Source: Candidatus Enterousia intestinigallinarum
Lineage (GTDB): Bacteria; Pseudomonadota; Alphaproteobacteria; Rs-D84
Assembly (NCBI GenBank): GCA_018716885.1
Contig: DVJI01000013.1
Coordinates: 10,794 to 74,793, forward strand
DNA: 64,000 bases
Direction of reading: 5' to 3'
The position numbers and the translations under genes were made by a program. How positions within the stretch are numbered: the stretch's first letter is position 1; every line of letters starts with the position of its first letter. The notes under the pieces were generated by a model, which made no database searches, was not told the DNA's origin, and saw nothing but the letters and a program-made list of their open reading frames with translations. Below, piece after piece: positions 1 through 64,000 of the stretch.

Positions 1-249
1 AACCTGATAATATTCCCCGAAGGCACACGTGCCAAACCGGGTCAACATATACCACTGCGCCGCGGATTGCTGTTTTTAGCACACGAATTAAAATTGCCAA
101 TATTACCGGTCGGCACAGATGCGGGCGTATATTGGCCAAAGCACGGAAAAATGCACAGCGGCACCGCCCACATATGGTTTGAACCGATGCTGCCGTGCAA
201 TGCGTCACTGGACGAAATCAGCGAAGCAATCAACCGCCACAGTGCATAA
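1..249 (+). CDS. plsC: 1-acyl-sn-glycerol-3-phosphate acyltransferase, C-terminal fragment (5' end outside window)
   Basis: Frame 1 reads NLIIFPEGTRAKPG... The FPEGTR acyltransferase motif is present. Stop TAA at 247-249. Confidence 0.55.
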   Translation, partial: NLIIFPEGTRAKPGQHIPLRRGLLFLAHELKLPILPVGTDAGVYWPKHGKMHSGTAHIWFEPMLPCNASLDEISEAINRHSA

Positions 250-252
250 TAA

Positions 253-278
253 AATCCCGCGTCCGCGGGATTTTTTAT
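253..278 (+). terminator. Rho-independent terminator after plsC
   Basis: aaaatcccgcg-tcc-gcgggatttttt: a GC stem followed by a T-run. Confidence 0.6.
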
Positions 279-640
279 TCATAATAACACAGTACAGATG
301 CTGCCGACGATAAATCATATTCGAATTCCCCCGTTTCATCGGCATATTTCATACCTTTGCTAACACCAATATAACAGGATGCCCTAGTACTTGTCCCGCC
401 AGCAGACGATACCGCCAATGGTTCACCAGTGGCGACAACTGTTATCCCAGAATCAGGACACTTTGAACAATAACTCCGTCTTGGCAAAACCGTTCCATCT
501 ACCAAATAAAAATATCCTGAATTACAACTGGTATAATCACGATAATATTCCTGGCATACAGAAGGTGGCCGCACAATACTTATGGAATATGCCGAACTTG
601 TCCCAAGTATCCCAATCAGTAAAACCAGTAATCTTTTCAT
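275..640 (-). CDS. Small secreted Cys-rich protein, family member 1
   Basis: Signal peptide MKRLLVLLIGILGTSSAYS. RBS ggggga upstream. Motifs CNSGYFY, CSKCP, SCYI, and C-terminal CYYE. Confidence 0.55.
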   Translation of the reverse strand: MKRLLVLLIGILGTSSAYSISIVRPPSVCQEYYRDYTSCNSGYFYLVDGTVLPRRSYCSKCPDSGITVVATGEPLAVSSAGGTSTRASCYIGVSKGMKYADETGEFEYDLSSAASVLCYYE

Positions 641-657
641 TTTATTCTTCCCCCATA

Positions 658-1020
658 TTAGTTACCAGAAACCTGACGACACATAGTACACATAGCCGAT
701 GTTCCAGACGTTGTTGAACGCCGTATATAGCACTCCCCCGTATTTTCCGTCGGGGCACAAGACGAATAATATTGGTTATATTCGCCACGCTCATCAGATT
801 CTGCTGCCGCTGTACGTGAACAAGTTTGTACACCACTGGTGTTGGTTGTTAAACTCCAGCCATCTGGACACGACAAAATTGTTCCTGTATATCCGGCCTC
901 GCAACAATATCCACTGAAACAACTGCCCAGACATTGGGACAAATCATTACATATCTCTGCATACGATATATACGGCCACCCAGAAACCAAGCCCAACAAA
1001 AATAAAAACCTTATTTTCAT
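658..1020 (-). CDS. Small secreted Cys-rich protein, family member 2 (divergent)
   Basis: Signal peptide MKIRFLFLLGLVSGWPYISYA. RBS agggg. Motifs CEAGYTG, SCPDG, GECYI. In tandem with member 1. Confidence 0.5.
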   Translation of the reverse strand: MKIRFLFLLGLVSGWPYISYAEICNDLSQCLGSCFSGYCCEAGYTGTILSCPDGWSLTTNTSGVQTCSRTAAAESDERGEYNQYYSSCAPTENTGECYIRRSTTSGTSAMCTMCRQVSGN

Positions 1021-1081
1021 AATCTTTACCCCTATTTCTATGCCGAATGCAATCGGTCGATAAAAAACGCAACAAATAGTG

Positions 1082-1111
1082 TTGACGCAGTGGTGAATTT
1101 TGGGGTAAAAT
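1082..1111 (+). promoter_or_regulatory. Sigma70-like promoter (TTGACG-N17-TAAAAT)
   Basis: -35 ttgacg at 1082-1087, 17-nt spacer, -10 gtaaaat. Lies immediately upstream of the conserved 93-nt cassette. Confidence 0.45.
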
Positions 1112-1123
1112 AAAATTAAATAA

Positions 1124-1216
1124 ATGCCGAAAACAAACCACCGATTAAAATCGGTGTTTTTATTTTTGAAAAAATCCCGAATTTCTGCATTTTTTTACTC
1201 TCCATTTTTGCCGAAT
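1124..1216 (+). repeat. Conserved 93-nt 5' cassette, copy A (identical to 8584..8676)
   Basis: Exact 93-nt identity to the copy at 8584. Contains hairpin caccgatt-aaa-atcggtg followed by tttttattttt. Confidence 0.9.
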
Positions 1217-1657
1217 CCAATCGGTGGATTTCTAACACTTCTGACACCAAAGGCAAATGCGGCGGCTATCCAATGTTATATGTGCCAACAAATAGTCGGC
1301 GCAAACTGGACAGTTGACGCATCTTGTACTGGAACTTCGTGCACGAATTGCAAAACCACCACAACCACCTTGAACGGTGTTATAACCACAAGAACCGCCA
1401 CAATGATTTCAAATTGTCCAACAGGTTTAACTGGTACAATCACGTGTAGTTGTAGACGCACATATTCATATAAATGCGCGGCCGGGTATTATGGACAGCC
1501 CAAATCTACTTTGCCGGGCCAATGCACAGAATGCCCAGGAAATGGAACATCAGCCGTTGGCAGTACCAGCATAACATCCTGCTATTTACCCAGTGGCACC
1601 AGTTGTTCAGACACATCTGGTACTTGCACATATACAAGTAATTGTTATTACAGTTAA
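1124..1657 (+). CDS. Small secreted Cys-rich protein, family member 3
   Basis: ORF-track ATG at 1124. Alternative TTG start at 1208 (MPNPIGGFLTLL...). Motifs CAAGYYG, CTECPGNG, ITSCYL, C-terminal NCYYS. Confidence 0.55.
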   Translation: MPKTNHRLKSVFLFLKKSRISAFFYSPFLPNPIGGFLTLLTPKANAAAIQCYMCQQIVGANWTVDASCTGTSCTNCKTTTTTLNGVITTRTATMISNCPTGLTGTITCSCRRTYSYKCAAGYYGQPKSTLPGQCTECPGNGTSAVGSTSITSCYLPSGTSCSDTSGTCTYTSNCYYS

Positions 1658-1667
1658 AGCATTAAAC

Positions 1668-2090
1668 TTATTGGTCTTGGTCACACCAACTATCGCGGCG
1701 GCCACCATCATACGGCCGCCCAAATTTTTCATTTATTAAAATTCTGGACACGTCGCGCCCGTCGGACGTAAAAACACGCGCATCTATGCGCCCCAAATAT
1801 TTGTCATCGGCAACATCACGTAAATCAACCGTTGAGCCAACCGGCAGCAGTTCCGCCAACCTGTCGCGTGCACGCAACGCCATTTCTATTTCGCGTTCAC
1901 ATTTTCCATTGATTTCCGGCGTATCAACATCCGCCAATCGTACACGTACGGTTATTGTTATATCTTCATCCAATAAAACACGTGCGGCAAACGTATCACC
2001 GTCAAGAACATAATCAACCGTCGCAGGCACCGCAGCGGCCGAAAACATCAAAAAACACGAAAAACAAATTCCCGCAACAATGCGCATCAT
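1668..2090 (-). CDS. Secreted thermonuclease (SNase-like) family protein
   Basis: Signal peptide present. DGDTF...RLADVDTPE...GRY: conserved SNase motifs. Confidence 0.7.
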   Translation of the reverse strand: MMRIVAGICFSCFLMFSAAAVPATVDYVLDGDTFAARVLLDEDITITVRVRLADVDTPEINGKCEREIEMALRARDRLAELLPVGSTVDLRDVADDKYLGRIDARVFTSDGRDVSRILINEKFGRPYDGGRRDSWCDQDQ

Positions 2091-2092
2091 TA

Positions 2093-3412
2093 TTATGGCA
2101 ACCGCGGCGACCAGGTCGGTTCAACACCGTTCACCCCGTCCGGCAGTTCTATTTCATATATATTGCGCCCGGTGATATCAACACTGCGAATATGACTGAT
2201 GCGTTCGATACCGTCCAAGGCCTTTTCTGTTTCATAATAGACAACACGACGCGAACCGGGTGCCCAGGACGGCGCCTCCATATACCAGCCACCGGCCAAT
2301 ATTTTTTCATTTCGCCCGCGCGGGTCCATAATACCGATATAAAATGTATCATCTGCAATTTTGGTAAATGCGATAAATTTGCCGTCCGGCGACCAGGCCG
2401 GTGTTGCATACCGCCCCGCCCCGTATGTTATACGTTCAACCCCGCCGCTTTCCAAATCCAGAACATAGATTTGCTGATTACCGCTGCGATCGGAATTAAA
2501 TGCCATTTTTTTGCCGTCAGGTGAATAAGACGGACTGGTATTCAGCGAATGTCCAAACGTCAACTGACGCAAAGATTTTGATTCTATATCGTACTCATAT
2601 ATATGAGTTATGCCATTTTTAACCAAAGACAATGCAATCTTTGTCCCATCTGGCGAAAACCGTGGCGCAAAATTCATTCCACCAAACTGTCCCAAACGAC
2701 GCTGTTCCCCCGTTTCCAAGTCCAATGTCCAAACCATCGGATCGTCGTCACGGAAAGACAAGAACACAATCGTCTGCATATTCGGCGAAAAATGCGGCGA
2801 CATAACAAAAGTATCCGCATCAGACAAATAGCGCAACCCATAGCCGTCCTGGTCCATAATTGCCATACGCTTTACCCGATTATTTACCGGGCCACTTTCG
2901 GCAATAAATACAATTTGAGTATCAAAATATCCCACTTCGCCCGTCAAGCGCTCATAAATTGCATCCGCCATAATATGCGCCAGACGTCGTGCAGATTTCT
3001 TTGACGCAACCAAACTTTGTGCTTCGATTTGTTCCCGGCCATTGACGTCCCAGACATAAAATTCCAAATTATACCGCCCGCCGGATTCGGCTGATAATTT
3101 CGCCTGAACCAGAACCTGGGCCTTTACCGCGCGCCATAATGTAAAGTCCGGCATTTTGCCCATTTCAACAAATTCCGGCAACGCATCACGCGCCACTATG
3201 CGGAAAAGTCCCGTTGATTTCAAATCAGCATCAACAACATCACGTATCATTTCTGCATCACGTGCAGAAACATTTCCAACAGTTTCTATTTTTTGAACAG
3301 CCACAGCAATCGGTTCAACACCACCGGCAATAATATCAACCTTCAGTTCCGCACGCGCCACACCAATAAAGGCAAAACACATAACAACCAGTGTCAAAAA
3401 CTTTTTAATCAT
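2093..3412 (-). CDS. tolB: Tol-Pal system beta-propeller protein TolB
   Basis: Signal peptide MIKKFLTLVVMCFAFIGVARA. TolB N-domain plus repeated WSPDG/FSPDG propeller blades. Confidence 0.85.
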   Translation of the reverse strand: MIKKFLTLVVMCFAFIGVARAELKVDIIAGGVEPIAVAVQKIETVGNVSARDAEMIRDVVDADLKSTGLFRIVARDALPEFVEMGKMPDFTLWRAVKAQVLVQAKLSAESGGRYNLEFYVWDVNGREQIEAQSLVASKKSARRLAHIMADAIYERLTGEVGYFDTQIVFIAESGPVNNRVKRMAIMDQDGYGLRYLSDADTFVMSPHFSPNMQTIVFLSFRDDDPMVWTLDLETGEQRRLGQFGGMNFAPRFSPDGTKIALSLVKNGITHIYEYDIESKSLRQLTFGHSLNTSPSYSPDGKKMAFNSDRSGNQQIYVLDLESGGVERITYGAGRYATPAWSPDGKFIAFTKIADDTFYIGIMDPRGRNEKILAGGWYMEAPSWAPGSRRVVYYETEKALDGIERISHIRSVDITGRNIYEIELPDGVNGVEPTWSPRLP

Positions 3413-3607
3413 AATTGTAAATCCTTTCCACAATATAATTTGTATGTAATTTTATATGTATCTTATTCAAATTGCAAGAAATCGCGCCGATTATTCCACC
3501 CCCACAACATAAAATATAGGCCCGCCCCACCCCACAATACACCCGACCACACACCCGCCATCACAACCGTGATTACAACCGTATTTACGGCCGCAATTAC
3601 AAATGTA

Positions 3608-3635
3608 TTGACAAATGTCAATACGATGATATAGT
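3608..3635 (+). promoter_or_regulatory. Sigma70-like promoter with palindromic operator (TTGACAaatgTCAA)
   Basis: ttgaca-N16-tatagt. The -35 hexamer is part of an inverted repeat ttgacaaatgtcaa. RBS aggaga precedes the 3681 start. Confidence 0.5.
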
Positions 3636-3680
3636 CAGTTGTAAGTACGGCGGTATTGCCGACTGTATAGGAGACAGTGT

Positions 3681-3908
3681 ATGCCAAACGTAATGCAACA
3701 ATTGTTCATAATGAACATCGAAGCACTGCTGAAAGAATACGCGGCCTATCGCGCATTCAATAAATCGGACAGCGTTATAAATATGCGTATCCCACACCAG
3801 ATATTGGAACGCATAAAAAAACTGGCCGAGGCACAACACGTCCCATACCAACTGTTGATATCATCGGTTTTATACTCGCTGGTAAGTGCCGACGAATCCC
3901 AACAGTAA
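3681..3908 (+). CDS. Ribbon-helix-helix (CopG/BrnA-like) DNA-binding protein
   Basis: 75 aa. NMRIPHQILERIKKLAEAQHVPYQLLISSVLYSLV resembles BrnA/CopG-family antitoxins. Confidence 0.5.
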   Translation: MPNVMQQLFIMNIEALLKEYAAYRAFNKSDSVINMRIPHQILERIKKLAEAQHVPYQLLISSVLYSLVSADESQQ

Positions 3909-3927
3909 CTAAGTCCAGGAGGCAAAT

Positions 3928-4878
3928 ATGGCGGCGCATAATAAATCAAAAAACACATTTGATTTTCTGCAAAGAAACACCCATCGTGTCAACGAAGCAT
4001 ATGCGTATCAACTGCCCCTGACCCCGAACCCACATCCCTATAAAAATGATTCCCAATATTGGCTGTTTTCAGATTTATATAATTTGTTTGGCGGTCAATA
4101 TGTGGGACGCCATAAAGACATAGATAACACTATGCAAACGGCGATTACGTTTTCAGATTTTGAAAAATTGCCGCGCACAAATGCAGATAAGATTTCACGT
4201 CCAAACAGTTTTATCGATTTTTATTCCGGACACGTTGTAACCATCGCAAACGATTACAATATACACGAAGCATCAGGTACAACAATCACACGAAAAAACG
4301 GCCCCGACGCCAAACTTAGCCGGTATGCCTGTTGGGCGATGATGAAACGCTGGCCGTCACGCATTTTTGCCCAGCTGTACTTTATAATGCCCGATACAAC
4401 ATTTGAAGCCCTGTATAACGCGGCATATAAATTTTCCAGAATATACCAGCGCGCCGAACTGTCACGCGCCGAAAAAATAATCAACGGCATCGCATACAGA
4501 CACAATGCGAATATGCGTCAAGTTCACGCAAAAATGGATCGGGCATTCTTTTATATATCCGACACAGATACTATACGCGACGCATATGAAATATCTGGTT
4601 CATTACTGGACTATATGGGCGCCCGTTCATTAATGGCGCGCCGTATTGCGCTGGACAACGCAATACAAAAGTTTGATTCCGCCCACCGTGTGACATTTGA
4701 CACTTTTATGGACATTCTGTACGAAGAATTGATTCGGGCCCGCATCAATATGTCACGCCAAACCGACCGCACGCCAGAGGCAGACATATCACGCACGCCC
4801 ATATCACGCATCACCAGCGATTTGAAAAAACTGGAACGACAATTTATAAATAAATACGCATTTCAAAATTTAAGATAA
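3928..4878 (+). CDS. Hypothetical protein, 316 aa (possible antirepressor/ORF6N-KilA-N-like N-domain)
   Basis: RBS aggagg. Follows the RHH gene by 19 nt. No confident family assignment from sequence alone. Confidence 0.4.
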   Translation: MAAHNKSKNTFDFLQRNTHRVNEAYAYQLPLTPNPHPYKNDSQYWLFSDLYNLFGGQYVGRHKDIDNTMQTAITFSDFEKLPRTNADKISRPNSFIDFYSGHVVTIANDYNIHEASGTTITRKNGPDAKLSRYACWAMMKRWPSRIFAQLYFIMPDTTFEALYNAAYKFSRIYQRAELSRAEKIINGIAYRHNANMRQVHAKMDRAFFYISDTDTIRDAYEISGSLLDYMGARSLMARRIALDNAIQKFDSAHRVTFDTFMDILYEELIRARINMSRQTDRTPEADISRTPISRITSDLKKLERQFINKYAFQNLR

Positions 4879-4934
4879 ACAAACAAACAAATAAATGGGG
4901 CGACCAAACGGCCGCCCTATTTTTACTTATCTTA

Positions 4935-5312
4935 TTATCTGCCCCAGTTCAAAATCACATTTTCACAGCCAATCAATCCCAATCCGGCCGACGACAAGAA
5001 GAACTGTAACACTATACCGATACCGAATAACAAAACGAATCCAACCAGCATTCCGGTTCCTTTCTTTTGCAGGTCATCCATTTTAACTTCGCCCTTGGAT
5101 ATATAACCCCACGCCCATCCAGCGATAATGAACGCCGCACCAACAAACGCCAGGGTACGCAAAATCTGAAATACCCCGTACATTTGACCAATCAGATCAC
5201 ACAACCCGGAATTATTTACCCCACCAACACCGGCCGGCGCCGCCATTGCCGCAGACGCACCCGTTAAAACAACGATTCCGGCGAATCCCAGTTTTTTTAA
5301 CAAATTCTTCAT
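4935..5312 (-). CDS. Small membrane protein, TrbC/VirB2 pilin-like
   Basis: Start MKNLLKK. Signal-like N-terminus ending AMAAPAG, then two hydrophobic helices separated by KGEVKMDDLQKKG. Confidence 0.35.
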   Translation of the reverse strand: MKNLLKKLGFAGIVVLTGASAAMAAPAGVGGVNNSGLCDLIGQMYGVFQILRTLAFVGAAFIIAGWAWGYISKGEVKMDDLQKKGTGMLVGFVLLFGIGIVLQFFLSSAGLGLIGCENVILNWGR

Positions 5313-5428
5313 ATAAATCCCCTTTTCTTTTTCTATAATTTTATCATAATTTTGACGCCTGTGCAACGACATAAACAAATAAAAAGGCGGTGCCAGATTG
5401 ACACCGCCGTATATTTGCCAATGTAAAA

Positions 5429-5818
5429 TTACATAGCAGGAACGATAATATATCTGCGTTTCAGAACCGGCTGTGCCGCATTACAAGAACTGCAGGAAAC
5501 CTGTTCCACCTTGGCATCACAAGAATTGCACGGAACTTCTTGGGCGGCCGGAACCAGAATCTGGCGATCGTGACGCGGCGCCTGGCCAAAGTTATCAATA
5601 GCATACAAATCTTCGCAACGGGTATTGCGGTACACAATCTTTTTGCCGTTATCAATACCGCTTACATAGCGCGAGAAATTACGACCATATTCACCAGCAT
5701 AATAGATGCAATCCTGACCATCTTGAGTGTATCTGACGCCACCCTTGTAATAATCATAATATGCGCCACAACCCGCCAGGGACGTCAGCGCGATTACAGA
5801 AACCAGAACTTTTTTCAT
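5429..5818 (-). CDS. Lipoprotein, hypothetical
   Basis: Lipobox LAGC. Cys-rich C-terminus. Confidence 0.5.
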   Translation of the reverse strand: MKKVLVSVIALTSLAGCGAYYDYYKGGVRYTQDGQDCIYYAGEYGRNFSRYVSGIDNGKKIVYRNTRCEDLYAIDNFGQAPRHDRQILVPAAQEVPCNSCDAKVEQVSCSSCNAAQPVLKRRYIIVPAM

Positions 5819-6056
5819 AAAACAAACCCTTTGGCTTTAACTCTGTTATCCTCTGACCCGCTCCCCGATTCGTACTTTAATTGTTGCACAAAAATCCCTG
5901 TTGTCAAGTTTTATTGATTTATATTCATATCAAAACGCCCAACAGTATTTCATATGATCCGGCAAAGATTCCCATAAATTATTTGGGCGCACCGCCACCG
6001 ATTGTGTTATAATTGACACTGACGACAAACTATAAATTTTTAAGGACGGAAAAACT

Positions 6057-7004
6057 ATGGACTATAAAGATTTTGGACTGGTGAACACAAAAAATATGTT
6101 TTCAGATGCACTGGCACGTCACTATGCTGTGCCGGCATTTAATTTTTACAATATGGAAACTTTGTCTGCAATTATTGACGCCGCACGCGACACGCACAGT
6201 CCCGTTATTCTGGCAGTATCTGAATCGGCATTAAAATATATGAGCGATAACTTATTGCGCGGTATGATTTGGGGCCTGAACCTGCACGATGACGATGCCG
6301 TTGCCCTGCATCTGGATCACGGGTCGTCATTTGACGCGTGTGTGCACGCAATAGAAATCGGCTTTTCATCTGTTATGATTGATGGTTCAAAACTGCCGTT
6401 TGATGCAAATGTCGATTTGGCACGCACGGTCGCGGAATATGCTCACAAATACGACGTCACAGTGGAAGCAGAACTGGGCGTTCTGTCTGGAATCGAAGAC
6501 GAAAATACACACAGCACAACATCCAGTTACACAAACCCCAACGACGTAGTCAACTTTGTAAATGCAACGAACATCGATTCATTGGCGATTGCAATCGGCA
6601 CCAGCCACGGCGCATACAAACGTAAATCAGACGATGAAGAATTACGCTTTGACATATTGGACGCGGTGGCGCGGCAACTGCCTGATTTTCCGCTGGTTTT
6701 ACACGGCGCGTCCAGTATTCCGACACACTTTGTTAAAACAATAAACGAATTTGGTGGCAAAATGTCAAACGCCCGCGGAATTGCCCCAGCGCAACTGCGC
6801 CGTGCGGTGGAAAAAAACATCTGCAAAATAAATGTGGACAGCGATTCCCGCTTAGCATTCACCGCTGGTGTTCGCGAAGTATTGGCAACAAAACCAGAAA
6901 ACTTTAACCCACGTGACTATCTGGGTGCAGGCCGCAAAAATATCTATGATAATTGCGTTGATGAAATCAAAAATATTATGGGCTCAAACGAAAAAACGAA
7001 ATAG
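6057..7004 (+). CDS. fba: Fructose-bisphosphate aldolase class II
   Basis: HLDHG and the class II aldolase fold. RBS aaggacgg. Confidence 0.9.
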   Translation: MDYKDFGLVNTKNMFSDALARHYAVPAFNFYNMETLSAIIDAARDTHSPVILAVSESALKYMSDNLLRGMIWGLNLHDDDAVALHLDHGSSFDACVHAIEIGFSSVMIDGSKLPFDANVDLARTVAEYAHKYDVTVEAELGVLSGIEDENTHSTTSSYTNPNDVVNFVNATNIDSLAIAIGTSHGAYKRKSDDEELRFDILDAVARQLPDFPLVLHGASSIPTHFVKTINEFGGKMSNARGIAPAQLRRAVEKNICKINVDSDSRLAFTAGVREVLATKPENFNPRDYLGAGRKNIYDNCVDEIKNIMGSNEKTK

Positions 7005-7262
7005 TAATTAGTTACTAGTTACCCATATAAAATGAATTAGAGTAATATACAGTTGTAAAATAAATTAGAACGCCATAGATGTGTGCAGTGGCAACCACGA
7101 AGTGTACAAATGCTACACGAGTTGGTTGCCACCGCGCGTAGATGTGGTGTTATATAAAATGAATTAGAGTGATACAGATGGCGACAAAAAATTTGCGTCG
7201 TGTATTGAACATACATAAGCAAATTTTTTGTCGCCAGATGTGTTATTATAATTTATTTTTAT
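7005..7262. repeat. Composite intergenic repeat with two long hairpins
   Basis: ataaaatgaattagagt appears at 7026 and 7154. Hairpins at 7088..7132 and 7179..7236. tagatgtg appears three times. Confidence 0.6.
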
Positions 7263-7832
7263 TTATTTTGCGCGTTCAACGTATTCCAACGTTTCAGTAT
7301 TTACCACTATTTTTTCGCCCTGTTCGATGAACAAAGGAACCTGGACACGTACACCGTTATCCAAGATTGCAGGTTTACCACCACTGTTGGAAACAGTTTG
7401 CCCCTTTAATGCTGGTTCGGTTTCTTCAACAGTTGCGATAACCGTTTTCGGCAAAGATACGGATACGGGCTGACCTTCGACAAAGTTCACCTTTACCATC
7501 ATTTCCGGTGCCAAGAACTTCATCTGCTCACCCAATGATTCAACAGAAACCGTGAACTGTTCATATGTGGTCAGGTTCATAAAGTACGCATCTGTACCGT
7601 CAGAATACAAATATTGGCAATCAATATCTTCGACCATCAGTTTTTCAACCTTGTCTTCTGCACGCCAACGGTCGTTACCCTTGTTACCGGAATCAATATC
7701 GCGCAGGTCGGCCTGAACGAACGCGCCACCCTTGCCCGGTTTAACCTTGGTAATAGACATAACGGAATAGCGCTTGCCATTGTGAGAAATAACCCAACCC
7801 ACACGCATATCGTTTGCAATATATGATGCCAT
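7263..7832 (-). CDS. efp: Elongation factor P
   Basis: 189 aa. KPGKG loop carrying the modifiable Lys. Confidence 0.9.
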   Translation of the reverse strand: MASYIANDMRVGWVISHNGKRYSVMSITKVKPGKGGAFVQADLRDIDSGNKGNDRWRAEDKVEKLMVEDIDCQYLYSDGTDAYFMNLTTYEQFTVSVESLGEQMKFLAPEMMVKVNFVEGQPVSVSLPKTVIATVEETEPALKGQTVSNSGGKPAILDNGVRVQVPLFIEQGEKIVVNTETLEYVERAK

Positions 7833-7904
7833 AATAATACCTCTTTGTTTTTTCGGAACTTTATTATAAAAATCGCGTACGTTTCGCGCAAGCGTTTATT
7901 ACGC

Positions 7905-8447
7905 CTATTGCGCGGCACGCTTATGCGCCCAATAGCGGTCGATACTTTCCAGAATCAGTTTATCCGCCGTCGCACGATCGGCCCAGCCCTTTACCCGCGA
8001 CCAAGAATTTGGTTGCAAATCTTTGTAATGCTGGAAAAAGTATTCGATTTTAGAACGCAAAATAGCGGGCAACTGTTCAACATATTCGGTGGTTGTATAA
8101 AACGGGTCGATGTTGTCACGCGGTACGCAGATAATTTTTTCATCGCCGCCGGCCTGATCTTCCATCAACAGTGCGCCAATGGGGCGAACTTCTATCAACA
8201 CACCGGGGCGCAGTGGTGAATTACACACAACAACGCAATCCAGCGGGTCGCCGTCGTCGCCCAATGTACCCGGGAAATACCCATAGTTTGCGGGATACGC
8301 CATTGGCGTATGCAAAATTCTGTCCACACGTGGCAATCCGGTTGCCTTGTCAATTTCGTATTTAACGTGTCCGTTTTCAGGCACTTCTATAATAGCATTC
8401 ATTTTTTTTGGCGGTTCTTTGCCCGGCGCAATTTCTTCAATACTCAT
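7905..8447 (-). CDS. ppa: Inorganic pyrophosphatase
   Basis: 180 aa. DGDPLD and other family I PPase motifs. Confidence 0.9.
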   Translation of the reverse strand: MSIEEIAPGKEPPKKMNAIIEVPENGHVKYEIDKATGLPRVDRILHTPMAYPANYGYFPGTLGDDGDPLDCVVVCNSPLRPGVLIEVRPIGALLMEDQAGGDEKIICVPRDNIDPFYTTTEYVEQLPAILRSKIEYFFQHYKDLQPNSWSRVKGWADRATADKLILESIDRYWAHKRAAQ

Positions 8448-8532
8448 AATAATAAATCCTTTATTTGCGGGGCAATATTATCATAAAAAAACAGATTTGC
8501 AATTTCGAATCGGAAAACCTGTAAAATTGGCA

Positions 8533-8561
8533 TTGCAATAATACAGAAAATTACATATAAT
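8533..8561 (+). promoter_or_regulatory. Sigma70-like promoter (TTGCAA-N17-TATAAT)
   Basis: Near-consensus hexamers with 17-nt spacing, about 20 nt upstream of the conserved cassette. Confidence 0.55.
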
Positions 8562-8583
8562 TAAATAGCATAAGAAAATATAT

Positions 8584-8676
8584 ATGCCGAAAACAAACCA
8601 CCGATTAAAATCGGTGTTTTTATTTTTGAAAAAATCCCGAATTTCTGCATTTTTTTACTCTCCATTTTTGCCGAAA
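8584..8676 (+). repeat. Conserved 93-nt 5' cassette, copy B
   Basis: 100% identical to 1124..1216. Confidence 0.9.
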
Positions 8677-9267
8677 AAAATTGGTCAATTCATATCAGCG
8701 ATAATAATTGCCACAACAATCGCAACGCCCGCTATGGCGTTCAAAGATTACAAATGCGGCTGTGGTTCACACTCTGATTTATATAATCGCCCGACCTGCT
8801 ATGCACCGCCAGATTATTTAACAGAATACTGTATAGTAAGTAAAACAAACGATACATTCACATACCGTGTACCAGACGGTATCAACGCCAAAGCGTGCAG
8901 TTTATGCTGGTGCTACGGATATACCGACAGCTGGCGTAGCGGTACCAATGGCGCCCTTGTCCGTACCGTATATACAGCCAAAGACACAAGCGCCACCCAA
9001 TGCGACTATTCATATGAAGACGAAGCCGCCTGTAATTCTGGATATTATGGATTACACGAGCCAGATTTCATGGTATACGCATGCGAGGAATGCCCATGGC
9101 TAGAAGATAAATACGGCACAATGCTGCACGGTTGGACAGAATACGCGAACACAAACACCGATATTACAGATTGCTATATAAGAAAAGAAGATACAGCCAC
9201 CGGTGTATGGTTTGAAGATGACACGGGTCAATACGCGATAACCGATGATTGTTATTATTCACTGTAA
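8584..9267 (+). CDS. Small secreted Cys-rich protein, family member 4
   Basis: ORF-track ATG at 8584. Alternative TTG start at 8668 gives signal peptide MPKKIGQFISAIIIATTIATPAMA. Motifs CNSGYYG, CEECP, ITDCYI, C-terminal DCYYSL. Confidence 0.6.
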   Translation: MPKTNHRLKSVFLFLKKSRISAFFYSPFLPKKIGQFISAIIIATTIATPAMAFKDYKCGCGSHSDLYNRPTCYAPPDYLTEYCIVSKTNDTFTYRVPDGINAKACSLCWCYGYTDSWRSGTNGALVRTVYTAKDTSATQCDYSYEDEAACNSGYYGLHEPDFMVYACEECPWLEDKYGTMLHGWTEYANTNTDITDCYIRKEDTATGVWFEDDTGQYAITDDCYYSL

Positions 9268-9278
9268 TAACAACATAT

Positions 9279-9305
9279 AAAAACCCCGCAGATACGGGGT
9301 TTTTC
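9279..9305. terminator. Bidirectional intrinsic terminator
   Basis: aaaaaccccgcagatacggggttttt, located between the convergent Cys-rich gene and dnaN. Confidence 0.65.
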
Positions 9306-9328
9306 TTGCTTGTATAACCCAAACAATT

Positions 9329-10447
9329 TTACATACGCATCGGCATCAATACGAACAATGCGTCTGTGTTTTTATCCGTTGACTTGATGATTGTCGGCGA
9401 TAACGGATCCTGCATTTCCATTTGGAATTTTTCACCTTCTACCTGTCCAGCAACATCCATCAAGAATTTTACATTAAACACAACCGTAAATGAACTGTCA
9501 CCATTGTATTCAATATCCAGTTCCTGGGTTGCAGTTCCGGCATCCGGGCTGGACGCATTTACAACCAACTTGTTCATAGAAAATGTCAACTGTACGGACT
9601 TGGTCTTGTCCACACTGGCAACCGACACCAAGTCAACCGCATTCAAGAACTGTTTTCTGTCCAGGATTGCAATCTTGTCATTACCCTTTGGAATAACAAC
9701 CCGATAGTTCGGATACTGTGCATCAACCAGTTTGCTGGTCAATGTTGCGGGGCCAACCGTAAAACGGGCCTTGGTATCCGACAGTTCAACAGTAACATCG
9801 TCAACAGTCGCATCTTCCAACAGTTTGGACAGTTCACCAATAACGCGACGTGGCAAAATAACCGCTGGCATTTCCGCACTGCCCGCCGGTGCCGGCATCG
9901 CGCACAACGCCATACGCTGAGCATCGGTTGCAACCGCAGTCAGCATTTTTTCTTTGCCCTCGTCAGAGATATGAAAATAAATCCCGCCCAAATGATAACG
10001 GACATCATCGGTCGGTATTGCAAACTTTGTCTGATTTATCAGGTGCGCCAAGTCACCAGTTGTCATTTGGAATTTTGTGGTCAGATTGCTGCCCGCCATT
10101 GCCGGGAAATTTTCCGCCGGCAGTGTCGGCAAATGGAACACCGCACGACCACTGGACACAACCAGTTGATCACCAGATTGTTTGAACGAAATTTCCGCAT
10201 CGTCTGGCAATTTACGCACAATGTCGTACAACATTTGTACCGGGACAGTTGTTTTCCCACCCAAAGTTATATCTGCGGCAACGTGCTCTACCAATTCCAA
10301 ATCAACGTTTGTTGCCGACAGAATCAAATCGTCTGCAACCTCTATCTTTACATTTACCAATATCGGCAGCGTTGCGCGCTTTTCCACAATCGACTGCATA
10401 TGCCCCAGCGCACGAATTAAAACCTGACGAAATACTGAAAATTCCAT
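9329..10447 (-). CDS. dnaN: DNA polymerase III beta sliding clamp
   Basis: 372 aa with three-domain clamp architecture. Confidence 0.9.
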   Translation of the reverse strand: MEFSVFRQVLIRALGHMQSIVEKRATLPILVNVKIEVADDLILSATNVDLELVEHVAADITLGGKTTVPVQMLYDIVRKLPDDAEISFKQSGDQLVVSSGRAVFHLPTLPAENFPAMAGSNLTTKFQMTTGDLAHLINQTKFAIPTDDVRYHLGGIYFHISDEGKEKMLTAVATDAQRMALCAMPAPAGSAEMPAVILPRRVIGELSKLLEDATVDDVTVELSDTKARFTVGPATLTSKLVDAQYPNYRVVIPKGNDKIAILDRKQFLNAVDLVSVASVDKTKSVQLTFSMNKLVVNASSPDAGTATQELDIEYNGDSSFTVVFNVKFLMDVAGQVEGEKFQMEMQDPLSPTIIKSTDKNTDALFVLMPMRM

Positions 10448-10615
10448 AATGTGCTCCTGTTAAATATATTTTCGTCCTACACTCTTTCGATTCAGTTTAT
10501 CAAAAAATGCCGATTCGGTGCAAGGGTTATTGACGTGTAAAACACCTGGACAAATCGTAATTTCAGTCCACTAAAAAGTGCCGCTATATTGCGGCACTTT
10601 ATTAGACGCAAAAAA

Positions 10616-11374
10616 CTATTTTCCCAAAACGCGTTCCAATTTGGCACGCAGTTTTTTCATATCGTCATATTTTGTAAATTTTCCCTTTTCGGCAATAGAT
10701 ATTTCACCGCTTTCTTCGGACACAACCAGCACGGTTGCACCGGATACCTCGCTCATCCCCAAGGCCGCCCGATGACGCGTTCCATATTTCCAGTTCAGGT
10801 TATTTTTAGACAGCGGCAATATCGCCCCGGCATACGCAATGCGTCCACGTTCTATTATAACCGCACCATCGTGCAGTGGTGTTTTATTAAAGAATATGGT
10901 CAACAACAGTTCACTGGAAATCGTGGCATCAACTGCAACCCCTGGTTTATCAATCGCGCTTTCATCCAAAGACCCTGTAAACACAATCAGCGCCCCCGTA
11001 TGCTTGGCCGACATATATTCAACTGCAGACACTATTTCATCCAACGATTTTGTATCACGTGGACGCTGCACCCCCGCACGAAAAATGCGTCGCCATTCAT
11101 CTATATTACCCATCAGTGCCATAAATTTGCGCAATTCCGGTTGAAACACAACAACCAAACTGATAGACAAAAACAGCGCCGTCCAATGCAAAAATGTCCC
11201 CAATAAATCCAAATGCGCCCAAGACAGCACGAAACTAAGCCCCCATAAAAGCGCCAATCCCAGCAACCCGCGCACTAATCTTTCCGATGAAGTGTTTTGT
11301 ATAAAGCCGCGATAAAACACCCACAGTAAAACAACAATTATCAGAATCTGAATCAACCCAAGCCAACTAAACAC
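10616..11374 (-). CDS. cdaA: Diadenylate cyclase CdaA (c-di-AMP synthase)
   Basis: Three N-terminal TM helices. DAC domain with LHDGAVII and GTRHRAA motifs. Confidence 0.8.
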   Translation of the reverse strand: MFSWLGLIQILIIVVLLWVFYRGFIQNTSSERLVRGLLGLALLWGLSFVLSWAHLDLLGTFLHWTALFLSISLVVVFQPELRKFMALMGNIDEWRRIFRAGVQRPRDTKSLDEIVSAVEYMSAKHTGALIVFTGSLDESAIDKPGVAVDATISSELLLTIFFNKTPLHDGAVIIERGRIAYAGAILPLSKNNLNWKYGTRHRAALGMSEVSGATVLVVSEESGEISIAEKGKFTKYDDMKKLRAKLERVLGK

Positions 11375-11380
11375 GATAAA

Positions 11381-13480
11381 CTATCCCCCTATACTGTTAT
11401 TGTTTAATATATTGTTCACTAATTCGGTCACCGACGTATCCATCCATTGCGGGTCATCACGCCGACGCGGCGCCCCACGTTCCAGTGCTGTTTCGCACGG
11501 ATTATCATCGGCCAGCCAATTTTCCAACAAGTCACCCGCCAACAATCCAACGCCGGCACCGGCAACCAGTCCTATGCCACCAGTAAACGGCGCCAACAAC
11601 AATCCTATTCCTGTGGCAGATGCAACTTTACCTGCAACGGCGGCACCACTTATTTGAATTGTTGGTTCTGCCAGATTACCAGTTATTTCTATTGAATTTA
11701 CCACATTACCCGTCAGCGACAATTTCAACCCACGCACCGGAACCGTGGTCAAGGCCAGTTGAATATCTTCATCACCCAAATCTAAACTGCCCGCCAGACG
11801 AACATTTATTGCGTTTGTTTCCACGGCAACGCCGTTTTGCGTTTCTATCAACCCGTCACGCAACTTGGTGTTCACAGACACACAGGATATTTTTATCTGG
11901 TTATACTTTTTTTCTGAACGGAACAAATCCTGAATACTATGCCGCAATGTTGTCAGGAAATCGGTTCCATACATATTGGCAACCAAAGCCGAATGCGCAT
12001 ATCCAGGCGCAGACGAATATACACGTACCGGTCCGGTCACTGTCTGCATCAGTTCGGATAAGTTTGTTCCATTAGCTTCGACATACGTTTCAAAATCGAC
12101 TGGCAAATCGGAAATAAAATTATCAATATGAATCTGGTTTAACAGTGTCCCGATAACTATACCGCGTCCCTGCCCGCCCATTTGCACATACATACGCCCG
12201 TCTGCATCAATATCGACATTTGCCGCTGCACGAACGGGACCGTCCGCAATTTTTACCGCCGCATCAACACGTCCGTGTCCATTATTCACTGTCACTGTTG
12301 CATCAACATCGCGCAGGTTAAAATCACGATACACGATGAAATTATCCAACAAAACGTGCAAATCCAGATTGAACTTCAAAAATTCGGCCCCAAACAAAGG
12401 TATATCGTGAAACACATTTAATTCCCTGTCTGGACGTACCCAGGGTCGGCCGTATAAATCCGGGAAAAGTTCCAACAGATTTATAGATTTTGATTCCAGT
12501 GTCGCCGTAATATTCGGCATTTTTCCAGACCAGTCAACCACCCCCGAAAACGCCAACGTATTTCCACGAACTTTTATCGACGAATTGCGCAGTGATAATT
12601 TTTGCCAATCATAGCCGCCAGAAATATTCACCTTGACGGCCGGCATCTGGGTCAGGTTCAAGTTAAAAATATTCCCCAGCGCAGTCGTATCCGGAATATC
12701 GCCCTTTATTATAAAATCAATTGGTGCCTTGCTGGTACCTTCCAGCGCGACGTTTGCAATCAACGCATCCCCGCCGGTTGCAAACGCAATACGAACCGGA
12801 TATACGCGCCGTTCAGCATTATATTTTGAAAAAGACAATATAAACGGAAAAACATCAGCATTTGATTTAATCCAACCGCTGTATTCGCGCGTATCGGTAC
12901 GTGGCATATATCTGATTTGAAATCCGTCCAACGAATATTCAGCCCCCAATATATCAATATCCAGATTTTGAACCTCTAACCCGCCAAGTCCCGGATCAAC
13001 AAACGGAAAATCCGTCGGACCGACAGCACCCGGTGTTGCGGCGGCTTCCGATGAAGCGTCTTTTATTTTTGGCGCAATGGAAAATTCGCCCTTGTCATTT
13101 TGTTCTATACATATAGACGCGTCATAAATTTTGATATTTTGAATTGTGGGCCTGTCTTGAAACAGCGATATCAAATCCAAACGTACGTCTATTTTTTCCG
13201 CACTAAAGGCATCTTTGTGCCTTGCCCAGGCAGCATTTGGAATCCGAACCTGGTTTAATTCGATCTGGGGACGCAGTGACAATTTCCACGAAACCGCGCC
13301 ATCAATTTCCACGGGCAGACCGGTGGCGTCCTGCAGTACAGACAGAACATCACCACGCAACGCTTCTAAATTTATCTGTGACAAAGCAATTATAACGGCC
13401 ACCACCAACCCCATTACGAACAGGGTCAGCACCCGCATAATTTTGAAAAAGGTTCCTTCTTTTTTCTTTTTTTTGGCCAT
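11381..13480 (-). CDS. AsmA-family outer-membrane biogenesis protein
   Basis: 699 aa. N-terminal TM anchor and an AsmA-like N-domain. Sits 7 nt upstream of cdaA. Confidence 0.55.
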   Translation of the reverse strand: MAKKKKKEGTFFKIMRVLTLFVMGLVVAVIIALSQINLEALRGDVLSVLQDATGLPVEIDGAVSWKLSLRPQIELNQVRIPNAAWARHKDAFSAEKIDVRLDLISLFQDRPTIQNIKIYDASICIEQNDKGEFSIAPKIKDASSEAAATPGAVGPTDFPFVDPGLGGLEVQNLDIDILGAEYSLDGFQIRYMPRTDTREYSGWIKSNADVFPFILSFSKYNAERRVYPVRIAFATGGDALIANVALEGTSKAPIDFIIKGDIPDTTALGNIFNLNLTQMPAVKVNISGGYDWQKLSLRNSSIKVRGNTLAFSGVVDWSGKMPNITATLESKSINLLELFPDLYGRPWVRPDRELNVFHDIPLFGAEFLKFNLDLHVLLDNFIVYRDFNLRDVDATVTVNNGHGRVDAAVKIADGPVRAAANVDIDADGRMYVQMGGQGRGIVIGTLLNQIHIDNFISDLPVDFETYVEANGTNLSELMQTVTGPVRVYSSAPGYAHSALVANMYGTDFLTTLRHSIQDLFRSEKKYNQIKISCVSVNTKLRDGLIETQNGVAVETNAINVRLAGSLDLGDEDIQLALTTVPVRGLKLSLTGNVVNSIEITGNLAEPTIQISGAAVAGKVASATGIGLLLAPFTGGIGLVAGAGVGLLAGDLLENWLADDNPCETALERGAPRRRDDPQWMDTSVTELVNNILNNNSIGG

Positions 13481-13495
13481 TTTTAACAGCGTTTG

Positions 13496-14467
13496 TTACG
13501 GTAACTTAAATTCCAAGAACTTTATCACCGGTTGCATAAAATCCGGTATTGGCGCGCGCAAAGTCATTGTCCGGCCACTAGACGGATGCCGAAATGTTAG
13601 CTTATATGCTAACAAAAACAAGTTATTTGTTTCCAACATAGAACGCAGTGCCCCGTCCAATTTCTTGTCCGCACCATACAACATATCCCCCACAATCGGC
13701 GCGTGCAGTGTCAATGCACTGTGCACACGCAACTGATGCGTACGGCCGGTTTTTGGCGAAAACAGCACCCAGGACAGATGCCCACCCGCACTGGATAATA
13801 CCTGATATTCCGTTATTGCACGTTGTGGTCGTTGGCCGGTGCCGTTGTTCAGACGCGCTGGGCTGTCAAAGACCTGACCCTTGACCATATAGTTATCGAT
13901 TACACCGCGCTTTGGGCGCACATCGCCATTTAACAAGGCCAGATATTCCTTATGCGCGGTTTTGTTTTGAAACTGTGCGGCCAAATCCTGGGCAGCACGT
14001 TGATTTTTTGCGACGATTAAAATACCACTGGTTTCCCTGTCCAATCGATGAACCAGTGAAATCTTGTCATATGGGAACAATGCGGCCGCCATTTTATCGA
14101 CTGATTTGCGAATACCGGTTCCGCCCTGTACCGCCAAACCGGCCGGCTTGTTAAACACAACAATGTCTTCATCGTTATGAATTATACACTGGCGCAAATC
14201 TTCCAAATCCGCCAAAGAAAATCGTGCACCACTTTCGGTCTTTTTCCCAGGCACGGCCGCGTAACTGGTCAACGTCGGCGGGACACGCACAACATCACCG
14301 GCGCGCAAAATTTCCTGTCCACGGGCACGCGACGAATTTACACGTATCTGACCACCGCGACACAATTTATAAAACTCACGCTGGGGCATAGACGGAAAAC
14401 GGCGCAAAAACCAGCGCAGCAATCGTGTTCCATCTTCGGTTTGGGAAACCTGAATCAATTCAGCCAT
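13496..14467 (-). CDS. RluA-family 23S rRNA pseudouridine synthase (RluC/D-like)
   Basis: S4-like N-terminus. HRLDRETSG catalytic motif. Confidence 0.8.
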   Translation of the reverse strand: MAELIQVSQTEDGTRLLRWFLRRFPSMPQREFYKLCRGGQIRVNSSRARGQEILRAGDVVRVPPTLTSYAAVPGKKTESGARFSLADLEDLRQCIIHNDEDIVVFNKPAGLAVQGGTGIRKSVDKMAAALFPYDKISLVHRLDRETSGILIVAKNQRAAQDLAAQFQNKTAHKEYLALLNGDVRPKRGVIDNYMVKGQVFDSPARLNNGTGQRPQRAITEYQVLSSAGGHLSWVLFSPKTGRTHQLRVHSALTLHAPIVGDMLYGADKKLDGALRSMLETNNLFLLAYKLTFRHPSSGRTMTLRAPIPDFMQPVIKFLEFKLP

Positions 14468-14488
14468 AGTACCGGCCCCCGTCCAGAA

Positions 14489-14953
14489 TTATTCGCCGTA
14501 CGTAATTTGAACGACGTTTTCACCATTGGCATTACTGCACGACCCAGACGCGCCACTTTGCGTGTGACCGGACATTTCATATCCAACCGAATCAGTCCAG
14601 GCCTTGGCCACAATGGCTTGACAATCAGATTGACTCAACCCAGTTATTGATACTATAAACTGACGACTGTTTGACGGGTTCACAGAAACTTCATACGTAC
14701 CACCATACGGATTTTGGTTCGACATACCAATAGCACCAAATACAGTCGCGCTGTTTATGCTGGAATAATCATCGTACTGATTATAAATACTGCGCACCTG
14801 GGTTACAATCTGCAAAACTTCGTCATTGACACTGTTGCGCTTTTGCAAATTCATCGCACTGGAAATAGCGGCAATCGCCCCAACAGTAATCACACCCATA
14901 ATTGCCAACACACCCATCATTTCAATCATAGAACGTCCGGATTCTTGTTTCAT
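14489..14953 (-). CDS. Type IV pilin / pseudopilin-like protein
   Basis: N-terminus MKQESG|RSMIEMMGVLAIMGVI with Glu at +5: a prepilin cleavage/methylation-type leader. Followed by a hydrophobic helix and a C-terminal Cys pair. Confidence 0.55.
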   Translation of the reverse strand: MKQESGRSMIEMMGVLAIMGVITVGAIAAISSAMNLQKRNSVNDEVLQIVTQVRSIYNQYDDYSSINSATVFGAIGMSNQNPYGGTYEVSVNPSNSRQFIVSITGLSQSDCQAIVAKAWTDSVGYEMSGHTQSGASGSCSNANGENVVQITYGE

Positions 14954-15004
14954 AATTTCAACCTCTGTTTGCTATTTATTTTTTTATATTCTATCATAAA
15001 TACT

Positions 15005-16429
15005 ATGAATATTCAATTTTCTGATTTGATTGAAAACAGTCCCAACGCCCCGGGCGTCTATAAAATGTACGACGCGGACGGCGCCCTGCTTTACGTGGGC
15101 AAGGCCAAAAATCTGTCCAACAGATTACGGCAATATATGGACATATCAAAACTGGAACCGCATAAACAGGTTATGCGCACACTGGTTGCACGTGTTGACT
15201 GGGAAATTGTTCCAACTGAATCCGATGCACTGATTCTGGAACAGCATTTAATCAAAACACTAAAGCCAAAATACAACATAATGCTGACCGACGGGAAAAT
15301 GTACCCGATGATTGCCCTGACAAAATCGGAATACCCCCGCCTGATGAAATTTCGCGGCAAAATATCCCAGCGTCGTGACGTGTACGGCCCCTATCCGTCG
15401 GTCAGCGCACTGAACGAAACAATCAAGACGATTCAAAAGGTATGCAAAATACGAACGTGCACGGACACGTTTATGCGCAACCGCACGCGTCCGTGTCTGT
15501 TGTACCAAATCGGCCGATGCAGCGCACCGTGCACAATTACGCAAACGGACTATGCCGAAAATGTGGCGTTGGCGCGTCGGATTCTGACCGGGGACAGTGA
15601 ACCGATTATCGCAGATTTAACCCGCCAGATGAAAAAATATTCCGACGCAATGGACTTTGAATCGGCGGCGGCAATACGCGACAAAATCGCCGCAATGACA
15701 CAAACATCAAACCGCGGTATGCGGCGGAATCGTGCACATAGCGCAAATTTTGACTGGCCGGATGCGGTCGCTGATTTGGAACGTTGGTTGGGATTAAAAA
15801 TAAATTGTGCTGGGGTGTTTGATAATTCGCATCTGTTTGGACGCAGCCCCGTTGGTGCGATGATAACATTTGGGCACGACGGATTTATCAAGGCCGGATA
15901 CAGGCATTTCAAACTGCGTGATGCGGCACGCGCCGGTAATGATATCGCAATGATGGCTGAATTTGTATCGCGTGCAGTCGAACGTGGTCCAAAATTGGAT
16001 TTGATTATTGTTGATGGCGGTCCGGCCCAATGGAACATAGCGCACAAAACGGCGCCAGATATTCCAATTTTAGGTGTCACCAAGGGCGAAGTTCGTGACG
16101 GCGACGAGCACTTTATTATGCCCGACGGCACCGTTTGCCGCGATATACCAAAAGATTCACGGTTGTTCTTGCTGCTGCGCGCCGTGCGTGACGAAGCACA
16201 CAGATTTGTAATAACGTTTCATCGCACCGTCCGGGCAAAACAAATGACATCATCCGTACTGGATGAAATTGACGGCATTGGCCCGACACGCAAACGCGCA
16301 CTGTTAAACCATTTTGGTTCAGTTCGCGCAATAACCGATGCCAACCTGGACGCTTTAATGCACGTACCGGGCTTGGGAAAAGCAGCCGCAGAAAAAATAT
16401 ATGCCCATTTCCATTCAGAAGTGGTATAA
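15005..16429 (+). CDS. uvrC: Excinuclease ABC subunit C (compact)
   Basis: GIY-YIG N-domain, Cys-rich region, UvrB-interacting motif, RNase H-like domain, C-terminal HhH. Start MNIQFSDL chosen to avoid overlap with the pilin gene. Confidence 0.85.
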   Translation: MNIQFSDLIENSPNAPGVYKMYDADGALLYVGKAKNLSNRLRQYMDISKLEPHKQVMRTLVARVDWEIVPTESDALILEQHLIKTLKPKYNIMLTDGKMYPMIALTKSEYPRLMKFRGKISQRRDVYGPYPSVSALNETIKTIQKVCKIRTCTDTFMRNRTRPCLLYQIGRCSAPCTITQTDYAENVALARRILTGDSEPIIADLTRQMKKYSDAMDFESAAAIRDKIAAMTQTSNRGMRRNRAHSANFDWPDAVADLERWLGLKINCAGVFDNSHLFGRSPVGAMITFGHDGFIKAGYRHFKLRDAARAGNDIAMMAEFVSRAVERGPKLDLIIVDGGPAQWNIAHKTAPDIPILGVTKGEVRDGDEHFIMPDGTVCRDIPKDSRLFLLLRAVRDEAHRFVITFHRTVRAKQMTSSVLDEIDGIGPTRKRALLNHFGSVRAITDANLDALMHVPGLGKAAAEKIYAHFHSEVV

Positions 16430-16466
16430 TAATTGCATTGATATAAAAAACCCAAGGAGTTGCATT

Positions 16467-17066
16467 ATGAAATTTTTCGTAAACTTTTTATCGGCATTTC
16501 GCATTGCTGCGGCATTTGCGATTATACCAACACTGATGTTCGGACTGTATTGGACGTCGTTCATATTGTTCTTGCTGGCGGCGGTGTCTGATTGGTTTGA
16601 CGGATTTTTGGCACGCAAATATAACGTATGCACAAAATTGGGCGGCGTTATGGATCACATTGGCGACAAATTGCTGGTGGTCAACACATTGATTATGCTG
16701 ACGGTTATGATGCCGGTATGGTTTATCGTTGTACCAGTTATCTTGATGATTGCACGTGAATTATATATCAGCGGCCTGCGTGAATTTCTGGGCACCCAGA
16801 AAATTGAAATGCCGGTACCCAAGGCCCGCTTTTCAATGGGTAAGATAAAAACAACCCTGCAGATGATAGCAATAGTTGCATTTTTACTGATGTTTGCAAT
16901 GGCGACACTGATGACCACCACGAACAGCAGTTTTGTAATGTGGACAATAAACGTACTGCCATATATTGGTATGTGGGGCACGTGGTTGGCACTGGTTGCA
17001 TCCCTGTGGTCTGCGACACAATATACATTTACATTTGCCCAAAAGTTAAAGCAAATAAAGAAATAA
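16467..17066 (+). CDS. pgsA: CDP-alcohol phosphatidyltransferase (likely PgsA)
   Basis: DxxAR...G...D motif (DWFDGFLARK...GGVMDHIGDK). RBS aaggag. Confidence 0.75.
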   Translation: MKFFVNFLSAFRIAAAFAIIPTLMFGLYWTSFILFLLAAVSDWFDGFLARKYNVCTKLGGVMDHIGDKLLVVNTLIMLTVMMPVWFIVVPVILMIARELYISGLREFLGTQKIEMPVPKARFSMGKIKTTLQMIAIVAFLLMFAMATLMTTTNSSFVMWTINVLPYIGMWGTWLALVASLWSATQYTFTFAQKLKQIKK

Positions 17067-17072
17067 TACAAC

Positions 17073-17102
17073 AAAATCCCGTCAAAAAAGACGGGATTTT
17101 TA
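17073..17102 (+). terminator. Intrinsic terminator
   Basis: aaaatcccgtcaaaaaagacgggattttt. Confidence 0.6.
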
Positions 17103-17162
17103 TTGCAATACAAAACGCGCTATGTGTTGGATTTTATGCACATAGCGCGATTTTATATTATA

Positions 17163-18290
17163 TTAAAACCAACCTTTTTTTGCGCCCTTGGTACCGGCAA
17201 ATTCGGTCAATATTTTCTTTTGCTTTTCGGTCAGTTTTGTTGGCACCGGCATATTTATTTCTATATACAAATCGCCAAACGTGCCCGCACGACGCCCCGG
17301 CATACCGTGTCCGCGCACACGCAGTTTTTCACCAATCTGCGTGCCGGCTGGCACCTTGACCGACAGTTTCTTGTCATCAATGGTATCAACCTCTATCTCG
17401 CCCCCCAGTGCCAATGTGGTGAACGGAATATCTGCGCGTGTTATCAAATCCGCACCGTCGCGGACAAAACGCTTGTCCGGTCGAATGTGTATATCCAGAT
17501 AGAAATCACCGGCCGGCGCACCGTTTTGGCCGGCCTCGCCCTGACCTGCCAGACGCAGGCGCGCACCGTCTTCAACCCCCGCTGGAATTTTTACATCCAA
17601 CGTTCTGGTTTTGCGAACAGTACCCGCGCCGTCGCATTGCGGACACTTCTTGTCTATTTTATGTCCCAACCCGTTACAATCCGGACACGGCGTTTCCATC
17701 GCAAAAAATCCACGCGACGTGCGAACATAGCCCGTTCCGCCACAACGTGGACAGGTTGGCGCCTCTTTCCCATCGGCGGTACCAAAACCGTGGCACTTGT
17801 CACATTCAACATTTGTCGTGAATTTTACAGTATGCGTTGTGCCGAAATATGCATCACGCAGGTCAATTACCACTTCGTCCAACAAGTCGCGACCGCGACG
17901 TTGCGCATCGGCACGTGCGCCGCCACCCATATCAAATCCAAAACCGCGCATTGCTTCGCGCAGAATATCGTCCATACCGGCGCCGCCACCCATATTGAAA
18001 TGAAACGCGCCATTACCGAACGGATTGCCACCCGCGCCAAACGGGTTTGCCCCGGATGCATTACCACCTGCAAACGCCGCATCACCAAAACGGTCATATG
18101 CCGCACGCTTCTGCGGATCTTTCAAGATATCAAATGCATTGTTGACTTCTTTGAATTTTTCTTCAGCGTCTTTATTACCGGGGTTTCGGTCGGGATGATA
18201 TTGCATAACCAGTTTATGATACGCCTTTTTAATATCTGCATCGGACGCATCGCGCGCGACCCCTAAAACTTCATACGGATTTTTGTTCAT
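17163..18290 (-). CDS. dnaJ: Chaperone DnaJ
   Basis: J-domain with HPD. Gly/Phe-rich region. Four CxxCxGxG zinc-finger repeats. Confidence 0.9.
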   Translation of the reverse strand: MNKNPYEVLGVARDASDADIKKAYHKLVMQYHPDRNPGNKDAEEKFKEVNNAFDILKDPQKRAAYDRFGDAAFAGGNASGANPFGAGGNPFGNGAFHFNMGGGAGMDDILREAMRGFGFDMGGGARADAQRRGRDLLDEVVIDLRDAYFGTTHTVKFTTNVECDKCHGFGTADGKEAPTCPRCGGTGYVRTSRGFFAMETPCPDCNGLGHKIDKKCPQCDGAGTVRKTRTLDVKIPAGVEDGARLRLAGQGEAGQNGAPAGDFYLDIHIRPDKRFVRDGADLITRADIPFTTLALGGEIEVDTIDDKKLSVKVPAGTQIGEKLRVRGHGMPGRRAGTFGDLYIEINMPVPTKLTEKQKKILTEFAGTKGAKKGWF

Positions 18291-18452
18291 TTTGTTGTTC
18301 CATAATTATTATGTCCACAAATATATAGATATAATAATATAAAAATCAAGGTTATAAAAATATTTTCCTTTGAATTTGAGTAAGTATCCCGCGCCATACA
18401 ACAAATTCTTTCACTTGCAAGATTTGGCAAAATGTACTAATAATGTTGTGCT

Positions 18453-20432
18453 ATGGTTGAACAAAACACACATTCTTATGATGCATCAGATATCCAGGTA
18501 CTGGAAGGTTTGGAACCCGTACGCCTGCGCCCTGGTATGTACATTGGCGGTACCGATGAAAAGGCGTGGCACCACCTGCCGGTGGAGATTATGGATAACT
18601 CTATTGACGAGGCCGTCGCCGGTTTCGCCAAGAAAATCACTGTAAATTTAATTGATGCAAAAACAATAGAAATCACAGACGATGGTCGTGGTATTCCGGT
18701 TGACGAACACCCAAAATTCCCGGGCAAATCCGCGTTAGAGGTTATTTTAACCACTCTGCATTCTGGGGGTAAATTTAATAATAATGTTTACAAGACCAGT
18801 GGCGGTCTGCACGGCGTGGGCAGTTCTGTTGTCAATGCCCTGTCATCTGAAATGATTGTAACTATTTCACGCGACGGTTATGAATGGACGCAAACGTTTT
18901 CACGTGGCAAGCCAACCAGTAAAATGACCCGCGGCGCAGCCACAAAAAATCACGGAACAAAAATCAGATTTACAATCGACGACGAAATATTTGGCGCCGC
19001 CGCGGTATTCAAACCGGTCAAGATTTACCGTATGGCACGCGCAAAATCGTTCTTGTCACGTGGTGTGCGCATAGAATGGATTTGTAATCCAGAATTATTG
19101 ACCGAAGATATGAACATCCCCGCCCAGACGGAATTTTACTATCCGAACGGCGTGGCGGACTTCCTGGACGAAAAGACCCGCGACAAACCGCGTATTTTGC
19201 CAAAAATATTCAGTGGCACGGTTGATTTTCCCGACGATTCTGGTCGCGTTGAATGGGCATTGACATTTTTAACGGACGAAAACGGCGCTGCGTCGGATGA
19301 TGGATTTTTCGCATCATATTGTAATACTATTGCAACAATTGACGGCGGTACGCACGAAACCGGATTCAAATCCGCAATCACCCGCGGTATCAAGGCATAC
19401 GGGGACAAGGTAAATAATAAATCCGCCGCGTCAATCATCAGCGACGACGTATTTGATTCCGTTGCGGCGATTGTATCAGTGTTTTATAAAACACCACAAT
19501 TCCTGGGCCAGACCAAGGAAAAATTATCCAACCCGGAAATCGCGCGCTATACCGAAAACGCATTACGTGATCCGTGGGAAATGTTTTTGGCGTCCGACCC
19601 AAAAACGGCAAACGCATTACTGGAATTTGTAATAAACCTGGCAAATGCGCGTATAAAAACCAAACAGGTAAAGGAAATCGCCCGCAAAACCCCGACAAAA
19701 CGTATTCGTATGCCGGCGAAATTGGCAGATTGCTCCAAGCACGGTATCGACGGTACGGAATTATTTATAGTCGAAGGTGAATCCGCCGGTGGCACCGCCA
19801 AACAGGCGCGCGACCGCGCGACCCAGGCGATTATGCCCCTGCGCGGCAAGGTGTTAAACGTCATATCAAATTCCGACGAACGCTTCAGCGCGAACAAGGA
19901 ACTAAATGAACTGATTGACATTATCGGTGCCGGCACCGCACGGGATTGGGATGAAAGTAAACTGCGCTATGAAAAAATCATCGTTATGACCGATGCCGAC
20001 GTTGACGGCAGTCATATTGCATCACTACTGATGGCGTTTTTCTATCAGGTTATGCCCCAGTTGATTTACGGTGGCCACCTGTATTTGTCGTGCCCACCGC
20101 TGTATAAACTGACGTGCGGAACCGAATCGGTCTATATCGACACGGACGAAGAACTGGAACAACTGAAAAACACCAAATATAAAAACAAGAAAGTTGAAAT
20201 TTCCCGGTTTAAGGGTCTGGGTGAAATGATGCCCAATCAGTTAAAAGAAACAACAATGTCGCCAAAAACACGGCGTCTGATACGCGTTGACCTGCCACCG
20301 CGCACGGATGACGGTGCCGAAGACACCGAAAAAACACGCACGATTGTATCCGAACTGATGGGTAAAAAACCGGAATTTCGATTCAAGTTCATTACTGAAC
20401 ACGCCCAGTTTGTAAAAGATCTGTTCGTATAA
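18453..20432 (+). CDS. parE: Type IIA topoisomerase ATPase subunit, likely topoisomerase IV subunit B
   Basis: GHKL ATPase, TOPRIM (EGESAGG), C-terminal domain. At 659 aa it fits ParE better than GyrB. Confidence 0.75.
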   Translation: MVEQNTHSYDASDIQVLEGLEPVRLRPGMYIGGTDEKAWHHLPVEIMDNSIDEAVAGFAKKITVNLIDAKTIEITDDGRGIPVDEHPKFPGKSALEVILTTLHSGGKFNNNVYKTSGGLHGVGSSVVNALSSEMIVTISRDGYEWTQTFSRGKPTSKMTRGAATKNHGTKIRFTIDDEIFGAAAVFKPVKIYRMARAKSFLSRGVRIEWICNPELLTEDMNIPAQTEFYYPNGVADFLDEKTRDKPRILPKIFSGTVDFPDDSGRVEWALTFLTDENGAASDDGFFASYCNTIATIDGGTHETGFKSAITRGIKAYGDKVNNKSAASIISDDVFDSVAAIVSVFYKTPQFLGQTKEKLSNPEIARYTENALRDPWEMFLASDPKTANALLEFVINLANARIKTKQVKEIARKTPTKRIRMPAKLADCSKHGIDGTELFIVEGESAGGTAKQARDRATQAIMPLRGKVLNVISNSDERFSANKELNELIDIIGAGTARDWDESKLRYEKIIVMTDADVDGSHIASLLMAFFYQVMPQLIYGGHLYLSCPPLYKLTCGTESVYIDTDEELEQLKNTKYKNKKVEISRFKGLGEMMPNQLKETTMSPKTRRLIRVDLPPRTDDGAEDTEKTRTIVSELMGKKPEFRFKFITEHAQFVKDLFV

Positions 20433-20544
20433 CTAGCATAAATTATAAAGATTTGCTTATACCGTATATGACAAACTGCGCCAAGTTATAATTGACAATT
20501 ATATTTTTTGTATTATATTATAGTAAAACAACAAGGAAATAAAT

Positions 20545-21015
20545 ATGTCTGATAATAAAAAAACAGAAAACGTCGCAAAAATGCGCGAAACTAAAAAGAA
20601 GAAAAATACATACGTTGTACACTTTTCCGCACTGAACAATTTGGAAGTATTTGAATATTGCGACACAACACCGATGCGTGTTGTAACCGTGAACGGCAAA
20701 TCAGTGCAAAATATTGACGGCTGGGCATCTATGACGCAATTTCCGAACCCAGGGGCACACAATATGGTTGCTGCGTTCAAAAAATTACAACCGATAATGG
20801 GTGAAAAATTGGCCAGTACAATTGTTGAATACCTGGACAAGGATACATACGAACCAGTTGCAATACTGTTTCCAACAAATGAAATTATGTGTCGTACCGA
20901 CGTTGTGGACTTTATGAAACGTCTGAATCACGCATCGCGCAAGGATTTGAACCGTCAAATACAAATTCGCGACAGAATGATGCGCAAAATGTTTGAAAAC
21001 AATAAACAAAAATAA
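20545..21015 (+). CDS. Hypothetical protein
   Basis: 156 aa with a basic N-terminus. No family recognised. Confidence 0.4.
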   Translation: MSDNKKTENVAKMRETKKKKNTYVVHFSALNNLEVFEYCDTTPMRVVTVNGKSVQNIDGWASMTQFPNPGAHNMVAAFKKLQPIMGEKLASTIVEYLDKDTYEPVAILFPTNEIMCRTDVVDFMKRLNHASRKDLNRQIQIRDRMMRKMFENNKQK

Positions 21016-21035
21016 TACCCAAAACATCATCTAAT

Positions 21036-21066
21036 AAAAAACACCGGATAAATATCCGGTGTTTTA
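21036..21066. terminator. Bidirectional intrinsic terminator
   Basis: aaaaaacaccggataaatatccggtgtttt. Confidence 0.6.
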
Positions 21067-21084
21067 GTTTTCCCCATCTAGTGT

Positions 21085-22566
21085 TTATTGGATACCGACG
21101 CGGAACTCATCGCCCCAGCCGGCCACTACCTGGCCGCCTATGGTGCATTGTATGTCTTCAAACCCGTTTTCTACCTGGTTCTTTTTTACTACATTACTGG
21201 TTATCAGACCACCGGCCGTACCCAATACAACCCCAGCAATGGAATCAGATAACAGACGCGATGTGTTAAAGTTGCCTTCTTCATTACGCCACACCGTCAG
21301 CTTTAACCCAGACGCTATATCATCCAGTTTTGATACTGCGCTTTCTATACGTTCCCGCGCCACTGCCTGTTGGTCTGTTGTTACAGTTGTTGTACTAGAT
21401 GCGCTGCCACCACTGGTTGTTGCATCGACACAGGCGGTACCTTCGGGATTAAATGTTTTACCAACCTCCATACAATAACACTGACCCGTTGTATAATTCC
21501 AGTTTGCACCAGTTATCAGCAAACATTTCTGAATTGCCGGATTCATTGCACAAACACTGCCGTTCCAAGAATACTGCTGATTGGTGCAACGACACTGTTT
21601 ATTCACGTCATCCCAATACGCGCCCGATGCGATACTGGCCTGCGATGTGCATTTTTGTTGCAATGCGGCCGCATCGGTCAAATCACATCTGTCGCCATTG
21701 CGTACATAATTTACATCATCCAAACATACACAGACATTATTTTCCACACGCAGATTTTTTGCACTGTCGCAAGCACACGCGCCGCCCGTCCACACTCCGC
21801 CGGAATTTTCACAGGCCGCCTTGCGTTGCTGGTTCAGGCGATTATTTTCCTCCTCGCGACGTCTGCGGTTTTCTTCATCTATAACAGATTGCTTTTTATT
21901 GCACTGCTTAGCCGTGGCATCAAATTCATAATCGCTGCTGATACATTCACAGGCCCCGCCACCGGAAACCAAACGCAGATTTTTTGCACTGTCACAAGTA
22001 CACGCGCTGCCCGTCCACGCTCCGCCGGAATCGACACAACGCTGCTCGCGATTATCTGCTATACATTCTGTTTTGGCGGCATTCGGCATATAACCAGAAT
22101 TGCATTTTACATATATACAGGATGCCCGACCAATAAAGGCCTCCAAATCACCCAAACTAAATGAAGAAGTCGCGACACCGTCAATACGGTATGTTTTCTT
22201 TGCATTAATTAAACTTATACCACCAAGACCACTGCCCGATTGTAATTCCGAATCTTTACAAAAATGTCCCGGCTCATAATTTACAAATTTATTTGTGAAC
22301 CCGGTTGAACATTGGTACAAACCAACTACATCCCCAACCCCGTCAAGATACGGGACAACTTCATCATCACTGCAGGAATTTGGCCCTGGCCCGCAAAACC
22401 AACACTGATTACCCCCAATATCAGCGGTAAGCCAAGCATTAGGATCGAAGAAACTTGTATCACCACAACTTAACAAAGTGCATTTTGCATCCGCATTATG
22501 TGGCAGAACCGCAAATCCGCACAATATCACTACGAACAACAATAATTTTTTCATATTCTCCCCCAT
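21085..22566 (-). CDS. Large secreted Cys-rich repeat protein with a C-terminal hydrophobic anchor
   Basis: Signal peptide MKKLLLFVVILCGFAVLPHNADA. A CNSGY motif. Two near-identical CENSGGVWTGGACACDSAKNLRV repeats. 37 Cys. Confidence 0.6.
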   Translation of the reverse strand: MGENMKKLLLFVVILCGFAVLPHNADAKCTLLSCGDTSFFDPNAWLTADIGGNQCWFCGPGPNSCSDDEVVPYLDGVGDVVGLYQCSTGFTNKFVNYEPGHFCKDSELQSGSGLGGISLINAKKTYRIDGVATSSFSLGDLEAFIGRASCIYVKCNSGYMPNAAKTECIADNREQRCVDSGGAWTGSACTCDSAKNLRLVSGGGACECISSDYEFDATAKQCNKKQSVIDEENRRRREEENNRLNQQRKAACENSGGVWTGGACACDSAKNLRVENNVCVCLDDVNYVRNGDRCDLTDAAALQQKCTSQASIASGAYWDDVNKQCRCTNQQYSWNGSVCAMNPAIQKCLLITGANWNYTTGQCYCMEVGKTFNPEGTACVDATTSGGSASSTTTVTTDQQAVARERIESAVSKLDDIASGLKLTVWRNEEGNFNTSRLLSDSIAGVVLGTAGGLITSNVVKKNQVENGFEDIQCTIGGQVVAGWGDEFRVGIQ

Positions 22567-22702
22567 TTATGCCGAAAATAAAGGTTGGTTTATTTTGGCA
22601 CCATAAACTCACATTTATTAGTTGTATTTTATCATATTTTCTGCGTAATTCCAATATTGAATTTATATCATATAAAAAAGCGCCGCGTTCGCGGCATAAC
22701 TT

Positions 22703-23983
22703 TTATTTGCAATCTGCAATCAACTGATTGATTTGTGCGGCCAGAACCAAATCGGACTTTTTTAATTTTTCAACCTGCCCTATCGCATAGACAACTGTTG
22801 CGTGATCACGGTCACCGCACACACGCCCTATTTCCGTCAGCGACATATTTGTCGCATTTTTCAATACCACCATCATCATCTGACGCGCCAGAACAACCGC
22901 GCGACTGCGACCCTTGCCACAAACGGCATCATATGATACCCCCAATTTTTCACACATTGATTTTACCATCGCAATCGGTGTCTTGGATTTCTGTAACGTG
23001 TCCGCCAACAAATGCTGAGCAACGTCCATTGTTACCGTGGTACCCATCAATTCCGCATATGTCTTGATTTTCATTGCGACACCACCAATCAGATGGCCGT
23101 CACCCGCAATGCGCGACGCAATCGTATCCGCAACATCCGACGCCACACCCGCACGCATCAGCATAACACGCTTTACATTTGCGGTCGGCGCCGCCACGTC
23201 CGCCACCAAGCCAGACGCCAACAGGGACTGAATACGACGATCAAACCCGGTCAGGTTACCCGGCGCCGCGTTTGCTGTTAAAACAATATTTTTACCCGCC
23301 GCGCGCAAATCCATAACCAACTGTGCAAATTCTTCACAGGTCGCACGCTTGCCAGCCAATGCCTGAACATCGTCCAGAATAAATGTGTTACAATTACGAC
23401 AGAAATCTTTGAACGCAAAAACTGTTCTGTCGTGCAGGCTGCGGGTAAATTCGGACACAAACTGACCGCCAGACATTTTGATTGTACGACCCGCCGAAGC
23501 AGTTTCTATACAATCGGCCAACATTGATTTACCACAACCAGCCGGCCCATAAATAAACAGCGGCGAGAAAGAAACCGCACCCGCCGCCAATTTTTTGCAC
23601 GCCGACAATACGAACGTGTTTTCATCACAGCACACAAACGCATCAAATGCATCTGCTGCACCATTGTGTGCAACAACCGGGGTCGCCGGCGCAAATGACT
23701 GAACATTGTTGTCATTTGCAATTTGCGCCACCGTCGCGCCACGAACAGCAATCTGAACCCCCAGTCCGAATTGCGCCGCCACCGCAGTCAAAACGTTTTT
23801 ATGTGCACTGCCAATATAGTCGGCTGAAAATTGATTTTGTGCAGTCAGCACCAGCGTATTATCACGAACATCAAACTGTAACGGTGCAATCCAGGAAGTA
23901 AATGCGACAGAATCCATTTTTGCGGCGACGGCCTCCTTGATTTGTTCCAAGTTAGTCATTTTTGTCATTGCCGCTGCCTGCAT
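22703..23983 (-). CDS. dnaA: Chromosomal replication initiator DnaA
   Basis: AAA+ Walker A GPAGCGKS. C-terminal HTH VCGDRDHATVVYA. Confidence 0.9.
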   Translation of the reverse strand: MQAAAMTKMTNLEQIKEAVAAKMDSVAFTSWIAPLQFDVRDNTLVLTAQNQFSADYIGSAHKNVLTAVAAQFGLGVQIAVRGATVAQIANDNNVQSFAPATPVVAHNGAADAFDAFVCCDENTFVLSACKKLAAGAVSFSPLFIYGPAGCGKSMLADCIETASAGRTIKMSGGQFVSEFTRSLHDRTVFAFKDFCRNCNTFILDDVQALAGKRATCEEFAQLVMDLRAAGKNIVLTANAAPGNLTGFDRRIQSLLASGLVADVAAPTANVKRVMLMRAGVASDVADTIASRIAGDGHLIGGVAMKIKTYAELMGTTVTMDVAQHLLADTLQKSKTPIAMVKSMCEKLGVSYDAVCGKGRSRAVVLARQMMMVVLKNATNMSLTEIGRVCGDRDHATVVYAIGQVEKLKKSDLVLAAQINQLIADCK

Positions 23984-24365
23984 TTGTTTTCTCCTTTCCT
24001 TCCCTTCAAAAGAGTTTCCCGTCGCCGCGCAAGAGTATAAAAATCACCTGCACATAAACGCTAAATTTTACTGCGACCACATACTTATATATATATTCGC
24101 AACATAAAAATTTAGTGTTTATGTATTGCCCTACTTTTAACTCTCTCGCTTTTGTTCGGTGTGATAACAATTTTATTTGTCACCCCGCCGATTTGTTTGA
24201 TTGGGATTGCTCTCAATCGTTTTGGATACGTCAAATAAGTTAAATGATATATCCCGTTTTGCAACCAATTGTTAAATGAATTTTGAACATTTATTTTTTG
24301 ACAACGATTCGTTTTTTTGCCAGATTTCCGCGGTTTGTATATACAATGTATAGACAAGATTTTTT
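23984..24365. other. Candidate oriC region upstream of dnaA
   Basis: AT-rich 380-nt intergenic region with imperfect DnaA-box-like 9-mers (tgtgataac, ttggatacg). Confidence 0.25.
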
Positions 24366-25394
24366 TCACGCGCGAACATATCCACCGTCAACTTTTCGCA
24401 CTAAACCCCGCAATTCCAAAATAACCAATTCTGTTTTTATTTCCGAAATAGTTTTTTTGACAATTTCTGACAATACAGATTCAGACACAGGAATTGTTCC
24501 CAACGCATCAAGAATTAAATTTTCCGAATCGAAATTTTTATCAATTTTTTTCATATCGGACAGATTTTTATCCGATTCAAAAAAATCTGACGGCCCACTG
24601 CACAATTTCGCAGCACCAGATTTTATCAGCATATTCGGCCCAGCCGCCCGGGAATCCGACGGGTGTGACGGGATTGCCCAAATTTCCCGATTCGATTCGT
24701 ATGCGAATCGGGCGGTTTTCATACTGCCTGATTTCAAATCTGCTTCACCCAGAATCAATTTTTGGCCAATACCAGCAATCCATCTATTTCGCATAACAAA
24801 GTTTGACGCCACTGGCGTAAATCCGACTGGCATTTCACTTATCACCGCGCCACGCGCCACAATTTCCCAATATAACGATTCGTTTTCCATTGGCCATATA
24901 TAATCCACCCCACCGGCAACAACGGCGATTGTTTGCATATCACCAGCCACACGCAATGCACCACGATGCGCCGCCGCATCTGTTCCCATCGCCATTCCTG
25001 ACACAACCGCTGTTCCGTGCGATGCGAACGCGTGCGCGATTTGTGCGGTTAAATTCATTCCAGCCGCGGTCGCGTGACGCGTACCAACGATTGCCACAGT
25101 CGGCCGTGTCAATGTCATAACATTACCACGCACACATAAAACCGGCGGATGCAACTTCATCGCGCGCAGTGCGGGCGGGTATTCCGGCATATCGTCACAT
25201 ATATAATGTACGCCCAGTTCATTAGCACGCGCCATTTCACGCAAGACCCGATCCCGCATACCCACATCCGCCCGCAGGGACGCCGCCGCGTCAAACACAT
25301 TGCCAAAGCGTTTAATCAATTCGCTGTAATGCGCCGGCCCGATATTCGGTGTGCGCAATATCAACAATCGATTAAAAAGTTCGTTATTTTCCAT
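24366..25394 (-). CDS. dprA: DNA processing protein DprA (Smf)
   Basis: Rossmann-like DprA domain and C-terminal winged helix. Confidence 0.85.
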   Translation of the reverse strand: MENNELFNRLLILRTPNIGPAHYSELIKRFGNVFDAAASLRADVGMRDRVLREMARANELGVHYICDDMPEYPPALRAMKLHPPVLCVRGNVMTLTRPTVAIVGTRHATAAGMNLTAQIAHAFASHGTAVVSGMAMGTDAAAHRGALRVAGDMQTIAVVAGGVDYIWPMENESLYWEIVARGAVISEMPVGFTPVASNFVMRNRWIAGIGQKLILGEADLKSGSMKTARFAYESNREIWAIPSHPSDSRAAGPNMLIKSGAAKLCSGPSDFFESDKNLSDMKKIDKNFDSENLILDALGTIPVSESVLSEIVKKTISEIKTELVILELRGLVRKVDGGYVRA

Positions 25395-25491
25395 AGTGTC
25401 ACTATAAGAAATTTGTCTTATATAAATAAAGCCGTATTTTCAAAAAACATCCCGCGGACACGCCGCGGGATAATATTCAGTACTTTTATAA

Positions 25492-26370
25492 TCAGTTCTT
25501 TGCGTTCAACAAATATTCATAATTATATTCTTCACATTCCGCTGGTTTATTGTCCCCAGTCCAACCTTCACATTCATCGCGCAGTTCTTCCAACGCATCC
25601 ATAAACTGATCAAACTCGTTCGGGCTTTGATTTTTCAATGCACGCAACTGAGCCAGCAACCGTGCATCGCCCTGTAATGCCTTTTGCCCCATAACACTGC
25701 CACCAATCAGACGATTACCGAACAGTTCCATCGCACCGACACCGATACCCGCACCACCGACAACACCACCAACGGTTGCCCAGGTGCGCGCACTTTTCTT
25801 GGCGTCCAAAATACGCTGACGCAATGTTTCTTCATCTGCCCAATTACCACAGGTTATATTTTGCCCCATTTGGAAATATTTAGTCGGCACATCTGAAACA
25901 TTTATTCTGGAATCGTTGGATTTAACCTCTACCAAAACGAAGCAGACATTATTTTCAGGATTGCTGACATCTTCTACCATAGACGCATAGTTATTCGTAT
26001 TGCTGTACCGTGACGCCCAGACAAAAGTATTACCGACGCCGATATTATTGCTTAAACAGGCGCGTTTTTGCCGTTCAATTTCAGCCAGCGCATCATCATT
26101 TTCATTATCATCGCCACCATTGTCAGTCGAGTTTTCTGTTCCCACCGGCACGCGTATACTGGACATATCAGTTGTCGCAGCGGTCGTATTAGACACAGAC
26201 ACATTATTAGCATTTGCCATCGCAGTAATTTGATTTGTGGACGCAGTTGCGCGCGGTGCCGGTGCCACCAGTTGCGATGTCATTGAACGGCGCGACTGCC
26301 CCGCAGGCGTCAAAGCAAACGCCGGTGCGGCGATTAAAGATATTGCAATCCAGGATATAAATTTTTTCAT
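25492..26370 (-). CDS. Secreted hypothetical protein with a Gly-zipper segment
   Basis: Signal peptide MKKFISWIAISLIAAPAFA. Acidic and Asn-rich. GGVVGGAGIGVGA segment. Confidence 0.45.
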   Translation of the reverse strand: MKKFISWIAISLIAAPAFALTPAGQSRRSMTSQLVAPAPRATASTNQITAMANANNVSVSNTTAATTDMSSIRVPVGTENSTDNGGDDNENDDALAEIERQKRACLSNNIGVGNTFVWASRYSNTNNYASMVEDVSNPENNVCFVLVEVKSNDSRINVSDVPTKYFQMGQNITCGNWADEETLRQRILDAKKSARTWATVGGVVGGAGIGVGAMELFGNRLIGGSVMGQKALQGDARLLAQLRALKNQSPNEFDQFMDALEELRDECEGWTGDNKPAECEEYNYEYLLNAKN

Positions 26371-26444
26371 CTCTCGTTCCCTGTTTTTATCCCTTTTATT
26401 ATACCACAAAACGGCCATAAAATAAAGAATAAAAGCACGAAAAA

Positions 26445-26488
26445 ACAATGCGCCGAAGATTTTACGGCGCGTTGTTTTTTATTTTTTC
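26445..26488. terminator. Bidirectional intrinsic terminator
   Basis: aacaatgcgccg...cggcgcgttgttttttatttttt. Confidence 0.55.
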
Positions 26489-27072
26489 CATTTCCATTCT
26501 ATTTTTGATTCGGTTCCCGACAGCAGTCGTCCTATATTTGCACGGTGCCGCCACAGGCACAACAACGCGATAGCCAAAAACGGCCACCCCATTTGCACAC
26601 CGATTACAAACCCCAAAACCGGCATCAAGCAAAACGCAACCACGGCCCCCAGTGACGAATATCCAGACGACAGGGCCACAATCAACCATTCAATTCCACA
26701 CGTTATAAACGCCAGTGGCGATGTTGCCAACAATACACCGAACAGCGATGAAATCCCCTTGCCCCCGCGGAAACGCAGCCAAACAGGATAGCAGTGCCCA
26801 ACAATCGCCGCAAACCCACACCAGGCCCCGAACACTTCGCCACCAATATATTTACCAATGAATACGGCAGCAATCGCTTTTGCCATATCCAGAATCCAGG
26901 TTGCGGCCGCGGCACGCAATCCGCCAACACGCATAACATTAGTTGCACCAATATTACCACTGCCGACCTTGCGTAAATCGCCCTTGCCCATTAAACGCGT
27001 CAGAATCAGTCCCATTGGAATTGAACCCAACAGGTAAGAAACCACAATACCGATAATATAAAGCCATATCAT
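26479..27072 (-). CDS. plsY: Glycerol-3-phosphate acyltransferase PlsY
   Basis: 197 aa. GSGNIGATN motif. Confidence 0.85.
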   Translation of the reverse strand: MIWLYIIGIVVSYLLGSIPMGLILTRLMGKGDLRKVGSGNIGATNVMRVGGLRAAAATWILDMAKAIAAVFIGKYIGGEVFGAWCGFAAIVGHCYPVWLRFRGGKGISSLFGVLLATSPLAFITCGIEWLIVALSSGYSSLGAVVAFCLMPVLGFVIGVQMGWPFLAIALLCLWRHRANIGRLLSGTESKIEWKWKK

Positions 27073-27145
27073 TTTATTTTTCCTTGATTTTATGTTTGTT
27101 TTCTATAAAATAGCAAAAAACGTGACTAAATAAAAGGAAAATAAA

Positions 27146-27406
27146 GTGGCAAATCACAAGTCATCTAAAAAAAGAATTCTGGTGACGGAAAAGAAAAACG
27201 CCGTCAATAACTCTCGTCGCAGCGCGGTTAAAACCGCCGCGAAAAAGGTTCTGATCGCCGTTGAATCCGGTGACAAGGCCGCGGCCACGGTCGCTGTACG
27301 TAACGCGGAAAGCCGTATTATGAAATCCGCTGGCAAAGTTATGCCGAAAAAGCGCGCCGCGCGTAAGATTTCTCGTTTGACCAAACGCGTTGCCAAAATG
27401 GCGTAA
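27146..27406 (+). CDS. rpsT: 30S ribosomal protein S20
   Basis: 86 aa. MANHKSSKKR... Confidence 0.9.
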   Translation: MANHKSSKKRILVTEKKNAVNNSRRSAVKTAAKKVLIAVESGDKAAATVAVRNAESRIMKSAGKVMPKKRAARKISRLTKRVAKMA

Positions 27407-27455
27407 TTGGTTTTCAGAATTCTGGATTCGAAAAATCGCCCAGTTGGGCGATTTT

Positions 27456-27977
27456 TTATTCGGTATAATAACACTTTGGATCATATACAAAAGAACCAGT
27501 TGAATCAGATCCTGATGCAATATAACAATCTGTTATTTTTGTACTGCCCGCAGTGGACATTCCGCCGTCTGGACACCTTGTGCAGTTTGCACTGGTTGGC
27601 ACAGTGATACTTGTAGTCAGATTCACACCATAATACCCCATAGTACATCGTACTTGATATCGTGGTGAACACTCACACGTTAAACGATTTTGAGAATAAC
27701 TGGAAATCTTATACTGCCACCCTGTCCCGCCAACACGCCAAATATTTGACACTGTTGGGCACGGATCACAATCGGGGTCATCAATATCACCCCCGCCAGG
27801 GTCAGGCGTTGGACATCCCGCTTGTTCACAGGTTTCTGTTGACAACCGGCAACAAGGGGCCGAACCAGCCGTCACAGGACATTGAATAGAATATATTCCC
27901 GAACAAGTTCGCCCAACGGCATCGGCAACAAACGCGCACGCAACTGCTGCGCTGACAATAAAACAGCTACATTTCAT
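27456..27977 (-). CDS. Small secreted Cys-rich protein, family member 5
   Basis: Signal peptide MKCSCFIVSAAVACAFVADA. Motifs CTMGYYG, CTRCPDGG, ITDCYI, C-terminal KCYYTE. Confidence 0.6.
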   Translation of the reverse strand: MKCSCFIVSAAVACAFVADAVGRTCSGIYSIQCPVTAGSAPCCRLSTETCEQAGCPTPDPGGGDIDDPDCDPCPTVSNIWRVGGTGWQYKISSYSQNRLTCECSPRYQVRCTMGYYGVNLTTSITVPTSANCTRCPDGGMSTAGSTKITDCYIASGSDSTGSFVYDPKCYYTE

Positions 27978-28000
27978 TTTCAATTCCCTTTTGTTTTTGT

Positions 28001-28030
28001 TAAACAAAAAACCGCCACGGAATTGGCGGT
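28001..28030 (-). terminator. Intrinsic terminator on the minus strand
   Basis: Minus strand reads ccgccaattccgtggcgg + ttttttgtttt. Lies about 35 nt upstream of the member-5 start codon. Confidence 0.5.
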
Positions 28031-28291
28031 CGGGGATTGAAAAATCATATTTAGGAATGACCCCGCGATTTTTATGGTTTCCCACTGTTGTATAATCGCG
28101 AACCCCCGACCGGTTAAACAGTCGGGCGATAAAACATACGGCGCAAACCCGCGCCGACGCTTTGTCAGTCGGATTACAATGCGATAACCGCATTGCCTAA
28201 ATACAGGATTTTTCAGGTCCCGAACCCAAATCCCTTTGGATTCAATATTCAGTATATTTTAACGTTCCAATAAAAACAAGACATTTAATCA
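28031..28291 (-). ncRNA. Candidate small RNA (unclassified)
   Basis: 260-nt structured, non-coding stretch bounded by two intrinsic terminators. No ORF and no RBS. Confidence 0.2.
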
Positions 28292-28327
28292 AAAAAAAAC
28301 ACCATCATATGATGGTGTTTTTATTTT
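28292..28327. terminator. Bidirectional intrinsic terminator after the secretin gene
   Basis: aaaaaaaaacaccatcatatgatggtgtttttatttt. Confidence 0.65.
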
Positions 28328-28337
28328 ATTGTTTGCA

Positions 28338-29966
28338 CTAGTTCAATGGTGCGCCCCAATGTTGCTGTATGGTGCGTTCCGCATCCATCGGGCTGACCAA
28401 GACCTGTGGTGTCAGGATAACAACCAACACATCGCGCGTCGCCGTTGTTTCACGCGACCCAGACAGTGCCATAAAGTCCGGATCCCCTAACCCATAGCGA
28501 GTGTCATTATTTTCCTGCTTTTCAAATCCGGATACAACCAACATCTGGCCGGATTCCATAATAACCTCTTGCATAAAGCTACGTTCTTCTACCTCTGGCA
28601 GCTGCAGGGTTACTTCGCCAATCGTCTGTGTTGACATACGCAACAGTTCACGAACCGACATTCTGAACAGCAATAATATCTTGCCATTTTCCAAAACGTT
28701 CGGCAGTAACTGCATTGAAAATCCGGTTTCCAAATCGTCCTGGTCAACGGTACTGGATTCAACGGTCGTAAAGTTGCGCGATTCGAAACGTTTGATATAT
28801 CCAGTTGTACGTGTATTGTTCACCGGCGCGACACGATTGTTTCGCGTTGTAACGCCAACATTAGTAACCAAAGACACCTTGCCCTGCTTGGCCAACGCCT
28901 GAATCAAGGCATCTGTACCCGCCAATGCGGACAATGAACCGTTTTGAATCTGATCCTGGGTGTATGCACCGGCAACTGTTTCGGTACCCTCCAGATGGGT
29001 CGCACCAGTCGCCGCAGACACCGCATTGGACAAAACGGCAATGTTCATAGAACTGGCCTCGGTACTGGTCAGATTGTTTTTCGGATTTGCAACGATATTC
29101 AACCCGGACGCAGAATTTATCGCCGCCGCCAGATTTAACCCAAACGCCGAATCGTTGGATATAGATACCTGCAGAACCTTTACATCAATGGTAACCAACT
29201 GTGACAGACGTTTGTTTTGGCGATCAATATAATCGGACACACGTGCCAATGTTGACGGTGGCGCCGTAACAGTTATTGTGCCCAAACTGCGCGACACAGT
29301 AAAGTTCGCGTTATCAACATCACCAATGATTGTTTCTATGGCATTTTCAATTTCATCCCATTCCTTCAGCGTGGATTCCAACGACACAGTATTTCCGTCA
29401 TCGGTTTCAACAGCAGTCTGGTATGAAACATCTGTTCCCAACGCATATAAAGTGAAGGTTCTTGTTTCCGTTTCATAGAAAACAATAGAAGATTTATCAT
29501 AATACCACAATAAATCCAAGTCCGTCGCCACCTGGGACAACAGGCCTGACAAACTGCCAGTATATGCAACGTTTATAGTTTTCTTTAATTTTTCAGAATT
29601 TATCTGGTTATCAATTTTGACCGGTATGCCAGTTATTGAAGTGATATCATTGGCCAGCATACTTAAACTGACGGGTTCATTCAACAAAATCGTAATTCCC
29701 GTACTGGTTTCAAACTGCGACGGCAGATTGTTACGATGTTCCAATAATGTTGACGATGCCCCCAACCAGACACCTTCGGACATAGAAACGGTATCGCCAC
29801 TGGCCACCTTGGCCGGCGGATTTTTAGACATTTCGAACGCATCGTATGCGTTTATAAAGTCCTGGTCAACAGATGCCGCAACTTTGGCGGATTCCTTGGT
29901 GGCGCATCCCGCAACCATTGCGCCCAAAACGCCGCACATAACGAAAAATTTTATTGGGTTGGTCAT
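28338..29966 (-). CDS. Secretin-family outer-membrane lipoprotein (type IVb pilus / PilN-BfpB-like)
   Basis: Lipobox MVAGC. C-terminal secretin domain (VTIDVKVLQVS..., GFEKQENNDTRYGLGDP..., LVVILTPQVL). Confidence 0.6.
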   Translation of the reverse strand: MTNPIKFFVMCGVLGAMVAGCATKESAKVAASVDQDFINAYDAFEMSKNPPAKVASGDTVSMSEGVWLGASSTLLEHRNNLPSQFETSTGITILLNEPVSLSMLANDITSITGIPVKIDNQINSEKLKKTINVAYTGSLSGLLSQVATDLDLLWYYDKSSIVFYETETRTFTLYALGTDVSYQTAVETDDGNTVSLESTLKEWDEIENAIETIIGDVDNANFTVSRSLGTITVTAPPSTLARVSDYIDRQNKRLSQLVTIDVKVLQVSISNDSAFGLNLAAAINSASGLNIVANPKNNLTSTEASSMNIAVLSNAVSAATGATHLEGTETVAGAYTQDQIQNGSLSALAGTDALIQALAKQGKVSLVTNVGVTTRNNRVAPVNNTRTTGYIKRFESRNFTTVESSTVDQDDLETGFSMQLLPNVLENGKILLLFRMSVRELLRMSTQTIGEVTLQLPEVEERSFMQEVIMESGQMLVVSGFEKQENNDTRYGLGDPDFMALSGSRETTATRDVLVVILTPQVLVSPMDAERTIQQHWGAPLN

Positions 29967-29997
29967 ATCTTTATTTTCTCCTACGGCAAACTATGAC

Positions 29998-30906
29998 TTA
30001 TTCTTCTGTTGTGGAAATCACCAAAACGCGATTTCCCTTATAGAATTTAGCATACGGTATCGGTGTTGCGCGTGCAAAGTTTCGAACCAGCGCAGACGCC
30101 ACATCGACAAAGCGACCCTTGAACACGGCACTGGCCTCAATCGGATATTCACGCGATGTCGCCCAAACCAAATCCCAGCCCTCTTTATTGCACCAATCTT
30201 GCAACACTTCACGCAGTGTCTGACCATTGGCAACGACCCAGGAACGCACCTGGTCGGTTAAAGTAACTGGTGCTTCGGCATCGGCAGAAATATCAACAGC
30301 GATTTCCGCATCCAACGCTTCTGTTGCTTCGTTCGCGGCGGCAATTTCTTCCTCACTCATACCAAATTTAGCCATAAATGCTTCATATCCGTCGCGATAC
30401 TGAGTGCAATCCTGGCGACTGCTGCGCGACACTGACAAAACGGTGCCCCCGTCATCTTCCAACATTTCGCGCGACAGCAACGGCATTTCCGCCCCACTTT
30501 TGCACGGATCATCAAATCCGGCCGGCACCTGGGTCCCGTGCAGCATATTCGCCCCACCAGACCAACCGTTAAAATCACCATCCGTCGTACGTCCCAAATT
30601 GAAATTATTTTCAACAACTAAATCCGCACCGATTTTTGAAACTATACGAATATTATCCTTGTTCTTATTACCTGAACAGGCCCCGTCTTCACACGCGACG
30701 GTCACGTCCGCATCTGACCCCGGAATCGGCCACACAGGCACCTGCTGAGTATTATCAACCTGAACGGTTTGCGTTTCGGTTGCAACAGGTTCAGTGGAAT
30801 AATAAACCTCTGACGTGACGACCTGGGGCAGATTTGTATTTTCTGCTGCGAAACAGTATCCGGCCGCGGTTGCAAACATTGCGACAATAAGAATCTTGCG
30901 GAACAT
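29998..30906 (-). CDS. Periplasmic protein with a C-terminal TcpQ/PilL-like domain
   Basis: Start MFRKILIVAMFATAAGYCFA. The C-terminus WCNKEGWDLVW...KGNRVLVIST resembles the TcpQ domain found next to T4b secretins. Confidence 0.35.
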   Translation of the reverse strand: MFRKILIVAMFATAAGYCFAAENTNLPQVVTSEVYYSTEPVATETQTVQVDNTQQVPVWPIPGSDADVTVACEDGACSGNKNKDNIRIVSKIGADLVVENNFNLGRTTDGDFNGWSGGANMLHGTQVPAGFDDPCKSGAEMPLLSREMLEDDGGTVLSVSRSSRQDCTQYRDGYEAFMAKFGMSEEEIAAANEATEALDAEIAVDISADAEAPVTLTDQVRSWVVANGQTLREVLQDWCNKEGWDLVWATSREYPIEASAVFKGRFVDVASALVRNFARATPIPYAKFYKGNRVLVISTTEE

Positions 30907-31093
30907 AAAAACTTCCTTTCCTGAACGTTTTACATATTTATTACATATTATTATAACAATTTGACCGAATCTGTGCAAGATTAAAACGCACTGAAAATAA
31001 CGGATAAATACACACGCAAAGATAAAATCGCACGAATCGGCAAAAGATGCTATACTAAAACCCGATAAAGGCAAAATACCGCGGGGGACACAT

Positions 31094-31639
31094 ATGCAGG
31101 ACACATTGATAATCGCCGCAATAGGCATCGTTTTTTTGGTACAGATTGCAATACTGTATTTTATATACACAACAAACACACGTGTTCGTGATGTGACAAA
31201 AACACTGACGCATCAATATAACCTTATTGTAAAAATTCAGTCCACTTTGAAAAACAAGTCCGCAACAAACGCGGTTGCCGAAAACGCAGAAATGATTTAC
31301 CAGGATCTATTGCAAAACCTGATACCAATTATGGCGGCGATTGACGTGATGCCACGCGCGACATCGGAACATCCGTTGTGGCGGGCATTGGGCGGAATTA
31401 TGGACGAATACGCAAAAAATCCGTTTGCATTGGAAAAATTACGCCGCTGCATCAAACTGGACGCCGAAGTTGCCCGCAGCGTCGATAATTATATGAACCG
31501 CGCAGACGCGTTTTTGAACCATTTGACAACAACCGATCCGGATGGAATATTATCCGCAACGTTTACAGACGGCCTGTTGGGACAATCACTGACTTTTTTT
31601 GCCCAGGCAAAACAACTGGCCGCCCAGACAACAGAATAA
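31094..31639 (+). CDS. Hypothetical membrane-anchored protein
   Basis: Single N-terminal TM helix. Confidence 0.4.
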   Translation: MQDTLIIAAIGIVFLVQIAILYFIYTTNTRVRDVTKTLTHQYNLIVKIQSTLKNKSATNAVAENAEMIYQDLLQNLIPIMAAIDVMPRATSEHPLWRALGGIMDEYAKNPFALEKLRRCIKLDAEVARSVDNYMNRADAFLNHLTTTDPDGILSATFTDGLLGQSLTFFAQAKQLAAQTTE

Positions 31640-31642
31640 TTT

Positions 31643-32980
31643 ATGCCGACACTGTCTGAAAATCTTATCCGCGAAATATCAAGTGCACGTGGCGAACCGG
31701 CCTGGTTATTGGATTGGCGATGTGCGGCGTTGGTGGCGTGGAAAAAAATGACCGAGCCACACTGGGCCGAAATCGACTATGCCCCGATTGATTATGATGC
31801 GCTGAATTATTATAACGAACCAAAGCCAGTTGATAATTCCGATTTGCGCGCAACATATGAAAAAATGGGACTGCCCGACGGTGAACAGCGTGCCCTGTTG
31901 GGTATGGCAACAGACACGGTCATAGACAGCCGGTCTGTTCACACATCATACACGGACGAATTAAAAAAACTGGGTATAATATTTTTGCCTTTTTCAGATG
32001 CGGTAAGACAATACCCAGAACTGGTAAAAAAATATCTGGGAACGGTTGTACCCGCGACGGATAACTTCTTTGCCGCACTGAATGCCGCCGTATTTTCGGA
32101 CGGCACATTTGTATATGTCCCGCCGAACACCAAATGTCCCATTGACCTGGCCAGTTATTTTAGAATAGAAACCGCAAAAATCGGTCAATTTGAACGAACG
32201 CTGATTATCGCAGATAATGGCGCGCAGTTGAGTTATATGGAGGGCTGCAGTGCCCCGCGGCGTCCAAATCACCAACTGCACAGCGGCGTTGTGGAAATCA
32301 TAGCGCACGATAACGCCACTGTTCGCTATGCAACGGTGCAGAACTGGTATGCTGGTGATTATTCCGCAAATAAAAAACGCGAATCCAGTGGCGGCATTTT
32401 GAATTTTGTTACCAAGCGCGGCCGTTGCGACCGCGGGGCACGGTTGGACTGGACCCAGGTAGAAGTCGGATCCGCAATGACGTGGAAATATCCGTCAACG
32501 ATACTGGCCGGCGACGGTTCGATGTCTGATTTTTATTCACTGGCGATAACACGCGGCGGTCAACAGGCCGACACCGGCACAAAAATGATTCACGCCGGCA
32601 ACAACACCGTATCAAACATAGTATCATATGGCGTTGCACTGGACACGTCGCGCCAAACATTTCGCAGTTTGGTCAGTTTTTCCGGCCACGGTGGCAAAAA
32701 CGCATCAAAGTGCGACACACGCCTGATTGGGAACGATGCTGTGGCAAACACACTGCCGACAATAATTCACGGCAACGGCGACAACCTGCAAAGCCACGAA
32801 GCCACCACCGGTGCAATCGACGCCACACAACTGCAATTTTTGATGCAGGCCGGTATTGATGAAGACACCGCAACGGCACTGATTATCGGGGCAGCGGCGG
32901 CGCCGATTATATCGCGTCTGCCGATGGAATTTTTGGTTGAATCGAAACAGTTGATTCAAATGGCGTTGTCACGAAAATAA
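31643..32980 (+). CDS. sufB: Fe-S cluster assembly protein SufB
   Basis: YATVQNWY..GGILNFVTKRG.C...WTQVEVGSAMTWKYPS...QQADTGTKMIH matches the SufB core. Confidence 0.85.
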   Translation: MPTLSENLIREISSARGEPAWLLDWRCAALVAWKKMTEPHWAEIDYAPIDYDALNYYNEPKPVDNSDLRATYEKMGLPDGEQRALLGMATDTVIDSRSVHTSYTDELKKLGIIFLPFSDAVRQYPELVKKYLGTVVPATDNFFAALNAAVFSDGTFVYVPPNTKCPIDLASYFRIETAKIGQFERTLIIADNGAQLSYMEGCSAPRRPNHQLHSGVVEIIAHDNATVRYATVQNWYAGDYSANKKRESSGGILNFVTKRGRCDRGARLDWTQVEVGSAMTWKYPSTILAGDGSMSDFYSLAITRGGQQADTGTKMIHAGNNTVSNIVSYGVALDTSRQTFRSLVSFSGHGGKNASKCDTRLIGNDAVANTLPTIIHGNGDNLQSHEATTGAIDATQLQFLMQAGIDEDTATALIIGAAAAPIISRLPMEFLVESKQLIQMALSRK

Positions 32981-32997
32981 AACAGAACGGAAACCAT

Positions 32998-33675
32998 ATG
33001 CTAAAAATAGAAAATTTGTCTGTATCGCTGGACGGGAAACAGTTATTGACCGACATAAATATGACGGTGGCACGCGGTGCACGCCATTTGTTGTCTGGTC
33101 ATAATGGGTCTGGCAAATCGACACTGGTTGGCACCATTGCCGGCAATCCAGAATATCACGTTGATGCGGGCCGCATAATATTTGACGGCCGCGACATAAC
33201 AAATGAAAACACCACAACACGCGCATTGATGGGAATTTTTCTGGGGGCACAAAACGTTCCGGAAATACCTGGATTGACAGTATTGAGTTTTTTGAAACAC
33301 TCAGCCGCCGCGCATCGGCACTTTGACACCGGTCGTGACCTGTCTATGGGCGAGTTTTTGCAGAATCTGGAAGACGCGCGTGAAAAACTGAACATACCGC
33401 GCGATTGGCTGAACCGCAGCATAAACGTCGGTTTTTCTGGTGGCGAACGCAAGCGTCTGATGTTGTTGCGTCTGATTATGACGACACCCAAACTGGCGAT
33501 ATTAGATGAACCAGATTCTGGCGCAGACGCATCGGTTCAGACACAAATAGTCCAAACAATGCGCGAAATGACAGAAACAACATTTTTGTTCATCAGTCAT
33601 CAGCAGCACTTTACCGATATGGTGCAGCCGACCCATATAACAACTTTGTCGGCCGGCAAAGTTATGATAGAATAA
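32998..33675 (+). CDS. sufC: Fe-S cluster assembly ATPase SufC
   Basis: Walker A GHNGSGKST, ABC signature, Walker B LDEPDSG. Confidence 0.9.
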   Translation: MLKIENLSVSLDGKQLLTDINMTVARGARHLLSGHNGSGKSTLVGTIAGNPEYHVDAGRIIFDGRDITNENTTTRALMGIFLGAQNVPEIPGLTVLSFLKHSAAAHRHFDTGRDLSMGEFLQNLEDAREKLNIPRDWLNRSINVGFSGGERKRLMLLRLIMTTPKLAILDEPDSGADASVQTQIVQTMREMTETTFLFISHQQHFTDMVQPTHITTLSAGKVMIE

Positions 33676-33701
33676 AACCATAAATGTAAAAAGGATTAAA
33701 T

Positions 33702-34598
33702 ATGGCGTATCATAAATCACTGTCACTGTTGTCGTGGGTTTTATGGCAACCGCTGAAATTTGCGGTTATATCTTTTCTGATGATAATGCTGGTGATTATG
33801 ATGTTTGGAATAATTGCCCCCGACGCATCGCCGGCATCAGTTTCTTTGGCCGTACTGGTCGCATTTGTGGCCGCCGCATTTGCAACATACTATAAACTGC
33901 CACGTGAAAATATGGACAGACGTGGATTTGTTGCATTAAACAATGCCCAGATGACAATCGTTGCGACAATCTTTAGCGTTGCTATGTCCATAATTGTCAC
34001 ATACAAAAACGCGATTGCTATGAAACTGATGTGGTTTTACACACACTTTAATGCAACGGATGCAATTATTATCTGTGCAGTATTGCTATTGTTTTTATAC
34101 CTGTGCGGAATATTTGTAACAAACCTGTATGCAAAATACCGCAGATGTCGCGAAATGGGAATTGCGCCGTGGAAAATAATATGCTCTATGCCGTTTGGAT
34201 TCTCATTGCTGTGGACACCAGGATATCTGCTTGATGACACTGACAAAGGTGCACCCGCTGTCGCGGTTCACGCAAAATGGTACAAGCAACTGACAAACTG
34301 GATTATTTCACGACCGATATACACGACATTGGCATTTGCCCTGATTACAATATATTCTATATTTTTCTATGGCCGGCGCGCGGTGATGGTAACGCTGGCC
34401 TGTGCGGTCGTGTTCGCATTGTGGTATCGCGTGACTGGCCTGGCCGGTTTTCGCCAGCAACAGGGACGCAAATACGCCCTGTTCGCGATTGCGGTAAATA
34501 TTGTAATACTGGCGTGTGTAATCGCACACCAAGTACATATATCAAATATGGACATAACAACAATAAACATCAGCGATGTTGCAACAACACAAATGTAA
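33702..34598 (+). CDS. Hypothetical polytopic membrane protein
   Basis: About 8 hydrophobic helices. No family recognised. Confidence 0.4.
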   Translation: MAYHKSLSLLSWVLWQPLKFAVISFLMIMLVIMMFGIIAPDASPASVSLAVLVAFVAAAFATYYKLPRENMDRRGFVALNNAQMTIVATIFSVAMSIIVTYKNAIAMKLMWFYTHFNATDAIIICAVLLLFLYLCGIFVTNLYAKYRRCREMGIAPWKIICSMPFGFSLLWTPGYLLDDTDKGAPAVAVHAKWYKQLTNWIISRPIYTTLAFALITIYSIFFYGRRAVMVTLACAVVFALWYRVTGLAGFRQQQGRKYALFAIAVNIVILACVIAHQVHISNMDITTINISDVATTQM

Positions 34599-34640
34599 AA
34601 AACACGCTTGATACACGTGACAGCGGCATAGGAGGTTTTT

Positions 34641-35690
34641 ATGAACGGTATAATTTTATTTGTTGCACTTATTTTGTTCCTGTGGTTGGGACGTTCGATT
34701 TTAATACCGTTGCTGGTGGCAACGTTTTTATGGTACCTGATAAACGCAACGGCAACATACTGTCGCAAATTGTTCCCGTTTAATTCTGACACAGACAGAA
34801 AATCACGTCCTGTTATTTCACGGGCGTTCGACTGGACATCAAATGTTCTGGCTGTTATTGCAATGTGCATACTGATATATTTCTTTGCAACACAAATTCA
34901 GCCGATGTTCCGTGAACTGGTGGCCGCCCTGCCCGGTCTGCAGCATAAATTCGTTCAATTTACCGACTATCTGACACGGTCAGTCGGGTTGCGCTTTGAC
35001 GCCAGTATGTTGCCGAACATTGCAAATATTGCCACAAACATAGGGGCTTCGGTTGCCGGAATTGTAACATCAACCGGAATGATTTTGGTGTATATGATAT
35101 TCTTGTTTGTGGAACAAAGCACATTTAATAAAAAATTCGCCGCACTGTTTCCTAATAAAACAAAGTATAAAAAGGTGCGCTATATCGTCGACAGCATTGA
35201 TGAAAATATGAAAAAATATCTGTTTATGAAAACTGTGTTATCTGGCATTACCGGTATATTGTCATATTTCTGGTTACAGATGATAGGTGTTGAATTTGCA
35301 GGCATATGGGCATTTATAGTATTTATTACCAGTTATATTCCGACAATCGGCGCGATTGTGGCGTGTGCTTTGCCGATACTGTATTCGCTGATAACCGCCC
35401 CATCGTTGCAGCAGCCGATTTTAACCGCCGTCGGACTGATAGCGCTGCAGGTTATATTCGGCAACATACTGGAACCAAAATTCACGGGCAAGACGCTGAA
35501 CCTGTCGACATTGGCGATATTGATAAACCTGGTATTCTGGGGGATGATTTGGGGAATTGCCGGAATGTTTTTCAGTGTGCCGTTACTGGTTGCAATATTC
35601 ATCATCACGGCGCAATTTGATTCCACCAGGTGGATTGCGGTTTTATTATCAGCAGACGGAAAAATCCCGGACAAGCGTGACGACGACTAA
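34641..35690 (+). CDS. AI-2E family transporter (PerM/UPF0118)
   Basis: 349 aa with 8 TM helices and typical AI-2E topology. Confidence 0.7.
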   Translation: MNGIILFVALILFLWLGRSILIPLLVATFLWYLINATATYCRKLFPFNSDTDRKSRPVISRAFDWTSNVLAVIAMCILIYFFATQIQPMFRELVAALPGLQHKFVQFTDYLTRSVGLRFDASMLPNIANIATNIGASVAGIVTSTGMILVYMIFLFVEQSTFNKKFAALFPNKTKYKKVRYIVDSIDENMKKYLFMKTVLSGITGILSYFWLQMIGVEFAGIWAFIVFITSYIPTIGAIVACALPILYSLITAPSLQQPILTAVGLIALQVIFGNILEPKFTGKTLNLSTLAILINLVFWGMIWGIAGMFFSVPLLVAIFIITAQFDSTRWIAVLLSADGKIPDKRDDD

Positions 35691-35753
35691 AATCCACACC
35701 AGTCACAACAATAACAAAAAACGGTGCTATATGCACCGTTTCTGCTTTTTTTG

Positions 35754-36206
35754 CTATTTCAATCTGTTTATCATTGCAATCGCGTTTTCCAAAATTACAC
35801 GCGCAGCGGCCGAATCCAAATCACGCTTTATATCCGCCACGCGGACCCGCCCCATTTCGTCCTGGGCCGCGCGACTGGTTAAATTTTCATCTATAAACAC
35901 AATCGGCAAATCGGTGTATGTGGCAATTTCCACCGCGCACGCACGTACAGCATTAGTTGTGTCGGACTCACTACCGTCCATATATCGTGGCAATCCAATA
36001 ACAATTCCGACCGCTTTTTCGGTTACCGCAAAATCGGCAATCTGACGTGCAACAGATGCCCCGCCCCGCACTACCATAATTGGTGGACGCACAAACACAA
36101 ATTCACGTGTTTCGTCTGATATGGCAACCCCGGTACGTCGTGCACCCCAATCGATACCAATAATGCGCCCAGTGCGCGGAAAATCGTTGAAATTCGGCAA
36201 AATCAT
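35754..36206 (-). CDS. ruvX: Holliday-junction resolvase-like RuvX/YqgF
   Basis: IGIDWGARRTGVAISD start motif. 150 aa. Confidence 0.85.
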   Translation of the reverse strand: MILPNFNDFPRTGRIIGIDWGARRTGVAISDETREFVFVRPPIMVVRGGASVARQIADFAVTEKAVGIVIGLPRYMDGSESDTTNAVRACAVEIATYTDLPIVFIDENLTSRAAQDEMGRVRVADIKRDLDSAAARVILENAIAMINRLK

Positions 36207-36258
36207 TGTATAATTTTCCTTAAAGTTTTTTTATTGTATAAACAGAATAGGATTCGAA

Positions 36259-36552
36259 ATGGCATTTAGCAAGCAACAATTAAAAAAATTTGCCGACTTG
36301 ATAAGAATTGATATTCCAGACGATAAATTGGAACAAATGAATATCGATTCTGTGATTGACTGGTTGGATAAACTGCAACAGATTGACACAACTGGCGTGG
36401 AACCGATGCTGAATCCGGCGGAACATAAACTGCCGCGACGTGCGGACGTGGTTACCGACGGCAATATACGCGACGCGGTTTTGGCGAACGACCCGGATAA
36501 TGCCGGTGTATCACGCGGCTATTTTGCCGTGCCCAAGGTTATGGATGAATAA
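36259..36552 (+). CDS. gatC: Glu/Asp-tRNA amidotransferase subunit C
   Basis: 97 aa GatC. Confidence 0.85.
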   Translation: MAFSKQQLKKFADLIRIDIPDDKLEQMNIDSVIDWLDKLQQIDTTGVEPMLNPAEHKLPRRADVVTDGNIRDAVLANDPDNAGVSRGYFAVPKVMDE

Positions 36553-36561
36553 TAAAAACAT

Positions 36562-38040
36562 TTGGATATTACTATGATAGACCTGACAATTACAGAAGCA
36601 TTGGAAAAATTGAAATCACGCGAAATCAGCGCAACCGAATTGACCCACGCATATTTGGACAGAATTGAAAAATACGGCGCGGATTTAAATTGTTATATAA
36701 CCGTCACACCGGAACGCGCACTGTCAGATGCGGCGGCGGCGGATGCGCGATATGCGAACGGCGACGCGCTGCCACTGGATGGTATTCCAATCGCGATGAA
36801 GGATTTGTTTGCCACACGCGGAATCCGCACAACCGCAGCGTCGCATATGCTGGAAAACTTTGTTCCGCAATATGAATCATCCGTTTCACAAAAATTCATA
36901 GACGCTGGCACGGTTTTACTGGGTAAATCAAACCTGGATGAATTTGCAATGGGCACGTTCAGCAAGACCAGTTACTTTGGTGCACCCGTAAATCCGTGGC
37001 AAATTGAACGTAAATTGACCGCTGGCGGCTCGTCAGGTGGTACAACCAGTGCGGTTGCATCTGGTCTGGCCATTGGTGGCACGGGTACCGATACAGGCGG
37101 CTCAATTCGCTTTCCGTCGGCAATAACCGGACTGGTTGGTATGAAACCAACGTACGGCCTGTGCAGTCGATGGGGCTGTGTGGCGTTTGCATCCAGTTTG
37201 GACACCCCTGGTCCGATTGCGCGCACCGTTGACGATGCGGCACTGCTATTGGGTGCAATGGCCGGTCACGATTCAAAGGATTCAACCAGCGCTGATGCAG
37301 GATTTGATGCACATACACCGTTACAACCAATTTTAGGTGACGGCAAAAAACTGCGTATCGGACGCATCAAGGAATTTGCCGACGTTGAAATATCGCCCGA
37401 TATGCGGCGCCTGTTTGATGCACGCATTGCCGACCTGAAATCCATCGGTGCGGAAATTGTTGATGTATCTATTCCAAATATCTTGGACGCGTTGGCAGCA
37501 TATTATATCATTGCCCCGGCCGAAGCATCATCAAACCTGGCACGCTATGACGGTATGCGCTATGGTTTGCGCGTTGATGGCACCGATTTGATAGATACGT
37601 ATAAAAAGACGCGTGCCGCCGGCTTTGGCGAAGAAGTTCAACGCCGTATGATTGTTGGTACGGCCGTATTATCCAGCGAATCGTACGAGGTTTATTTTAT
37701 GCAGGCCGCCCGTGTTCGCCGTATGATTGCGGACAGTTTTACCCGCGCGTTTGAACAATGTGACCTGATTATGTGCCCGGCCAGCGCCAGCACGGCAATG
37801 CCATTGGATTCGGATTTGACACCATTGGAATACTATGCGTTGGATCTGTTCACGGTTGCGATGAACCTGGCGGGCGTGCCAGCGTGCAGCGTGCCGGCCG
37901 GTCTGGCAGAAAACGGGTTGCCGTTGGGGATTCAGGTTGTCGGTCGTCGTTTTGACGATATGCGCGTACTGCAGCTGGCCAAACACATAGAACAATTCGC
38001 GGGCATTGATAACCGCCCAACGAAAATAATGGGGAAATAA
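36562..38040 (+). CDS. gatA: Glu/Asp-tRNA amidotransferase subunit A
   Basis: Amidase signature GGSSGG and the Ser-cisSer-Lys triad region. Confidence 0.9.
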   Translation: MDITMIDLTITEALEKLKSREISATELTHAYLDRIEKYGADLNCYITVTPERALSDAAAADARYANGDALPLDGIPIAMKDLFATRGIRTTAASHMLENFVPQYESSVSQKFIDAGTVLLGKSNLDEFAMGTFSKTSYFGAPVNPWQIERKLTAGGSSGGTTSAVASGLAIGGTGTDTGGSIRFPSAITGLVGMKPTYGLCSRWGCVAFASSLDTPGPIARTVDDAALLLGAMAGHDSKDSTSADAGFDAHTPLQPILGDGKKLRIGRIKEFADVEISPDMRRLFDARIADLKSIGAEIVDVSIPNILDALAAYYIIAPAEASSNLARYDGMRYGLRVDGTDLIDTYKKTRAAGFGEEVQRRMIVGTAVLSSESYEVYFMQAARVRRMIADSFTRAFEQCDLIMCPASASTAMPLDSDLTPLEYYALDLFTVAMNLAGVPACSVPAGLAENGLPLGIQVVGRRFDDMRVLQLAKHIEQFAGIDNRPTKIMGK

Positions 38041-38073
38041 AAAACGACCATAACGGCCGAACTAGAAAGGAGA

Positions 38074-38150
38074 TGGTGGCTAGGAACGGAATCGAACCGC
38101 TGACACAGGGATTTTCAGTCCCTTGCTCTACCAACTGAGCTACCTAGCCA
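38074..38150 (-). tRNA. tRNA-Phe (GAA)
   Basis: Cloverleaf GGCTAGG/TAGCTCAGTTGGTAGAGC/AGGGACTGAAAATCCCT/.../GGTTCGATTCC/CCTAGCCACCA. Anticodon GAA. CCA encoded. Confidence 0.85.
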
Positions 38151-38202
38151 ACGTGAGACGCATAATAAGATATCAAAAGAAAAAAAGCAAGGAAAAATAA
38201 AA

Positions 38203-39723
38203 ATGTTTACGATAAAGGGCAAAACAACTGATTGGGAACTGGTCATCGGACTGGAAACACATATAGAAGTATTGTCAAACAGCAAACTGTTCAGTGGTGC
38301 ATCCGCCGACTATAACCCGACCGTTGCCCCCAATACCCAGGTATCTATGGTTGACGTCGCTATGCCGGGAATGCTACCGGTGTTGAACGAGTACTGTGTG
38401 GAACAGGCGATAAAAATGGGACTGGGACTGAACGCGGAAATTTCACGCCGCAGTAAGTTTGCCCGTAAACAGTATTTTTACCCTGACCTGCCCCAGGGGT
38501 ATCAGATTTCGCAACCGGCCGAAGAACCGCCGATTGTCGGTCGCGGTTGGGTTGAAATTATGTCGGACGACGGCAAACCTAAAAAGATTTTTATTGAACG
38601 CGCGCACCTGGAACAAGACGCAGGAAAATTAAAGCACGATGTGCACCCGACAAAATCATTTGCGGACTATAACCGTACTGGTGTTGCACTGTTGGAAATC
38701 GTAACATTTCTGGACACAAAAAATCCGGAAAACAATTCATACATATCGTCCCCGGACGAAGCGGAACGATACTTGCGTGAAATTCGCGAAATCGCACGTG
38801 CATTGGGCGTGTCCAAGGCAAATATGGAAGAAGGTTCTATGCGCGCGGACATCAATGTTTCCGTACGCCCTGTCGGTTCGCCCGAGTTCCGTACCCGCAC
38901 AGAAACAAAAAATATGGTATCGTTCAAATTTATAAAATCCGCCATAGAATACGAAGCGCGCCGTCAAATTGAAATCTATGAAAACGGTGGCACCGTATCC
39001 CAGGACACTATGCGTTATTCTCAGGCCGACGGCACAACATCAGTTATGCGCAGCAAAGAAGACGCCCTGGATTACCGCTATTTCCCGGATCCGGACTTAC
39101 TGCCGCTGGAAATCAGTGACGAAACAATCGAACGTATTCGCGCGACTATGCCCGAATTGCCGGCGGCAACACGCGCGCGCTATATTGCAATGGGACTGAA
39201 CGAATACGATGCGGCGCGTCTGACCGAAACGACGGACATATCAAAATGGTTTGATGCAGCCGTCGGTGACACACCGTCACGCGCAAAACCGATTGCGAAT
39301 TGGATGATATCAGAACTGTTCGCACATCCGGAAAATTGGGATGTAAAAAACGCTGTGGATACACGTGAGCAAGGCACAGCGCGAATTATCACCCCGTCTG
39401 ATTTGGCCGAATTAGTCGATATGATTGCCGCAAATGAAATCAATGGCAAACAGGCAAAAGAAATATTTATAAAAATGCTGGACGGTGAAAATGGTACACC
39501 GCGCGCAATCGCGGACAAGTTTTCGATGAAGCAAATTACCGACACATCTGCAATCGAATCGGTTGTTGATGAAATTATCGCGGCTAACGCCCCCCAGGTT
39601 GAACAATATCGCGCGGGCAAGACCGGGCTGTTGGGATTCTTTGTTGGCGCCGTGATGAAAAAAACTGGCGGCAAAGCAAATCCGGCCGTTGTAAATGAAA
39701 TACTGCGTAAAAAATTGGCGTAA
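38203..39723 (+). CDS. gatB: Glu/Asp-tRNA amidotransferase subunit B
   Basis: 506 aa GatB with C-terminal YqeY-like domain. Confidence 0.9.
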   Translation: MFTIKGKTTDWELVIGLETHIEVLSNSKLFSGASADYNPTVAPNTQVSMVDVAMPGMLPVLNEYCVEQAIKMGLGLNAEISRRSKFARKQYFYPDLPQGYQISQPAEEPPIVGRGWVEIMSDDGKPKKIFIERAHLEQDAGKLKHDVHPTKSFADYNRTGVALLEIVTFLDTKNPENNSYISSPDEAERYLREIREIARALGVSKANMEEGSMRADINVSVRPVGSPEFRTRTETKNMVSFKFIKSAIEYEARRQIEIYENGGTVSQDTMRYSQADGTTSVMRSKEDALDYRYFPDPDLLPLEISDETIERIRATMPELPAATRARYIAMGLNEYDAARLTETTDISKWFDAAVGDTPSRAKPIANWMISELFAHPENWDVKNAVDTREQGTARIITPSDLAELVDMIAANEINGKQAKEIFIKMLDGENGTPRAIADKFSMKQITDTSAIESVVDEIIAANAPQVEQYRAGKTGLLGFFVGAVMKKTGGKANPAVVNEILRKKLA

Positions 39724-39744
39724 AAACACTATAAAGGATTCAAA

Positions 39745-39921
39745 ATGAAAGTCATCACAATCATAGAAGACGATAAAATCACGGGCGTTAAATATGGCAC
39801 GGTTGAAATTCCGGAAACGCCAAATAAGACCATACGCAGCAAACGTGTGTACAAACAGGTTCAAAAAGTTCGCGAAATGTATGCGGAACGTGTTCGCGCC
39901 GAACATACCAAGAATAAATAA
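39745..39921 (+). CDS. Small hypothetical protein (58 aa)
   Basis: MKVITIIEDDKITGVKYGTVEIPETPNKTIRSKRVYKQVQKVREMYAERVRAEHTKNK. RBS aaagga. Lies between gatB and miaB. Not in the ORF track because it is under 60 aa. Confidence 0.3.
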   Translation: MKVITIIEDDKITGVKYGTVEIPETPNKTIRSKRVYKQVQKVREMYAERVRAEHTKNK

Positions 39922-39927
39922 GATAAT

Positions 39928-41226
39928 ATGAAAAAGTTTTATATTCATACATTTGGCTGTCAAATGAACGTATATGACGGCCAGCGGATTGCCGCGATGC
40001 TGACTGCACGTGGATACGAATCAACTGAAACGGTTGCGGATGCCGACATAATAATTTTGAACACGTGTGCCGTGCGTGCCAAGGCAACAGATAAAGTATT
40101 CAGTGCCCTGGGGCGCATACGTGCCGAAAAAAAGCCAGACGCCCTGTTTGGCATTGTTGGATGTGTCGCACGTGAATCCGGCGCCGATGCGTTTAGACGG
40201 GTTCCTGAATTAAACTTTGTGCTGGGACCACAGAGCTACCACAAATTGCCCGCTATATTAGAAAATCCAGAAACAAAACTATTAAACATAGATTTGGGTG
40301 GTCTGGAAAAATTCGATGAATTACCACAAATGGAAAAATCGCCTGTAATCGCATACATCCCGATACAGGAGGGTTGCAATCATTGCTGTACATACTGCAT
40401 CGTGCCGTACACGCGCGGTCGCGAACTGTCGCGTCCATTTAACGATGTTATGCGTGACACAGAACACGCCGCAAAAACTGGCGCGGTTGAAATATGCTTT
40501 CTGGGGCAAAACGTCAATGGATATAAATACACCGACGCGGACGGAACGGTATACCGTCTGTCGGATTTAATTGCCGCAACCGCAAAATTGGACGCAGTAA
40601 AACGCATCAGATTTACATCAAGTTATCCAACCGAAATGACGGACGATTTGATTGATATGTTTCGGACAGAACCCAAACTGTTACCGTTCTTAAACTTGCC
40701 TATACAAAGTGGGTCGCCCGATGTATTGACAAGAATGAACCGTCCATATTCGTTGAATCTATATATAGATATAGTTGACAAATTAAAACACGCCCGCCCC
40801 GATATTCAAATATCCAGTGATTTTATTGTCGGTTTTCCCGGCGAAACAGATGCCGATTTTGAACAGACAATGAAAATTGCACAGCGTGTAAAATATATCA
40901 ATTCTTATTCATTCAAGTATTCACCTCGCCCCCACACGGCTGCGGCCCTGATGCCGAACCAGATACCGGAATCTGTTAAATCGGCCCGTCTGGCAAAACT
41001 GGATGCATACCTGAATGAATTGCAACGCGATTTCAATTTATCCTGTGTTGGAAAAACAATGCCCTGTTTATATGAAGGACCCGACAAAACCGGCCGTCAT
41101 TTGGTGTACCGCACACCATATATGCAACCCTGCATTGTTGATGCAAAATCGGACACTGCGCCAATAATGGCGGAAATAGAAATCACAGATGCGAACAAGG
41201 CATCATTGCGCGGGAAATTAAAATAA
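39928..41226 (+). CDS. miaB: tRNA-i6A37 methylthiotransferase MiaB
   Basis: MTTase N-domain, radical SAM CxxxCxxC (CNHCCTYC), TRAM domain. Confidence 0.85.
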   Translation: MKKFYIHTFGCQMNVYDGQRIAAMLTARGYESTETVADADIIILNTCAVRAKATDKVFSALGRIRAEKKPDALFGIVGCVARESGADAFRRVPELNFVLGPQSYHKLPAILENPETKLLNIDLGGLEKFDELPQMEKSPVIAYIPIQEGCNHCCTYCIVPYTRGRELSRPFNDVMRDTEHAAKTGAVEICFLGQNVNGYKYTDADGTVYRLSDLIAATAKLDAVKRIRFTSSYPTEMTDDLIDMFRTEPKLLPFLNLPIQSGSPDVLTRMNRPYSLNLYIDIVDKLKHARPDIQISSDFIVGFPGETDADFEQTMKIAQRVKYINSYSFKYSPRPHTAAALMPNQIPESVKSARLAKLDAYLNELQRDFNLSCVGKTMPCLYEGPDKTGRHLVYRTPYMQPCIVDAKSDTAPIMAEIEITDANKASLRGKLK

Positions 41227-41228
41227 CA

Positions 41229-42803
41229 TTAAAACTTGATTCCGACACCGACGCCAACCTTGTACCCGATTGCGTCGTTGTCATAAATAATCCCCAGTGA
41301 TATGTTTCCACCCGCCCTGTCAGCAATGGATGTTACACCCAAACGCAACGATGTATCCAAACGACCAGACACATCGCCACTAATACGAATCCCATAGTTA
41401 TATTCTATGTCATAACCATCGGCGATATTAAATATAAGGTCCGCGCCTGCACCAGTAAAAATTTCCAAATCGGACGCCGAAAGTATTTTTGCATAATCCG
41501 CACCAACACGAACAAATGGCGCCACTGTAAAATTTTCTAGCGGTGCAAAACCAATTCCAAAATCGGCAACCGCATACATAGAAACACCGTTTGGATTTAA
41601 TACTATTTCACCATTGTCAAACACCGCCCCAACATCAAACTTTGAAATCGTTGCACCGGCAACACCACGTGCAAAAATCGAATTATAAAAATACGCTATA
41701 TGCACGTTTCCGCCATATAGCGCAATTTTATATTCGTCCAAATCGTTTGTAAAATCCATTGTCACGGCATATACTGACGCTGCGATTTTCAGATTTCTAG
41801 ATATATCAAACGACACATCCGCGCCCACACCAAACGCATTGAAATCATCAGAATATAAAAAGATTGGTGCAACACCGACACCGTCTGATAACGTGGCAAC
41901 TTCTATCATTTCGAACATATTAAATGTTCGTACTGCGTCCATCATACGAATCGGATTCATACGCACCGTGCGCGACATAATAGATTCCAATTCGGCCATT
42001 GTTGTGGCGCGGTCTAATGCGGCTATCAGTTTATCGTCAGGATTTTCCACACGAATACTATTCAAAAACATCCCGGCGTCATTTTGTAAAATCTTGAAAT
42101 AATCGGTATCACGAACCACATCAACATACAGGGCATTATCTGATATGCGTGCCGCGACGCGATACAATGGATTGGTATTTTCGGAATATATGCTAATTGT
42201 GCCGTCCCCATAAACATTTGACATAATCGGCCCATTGCCAAACACGGATAAATCATCTGCATACAGTGTGACATTTCCGCGTAATTCTATATCCGGCGCA
42301 TCAGCGGCAGGAAACATACGCGCCCCACCATCATCCAAATCCAGTACGGAATTATACAGAACTATTCTGTCCGCATCGCCAGACATATTGCGTAATCCAA
42401 ACCACGATACGCGATTGGCACTTTCAACAATAATTTCGTATTTTCCCGCAACACCCAATGGATTCAAATCGGCATTATTGCGCACCAGCTGTATAACAGA
42501 ACTGTTATCCCCAGTTGCGTCAAACATCGCATTTATGTTCCCGGTGTTTTGAACATATACATCACATCCGTCACACACGTTCACGCGCCCGTTAATTGTA
42601 CCAGCATTTGTCAGTACCAACGAATTTATGACATTTACCTGATTTACATCAACGACAACCGAATCGGCAATCACCGTGTTATTTTCAATATTCCACACAT
42701 CGCCACGTATATCACTGCCAATATAGTCAACAGCGGCGTCCGCCACATCAGGCACCACCGACACAACTGCACATATAAAAAGAAAAATCCATCCCTTTCC
42801 CAT
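41229..42803 (-). CDS. Autotransporter-like outer-membrane protein
   Basis: Signal peptide MGKGWIFLFICAVVSVVPDVADA. Asn/Val-rich passenger region. C-terminal beta-barrel ending ...GVGVGIKF. Confidence 0.55.
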   Translation of the reverse strand: MGKGWIFLFICAVVSVVPDVADAAVDYIGSDIRGDVWNIENNTVIADSVVVDVNQVNVINSLVLTNAGTINGRVNVCDGCDVYVQNTGNINAMFDATGDNSSVIQLVRNNADLNPLGVAGKYEIIVESANRVSWFGLRNMSGDADRIVLYNSVLDLDDGGARMFPAADAPDIELRGNVTLYADDLSVFGNGPIMSNVYGDGTISIYSENTNPLYRVAARISDNALYVDVVRDTDYFKILQNDAGMFLNSIRVENPDDKLIAALDRATTMAELESIMSRTVRMNPIRMMDAVRTFNMFEMIEVATLSDGVGVAPIFLYSDDFNAFGVGADVSFDISRNLKIAASVYAVTMDFTNDLDEYKIALYGGNVHIAYFYNSIFARGVAGATISKFDVGAVFDNGEIVLNPNGVSMYAVADFGIGFAPLENFTVAPFVRVGADYAKILSASDLEIFTGAGADLIFNIADGYDIEYNYGIRISGDVSGRLDTSLRLGVTSIADRAGGNISLGIIYDNDAIGYKVGVGVGIKF

Positions 42804-42910
42804 AGGATGAGAGATTAGCACATAAGATTTTTTTCTTAAAGTTTTTTATAAAAATCACACCCCAGGCGTCCCCGGGGTGTAATTATATACATCTTGTGAT
42901 GCCGGACAAC

Positions 42911-43453
42911 TTACAACATCATACCTTTTTCCAACGTGCCCCACGCAGCTTTATAGCCACCGTCGCGTTCCAGATAAATCTTGGCATTGTTCAGCTGTTC
43001 CGCTGTCAGGCCACGGATAATGAACGATTCCTTCAGACGTCCCTGGCTTTTGATGCTTAAAGTCGGCAAACTTACTGCCATCGGCGATTTATCACAGCAC
43101 ATACTGTTATTGTTACAGCTGCCACACTGATAGATGCGAACAGTATATACCTTGCCCGGACGCAAATCCTTCAAATCCACTTCCATTTTCAGGCCAGCAT
43201 CAGTTTCATAGAATTTGATATATCCCATTCTGGATTCGCCGCCGTGACTGCTGTGCGTATACATTTTTGCGTGCACGTGGCTGACATCAGAATCTTCGTA
43301 TGTCTGATAGAATACGACGGCTTCTGCCTGGGGTGCCGTGGGTTTTGGCTGTGGCTTCATTTTCTTTTGCCCACAACCGGTACATCCAGCCATCAGCACC
43401 ATTACACCCAGAACGGATGATAACAACAACATTTTTTTGACTAAGTTTTTCAT
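42911..43453 (-). CDS. Lipoprotein, hypothetical (His/Cys-containing; possibly metal-binding)
   Basis: Lipobox LMAGC. Contains HVHAKMYTHSSHGG. Confidence 0.45.
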   Translation of the reverse strand: MKNLVKKMLLLSSVLGVMVLMAGCTGCGQKKMKPQPKPTAPQAEAVVFYQTYEDSDVSHVHAKMYTHSSHGGESRMGYIKFYETDAGLKMEVDLKDLRPGKVYTVRIYQCGSCNNNSMCCDKSPMAVSLPTLSIKSQGRLKESFIIRGLTAEQLNNAKIYLERDGGYKAAWGTLEKGMML

Positions 43454-43642
43454 AAAGGTCTCCTTTTTTTCCTTATGGTTACGAAAGACATTGTATAATA
43501 TTTTTTTACACTTTTCGTCAGGTTTGAATCCCTAGGAATCCCAGCAAATCGTGCACATAGCGCAATTTGAATCATATCCTGTAATCTTATATGGTCTGTG
43601 CGTGATAACCTGTATTTACACAACCGAACAAAGGAGGAAAAA

Positions 43643-43999
43643 ATGTATGAACTGTTACAGCATCTTATCGCGTTCAAATACGCCTGCAAAATAAACCACT
43701 GGTCAACGGACAAGTATGCAGCGCATCTGTTGTTTGACAGATTGAGTGAAAATATCGACGACTGGGTTGACAGTATTTCGGAATGTTATTTTATGGCAAT
43801 GGATAAAAAAGACGTGTTCAAGCCAAATATTATGAACCCGAAATTGGTGGACAAGGATTTAGTAAAAATGTGCGAATCGATTATATCGCATCTGGAAGAA
43901 TTACAAAATGACGACGAATTAAACGAAGGTATGTGTTCTTTGCTAAGTGCAATCGAAGAAGGATTTCTGAACAAAATGGCATTGGCAAAATTGGCCTGA
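43643..43999 (+). CDS. Hypothetical protein
   Basis: RBS aaaggagg. 118 aa. Start MYELLQHL chosen over the track's upstream ATG. Confidence 0.45.
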   Translation: MYELLQHLIAFKYACKINHWSTDKYAAHLLFDRLSENIDDWVDSISECYFMAMDKKDVFKPNIMNPKLVDKDLVKMCESIISHLEELQNDDELNEGMCSLLSAIEEGFLNKMALAKLA

Positions 44000-44034
44000 A
44001 CAAAAAACGCCCCGATATGGGGCGTTTTTTTTAT

Positions 44035-45660
44035 TTAACTATGCAGTTTCAAAAACGATTTCAGCAATGTTCGCGGCGAATACTGATGCTTGCTTATCGG
44101 TGTCAAATCCTTGTCCACACCCATCAGATAGTAAACGGCCCGCTGTGCGGCACGAACGGAATATTCCATTGTGAAAACAACATCATCGGGAACTTCGGCA
44201 AATTGACTGATGAACGCAAAGTTTTCATATCCTTGTGGAATAACCAGCGGTCTGTCGCCAATTTTACGTGGCTGAAACTGCGATGTGATATACGGCATAA
44301 TCGATGTACGGCAAATAACGCCACGCATCATTTCGGCCTGGTCACGTTTTGGTATATGCAACTGTCCCATCAGTTCCGTCATTATTTCACGACCGGTGCA
44401 CTTGTACATCGGCTTTTTCACATAATCACCGTCCACAAACATATTTAACGCATAACCCCAAAATATCTGGGTGTCCATCGGCTGATTTTTGAAATGCGGC
44501 TGGCGCGCAACGACAAAAGACAGACGCCAAGCAGAATCCTTAAACGTAACCAACGCGCCGCCCCCTGGGTGGTTGCGTGTAAAGCGCTGGATATATTCAA
44601 ACAGTTTCGGATTGTTGTTTATCGTCACCGTGAACGACATCCACATCGATTCGTCCGGACGCGAACAAAACACATCTGGGTCACCGAATTCAGGACGCCC
44701 GTTAGCAATCTTTTTCCACAATTCAAACGATGGCGCGGTCTGTGCAGTATTATATTTTGCAACAGTATCAGTGGACGCTTCATCCGAATTATCAGTCATA
44801 CATCCGTTTGTAAATGTAACTATATCCGTCGGCGCAACATTTATGGTATGCTTTTTGCCGCGTTGCACATATTCTATTTTTGTGGCCAGGTTTTCACCCT
44901 TTTTATTCTGGTCAAACAGAATATCCGTCACACGCGCCCCCAGAATAATTTGCACCCCCTGCCCGCGTAACCAATCGACCATCGGTTTTACAATCGAATC
45001 GTGCTGGTTGTACGCAGTACGCGCCACGCCCGCCAGCGTGTGTATTCGCGGAAATTCGTGCATAAATCGTATCATATACCGACGCAGTTCCGCCGCACTG
45101 GACCACGGCTGAAACGCAAATGTCGTCTGCCACATAAACCAAAAATTAGTTTTGAAAAAATGCGGACCAAATACCTCGTCGATTCGTTTGGCACCCAATG
45201 ATTTTTCTGTTTCCATCAATATCAGTTTTTCCATATCCATACGATCGTCCGGGGAAAAGCCCATTTGTGTGACATCAACCTTGCCACCATTTTTATCAAC
45301 CAGACGCGCCCGCGAATGAGTTTTGAATTCCTGATTGTATTCTAAAAATTCTTCTTCCAGTGATATGTCATCAAATTCAATCGACGGTATTTCCGTCATA
45401 ACATCCTGCAGACATTCGTATGTCGGTATATTCAGCATACGCCCGCCACGAATCATATACCCGCGCTTTGCGTCACCGGCACCGTCCAAACTGCCACCGT
45501 CAACGTCCAGCGATTCGAAAATTTTTATATTTTTTCCCGGTACACGTGCATCACGAATCAAATATATTGCCGCCGCCAATGAACCGATACCAGAACCAAT
45601 CATATAAACATTTGTCGTCGCTGGGCGACGCTTTATTGAACTTTTTCCTGCTTTGGCCAT
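44035..45660 (-). CDS. Oleate hydratase (MCRA / myosin-cross-reactive antigen family)
   Basis: FAD GxGxxG motif (MIGSGIGSLAAA). Long MCRA-family core. Start MAKAGK. Confidence 0.8.
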   Translation of the reverse strand: MAKAGKSSIKRRPATTNVYMIGSGIGSLAAAIYLIRDARVPGKNIKIFESLDVDGGSLDGAGDAKRGYMIRGGRMLNIPTYECLQDVMTEIPSIEFDDISLEEEFLEYNQEFKTHSRARLVDKNGGKVDVTQMGFSPDDRMDMEKLILMETEKSLGAKRIDEVFGPHFFKTNFWFMWQTTFAFQPWSSAAELRRYMIRFMHEFPRIHTLAGVARTAYNQHDSIVKPMVDWLRGQGVQIILGARVTDILFDQNKKGENLATKIEYVQRGKKHTINVAPTDIVTFTNGCMTDNSDEASTDTVAKYNTAQTAPSFELWKKIANGRPEFGDPDVFCSRPDESMWMSFTVTINNNPKLFEYIQRFTRNHPGGGALVTFKDSAWRLSFVVARQPHFKNQPMDTQIFWGYALNMFVDGDYVKKPMYKCTGREIMTELMGQLHIPKRDQAEMMRGVICRTSIMPYITSQFQPRKIGDRPLVIPQGYENFAFISQFAEVPDDVVFTMEYSVRAAQRAVYYLMGVDKDLTPISKHQYSPRTLLKSFLKLHS

Positions 45661-45771
45661 AATGAAAACTCCTTTGTTTTGCCAACGATATAATACCAAT
45701 TTATCGTCTAAATATTCCACAGGACAAAAAGCCCAACCCCACAAAATCGTGCACATAGCACGTTTTTATAA

Positions 45772-45802
45772 TAAAAAACATCGCCGGAAATGCCCGGCGA
45801 TG
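45772..45802 (-). terminator. Intrinsic terminator on the minus strand
   Basis: Minus strand reads catcgccgggcatttccggcgatg + ttttttat. Confidence 0.55.
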
Positions 45803-45824
45803 TACACGCGATAGCGCACCCGAT

Positions 45825-46436
45825 TTAGAACATAAATCTGATACCAATATCACCACCAAAATTATGCAGGCCTGAATTGATATCGACATAGTTATAACGT
45901 GCCGCAATATCAACCGCAAAGCGTTCCATATCAAATGTCACGCCCAATGCCCCCATCGCAGAGAAACGCGTTTTGCTTTCGCTGTGATGACCAACATTTG
46001 GAATTTCGCGTTTAACATCAGTGAACGCGACACCGGCGCCCAGCCCAAAGAACGGACGAACAATGTGGTATCCGCCAAATTCCCAATAGTTGTTCCACAA
46101 CAACGTCTGCATCTTGGTTTCGACATTTACATCGCCGATATTACCAAAATTGGCGCTGTCCTTGGCCTTGCTGTATATGGACCATTCGATTTCAGAACGT
46201 ACTGTATCGCACACTTCCAAACCTAATGCCGCACGCCCCTGGAATATGGTATCCGACATTGTTTCTTTATGGTCGTTATAGCTATAGTTCAGATTTGAAT
46301 AGCTGGCGCCGCCACGCAATCCAATATACGGATCTAATCCGAAAAATTGCCACGTGCTTTCGTTCGGATTACGTCCCGCCGCGAACGCCGGACACGCAAT
46401 CAGCACGGCCAGTGTTGATATGACTATTTTTTTCAT
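45825..46436 (-). CDS. Outer-membrane beta-barrel protein (OmpA-like / OmpW-like barrel)
   Basis: Signal peptide MKKIVISTLAVLIACPAFA. Alternating hydrophobic strands. C-terminal ...GIRFMF. Confidence 0.55.
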   Translation of the reverse strand: MKKIVISTLAVLIACPAFAAGRNPNESTWQFFGLDPYIGLRGGASYSNLNYSYNDHKETMSDTIFQGRAALGLEVCDTVRSEIEWSIYSKAKDSANFGNIGDVNVETKMQTLLWNNYWEFGGYHIVRPFFGLGAGVAFTDVKREIPNVGHHSESKTRFSAMGALGVTFDMERFAVDIAARYNYVDINSGLHNFGGDIGIRFMF

Positions 46437-46672
46437 TTGCTCTCTCCTTTGTAGGTTTGTTGTATAAAAGTTTTTTCGTGTCAACACTGTAATTCTATCA
46501 AAGCAAATCATAAGTTTGCATAGGTATGGCTGCCTATTATTCGGCACACGTATTTTTATGCGATTCGCAGGCGCCACTACAAAAAATGATAAATACCCTT
46601 GCATTTGGCTAAAAAAGGACTATAATCGCCTAGGTCAAAAGACAAAAGTGATGATAAAATCACAACGGACCC

Positions 46673-46748
46673 GGGTGCGTAGCTCAGTTGGTAGAGCAAC
46701 TGACTCTTAATCAGTGGGTCCAGGGTTCGAGTCCCTGCGCGCCCACCA
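46673..46748 (+). tRNA. tRNA-Lys (CTT)
   Basis: GGGTGCG/TAGCTCAGTTGGTAGAGC/ACTGACTCTTAATCAGT/.../GGTTCGAGTCC/CGCGCCCACCA. Anticodon CTT. Confidence 0.85.
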
Positions 46749-46786
46749 CAAACATAAACCGCAACGCGGTTTTTTATTTTTGTATT
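46749..46786 (+). terminator. Intrinsic terminator after tRNA-Lys
   Basis: aaaccgcaacgcggttttttattttt. Confidence 0.6.
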
Positions 46787-46902
46787 GTGGCGCTAAGGGC
46801 GAGAACCCTGCCCCAGGGTTCGACAATGAGTCGTTGAGAACGCGCAACGCGCGTATCGAAACGTAACGAATGCCCCACAGCCGGCGTGAACAACGCCGCG
46901 CG

Positions 46903-46960
46903 AGGGAGTCCCTGCGCGCCCACCACAAACATAAACCGCAACGCGGTTTTTTTATTTTTA
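46903..46960 (+). repeat. Direct repeat of the tRNA-Lys 3' end plus terminator (att-like scar)
   Basis: gagtccctgcgcgcccaccacaaacataaaccgcaacgcggtttttt is repeated about 174 nt downstream of the intact copy. A degenerate T-arm fragment (ccagggttcgac) lies between the copies. Confidence 0.7.
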
Positions 46961-47003
46961 TAAAATGCCGTATGTACAGGAAACTATGCACATACGGCTT
47001 TTT

Positions 47004-48329
47004 TTATTTCAAATATGAAGAAGGATTATACGCCTTGGTGCCCTTGCGAATTTCAAAGTGTAATTGTGGTTGATCAACCTTGCCCGTTTCACCAACGGTT
47101 CCGATTTTCTGACCAACAGAAACCTTGGTTCCACGACGAACGGTCATTGAATCCAGATGTGCGTACACCGTCATCCAACCACCAGAATGCTGAACAATTA
47201 TCAGATTGCCCATACCTTTGACCTCGTTCCCGGCATATGCGACAACACCATTTTCCGCCGCACCCACCGCAGTGCCACGCGATGCCGCGATATTTATCCC
47301 GTCATTAAACAGACCGTCTGACTTGGCGCCATAACTGGATAAAATCTTGCCACGTACCGGCCACGAGAACTTTGACGACGAACGCGCACTGATTGTCGGC
47401 AACTTTTTCGTCGGATCCGATGAAATCTTTTCCTTTGGCTTTGCGGTTGGCGCGGTTGTTGTGCTATCCGCGATCGCAACCGCCGACGTGGACGTTGTAC
47501 GCACCGGCGCCGTGCTTAAATTCGGAACCTTTAACTTTTGCCCGACAGACAACGTAAATGGCGCGGTCAAATTATTCATAACCGCCAAATCATTTACCGG
47601 CACCGAATATTTTCGCGACAATGAATACAGCGTATCACCCGCCGCAACGGTTATTTCCTGCAATTCGACCCGTGTTGTGGTGTTTGCTGCCGGTGCTGTT
47701 GCGGGACGCGCCGGCACAGTAATAGTTTGTGTGGCTGCCGTCTCGGTCACGACCGGAACTTTTAACTTTTGCCCAACGGACAACGTATATGGTGCGACCA
47801 GATTATTTTCATTTATCAATTCATCAACGGTCGTTCCATACATCTGTGCCAATGAATACAATGTATCGCCAGCGGCAACTGTTATTTCGGATGTTGTCTG
47901 AACCGTTTTTATCCCGCCATACATCGGCACGCGCAGATAATCCGCCCCAGCATCCGCAACCGCGGTCTGTGTATCAACGATTGGCTCACCCGCCGTAACA
48001 GACGTTTGCGACGGCACGTCACCATACATAGACGCCACGGACGTACTTGTTGCGCTTGGCGGTACTATATAGTCATCAACACTGGCGTATTCAACGTATT
48101 CCGCATCATCCACAGAACCGTACAGCGTCGGCGATGCATAAACGCCATAGTCGGTTGACGCAGCATTATAAATTTCTGGTTGGGTTTCTGGGTCTGCCAA
48201 CAAGGCCGGATAACGCGACGAAATAAATTCACCAACAGTATCTGGCAACGAAACAATCTTTGGCTGTAAATCACACGCAGTGACAGCCAACGCAAACACG
48301 CCTGCAAAAAGGAAACTGAAATTTTTCAC
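47004..48329 (-). CDS. LysM-domain M23 family metallopeptidase (NlpD-like lipoprotein)
   Basis: Lipobox VTAC. Two LysM repeats (ITVAAGDTLYSL...GQKLKVP). M23 domain with HxxxD and HLHFE. Confidence 0.8.
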   Translation of the reverse strand: MKNFSFLFAGVFALAVTACDLQPKIVSLPDTVGEFISSRYPALLADPETQPEIYNAASTDYGVYASPTLYGSVDDAEYVEYASVDDYIVPPSATSTSVASMYGDVPSQTSVTAGEPIVDTQTAVADAGADYLRVPMYGGIKTVQTTSEITVAAGDTLYSLAQMYGTTVDELINENNLVAPYTLSVGQKLKVPVVTETAATQTITVPARPATAPAANTTTRVELQEITVAAGDTLYSLSRKYSVPVNDLAVMNNLTAPFTLSVGQKLKVPNLSTAPVRTTSTSAVAIADSTTTAPTAKPKEKISSDPTKKLPTISARSSSKFSWPVRGKILSSYGAKSDGLFNDGINIAASRGTAVGAAENGVVAYAGNEVKGMGNLIIVQHSGGWMTVYAHLDSMTVRRGTKVSVGQKIGTVGETGKVDQPQLHFEIRKGTKAYNPSSYLK

Positions 48330-48362
48330 ACACTAATTATATCACAAAAATGAAAATAAATC

Positions 48363-49088
48363 TTATCTATTTTCATCGTCGCGCATAAACAGCAAACTAG
48401 CTTCGAACAATCCCCACATCGGCAATGCCAGCAGTATTTGCGAAACAACATCCGGCGGTGTCAGCACGGCGGCCACCGTCACAATCAAAACTATTGCATA
48501 GCGACGCATTTTTACCGCACGTGCACGCGACAGTATTCCAACCCGGTTCAACAATACCAACACAAGCGGTAATTGGAACGCCAACCCAAAAACCTTTAGC
48601 ATACCGATTGAAAAAGACAGATAATCGGTTGCGGCCGGCATAATCACGGCGGGCACCGGTGCGGACTGGTTCATTTCTATAAAGAACCCAAAAACGAACG
48701 GAAACAATATATAAAACGCAAACGCAGCGCCACACAGGAACAAAATTGGCGATGCAATCAAAATCGGCCAAATAACACGCCGTTCCCCGCGATGCAACCC
48801 CGGTGCGATATATGCCCATATCTGCCACAGGGCAAACGGCGTCGTCACGAACAGCGCGAACAAAACCGACAAAGAAAACCGAATCATCAGCCCGTCCGCC
48901 AAGCCGTTATACAATAACTCGCCATCGGGCCAAACGCGTAACAACGGCGTGGTCAATACCGTCTGCAGCCACGGCGACAAATACCACCCCGCAACCAGCG
49001 CAATCACAAACACAACAAACGTCCACAATATGCGCCGACGCAATTCGGCAAAATGCTGTCCCAGGGTCATACGTGTTTTTGTCTTCAT
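48363..49088 (-). CDS. tatC: Twin-arginine translocase subunit TatC
   Basis: 6-TM TatC. FAELRRR near the N-terminus. Confidence 0.85.
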   Translation of the reverse strand: MKTKTRMTLGQHFAELRRRILWTFVVFVIALVAGWYLSPWLQTVLTTPLLRVWPDGELLYNGLADGLMIRFSLSVLFALFVTTPFALWQIWAYIAPGLHRGERRVIWPILIASPILFLCGAAFAFYILFPFVFGFFIEMNQSAPVPAVIMPAATDYLSFSIGMLKVFGLAFQLPLVLVLLNRVGILSRARAVKMRRYAIVLIVTVAAVLTPPDVVSQILLALPMWGLFEASLLFMRDDENR

Positions 49089-49420
49089 TTACGTTTGCCC
49101 CCCGCTTTTTTAGTTTTTGTCGTTGTGCGCGTTACAACACGACCGGCTTTTTTGCCTGTCTTTTTTTTCATCCCCAATGGTTCTGATATTCCGTCCAACA
49201 TATCCGCCGTTGTTGTGCGAATTAAATCGTCAATGGGCTTTTCCAGGTCGATTTGTTGACGTATTTGTTCGGACGCATCGGTTATTTTCCAAACCATTTT
49301 GCGCACAAAAGTTACCACAGACGCCAAAAATCGCGCCACATCCGGCCACAACCGTGCCGGTATTACCAAAACACCGACCAATAAAATTACTAAAAATTCG
49401 GCCCAACTGATTCCAAACAT
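49085..49420 (-). CDS. tatB: Twin-arginine translocase subunit TatB
   Basis: MFGISWAEFLVILLVGVLVIPARL N-terminal helix plus an amphipathic helix. Adjacent to tatC. Confidence 0.7.
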   Translation of the reverse strand: MFGISWAEFLVILLVGVLVIPARLWPDVARFLASVVTFVRKMVWKITDASEQIRQQIDLEKPIDDLIRTTTADMLDGISEPLGMKKKTGKKAGRVVTRTTTKTKKAGGKRK

Positions 49421-49422
49421 AT

Positions 49423-50037
49423 TTAATCATAAAATGAGTCACCGCCACTGGTGCTGACCGTCTTGTGACGCTGAATCTGAAAATAGTCCGACGGAAAATC
49501 CGTTTTTGTACGTAAATCATAAAACGCGACATCTGTTTTGGCGCCCGTCGCATCTATCACTGTCCAAGAATTCAATTTCACCGGATTCTTGTCAAACACG
49601 ACGGTCATATTCCCAATTCCTTCCTGGCCGCGCAAGTTCATTTTCAATGAAAAAGTATTATCCATATCGGCGGTATCAACAACATTTATGTCCGCATTGC
49701 GCAAATCTATATTTTCACGAATAAGTATGCCGGCTGGCGTGCTGGTCAATGGCACCGTTGTAATCTGATCCAACGACCGGTCAAAGAAATACAAATCCCG
49801 CCCGTCGGAAATCAACTGTACCGGCATATTATCATAATCCAAACGTACACGTCCGGGTCGCAGCATCGCAAATGTGCCACGTTCCTGATTACCGTTGGCG
49901 GTTTGTACAAACGTACCCTGTAATCCAGTTATGGAATTCAAATATTTTTCTGCCGCAGAAACCAATGTCGCGTCCGTTGCGGCCGCGGCTACACCGCACA
50001 TCATAATTCCGACAAATGCGGATAATATTTTTCTCAT
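49423..50037 (-). CDS. lolA: Outer-membrane lipoprotein carrier protein LolA
   Basis: Signal peptide. FxQ...RPGRVRLDY...ISDGRDLYFFD pattern. Confidence 0.7.
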   Translation of the reverse strand: MRKILSAFVGIMMCGVAAAATDATLVSAAEKYLNSITGLQGTFVQTANGNQERGTFAMLRPGRVRLDYDNMPVQLISDGRDLYFFDRSLDQITTVPLTSTPAGILIRENIDLRNADINVVDTADMDNTFSLKMNLRGQEGIGNMTVVFDKNPVKLNSWTVIDATGAKTDVAFYDLRTKTDFPSDYFQIQRHKTVSTSGGDSFYD

Positions 50038-50990
50038 TTCACCCCCCTGAATAACTCCAAAACACGCGCACGCACATTATCCAGCGAATCGTGCACAACG
50101 GCGCCGGCCGCACATACGTGGCCGCCCCCACCCAGCGCAGCCGCGATTTCGTTTACCGGCTGTGTCTTGCTGCGCAATGATACGCCCGTTTGATTTTCCT
50201 TTTGACGCTTTAACAATATTATGTATTCGACACCCTTTATTTGCCCCAGCAGTGATAAAACCGTTTCGCCGCGCCCGTCCAGGTTTTTATAATCCTTGGC
50301 ATCAATGGTGGCCAGCGCCACGCGCCCACGATAGAAAAATTCCGTACGTGATGCAACCGCCGCTTCGGTCAAAACTGTCTTGCGCGGTTTGTTGTTCAAC
50401 AAATTAGACACGTGTTCTATACTAACGCCCTCATCCACTAATTGCGCCATAATGCGTAACGCCGCCCCACGGCGTGCATATTTGAAAAATCCAGTATCCG
50501 TCAGTATGGATATTGCAATCAGTTCATCAACAGCATTGTCACGCGTCCACTTTAATTTTTTTGCAATATTAAAAATAATTTCACCAACGGCGGCCGCATC
50601 AGTATCGTTCAGGCACACATCGCCAATCGTATCGTCGTTTTTATGGTGGTCTATTTCTATTACACAGGCGGCGGATTCAACGGCCGGCATAATACCACCA
50701 ATATGGTTTTTTGTACCATAATCCAATAACAGAACCAAATCAAACGGACGCGTTAAATCCACACGTCCATAAAAATGCATATGTTCCCGCAACGGCACGT
50801 TATCCAACATATCCGGCACATTGCCATCATAAACACACAGTGCATCTATACCGAAATTCAGTTTTATCAGCCGCGCCAGTGCCAGCACCGAACACATCGC
50901 GTCACCATCCGGATTTTTATGTCCGGCAATCAGTATTGTGCGTGCACCACTAACTTTTTCGACAAAAATGTTTATATCGTCCGTTTTCAT
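50034..50990 (-). CDS. nrnA: DHH/DHHA1 phosphoesterase (NrnA-like oligoribonuclease/pAp phosphatase)
   Basis: DHH motif (IEIDHH). GGGH in the DHHA1 domain. Confidence 0.7.
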   Translation of the reverse strand: MKTDDINIFVEKVSGARTILIAGHKNPDGDAMCSVLALARLIKLNFGIDALCVYDGNVPDMLDNVPLREHMHFYGRVDLTRPFDLVLLLDYGTKNHIGGIMPAVESAACVIEIDHHKNDDTIGDVCLNDTDAAAVGEIIFNIAKKLKWTRDNAVDELIAISILTDTGFFKYARRGAALRIMAQLVDEGVSIEHVSNLLNNKPRKTVLTEAAVASRTEFFYRGRVALATIDAKDYKNLDGRGETVLSLLGQIKGVEYIILLKRQKENQTGVSLRSKTQPVNEIAAALGGGGHVCAAGAVVHDSLDNVRARVLELFRGVK

Positions 50991-50998
50991 ATTTATAC

Positions 50999-52762
50999 TT
51001 ATACCGCAATATCTTCCAGAAAGAACTGTGCGCTGATATGCCCGTTGTATTCGTTTTCCTTTAATTTGCCCAACAACATTATTTTAGTGTTTGCATTTGC
51101 ATCGTCCAGCAAAAAATCACCGACCGGCGTTCCGACCAGATTAAATCCGACAAAGGCCAACTGTGTCCCCGCACTGGTTGCGACACTGCCACGCAGATGC
51201 GCCCCGCCACCCATTGTCGTTGCAAAACGTAATGTCGCACCGTTCAAAATCAGTGTCGGTTCGGGGTTACCCTGGCCAAACGGCGCCAACGCATTTAATT
51301 TGTTCACCAGTTTCAGCGTCGCCCCGCCCGCGTCCATTTCCGCATCGGCAACAATTTCGCGATGCGGCATAACGCCGTTTAACTGCGTACGAACGGCCTG
51401 TTCCAGAAATTCACAAAATTTCCCCTCATTTTCGGCCGACAAAGAAAATCCCGCCGCGGCCGCGTGACCGCCACCTTCGGACACGATTCCAGCGGCCAAT
51501 GCATCGTGTATAATATGCCCCAAATCAACACCGGGTATCGAACGACCAGAACCATTTATAACCCCGTCCGACCGCGTTGCGACACACGACGGCAGATTAT
51601 ATTTATCCTTCAGCCGGCCGGCAATTATGCCCATCACCCCACCGTGCCAGTTATCGCCACAGACAAACAAACTGCACCGGCCGGCGTCACAACACTTTTG
51701 CGCCATATCACCCGCCGCAACCATAATGGCGTTTTGTATGTCTATTCTATCCTGGTTCATCTGGTGCAGTTTATGCGCCAAATCATTTGCAATCAGCGGA
51801 TTGTCCGTCAACAGCAATTCCAACGCTGGCGCCGCCGAATCCAAACGTCCCGCCGCATTCAAACGTGGCCCCAATGCAAATCCCGCGGCATAAACGGACG
51901 GCTTTTTAATTCCGGCCACATCCATCAGCGTCCGCAGCCCCAAATTATTACGCAGTCCCAAAACTTTTAGCCCCGTTGCAACAAACGCCCGGTTCAATCC
52001 AACCAGTGGCATAGTGTCACAAATCGTCCCCAACGCGACCAAATCCAGATAATTCATCGGGTTCGTGTCGGCAATGCGTCGCGCCATATCGTCCGACACG
52101 TCACGCGCACGCAGTTCACGCCGCGTCGCGACCAATGTCAGGAACGCAACCCCCACCCCCGCCAGATATGACAGTCCCGACGTGTCGTCCGCACGTTTGG
52201 GATTTACAACCGCATCCGCCGCCGGCAATACCGCATCCGGCGAATGATGATCCGTAACAACAACGCGCAGCCCCAATGACTTTGCGTATGCAACCTCTGC
52301 CACGCCGCTGATACCGCAATCGACGGTTATTATCAGACGTGCCCCCCCGCGCGCGATTTCATCTATCGCCCCGGTGTTCAGGCCGTATCCTTCACCTTCG
52401 CGCGTTGGCAAATGCCAAACCACGTCGGCACCAATAGAACGCAAATATTTAACAAATATTGCCGTAGATGTTATGCCATCAACGTCATAGTCGCCATAAA
52501 TCGCAATTTTGTCATTATTTAGTATGCTATCTGCTATTATTTTTGCGGCCACGTCCATATCACGCATAACAGACGGGTTTGGCATATAATCCTTTATACA
52601 GGGATTCAAGAATTTTTCCATTGCCGCCATATCAGTCACACCGCGACTGATTAAAATTTTCTGTACCAAATTATCCGCATTACTTGGACTGTTATCATCA
52701 CCAGGATACGTCGCCACCGCCCATACCTGGCCCAGGATGGACTTTTCTACTACCTTTCTCAC
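50999..52762 (-). CDS. recJ: Single-stranded-DNA-specific exonuclease RecJ
   Basis: DHH (VVTDHHSP), DHHA1, OB-fold C-terminus. Confidence 0.85.
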   Translation of the reverse strand: MRKVVEKSILGQVWAVATYPGDDNSPSNADNLVQKILISRGVTDMAAMEKFLNPCIKDYMPNPSVMRDMDVAAKIIADSILNNDKIAIYGDYDVDGITSTAIFVKYLRSIGADVVWHLPTREGEGYGLNTGAIDEIARGGARLIITVDCGISGVAEVAYAKSLGLRVVVTDHHSPDAVLPAADAVVNPKRADDTSGLSYLAGVGVAFLTLVATRRELRARDVSDDMARRIADTNPMNYLDLVALGTICDTMPLVGLNRAFVATGLKVLGLRNNLGLRTLMDVAGIKKPSVYAAGFALGPRLNAAGRLDSAAPALELLLTDNPLIANDLAHKLHQMNQDRIDIQNAIMVAAGDMAQKCCDAGRCSLFVCGDNWHGGVMGIIAGRLKDKYNLPSCVATRSDGVINGSGRSIPGVDLGHIIHDALAAGIVSEGGGHAAAAGFSLSAENEGKFCEFLEQAVRTQLNGVMPHREIVADAEMDAGGATLKLVNKLNALAPFGQGNPEPTLILNGATLRFATTMGGGAHLRGSVATSAGTQLAFVGFNLVGTPVGDFLLDDANANTKIMLLGKLKENEYNGHISAQFFLEDIAV

Positions 52763-52805
52763 GCTGCACTCTTTTATTTATTATCAAAATAATTATAATC
52801 AAAAA

Positions 52806-54431
52806 TTATTCAAATAGCAACGGCAGTATACTATCAAGAATTTTTCCCGTTGTCGGCACGGCGTTCCACGCCGCGGTACGCAGCCCAAATGAATCTTCGG
52901 TTCCGTGCGGTTCATCCAAAATAACTAATATAGTGTACTGTGGGGCGGATACCGGGAAAATACCCGCAAATGCAGTCAGGTTCTTTTTATGATTTATTTT
53001 TCCATTTTCATATTTTTCCGCGGTTGCAGTTTTTCCACCTATTTGAATGCCGGCAACACGCGCCTTGCGTCCCCCAGTTTCTTCGGCAATTTGAAACATA
53101 ACCTGGCGCAGGCGTGCCGATATATCATCGGGCAGCACACGTTCACCGCTTATGGGTCCAACACCGCGCTTCAATAAAGTCGGATAAATATAAATGCCAC
53201 CATTTGTCATCGCATTTACCGCCAGCAACAAATGCATCGGCGTTACGGAAATACCGTGTCCAAACGACAGCGTCGCCCGTTCAACAGGCCCCCACTTTGC
53301 CGGCATCAGCGGCCGTTCGGTCGTACCGAATTCTAAATCCAACGCTTCGTCCAGATGCAGACGATGGAAAAATTCCTCTTGCGTGCCGTCTGGTAAATCC
53401 AGCGCAATCTGTGCGCTGCCAGCATTACACGAATGCAACATAATTTCTTCTATGGTCAGGTTCGGACGTGGCGGCTTAAAACTGCGCACATCACTGATAC
53501 GTGCGGCAACACGACCAAATTTATCCTTTATTTCAAACGGCTTTGCCACATAGTATTCTTTGTCTATGCCGTTTTCCATCGCCATTGCGGTATTGAAAAT
53601 TTTGAATATAGACCCCATTTCAAACACACCGCGCAATGGCATAAACAAGCGGTTGGACGCCGGATCCATATTTATATTTTCCGGGTCAAAATCCGGCAGC
53701 GACACCATCGCAATCATTTCACCAGTGCGCGAATTCATCAACAATCCCATCGCAGCACGCGCCTGATACTTCTGCATTGCCATAGTCAGTTGTTCATAAA
53801 ACACCGATTGGATTCGTGCATCCAGTGATAACTGCAACGGGTCAGTATTTTCACGCAGGTAATCGTCATATATGCGTTCGGCCCCCTCCAGTCCGTATCC
53901 GTCGCGTCCAACAAAACCAACCACGTGCGAAAACAATCTGCGCTTTGGATAGCGGCGCTTTTGTTCCGATTCGATTTCTAATCCGGGCTGTTTAGCACTT
54001 TCCACCACATCACGTTGTGAATCAGACGCATATTTTTTTACATATATGAACTTACGCGATGAATTTACCAAATCCAACGCCTGACTCAATGTGTACTCAT
54101 ACGGCAAAATCTGGTGAATTATCTGTGCGACTGTGTCGCGATTTTTAACATACGGTGGCCGCAACGTAATATGACCGGACATAATATTTTTTGCCAATAT
54201 ATCACCGTTTCTGTCGACAATATCCGCACGTTGTGCCAACCACGCCCCATCTGCACCCGCACGACGCGCGCGGTCTGTCCCCTCAATCCCCAGCATCAGT
54301 GTACGCCCGACGAACAGGACAAACGCCGCCACAAAAACATAATACACGACACGCATACGCCGGCGGCCGCGCTTGTCACCAGACGCACTGAAAAAACCGT
54401 GTTTGAAAATATCCCTGCCGATTTCGAACAT
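52806..54431 (-). CDS. ftsI: Peptidoglycan D,D-transpeptidase (FtsI/PBP3-like class B PBP)
   Basis: N-terminal TM. Dimerisation domain. SxxK (GSIFK), SCN, KTAT. Confidence 0.8.
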   Translation of the reverse strand: MFEIGRDIFKHGFFSASGDKRGRRRMRVVYYVFVAAFVLFVGRTLMLGIEGTDRARRAGADGAWLAQRADIVDRNGDILAKNIMSGHITLRPPYVKNRDTVAQIIHQILPYEYTLSQALDLVNSSRKFIYVKKYASDSQRDVVESAKQPGLEIESEQKRRYPKRRLFSHVVGFVGRDGYGLEGAERIYDDYLRENTDPLQLSLDARIQSVFYEQLTMAMQKYQARAAMGLLMNSRTGEMIAMVSLPDFDPENINMDPASNRLFMPLRGVFEMGSIFKIFNTAMAMENGIDKEYYVAKPFEIKDKFGRVAARISDVRSFKPPRPNLTIEEIMLHSCNAGSAQIALDLPDGTQEEFFHRLHLDEALDLEFGTTERPLMPAKWGPVERATLSFGHGISVTPMHLLLAVNAMTNGGIYIYPTLLKRGVGPISGERVLPDDISARLRQVMFQIAEETGGRKARVAGIQIGGKTATAEKYENGKINHKKNLTAFAGIFPVSAPQYTILVILDEPHGTEDSFGLRTAAWNAVPTTGKILDSILPLLFE

Positions 54432-54434
54432 ATG

Positions 54435-54752
54435 TTATTGTTGCGCCGTTTCTTCCCTGGTTGGTAAATCATAGACCGATACGTGTTTATGAAAACTTAT
54501 AACCTCTGCCTTTGGATAGACACTGGTCACCAAATTGCGCAAAATTTCCGGCCGAACATAGGACGCAAAGTCCGCCTGGGCAACGGCGATATCTTGTTGG
54601 GTCTGGACAATGGACGTGCGAACACGATTTCGCATCTTGTTCTGGGTGCGATAGCATACCTGTAATACAGCGGACAACATAAATACCAAGCACAATGCCC
54701 AAAAACCGATATAAAACATTTTTTTTGCTTCGCCCATATATCCCGCACCCAC
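54435..54752 (-). CDS. ftsL: Cell division protein FtsL-like
   Basis: Small bitopic protein immediately upstream of ftsI. Confidence 0.45.
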   Translation of the reverse strand: MGAGYMGEAKKMFYIGFWALCLVFMLSAVLQVCYRTQNKMRNRVRTSIVQTQQDIAVAQADFASYVRPEILRNLVTSVYPKAEVISFHKHVSVYDLPTREETAQQ

Positions 54753-54775
54753 TTTTGTTTATCATAGTAATGTTA

Positions 54776-55138
54776 TCACAAATTCTGTAAAAAACTAATC
54801 ATAGAATTTACCCCGCCCAATCGCCCTGTTCCAAGATTCAGTTGCAGGCCAGCAAATTCATCCCCCAGGTTCATTTTTTTTATCTCGTCCGGCGTTTTAC
54901 CGTCAACCATAGCGGTAATAATTGCAACGATTCCACGTACCAATGCCGAATCGGCACGCCCGTAAAAACGGTTCCCGTCACGACAAATCTGCACCCAGGA
55001 CGCACACCCCACAATATCACTGCATACGGCCGAATCTGGCACGGGCGGCATATGCGCACCAAAATCCATAACAATTTCTAACTTTTCGGCCGCATCATCT
55101 GTCATAGACAATATTCGTTTCATTTCCGCATACGTCAT
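54776..55138 (-). CDS. sufE: SufE-family sulfur acceptor
   Basis: Start MTYAEMKRIL. SufE-like core with the conserved Cys region (CASWVQI). Confidence 0.65.
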   Translation of the reverse strand: MTYAEMKRILSMTDDAAEKLEIVMDFGAHMPPVPDSAVCSDIVGCASWVQICRDGNRFYGRADSALVRGIVAIITAMVDGKTPDEIKKMNLGDEFAGLQLNLGTGRLGGVNSMISFLQNL

Positions 55139-55143
55139 TACGA

Positions 55144-55458
55144 TTACCACCCCTGCTCTGTTAAATCCAGTTCCAACCGCGCCGCATCGGACATACGCGA
55201 TAAATCCCACGGCGGATCCCACACCAGTTCAACACGCACATCGCGCCCCCCGGAAATTGCGGCGACAGTATCGTGAACCTGTTGCAACAAATCTTCCATC
55301 ATCGGACAAGTGGGACTGGTGAACGTCATAGTTATAATGACATCAGAATCACTGATAGCAATATCATATATCAATCCCAAATCCCATATATTTACCGGTA
55401 TTTCCGGATCATAAACAGATTGCAAAACTTCAATAATGTTTTCCCGTGTCAGTTCCAT
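55144..55458 (-). CDS. sufT: DUF59 (MIP18/SufT-like) Fe-S assembly protein
   Basis: VYDPEIPVNIWDLGLIYDI...TSPTCP. Confidence 0.7.
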   Translation of the reverse strand: MELTRENIIEVLQSVYDPEIPVNIWDLGLIYDIAISDSDVIITMTFTSPTCPMMEDLLQQVHDTVAAISGGRDVRVELVWDPPWDLSRMSDAARLELDLTEQGW

Positions 55459-55460
55459 TG

Positions 55461-56600
55461 TTATTTAACCACACTTTCTATTATATCCGCGGCACGAACA
55501 ACATCATCCATAATATTCATTGAACCAACAGAAATACGTGCCGTACCATCCAATTTCAATACCCGGTGTATCCAACTGGCGCACATATTGCCGACCCGCA
55601 GGCATACCCCGCGTGTTCCAACCAACGCACCGAAGTCCAATATATGCATATCTGGGACATAAAAAGTCAACAATGTTGAATCACGCGGCGTTATAACACG
55701 AATACGGGGATTTTTGACAAATCTGTCATATAAATATTTTATTAAATTCAAATCAGGCCGATTCGCGACCAGATAATCTATGGCCGCCGGCAATCCAATA
55801 ATTTGTGTCACGGGCAACGTGCCGGCTTCAAACTTGGCCGGTGCTGGTTCCCACTGAAAAGCGACATTATGTTCAATAGCGCAGCCCGTTATTTTCGCAA
55901 TCATTCCGCCACCAAACTTATCTGGGCTTATCCACCGTTCTGGATTTTTTATATACATAATTCCCAAACCAGTGTCTGCCCCAATTTTATGCGCCGAAAA
56001 GCACATAAAATCACAATCCCATTTTTGAACATCAATTTCGCTATGTACAACATATTGCGCCGCATCTACAACTGTTATAACATCCGGATTTTTTTTACGT
56101 GCCGCAGCAACCAATCCGGCAACATCTTGGGGAATTCCCATAACATTTGACATAGCAGTTATAACAAAGACATCCGCATACTGCATATCCGAACACATCA
56201 AATTGTGCTGTGCATCCATTGGACACAGAACAATATTGCACGAATCAGAATCATATAACAGCTCGAACGGCAAACGCGCACTGTGATGATCTAAATCGGA
56301 CACCATCACAATTTTATTTTTTAATCCCGTTCCACACACTTTATCATTTATTATATGAGCGATTCTGTTCATACCATCTGTTGTTCCAGCGGTAAAAACA
56401 ACCTGTTCCGGTTTTGCATTTATAAATCGCGCAACACGCGCACGTGCATTTGCGACCAAATTATCAACATTACTGGCACGTGCACAAATACCCCGCCCGG
56501 CGTTAGCATACGATTCGTGCAAAAAATCCATCTCTGCCTTTATTACTGATTCAGGTTTCAATGCCGACGCGGCCGTATCTAAGTATATGATATTATTCAT
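55461..56600 (-). CDS. sufS: Cysteine desulfurase (SufS/NifS class V aminotransferase)
   Basis: Start MNNIIYLDTAASALKP. PLP Lys in SAHKIGADTG. Active-site Cys in the C-terminal domain. Confidence 0.85.
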   Translation of the reverse strand: MNNIIYLDTAASALKPESVIKAEMDFLHESYANAGRGICARASNVDNLVANARARVARFINAKPEQVVFTAGTTDGMNRIAHIINDKVCGTGLKNKIVMVSDLDHHSARLPFELLYDSDSCNIVLCPMDAQHNLMCSDMQYADVFVITAMSNVMGIPQDVAGLVAAARKKNPDVITVVDAAQYVVHSEIDVQKWDCDFMCFSAHKIGADTGLGIMYIKNPERWISPDKFGGGMIAKITGCAIEHNVAFQWEPAPAKFEAGTLPVTQIIGLPAAIDYLVANRPDLNLIKYLYDRFVKNPRIRVITPRDSTLLTFYVPDMHILDFGALVGTRGVCLRVGNMCASWIHRVLKLDGTARISVGSMNIMDDVVRAADIIESVVK

Positions 56601-56673
56601 TTTATGTTTTCTCTTGCATTTTGTGGCGATTATAATACACTCCTGAAAAATATCAACAAGGAAGGAGTTAAAG

Positions 56674-56994
56674 ATGGCTTTGGAACACGCAAATGACGCA
56701 ACATTTGAATCGCTGACAGGTTCTGGTTTGGCGTTGGTTGATTTCTGGGCACCTTGGTGCGGTCCGTGCCGTATGTTTGGGCCTATCTTTGAATCGACGT
56801 CCGAAAAAATTCCAGATGTCAAATTCATCAAATTTGAAATTGACGAATCAAACCGACGTACACCGGCGAAGTTTGGCATACGCAGTATCCCCAGTGTTCT
56901 GGCGTTCCGTAACGGTGAATTGGTTGAGGCGCGCACAGGCCTGATGGATGAAGAAACTCTTATGGATTGGATACGTGAACTAAAAGGATCCTAA
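56674..56994 (+). CDS. trxA: Thioredoxin
   Basis: WCGPC active site. 106 aa. Confidence 0.9.
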   Translation: MALEHANDATFESLTGSGLALVDFWAPWCGPCRMFGPIFESTSEKIPDVKFIKFEIDESNRRTPAKFGIRSIPSVLAFRNGELVEARTGLMDEETLMDWIRELKGS

Positions 56995-56996
56995 AG

Positions 56997-57425
56997 ATGG
57001 CAGCAAAAAATTATAAAAACATTGAATTACCACCAAAATACGTTCCTAAAAAATCGGAACCGTATATGTGTCCGGAACAACTGGCGTATTTCTATCAGTT
57101 ACTGACCGCACAAAAAGAAGAATTATTACACGACACAGCGTCAACATTGAACGCGGTTCGCCTGGCTGAAAAGGTTGATAACGAAGGCGTCGGTGACGAA
57201 TCGGACAACGCGACATTCGAACAGGAAATTACAATGAACCTGCGTATGTCAGAACGTGACAACAACCTGTTGAAAAAAATCAACGCCGCATTGGAACGAA
57301 TCGAAAACGGCACATATGGATACAGTGTTGTTTCCGGTGATGAAATCGGTCTGTCACGTATGTTGGCACGTCCGTTGGCAACAATGACCGTTGACGAACA
57401 GGAAGAATACGAAAAACGTAAATAA
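56997..57425 (+). CDS. dksA: DksA-family RNA polymerase-binding transcription factor (zinc-finger-less)
   Basis: Coiled-coil with the DxxDxA tip region. The C-terminus GTYGYSVVSGDEIGLSRMLARPLA lacks the four Cys residues. Confidence 0.7.
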   Translation: MAAKNYKNIELPPKYVPKKSEPYMCPEQLAYFYQLLTAQKEELLHDTASTLNAVRLAEKVDNEGVGDESDNATFEQEITMNLRMSERDNNLLKKINAALERIENGTYGYSVVSGDEIGLSRMLARPLATMTVDEQEEYEKRK

Positions 57426-57463
57426 GCAAATATTTACATTAAACGGGTGCCAAAAACGGCACC

Positions 57464-59404
57464 CTATTTTTTATTATCATCACTTGCGTTATTTTTGCCC
57501 ACACCGTCAAAAACATTATTTATTAAAACATCACCAACCGCACCACCGGCAACACCCGCACCACCAACAATAGCACCTGTTTTTAATTGCGATGATGTAT
57601 CGGACTTCTGCGCCGCCCATTCTGCCGCATCCGCGCCAGTCGGATCAGACAACGCGCGTGACAATGACGTATATGCACCGTCGGTTATACCAGTCGCCGC
57701 ATTGTCGTACAAACCAGACGTCGCCGCATCCAGAATAACTTCGGATTCTATACCTGGGGTCATACCAAGGGCCTCTTTGCGCGTTTTCAAATCTGCCGCT
57801 AATGTCGTATATTCGTTATATATTGGCAATAATACATTTGCGCCGGGCAGTTGTATATTTGTTTCGCCACCGCTGATTGTCATACCATGGCCATAGTCGC
57901 ATTTGAACGTTGCAAGATACGCCGCCATATCACGTTCGGCGTCCGCATCGGCATTTTGTTCGGCCAGTGCGGATGCTACCTGCATCCCGCCAATACCACC
58001 GGCACCGATTGCCGCCGCACCCAGCATACGATTCGCTAATGATTGTTCGCGCGCTTTTGCCTCTTCATACGCTTTCTTAGCTTGTCGCCAATTTTCTAAT
58101 TGTGTATCGTACCGAACTAAGTTATCCAAAATATCAAATATTTCTGCGTCAGTTGTATCTGCCGTAACAGTGCCGATTGCATCTATTACTTGATTACCCA
58201 AATTATCAATTTGCTGTTTCTCTTTTTCCAGCAGTTCCCCCGTATCGTCTGCGACAGCAACATCTGGCGCACCAGACGCATCAACAAAACTTGCAACTGG
58301 CAATAAATTTTCCCGCGAACCATCGGCGTCAATTACACCCGTTGGATTCACAGATTGTACACGATTATCTGGCATAGATGCCGGCACATCAATTTTATCT
58401 ATTTTTGCAGCATCAGATACAGAACCGTTTTTCCAAACTTTTCGACCACTTATAATATCCCCCAAAACATCCTGTGCTGGTGATGTTTTTTGCATTTCTT
58501 TCAATGCAGCCATCCAATTTGATGATGCAGAATACAAAGTTTCATTTTCACCAAATTCGTTCGCATCAAAAGAAGTCCTTGACCTTGACACAACCCCATA
58601 TACCTGATTGTCATTTGTCCACGCGGCACCACCAGAATTTCCCTGTGACAGTTGACAATTTCCGTTATAAGACACAGCAAGTGTTTGTTTTGTCCTGTCC
58701 ACAACACTAATGTTACCAACCCCTGTCAGTTCACAAGCTGTGTCCGCCTTTAACCTAAATCTTTTTTTCCCGGACGAAACATCCCAATCTCTTAATTCTT
58801 TACCATCCAGCAATGTTGTAAATTCATCATAGAATTGTTCTAAATAAGTTTCTGCGCTTTCATAAGACGCCACATTGTGTTCTGACAATTTTTTATGTAT
58901 TTTTTGTATTTCATCTGGCGCCAATATCCTAAGCCAACCAAATCCAGCGATACTAACAGGTACAGGAAACCTTGCATCATTTTTTTTCAAAGAATCTGGA
59001 AAAGAATCAAAATAGTCCCGGCTAAAAAATCGACCATCTGTTACGCGCAACAACGCCCAGTCATCAGACAAAGAGGTTCCATATTTTTCTAAAACAACCC
59101 AAGTTTCTCTGCCATCGTATGTCTCTATTGGTATTTTTTCACCAACCATTTGATTGCCGTCATATCCTGTACTATAAATCAAACAATGGCGTGCCGTTAA
59201 AATTATATCTGGCGCAACATATTGCCCAGCACAAGTCACAGAAACCCAATCAGCCGAGAAAGTATTTCCCTTTATCAATACAATTTTGTTATACGGCGCC
59301 GCAGCCCAATCAACATATTCACGTTCGTCGTATGAACCAATATATGCACGTGCCGCGCACGGCACAAATAACAATGCAATAAAAAGAGTCCTGTAAAGAA
59401 ACAA
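57464..59404 (-). CDS. Secreted trypsin-like (S1) serine protease with a 400-aa C-terminal extension
   Basis: Signal peptide. Catalytic triad TARHC, DWALL, GNSGGA. Coiled-coil and Gly-rich C-terminus. Confidence 0.6.
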   Translation of the reverse strand: MFLYRTLFIALLFVPCAARAYIGSYDEREYVDWAAAPYNKIVLIKGNTFSADWVSVTCAGQYVAPDIILTARHCLIYSTGYDGNQMVGEKIPIETYDGRETWVVLEKYGTSLSDDWALLRVTDGRFFSRDYFDSFPDSLKKNDARFPVPVSIAGFGWLRILAPDEIQKIHKKLSEHNVASYESAETYLEQFYDEFTTLLDGKELRDWDVSSGKKRFRLKADTACELTGVGNISVVDRTKQTLAVSYNGNCQLSQGNSGGAAWTNDNQVYGVVSRSRTSFDANEFGENETLYSASSNWMAALKEMQKTSPAQDVLGDIISGRKVWKNGSVSDAAKIDKIDVPASMPDNRVQSVNPTGVIDADGSRENLLPVASFVDASGAPDVAVADDTGELLEKEKQQIDNLGNQVIDAIGTVTADTTDAEIFDILDNLVRYDTQLENWRQAKKAYEEAKAREQSLANRMLGAAAIGAGGIGGMQVASALAEQNADADAERDMAAYLATFKCDYGHGMTISGGETNIQLPGANVLLPIYNEYTTLAADLKTRKEALGMTPGIESEVILDAATSGLYDNAATGITDGAYTSLSRALSDPTGADAAEWAAQKSDTSSQLKTGAIVGGAGVAGGAVGDVLINNVFDGVGKNNASDDNKK

Positions 59405-59493
59405 TTTTTCATAAACTATATTTCTTTATATTATACCATAAAGTTTGAAACAAAAAAAGCCGGTGTTTCCCGGCTTTTTATATATCTTAAAAA

Positions 59494-59796
59494 TTATTTC
59501 GCTACCTGTTTACTGGTCGATTTTTTGACCTGTTTTTTAACACCAACCCTGCCGGCTTTTACCGGCTTTTTCGTTACTTTTTTGACATCATTTGATGATT
59601 GCGTGGCATTTTTTGCCTGTTCGGCCTTTGCCGGCGAAATTTCACCTTTTTTGGACTTGTCCTTTAATTCCTTCTTAAATACATTTATCCCATCGGCCAG
59701 ATTTTTCATCATACCCGGTATTTTATTGTGCCCGAACAAAATCAGTACTAACACAACAATTACTAGTATTTCGGCCCAGCCAAAGCGTCCAAACAT
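59494..59796 (-). CDS. tatA: Twin-arginine translocase subunit TatA/E
   Basis: MFGRFGWAEILVIVVLVLILFG.KIP...FKK. Lys-rich tail. Confidence 0.75.
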   Translation of the reverse strand: MFGRFGWAEILVIVVLVLILFGHNKIPGMMKNLADGINVFKKELKDKSKKGEISPAKAEQAKNATQSSNDVKKVTKKPVKAGRVGVKKQVKKSTSKQVAK

Positions 59797-59812
59797 TTTA
59801 TCCCCCGTTACA

Positions 59813-60640
59813 TTATTTTGTTACATAACATTCCAGACCATCGGCCTTGGCATTACGGCAGAAATTATTCGCATCTGCCGCCGCATTAAATCCAACACGT
59901 AATCTGTACGCCGTTGTACCGTTCGGCAGGACAGCCGCCAGTATCACAAACTGATGCCCATTAAACAAGTTTTGATGTGACGCACGTAACTGACGCTGAC
60001 CACTTTCCGCCAATGCACGCGTACTATACGATCCAATTTGGGCATACCAGGCGTATGTGCGTGTAGTATTTTGTGCACGCTGGGCCGCCTTGGCCGGTTG
60101 CGTATTGCGCGCTGGCTGTGCCTTGGCCGCGGGCTTTGCGGCAGGTTTTGCCGCCGGTTGTGCCGCTGGCTTATCAGGGTTAAACGTGACTTCCTTTCTA
60201 TCTTCTATCACACGAACCGGTACGCCGGGCGTAGTATTTTGAACCGCCGGCTGTGCCACTGGCTGCGGCGCAGGTTGAACGACTGGCGCTGGCTTTTGTA
60301 CTGGTTGTGGCGCAACCTGTGGTGCGGGTTGCGGCGCCGCGGCAACATTTGCCGGTGTTGGTGCGGTCGACGGACCAACAACCAATGGCGCAGCAGAATC
60401 CACCCCGTCAACAATAACGGCCGGTGCGTCCAAATCAACTTCCATCGTGGAATTGGAATCATCCCCAACGATGCGAATAATGACGTACGTCGCCAATATG
60501 ATAATCAACACACCAATCGCCATCAACAGCCACGGCTTTTTCGGGCGCGGTGCAGCAAACGGTGCCGCTTCCGGCAATGCATCCGTAGAATCGGCGTCGT
60601 CATTCAAATCCAATAAATCCAAATTATCATCGTTGTTCAT
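59813..60640 (-). CDS. SPOR-domain (peptidoglycan-binding) bitopic protein, DedD/FtsN-like
   Basis: TM helix. PAQ-rich linker. C-terminal SPOR domain (YAWYAQIGSY...YRLRVGFN). Confidence 0.7.
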   Translation of the reverse strand: MNNDDNLDLLDLNDDADSTDALPEAAPFAAPRPKKPWLLMAIGVLIIILATYVIIRIVGDDSNSTMEVDLDAPAVIVDGVDSAAPLVVGPSTAPTPANVAAAPQPAPQVAPQPVQKPAPVVQPAPQPVAQPAVQNTTPGVPVRVIEDRKEVTFNPDKPAAQPAAKPAAKPAAKAQPARNTQPAKAAQRAQNTTRTYAWYAQIGSYSTRALAESGQRQLRASHQNLFNGHQFVILAAVLPNGTTAYRLRVGFNAAADANNFCRNAKADGLECYVTK

Positions 60641-60701
60641 CAGGATTCCCCCATAGTTCTTTGTGATACATTATATCATAAAAAACCGTATTTTCCAAAG
60701 A

Positions 60702-60858
60702 TTATGTAAGCAAATTTACTTTGGCATCTGACCAAAATTTGGCGGTACAATCAGTTTATGATTTTCTTCAACAATCGGTTCACTTTCACATTTTGTGGCG
60801 CACGCAGATAAAATCATAGACGTCAAACAAATCATCAATAAAAACAGTGCTTTTTTCA
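60702..60858 (-). CDS. Small lipoprotein (52 aa), hypothetical
   Basis: MKKALFLLMICLTSMILSAC... with lipobox LSAC. RBS aggaag. Lies between thrS and the SPOR gene. Confidence 0.3.
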
Positions 60859-60929
60859 TATATCCTTCCTTTGGGTTTTATACATATTATAATGGCGCGG
60901 AATAACCGCGCCATATTTTTTTATACCTT

Positions 60930-62663
60930 TTAGTTCGGCATTTTTACCGCATCGCGCATTTGTGCGACAAAATCGTCCAGCGACACGGTTTCTTGTTTTT
61001 CCACCCCCAGACGACGCAACGTTACACTGCGGTCTGCGCTTTCTTTTTCACCGACAACGGCGATAATCGGTGTTTTAGCCAGCGACAATTCGCGGATTTT
61101 ATAGTTCACCTTTTCATCGCGCAAATCGGCGCGCGCATATACCCCCGCCGCACGCAACGCATCAACAACATCCACCGCATATTCACGGAATTTTTCAGAA
61201 ATCGGGGTTACAACGACCGGTTCCGGCGACAGCCACAACGGCAGATTTCCACCCGTCGATTCTAACAGGATGCCCATAAATCTTTCAATCGATCCCAACA
61301 TTGCACGATGCAGCATAATCGGACGATGCTTTTCACCGTCTTCACCGATATAGGACAAATCAAACCGTTCCGGCAGATTCATATCCAACTGTACGGTACC
61401 ACACTGCCACGTGCGTCCCAGTGCGTCTTTCAAATAGTTATCGATTTTGGGTCCATAAAACGCGGCGTCCCCTGGGGCAATTTCATATTCGATACCGTTT
61501 GCATCCAGCGCGTGTTTTAATGCGCCCTCGGCCTTGTCCCAGATTTCATCGGAACCGATGCGAAATTCAGAATCCTTGCGCGTGGCCAATTTCATTGAAA
61601 TCTTGTCAAATCCGAATTTTGCATAAATATCCTTGATAAAGCGCAGAATTTTTACAACTTCGGCCTCTAACTGTTCTTCGGTACAGAAAATATGCGCATC
61701 ATCCTGGGTAAATTCACGTACACGCATCAGTCCGGACAGACCACCGGCGGCCTCGTACCGATTTACCTTGCCAAATTCTGCCAGGTACATTGGCAAATCC
61801 TTGTATGATTTTATACCCTGCCCGAACACCAACATTCCACCCGGACAAGACATCGGCTTTACACAGAAAGTTTTGCCATCCTGGGTTTTACCTGAATAGT
61901 TATGTTCGCCATACTTTGCCCAATGTCCGCTGCGTTCCCACAGTGATCTGTCCATAACGGACGGGGTTGATATTTCCTGATACCCGGCCAGTTCCTGGCG
62001 ATGACGGATATATTCAATCAATTTACGATAAATTTTGTACCCGTGGTCGTGCCAGAACACCGCCCCCGGCGCATAGTCCGGTTCAAAATGGAACAAATCC
62101 ATATCTTTGCCCAGTTTGCGGTTATCACGCGCAGCGGCCTCTTCCTGCATTTTCAGGAATTCATCTAATTCTTCTTTGGACGCAAATGCATCAACATAAA
62201 TACGCTGCAATATTTTATTTTTTGCATCGCCCTTCCAGTATGCGCCGGCAACATTACGAATTTTGAACCCATCGCGTGGCAGATCACGCGAACTTTCCAC
62301 GTGCGGCCCGCGACACAGGTCAACAAAATCACGGAAAGTGTACACAGACAACTGTTCCCCGGCCGCATCATATTCGTTCAACCATTCCATTTTATATGGT
62401 TGGTTTGCAAAAATCTGTTTGGCTTCGTCCAATGATACAAACCGCTGTTCGAATCGACCGTTTGATTTGATTAAATCGCGCATTTCTTTTTCTATTTTGG
62501 CAAAATCATCTTCGGAAAAACGGTGTTCAGTATCAAAATCGTAATAAAACCCGTTTTCAATCGCGGGACCACCCGCAAATTTAACATCTGGATACAACTT
62601 CTGAACCGCCGCCGCCATAACGTGCGCCAACGAATGCCGAATCGTTTCAATTGGATATGACAT
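60930..62663 (-). CDS. thrS: Threonine--tRNA ligase (N-terminally compact)
   Basis: Class II motifs. Zn-binding editing/HxxxH region. Anticodon-binding C-terminus. 577 aa. Confidence 0.9.
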   Translation of the reverse strand: MSYPIETIRHSLAHVMAAAVQKLYPDVKFAGGPAIENGFYYDFDTEHRFSEDDFAKIEKEMRDLIKSNGRFEQRFVSLDEAKQIFANQPYKMEWLNEYDAAGEQLSVYTFRDFVDLCRGPHVESSRDLPRDGFKIRNVAGAYWKGDAKNKILQRIYVDAFASKEELDEFLKMQEEAAARDNRKLGKDMDLFHFEPDYAPGAVFWHDHGYKIYRKLIEYIRHRQELAGYQEISTPSVMDRSLWERSGHWAKYGEHNYSGKTQDGKTFCVKPMSCPGGMLVFGQGIKSYKDLPMYLAEFGKVNRYEAAGGLSGLMRVREFTQDDAHIFCTEEQLEAEVVKILRFIKDIYAKFGFDKISMKLATRKDSEFRIGSDEIWDKAEGALKHALDANGIEYEIAPGDAAFYGPKIDNYLKDALGRTWQCGTVQLDMNLPERFDLSYIGEDGEKHRPIMLHRAMLGSIERFMGILLESTGGNLPLWLSPEPVVVTPISEKFREYAVDVVDALRAAGVYARADLRDEKVNYKIRELSLAKTPIIAVVGEKESADRSVTLRRLGVEKQETVSLDDFVAQMRDAVKMPN

Positions 62664-62850
62664 AATAAAATCCTTATAATTTATAAAGTAAAATTGAATT
62701 GTTATTGATTATTGCACTGCGCGGATAAAACCGCAAATAGAATCTACACCCCCGCGGGGGTTGTTGTAGTTGTTGTAAAGAAAACGCAAATATTATTCAT
62801 AACCCTATAAATAATAGTACTATTAAAAATAAATGTCAAATAACACACAT

Positions 62851-63357
62851 TTAATTAATTTCAATCTCTTCTTCAACCTCTTCTTCAAAAGAATCAGAAT
62901 CATCGTAACGGCAATCTTCTGAAAAAACATAACTGCCAGCACTGTCCGCACATATGGCATCAACGCCATAATAACACCCTGTTATACCTGCGCCTTCGGT
63001 ACTGTGCGGACCACGAAGACACCCATTCAACGTCGGACAATCCAAACACTGGGCCAATATTCCCACCATTCCATTGTGATATTGCCCATCTTCACAAACC
63101 AACTCTTCTTCAATGCATTCACAGGTGTCTGGGTCCACTGTACCAAAACATATTTTTGCTGGGTCACATACACATTCAAGTGCATCTGCATCCCAAACCT
63201 TGCCATCGCCACAGTCTGGTTCAACCTCTCCCATACAATAATCGGGGTCATATTCACATTGCAAACAACTGGCACCTGAATATTTCACACATTTATAGCA
63301 ATCTGGGCATACCGTATCCACCGCCACAGATGCACCCGTTGAAAAACCAATCAACAT
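62851..63357 (-). CDS. Cys-rich acidic protein (related to the Cys-rich family)
   Basis: 26 Cys. GITGCYYG motif. C-terminal poly-Glu tail. Weak signal peptide. Confidence 0.4.
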   Translation of the reverse strand: MLIGFSTGASVAVDTVCPDCYKCVKYSGASCLQCEYDPDYCMGEVEPDCGDGKVWDADALECVCDPAKICFGTVDPDTCECIEEELVCEDGQYHNGMVGILAQCLDCPTLNGCLRGPHSTEGAGITGCYYGVDAICADSAGSYVFSEDCRYDDSDSFEEEVEEEIEIN

Positions 63358-63518
63358 AATAAACCCACCGATTTATTTCGGCACAACAGAAAGGAATAAA
63401 AATGCAGTTTTTCAGTGTTTTCAAAACAATAAAAACACCGATATTAATCGGTGGTTTATTTTCGGCATATCTTTTGTGTACATTATATCAATCTGTGCGC
63501 CCCACCCGCAAGACTTTT

Positions 63519-63974
63519 TTATAAATCAATTATGCAACCAAACAGCACGGCGAAAAAGAAGCACACACTGCCCCCTATTACAAACAGATGCCAAATTGCG
63601 TGTGAATACTTCATACGTCGCCACAAATAGAATATTACACCCAATGAATAAGACAGTCCACCCGCCAATATAAACCATAACCCGCGTGGCGGAATATTAT
63701 GCAACATTGCTGGCAATATAAACAGCAGCGTCCACCCCATAACCAGATACAGTGCGACAACCCATTTCGGCTGATTGTGCGGATTACGCATTTTCATAAT
63801 CGCGCCCAGGATTACAATCGCCCACAATATTCCAAACACGGTCCACCCCAGGCCCCCACGTAAATTCACCAGTAAAAACGGTGTGTACGTACCGGCAATC
63901 AGCGCATAAATGGCAACACTGTCCCATACTTCGAAAAAGCATTCGCCGCGCCGGCCTATTGTCGCGTGGCACAT
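63519..63974 (-). CDS. Hemolysin III / PAQR family membrane protein (N-terminus probably beyond the window)
   Basis: Multi-TM protein with a conserved HxxxH-containing C-terminal helix region. Confidence 0.6.
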   Translation of the reverse strand: MCHATIGRRGECFFEVWDSVAIYALIAGTYTPFLLVNLRGGLGWTVFGILWAIVILGAIMKMRNPHNQPKWVVALYLVMGWTLLFILPAMLHNIPPRGLWFILAGGLSYSLGVIFYLWRRMKYSHAIWHLFVIGGSVCFFFAVLFGCIIDL

Positions 63975-64000
63975 TGTTGAACCAAAATACAGCGTTATCA

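Follow-up and report, generated by a model that had tools for sequence, protein, structure and literature searches.

A secretin and a TcpQ-like partner form a two-gene operon

The window, the whole 64-kb stretch of DNA analysed here, derives from Candidatus Enterousia / Rs-D84, a lineage of gut Alphaproteobacteria with genomes of about 0.75–1 Mb, and belongs to a genome of roughly 0.9 Mb. On its minus strand, a gene for a 302-aa periplasmic protein is followed after 31 nt by a gene for a 542-aa lipoprotein secretin. Both ORFs, and a Cys-rich ORF downstream of them, had been named in a preliminary description made from the sequence alone, and all three are borne out here. The features of the window discussed below are as follows.

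28338..29966, minus strand: pilN/bfpB/tcpC-type lipoprotein secretin, 542 aa (Pfam, NCBIfam and 9u5s matches)
29904..29918, minus strand: lipobox M-V-A-G-C, with Cys21 as the predicted acylated first mature residue (read from the sequence)
29745..29798, minus strand: putative counterpart of the BfpG-binding region in the N-terminal LG segment of the secretin, GDTVSMSEGVWLGASSTL (weak BfpB alignment)
28398..28898, minus strand: C-terminal secretin domain (β-barrel and gate), residues 357–523 (Pfam and BfpB alignment)
29998..30906, minus strand: tcpQ/bfpG/pilL-like gene for the 302-aa periplasmic secretin partner (Pfam TcpQ and BfpG matches)
30013..30246, minus strand: TcpQ domain, residues 221–298, predicted N0-like ring subunit binding the secretin (Pfam and BfpG matches)
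30950..30977, minus strand: candidate sigma-70-like promoter, TGCACA–16 nt–TATAAT with TG before the −10 element (consensus match only)
28295..28322: intrinsic terminator acting in both directions, a 12-bp stem AAAAACACCATCATATGATGGTGTTTTT followed by a T run, closing the operon
27456..27980: Cys-rich ORF downstream of the secretin, 18 Cys in 174 aa
14489..14953, minus strand: type IVb-like prepilin of 154 aa, a lone gene flanked by rluD-like and uvrC genes
18453..20432: 659-aa GyrB-family protein

The pair is a self-contained operon of two genes. The candidate promoter lies ~45 nt ahead of the tcpQ-like start codon and, with 10 of 12 matches, is the best in the region; at the other end, the terminator lies 16 nt past the secretin stop. 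An Rfam scan of the window returned two tRNAs and nothing else. The Cys-rich ORF, which has several paralogues in the window, is separated from the secretin by a 357-nt spacer and this strong terminator. Of 57 related species, about half have nothing between secretin and rpsT and the rest have unrelated genes there, and the contents of this slot vary even among strains with identical secretins. The slot beyond the terminator is hypervariable, and the Cys-rich neighbour that fills it here has no link to the pair.

The pair belongs to the type IVb pilus families

The secretin N terminus, MTNPIKFFVMCGVLGAMVAGC, contains the lipobox V-A-G-C with Cys21, the Cys being invariant in an alignment of 16 diverse relatives. 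The Pfam Secretin family (PF00263) matches residues 357–523 with an E-value of 1.1e-13 (51.6 bits, cutoff 27.5); this domain aligns to BfpB residues 352–528, and the protein ends only 19 residues past it, with no S-domain. Against NCBIfam TIGR02520 ('PilN family type IVB pilus formation outer membrane protein') the secretin scores 247.6 bits (E 2.1e-73), below the equivalog cutoff of 287.65 bits; judged by its sequence, it is a divergent relative rather than an NCBI-defined equivalog. Family assignment of the pair further draws on the solved BfpB–BfpG complex 9u5s, which the secretin matches at E 6.1e-39, and on identities of 25–29% to annotated plasmid PilN and BfpB secretins across 96% of the length. 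At the N terminus, a putative LG segment aligns to BfpB residues 14–97 with a weak domain score (i-E 0.11), and within that weak alignment its V-W-L falls on I46-Y47-I48; W-L-G-x-x-S is invariant among relatives. In BfpB, the corresponding LG region, with its β1-linker-β2, binds BfpG (PMC12531336).

From N to C terminus, the 302-aa partner comprises a signal peptide (MFRKILIVAMFATAAGYCFA|AE), a variable linker, a conserved, clade-specific middle module (residues 57–180), another variable linker and, last, a TcpQ domain that is nearly invariant in alignments of relatives. The TcpQ likeness proposed in the preliminary description is upheld by Pfam TcpQ (PF10671; E 4.9e-18, 65.4 bits, cutoff 27, residues 221–298) and by BfpG of 9u5s (E 6.8e-15). 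Two of the profiles suggested there, Secretin and TcpQ, scored above their Pfam cutoffs. The domain is also 41% identical to the C terminus of a Thalassospira plasmid TcpQ-domain protein. An AlphaFold2 model of the partner, built with 20 close homologues, gives the order β-α-β-β-α-β-β in this domain, with an N0-compatible look, at a pLDDT of 35.5, too poor to rely on.

Among congeners, the secretin is 84–94% conserved, level with GatA, GatB and the 659-aa GyrB-family protein and above DnaA, DprA and PlsY, which points to strong purifying selection in a reduced genome.

The closest solved system is BfpB–BfpG, the secretin complex of the enteropathogenic Escherichia coli (EPEC) bundle-forming pilus, with a 17:17 stoichiometry (PDB 9u5s; Pei et al. 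2025, PMC12531336). The window secretin shares with BfpB a predicted N-terminal acyl-Cys, the N0, N3 and secretin domains and the lack of an S-domain, and its partner is, like BfpG, a non-lipoprotein with a TcpQ (predicted N0-like) domain; in the weak alignment of the putative LG segment the binding-region motif is also kept, as V-W-L-G in the window and I-Y-I-G in BfpB. The differences are an identity of about 25%, the length of the partner (302 aa, including an additional conserved middle module, where the deposited BfpG chain has 114 aa), the location of the genes on the chromosome (genome size roughly 0.9 Mb) instead of the EAF plasmid, and the separation of the pair from the motor genes.

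PilL–PilN of IncI1/R64-type thin pili is likewise similar: TIGR02520 is the best-scoring curated family, and there too a TcpQ-domain gene precedes pilN. Over the full length, the window secretin is 27–29% identical to PilN of Methylovorus and Thalassospira plasmids, and the Thalassospira partner (about 310 aa) also ends in a TcpQ domain. Unlike the R64-type systems, the window has no conjugation context, shufflon or PilV, PilO, PilP, PilQ and PilR genes are not adjacent to the pair, and the partner has a type I signal peptide and no lipobox, in contrast to PilL. The toxin-coregulated pilus (TCP) of Vibrio cholerae (TcpC–TcpQ, TcpA) provides another parallel: its TcpQ gave the Pfam family its name, and TcpA is the best solved match of the window pilin. 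The genes for TCP lie side by side on a pathogenicity island, unlike the dispersed arrangement proposed here. In spreading one machine over several chromosomal loci, this arrangement resembles that of type IVa pili, whose pilQ operon lies apart from pilBCD and pilA; those use PilQ with AMIN domains and the pilotin PilF, whereas here there is a lipoprotein secretin with a TcpQ partner.

The window holds a pilin and no motor genes

No T2SSE ATPase, T2SSF platform, PilO, PilP or A24 peptidase gene was found in the 64-kb window, using Pfam on nearly every ORF of 140 aa or more and tblastn with two reference type IVb clusters, for which the only matches were PilN, TcpQ and a pilin N terminus. The absence of ATPase, platform and peptidase genes near the pair had been noted before, as had the pilin-like gene at 14489..14953, which is real, type IVb-like and the sole such motif in the window. 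Its N terminus, MKQESG|RSMIEMMGVLAIMGV..., has Gly at −1, Glu at +5 and a hydrophobic α1-N helix, and its C-terminal Cys pair, Cys110 and Cys139, is a predicted disulfide. Two features are atypical of type IVb pilins, which have a long leader (about 13–30 residues) followed at +1 by Met, Leu or Val: its leader is 6 aa, compared with 25 residues in TcpA, and position +1 is Arg. Its ORF contains no alternative upstream start. The best solved match is TcpA (8uhf, E 1.3e-3), in an alignment that spans 'FIVSITGLSQSDCQAIVA'. In complete clusters, homologues 29–33% identical to it come directly after pilR, and the one post-pilR pilin tested, that of L158 (13247..13816), matches Pfam PilS and Bundlin. 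The window prepilin is probably the pilin subunit of the same machine as the secretin pair.

Relatives carry the motor genes at a second locus

A scan of a species-representative genome collection with a 4-sequence secretin alignment returned relatives in 251 matched stretches, the best 80 of which were retained as one locus each from 80 different genome records. A TcpQ-family gene and a secretin gene are both present in all of these best 80. Among them are 72 Enterousia-type loci from 72 species, in which the two genes are adjacent, both ORFs are intact and the secretins are 70–94% identical to that of the window. One flank of the pair holds h181 and/or SufBC in every one of the 72 and the other, in those loci that reach far enough, rpsT–plsY–dprA–dnaA; PilO, ATPase and PilR genes were found within 10 kb of the pair in none. 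With housekeeping genes in conserved synteny around the pair in all 72 species, we reject a mobile-element origin for it.

The gene order in more distant relatives is contiguous. In L040, the nearest outgroup (secretin 64% identical), TcpQ–PilN–PilO–PilP–T2SSE–T2SSF lie in a single run among housekeeping genes, and the same six contiguous genes, again among housekeeping genes, recur in L007, L008, L011, L012 and L042 (37–47%). Canonical plasmid clusters have the TcpQ gene directly before pilN, then pilO2, pilP, the ATPase, the platform and the pilin; the window pair corresponds, in the same order, to their first two genes.

A gut metagenome scan queried with the ATPases of the contiguous outgroup clusters yielded 62 contigs with an ATPase 67–76% identical to that of L040. 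Most carry PilO, a PilP-like gene and PilR around the ATPase (short contigs fewer), and none of the 62 carries a TcpQ or secretin gene. The order at this second locus is lpxK–lpxC–lipoprotein–pilO–pilP–ATPase–pilR–x–gyrB, and Pfam matches in L129 are PAP_PilO, T2SSE and T2SSF. A Tad/Flp (type IVc) system, suggested by the NCBI name 'TadA' for the ATPase, is rejected in view of PAP_PilO, the PilN-type secretin, TcpQ and the PilS/bundlin pilins.

Ten exact 'longest contig' sizes (930420, 946946, 933405, 714117, 649119, 455875, 421271, 420168, 392932 and 230775) link the two loci: each is found for secretin or TcpQ variants and again for variants of PilR, PilP, the ATPase, LpxC or the gene for the 189-aa neighbour. 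Secretin and TcpQ, whose genes are adjacent, have the sizes 946946, 933405, 455875 and 531516 in common, which validates the method. By these size matches and the Pfam matches in L129, congeners have a PilO-type protein, a T2SSE ATPase and a T2SSF platform in the same genome as the pair, the size-match link applying to a close-relative group with a secretin 87% identical to that of the window. Overlap between secretin and ATPase loci by blastn consisted only of GyrB-family paralogue similarity, and contig names of P0052 secretin loci gave no direct match to those of ATPase loci. The Cys-rich C-terminal motif, tried as a lineage marker tying ATPase contigs to Enterousia, proved species-specific and useless. 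For the window's own species, the sole support for a second locus is a weak, GC-driven tetranucleotide correlation of about 0.92 to L091 and L113; we infer that its genome also carries pilO–pilP–ATPase–pilR.

The preliminary description had called the secretin an orphan, and within 64 kb this stands; genome-wide it does not, since in congeners a second locus shares contigs with the pair and in the outgroup the cluster is contiguous. The suggestion made there that the pair serves a pilus encoded elsewhere is favoured by the same arrangement. The search for that pilus succeeded in congeners for ATPase and platform, whereas a prepilin peptidase (Peptidase_A24) was found neither in the window nor in any locus examined.

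Alternative explanations

The other proposal made at the outset, that the pair is a conduit for the Cys-rich proteins, would require a truly orphan, ATPase-independent outer-membrane channel. A Cys-rich secreted-protein gene does lie directly downstream, with several paralogues, but it sits beyond the terminator and spacer in a slot that in related species holds nothing or unrelated genes, and motor and platform genes share contigs with the pair in congeners; to our knowledge, no secretin functions without an inner-membrane machine. We regard such a channel as highly improbable. That the pair is a non-functional relic, the first two genes of a decayed type IVb operon, is scarcely credible either: it would fit the correspondence to the start of an ancestral six-gene cluster and a genome undergoing reduction, but not the intact ORFs of 72 species, a secretin among the most conserved proteins of the region, a nearly invariant lipobox, binding-region motif and TcpQ domain, or the retention of the partner genes.

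A different question is what the machine does. The same split pilus could serve mainly in DNA uptake (competence or nucleotide scavenging) or in secretion of soluble factors rather than in adhesion. Type IVb pili do export proteins, as TCP secretes TcpF, and dprA lies three genes from the secretin, an arrangement seen again in Enterousia-type loci and the distant L009; the reliance on partner-derived metabolites inferred in a published Rs-D84 genome analysis would suit such a role. Yet dprA stands here among plsY, dnaA and rpsT, typical origin-proximal housekeeping genes. It is common in non-competent bacteria. Neither comEA nor comEC was seen in the window or the loci, and no candidate secreted substrate is conserved beside either locus, so that we consider a main role of this kind unlikely.

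A probable split type IVb pilus

Second-locus genes on the same contigs in congeners and a contiguous outgroup argue for a split type IVb pilus over an orphan channel, and the pair is very probably the outer-membrane module of a chromosomal pilus of this type whose remaining genes lie elsewhere in the genome. The pair looks orphaned because the lineage holds motor and platform genes at a second site and the pilin at a third. By homology to BfpB–BfpG, the lipoprotein secretin would multimerize into a gated channel and be anchored by an N-terminal acyl-Cys and an extended LG segment. To the conserved stretch DTVSxSExxWLGxSS in that segment the TcpQ domain of the 302-aa partner would bind, and a hoop of TcpQ domains round the N3 ring would stabilize the assembly. 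The second locus would supply the alignment protein PilO, a PilP-like protein, the T2SSE-family assembly ATPase and the T2SSF platform, and the third (14489..14953) the pilin. The split itself probably arose when a contiguous ancestral cluster of six genes, still present in close outgroups, came apart.

The apparent orphan secretin thus resolves into a type IVb pilus that is ordinary in kind, but split. Type IVb pilus genes are usually contiguous and on mobile elements; since they can also be chromosomal and dispersed, a gene should be called an 'orphan' from its neighbourhood only after a genome-wide check. By analogy with the use of type IV pili by Patescibacteria epibionts, the split pilus could conceivably be the main cell-surface organelle of Enterousia / Rs-D84, for attachment to a partner cell or uptake of DNA or nutrients from it, a suggestion we make tentatively. 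Were it so, the middle module of the TcpQ-like protein might be a lineage-specific adaptation of the secretin collar, such as a peptidoglycan or envelope anchor.

The pilus is likely to serve a partner-dependent bacterium for adhesion, aggregation or attachment to its partner, and a reduced-genome, probably partner-dependent gut alphaproteobacterial lineage keeps it under strong selection. A survey of Rs-D84 genomes reported no type IV pili (PMC12306168), and the pilus is therefore a newly added candidate organelle for attachment or uptake in a widespread and poorly understood gut group.

The secretin and its partner

The pair occupies 28338..30906 on the minus strand as two ORFs separated by 31 nt:

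29998..30906 (−), TcpQ-like partner, 302 aa, upstream ORF, type I signal peptide, TcpQ domain at the C terminus
30367..30738 (−), middle module of this partner (residues 57–180), with motifs conserved in alignments
28338..29966 (−), secretin, 542 aa, downstream ORF, related to PilN and BfpB

A promoter-like site (TGCACA-16-TATAAT, with TG before the −10 hexamer), the best in the region, stands about 45 nt 5′ of the tcpQ-like start codon, and a hairpin with a 12-bp stem and T-runs on both strands lies 16 nt past the secretin stop, so that the pair is a self-contained bicistronic unit.

The secretin begins with a lipoprotein signal, read from the sequence as ...GAMVAG-C21, and matches Pfam Secretin at residues 357–523 (E = 1.1e-13). 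Its top curated family is TIGR02520 (PilN family, outer-membrane proteins of type IVb pili), at 247.6 bits (E = 2.1e-73), below the equivalog cutoff of 287.65. The partner's TcpQ domain matches PF10671 above the gathering score (E = 4.9e-18). For both proteins, the sole convincing match among solved structures is 9u5s, the 17:17 complex of the secretin BfpB with BfpG from the bundle-forming pilus of EPEC (secretin, E = 6.1e-39; partner to BfpG, E = 6.8e-15). These matches agree with the preliminary description, which had seen a lipoprotein secretin beside a TcpQ-type protein with a TcpQ-like C terminus.

The BfpB alignment covers the N-terminal LG segment, the N0–N3 region and the secretin domain. 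In the LG segment, TVSMSEGVWLGASS of the window secretin lies opposite BfpB VSKTDSIYIGNSS in a weakly scoring alignment (i-E 0.11); in BfpB, this stretch is the BfpG-binding region, and S41, T43, I46–I48, S51 and F53 are important for pilus biogenesis (PMC12531336). Diverse relatives show no variation in the lipobox Cys or in W-L-G-x-x-S of this stretch.

When relatives of the partner are aligned, the TcpQ domain and the middle module (WPxxGSDAD...GWSGGAN...MPLL..E.LEDDGG) are nearly invariant, and two linkers differ in length. The module has two to four Cys in Enterousia and shorter forms in outgroup partners; AlphaFold gave it no confident fold. It was not found in the plasmid TcpQ proteins aligned with the partner, and the short BfpG (114 aa) and TcpQ (about 150 aa) leave no room for it. 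By these comparisons, the module reads as a clade-specific addition to the TcpQ-type partner.

The pair in relatives and outgroups

Scanning one genome per species with a four-sequence secretin alignment gave relatives in 251 matched stretches, of which the best 80 (80 different genome records, one locus each) were fetched with 10-kb flanks. Among these best 80, 72 loci are of Enterousia type, with secretins 70–94% identical to that of the window. The two genes are adjacent in all 72, and every one of these loci has a 181-aa protein and/or sufBC on one side of the pair; where loci reach far enough, the opposite flank is rpsT–plsY–protein of about 300 aa–dprA–dnaA. None of the 72 has PilO, ATPase or platform genes within 10 kb of the pair.

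In the nearest outgroup locus, L040 (secretin 64% identical), a contiguous chromosomal cluster encodes the TcpQ-like protein (305 aa), secretin (542 aa), PAP_PilO (422 aa), PilP-like protein (227 aa), T2SSE ATPase (552 aa) and T2SSF platform (364 aa), with gyrB next. The same six-gene block occurs in five more distant alphaproteobacterial MAGs, so that the window pair corresponds to genes one and two of a cluster of six that is ancestral. Two distant loci with secretins 44% identical also have broken clusters: in L009 (ZodW_Metabat.18), tcpQ–secretin is followed by plsY–dprA with no ATPase within 10 kb, and in L010 (Rickettsiaceae bacterium 4572_127), pilR lies upstream of tcpQ–secretin on the opposite strand. 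This cluster was probably fragmented more than once.

In line with the preliminary description, which had seen no ATPase, platform or peptidase gene nearby, no T2SSE ATPase, T2SSF platform, PilO, PilP or A24 peptidase is found among the sizeable ORFs of the 64-kb window. A tblastn search of the window with proteins of two annotated plasmid type IVb pilus clusters matched PilN, TcpQ and the pilin N terminus, and nothing else. The other sizeable ORFs are all housekeeping genes (among them tolB, dnaN, dnaA, a gyrB/parE-family gene, dnaJ, uvrC, dprA, plsY, rpsT, sufBC, sufS/E, gatAB, tatC, lolA, recJ, a PBP gene and thrS) or secreted proteins of unknown function. The window of this reduced-genome alphaproteobacterium also encodes a DisA_N/DAC diadenylate cyclase (c-di-AMP synthase; 10616..11374, −) adjoining an AsmA-like gene. 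A protein of 530 aa that weakly matches an autotransporter beta-domain (41229..42821, −) and a strong homologue of the fatty-acid hydratase MCRA (44035..45756, −) possibly have host- or partner-interaction functions.

Motor and platform genes at a second locus in relatives

Metagenome contigs were scanned with an alignment of six outgroup ATPases. The 62 best loci, from gut, rumen and termite metagenomes and several on contigs of 0.3–0.7 Mb, encode ATPases 67–76% identical to that of L040. Most have PilO, PilP-like and PilR genes around the ATPase, with fewer on short contigs, and none of the 62 contains a TcpQ or secretin gene. Three examined in detail (L129, L134 and L140) have the order lpxK–lpxC–small lipoprotein–pilO–pilP–ATPase–pilR–189 aa–gyrB, with PAP_PilO, T2SSE and T2SSF confirmed by Pfam in L129; this half-cluster retains the pilR–gyrB flank of L040. 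Lower-ranked matches (54–57% identical) belong to other lineages, and some of them are complete clusters in which secretin and pilin genes are present.

Exact half-cluster sequences are present in a protein collection that lists, for each exact variant, the longest contig carrying it. Secretin or TcpQ-like variants share exact longest-contig sizes with PilR, PilP, ATPase, LpxC or 189-aa neighbour variants: 930420, 946946, 933405, 714117, 649119, 455875, 421271, 420168, 392932 (JGI contig Ga0134545_1000002, with secretin P0052 at 262,102–264,330) and 230775 (ERZ28619853 scaffold_9). Validation of the method comes from secretin and TcpQ, neighbouring genes that are bound to share contigs and do match at 946946, 933405, 455875 and 531516. 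With about 0.01 chance coincidences expected (~10^4 pairwise comparisons, values spread over ~10^6), the exact matches place both loci on one near-genome-sized contig in close relatives, the group whose secretin is 87% identical to that of the window. We infer that the window's own species also carries the second locus; the window is among the closest tetranucleotide matches (r about 0.92) of the GC-matched ATPase loci L091 and L113, which lends weak support.

The pair is thus not the orphan it had seemed, since the other cluster genes lie on the same contigs in close relatives and are contiguous with it in L040, and the suggestion of a pilus encoded elsewhere is supported by the ATPase scan and the shared contig sizes.

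A candidate pilin

14489..14953 (−), prepilin, MKQESG followed by RSMIEMMGVLAIMGV..., Glu at +5, C-terminal Cys pair

The type IV pilin-like gene noted earlier has a class III-type motif; among solved structures it matches TcpA best (8uhf, E = 1.3e-3), in an alignment that runs beyond the N-terminal helix up to the first Cys of the D-region. Unlike usual type IVb pilins, it has a 6-residue leader and Arg at +1. Complete clusters of other gut bacteria have homologues (29–33% identity) directly after pilR; the one tested (L158, 13247..13816) matches Pfam PilS and Bundlin, both type IVb pilin families.

L158 itself is a complete related cluster (12602..16591) on a 230-kb metagenome contig, ERZ809074 NODE-16. 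Four tandem pilin genes follow pilR; the two tested both match PilS/Bundlin. Behind them comes another T2SSE ATPase, a small one with a possible role in retraction, and further along lie genes for a VWA-domain protein and a protein kinase.

A hypervariable slot beside the secretin

Paralogues of a Cys-rich secreted-protein family are scattered through the window:

275..640 (−), 658..1020 (−), 1124..1657 (+), 8584..9267 (+), Cys-rich paralogues
21085..22566 (−), 62851..63357 (−), further Cys-rich paralogues
27456..27980 (−), Cys-rich paralogue beyond the secretin terminator and a 357-nt spacer
27981..28337, secretin-side gap, with an equivalent slot in the related loci L001–L086
1110..1237, 8570..8697, 63428..63468 (−), repeated cassette, 92–128 nt, 89–100% identity

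Several of the Cys-rich proteins share a C-terminal motif, CY[IL]...[DS]TG...CYY[ST]E, which is species-restricted, being almost absent from the 72 related loci; for this family, Pfam and NCBIfam gave one or two hits below threshold and none that was convincing. The cassette, a terminator-like hairpin (ACCACCGATTAAAATCGGTGT and a T run) with an A/T-rich leader, lies directly 5′ of three Cys-rich genes. The common N terminus of the ORFs at 1124 and 8584, 'MPKTNHRLKSVFLF...', is probably translated non-coding cassette, so that the true starts would lie further downstream.

In 57 related loci that include secretin as well as rpsT, the intervening gap is empty (59–200 nt) in about half and 0.35–4.6 kb in the rest, a few of which have no sizeable ORF. 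The larger gaps mostly hold unrelated genes for secreted proteins, either huge Cys-rich ones (as large as 936 aa, with 81 Cys) or repeat proteins that end in ...PSGTPPTGQVFIWFN, and downstream content differs between strains whose secretin protein is identical. Across Enterousia species, the stretch from the secretin terminator to rpsT is a slot for insertions that is hypervariable, and the Cys-rich adjacency in the window is therefore a species-level accident that implies no functional link.

Interpretation

Most likely, the pair builds the outer-membrane secretin–collar module of a type IVb pilus whose genes are chromosomal and split. Judged by homology, secretin and partner would operate like BfpB–BfpG, and the pilus probably serves in adhesion, aggregation or partner contact. 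The same machine might instead take up DNA or secrete proteins; dprA lies nearby, but dnaA, plsY and rpsT are nearby too, and we consider such a role unlikely. An independent channel for the Cys-rich proteins, for which the pair had been proposed as a conduit, is disfavoured by the terminator and spacer in between and by the often empty slot, and is highly improbable. A decaying relic of a pilus operon is disfavoured too, and less probable still: the window secretin is 84–94% identical to its relatives, equal to GatA, GatB and the 659-aa GyrB-family protein (18453..20432) and above DnaA, DprA, PlsY and SufB. By this measure, strong selection appears to keep the secretin on the chromosome of a gut lineage whose genome is reduced.

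Gut metagenomes contain a great many homologues, and named ones are 'Alphaproteobacteria bacterium' or 'Candidatus Enterousia' (for the ATPase cluster, 'Alphaproteobacteria bacterium'). The organism belongs to the uncultured order Rs-D84. From its genomes, of 0.75–1.0 Mb, respiration and many biosynthetic pathways are missing, which suggests that these bacteria depend on a partner; type IV pili are not mentioned for this order in the survey that has been published (PMC12306168).

Secretin and partner belong to known families, as divergent members, and the machine, too, is of a known kind. Type IVb pilus core genes are normally contiguous. What is new is modest, namely a type IVb pilus retained chromosomally, under strong selection, in a reduced-genome gut lineage without an earlier report of pili, with its core split over at least three loci and an extra clade-specific module in its TcpQ-type partner.
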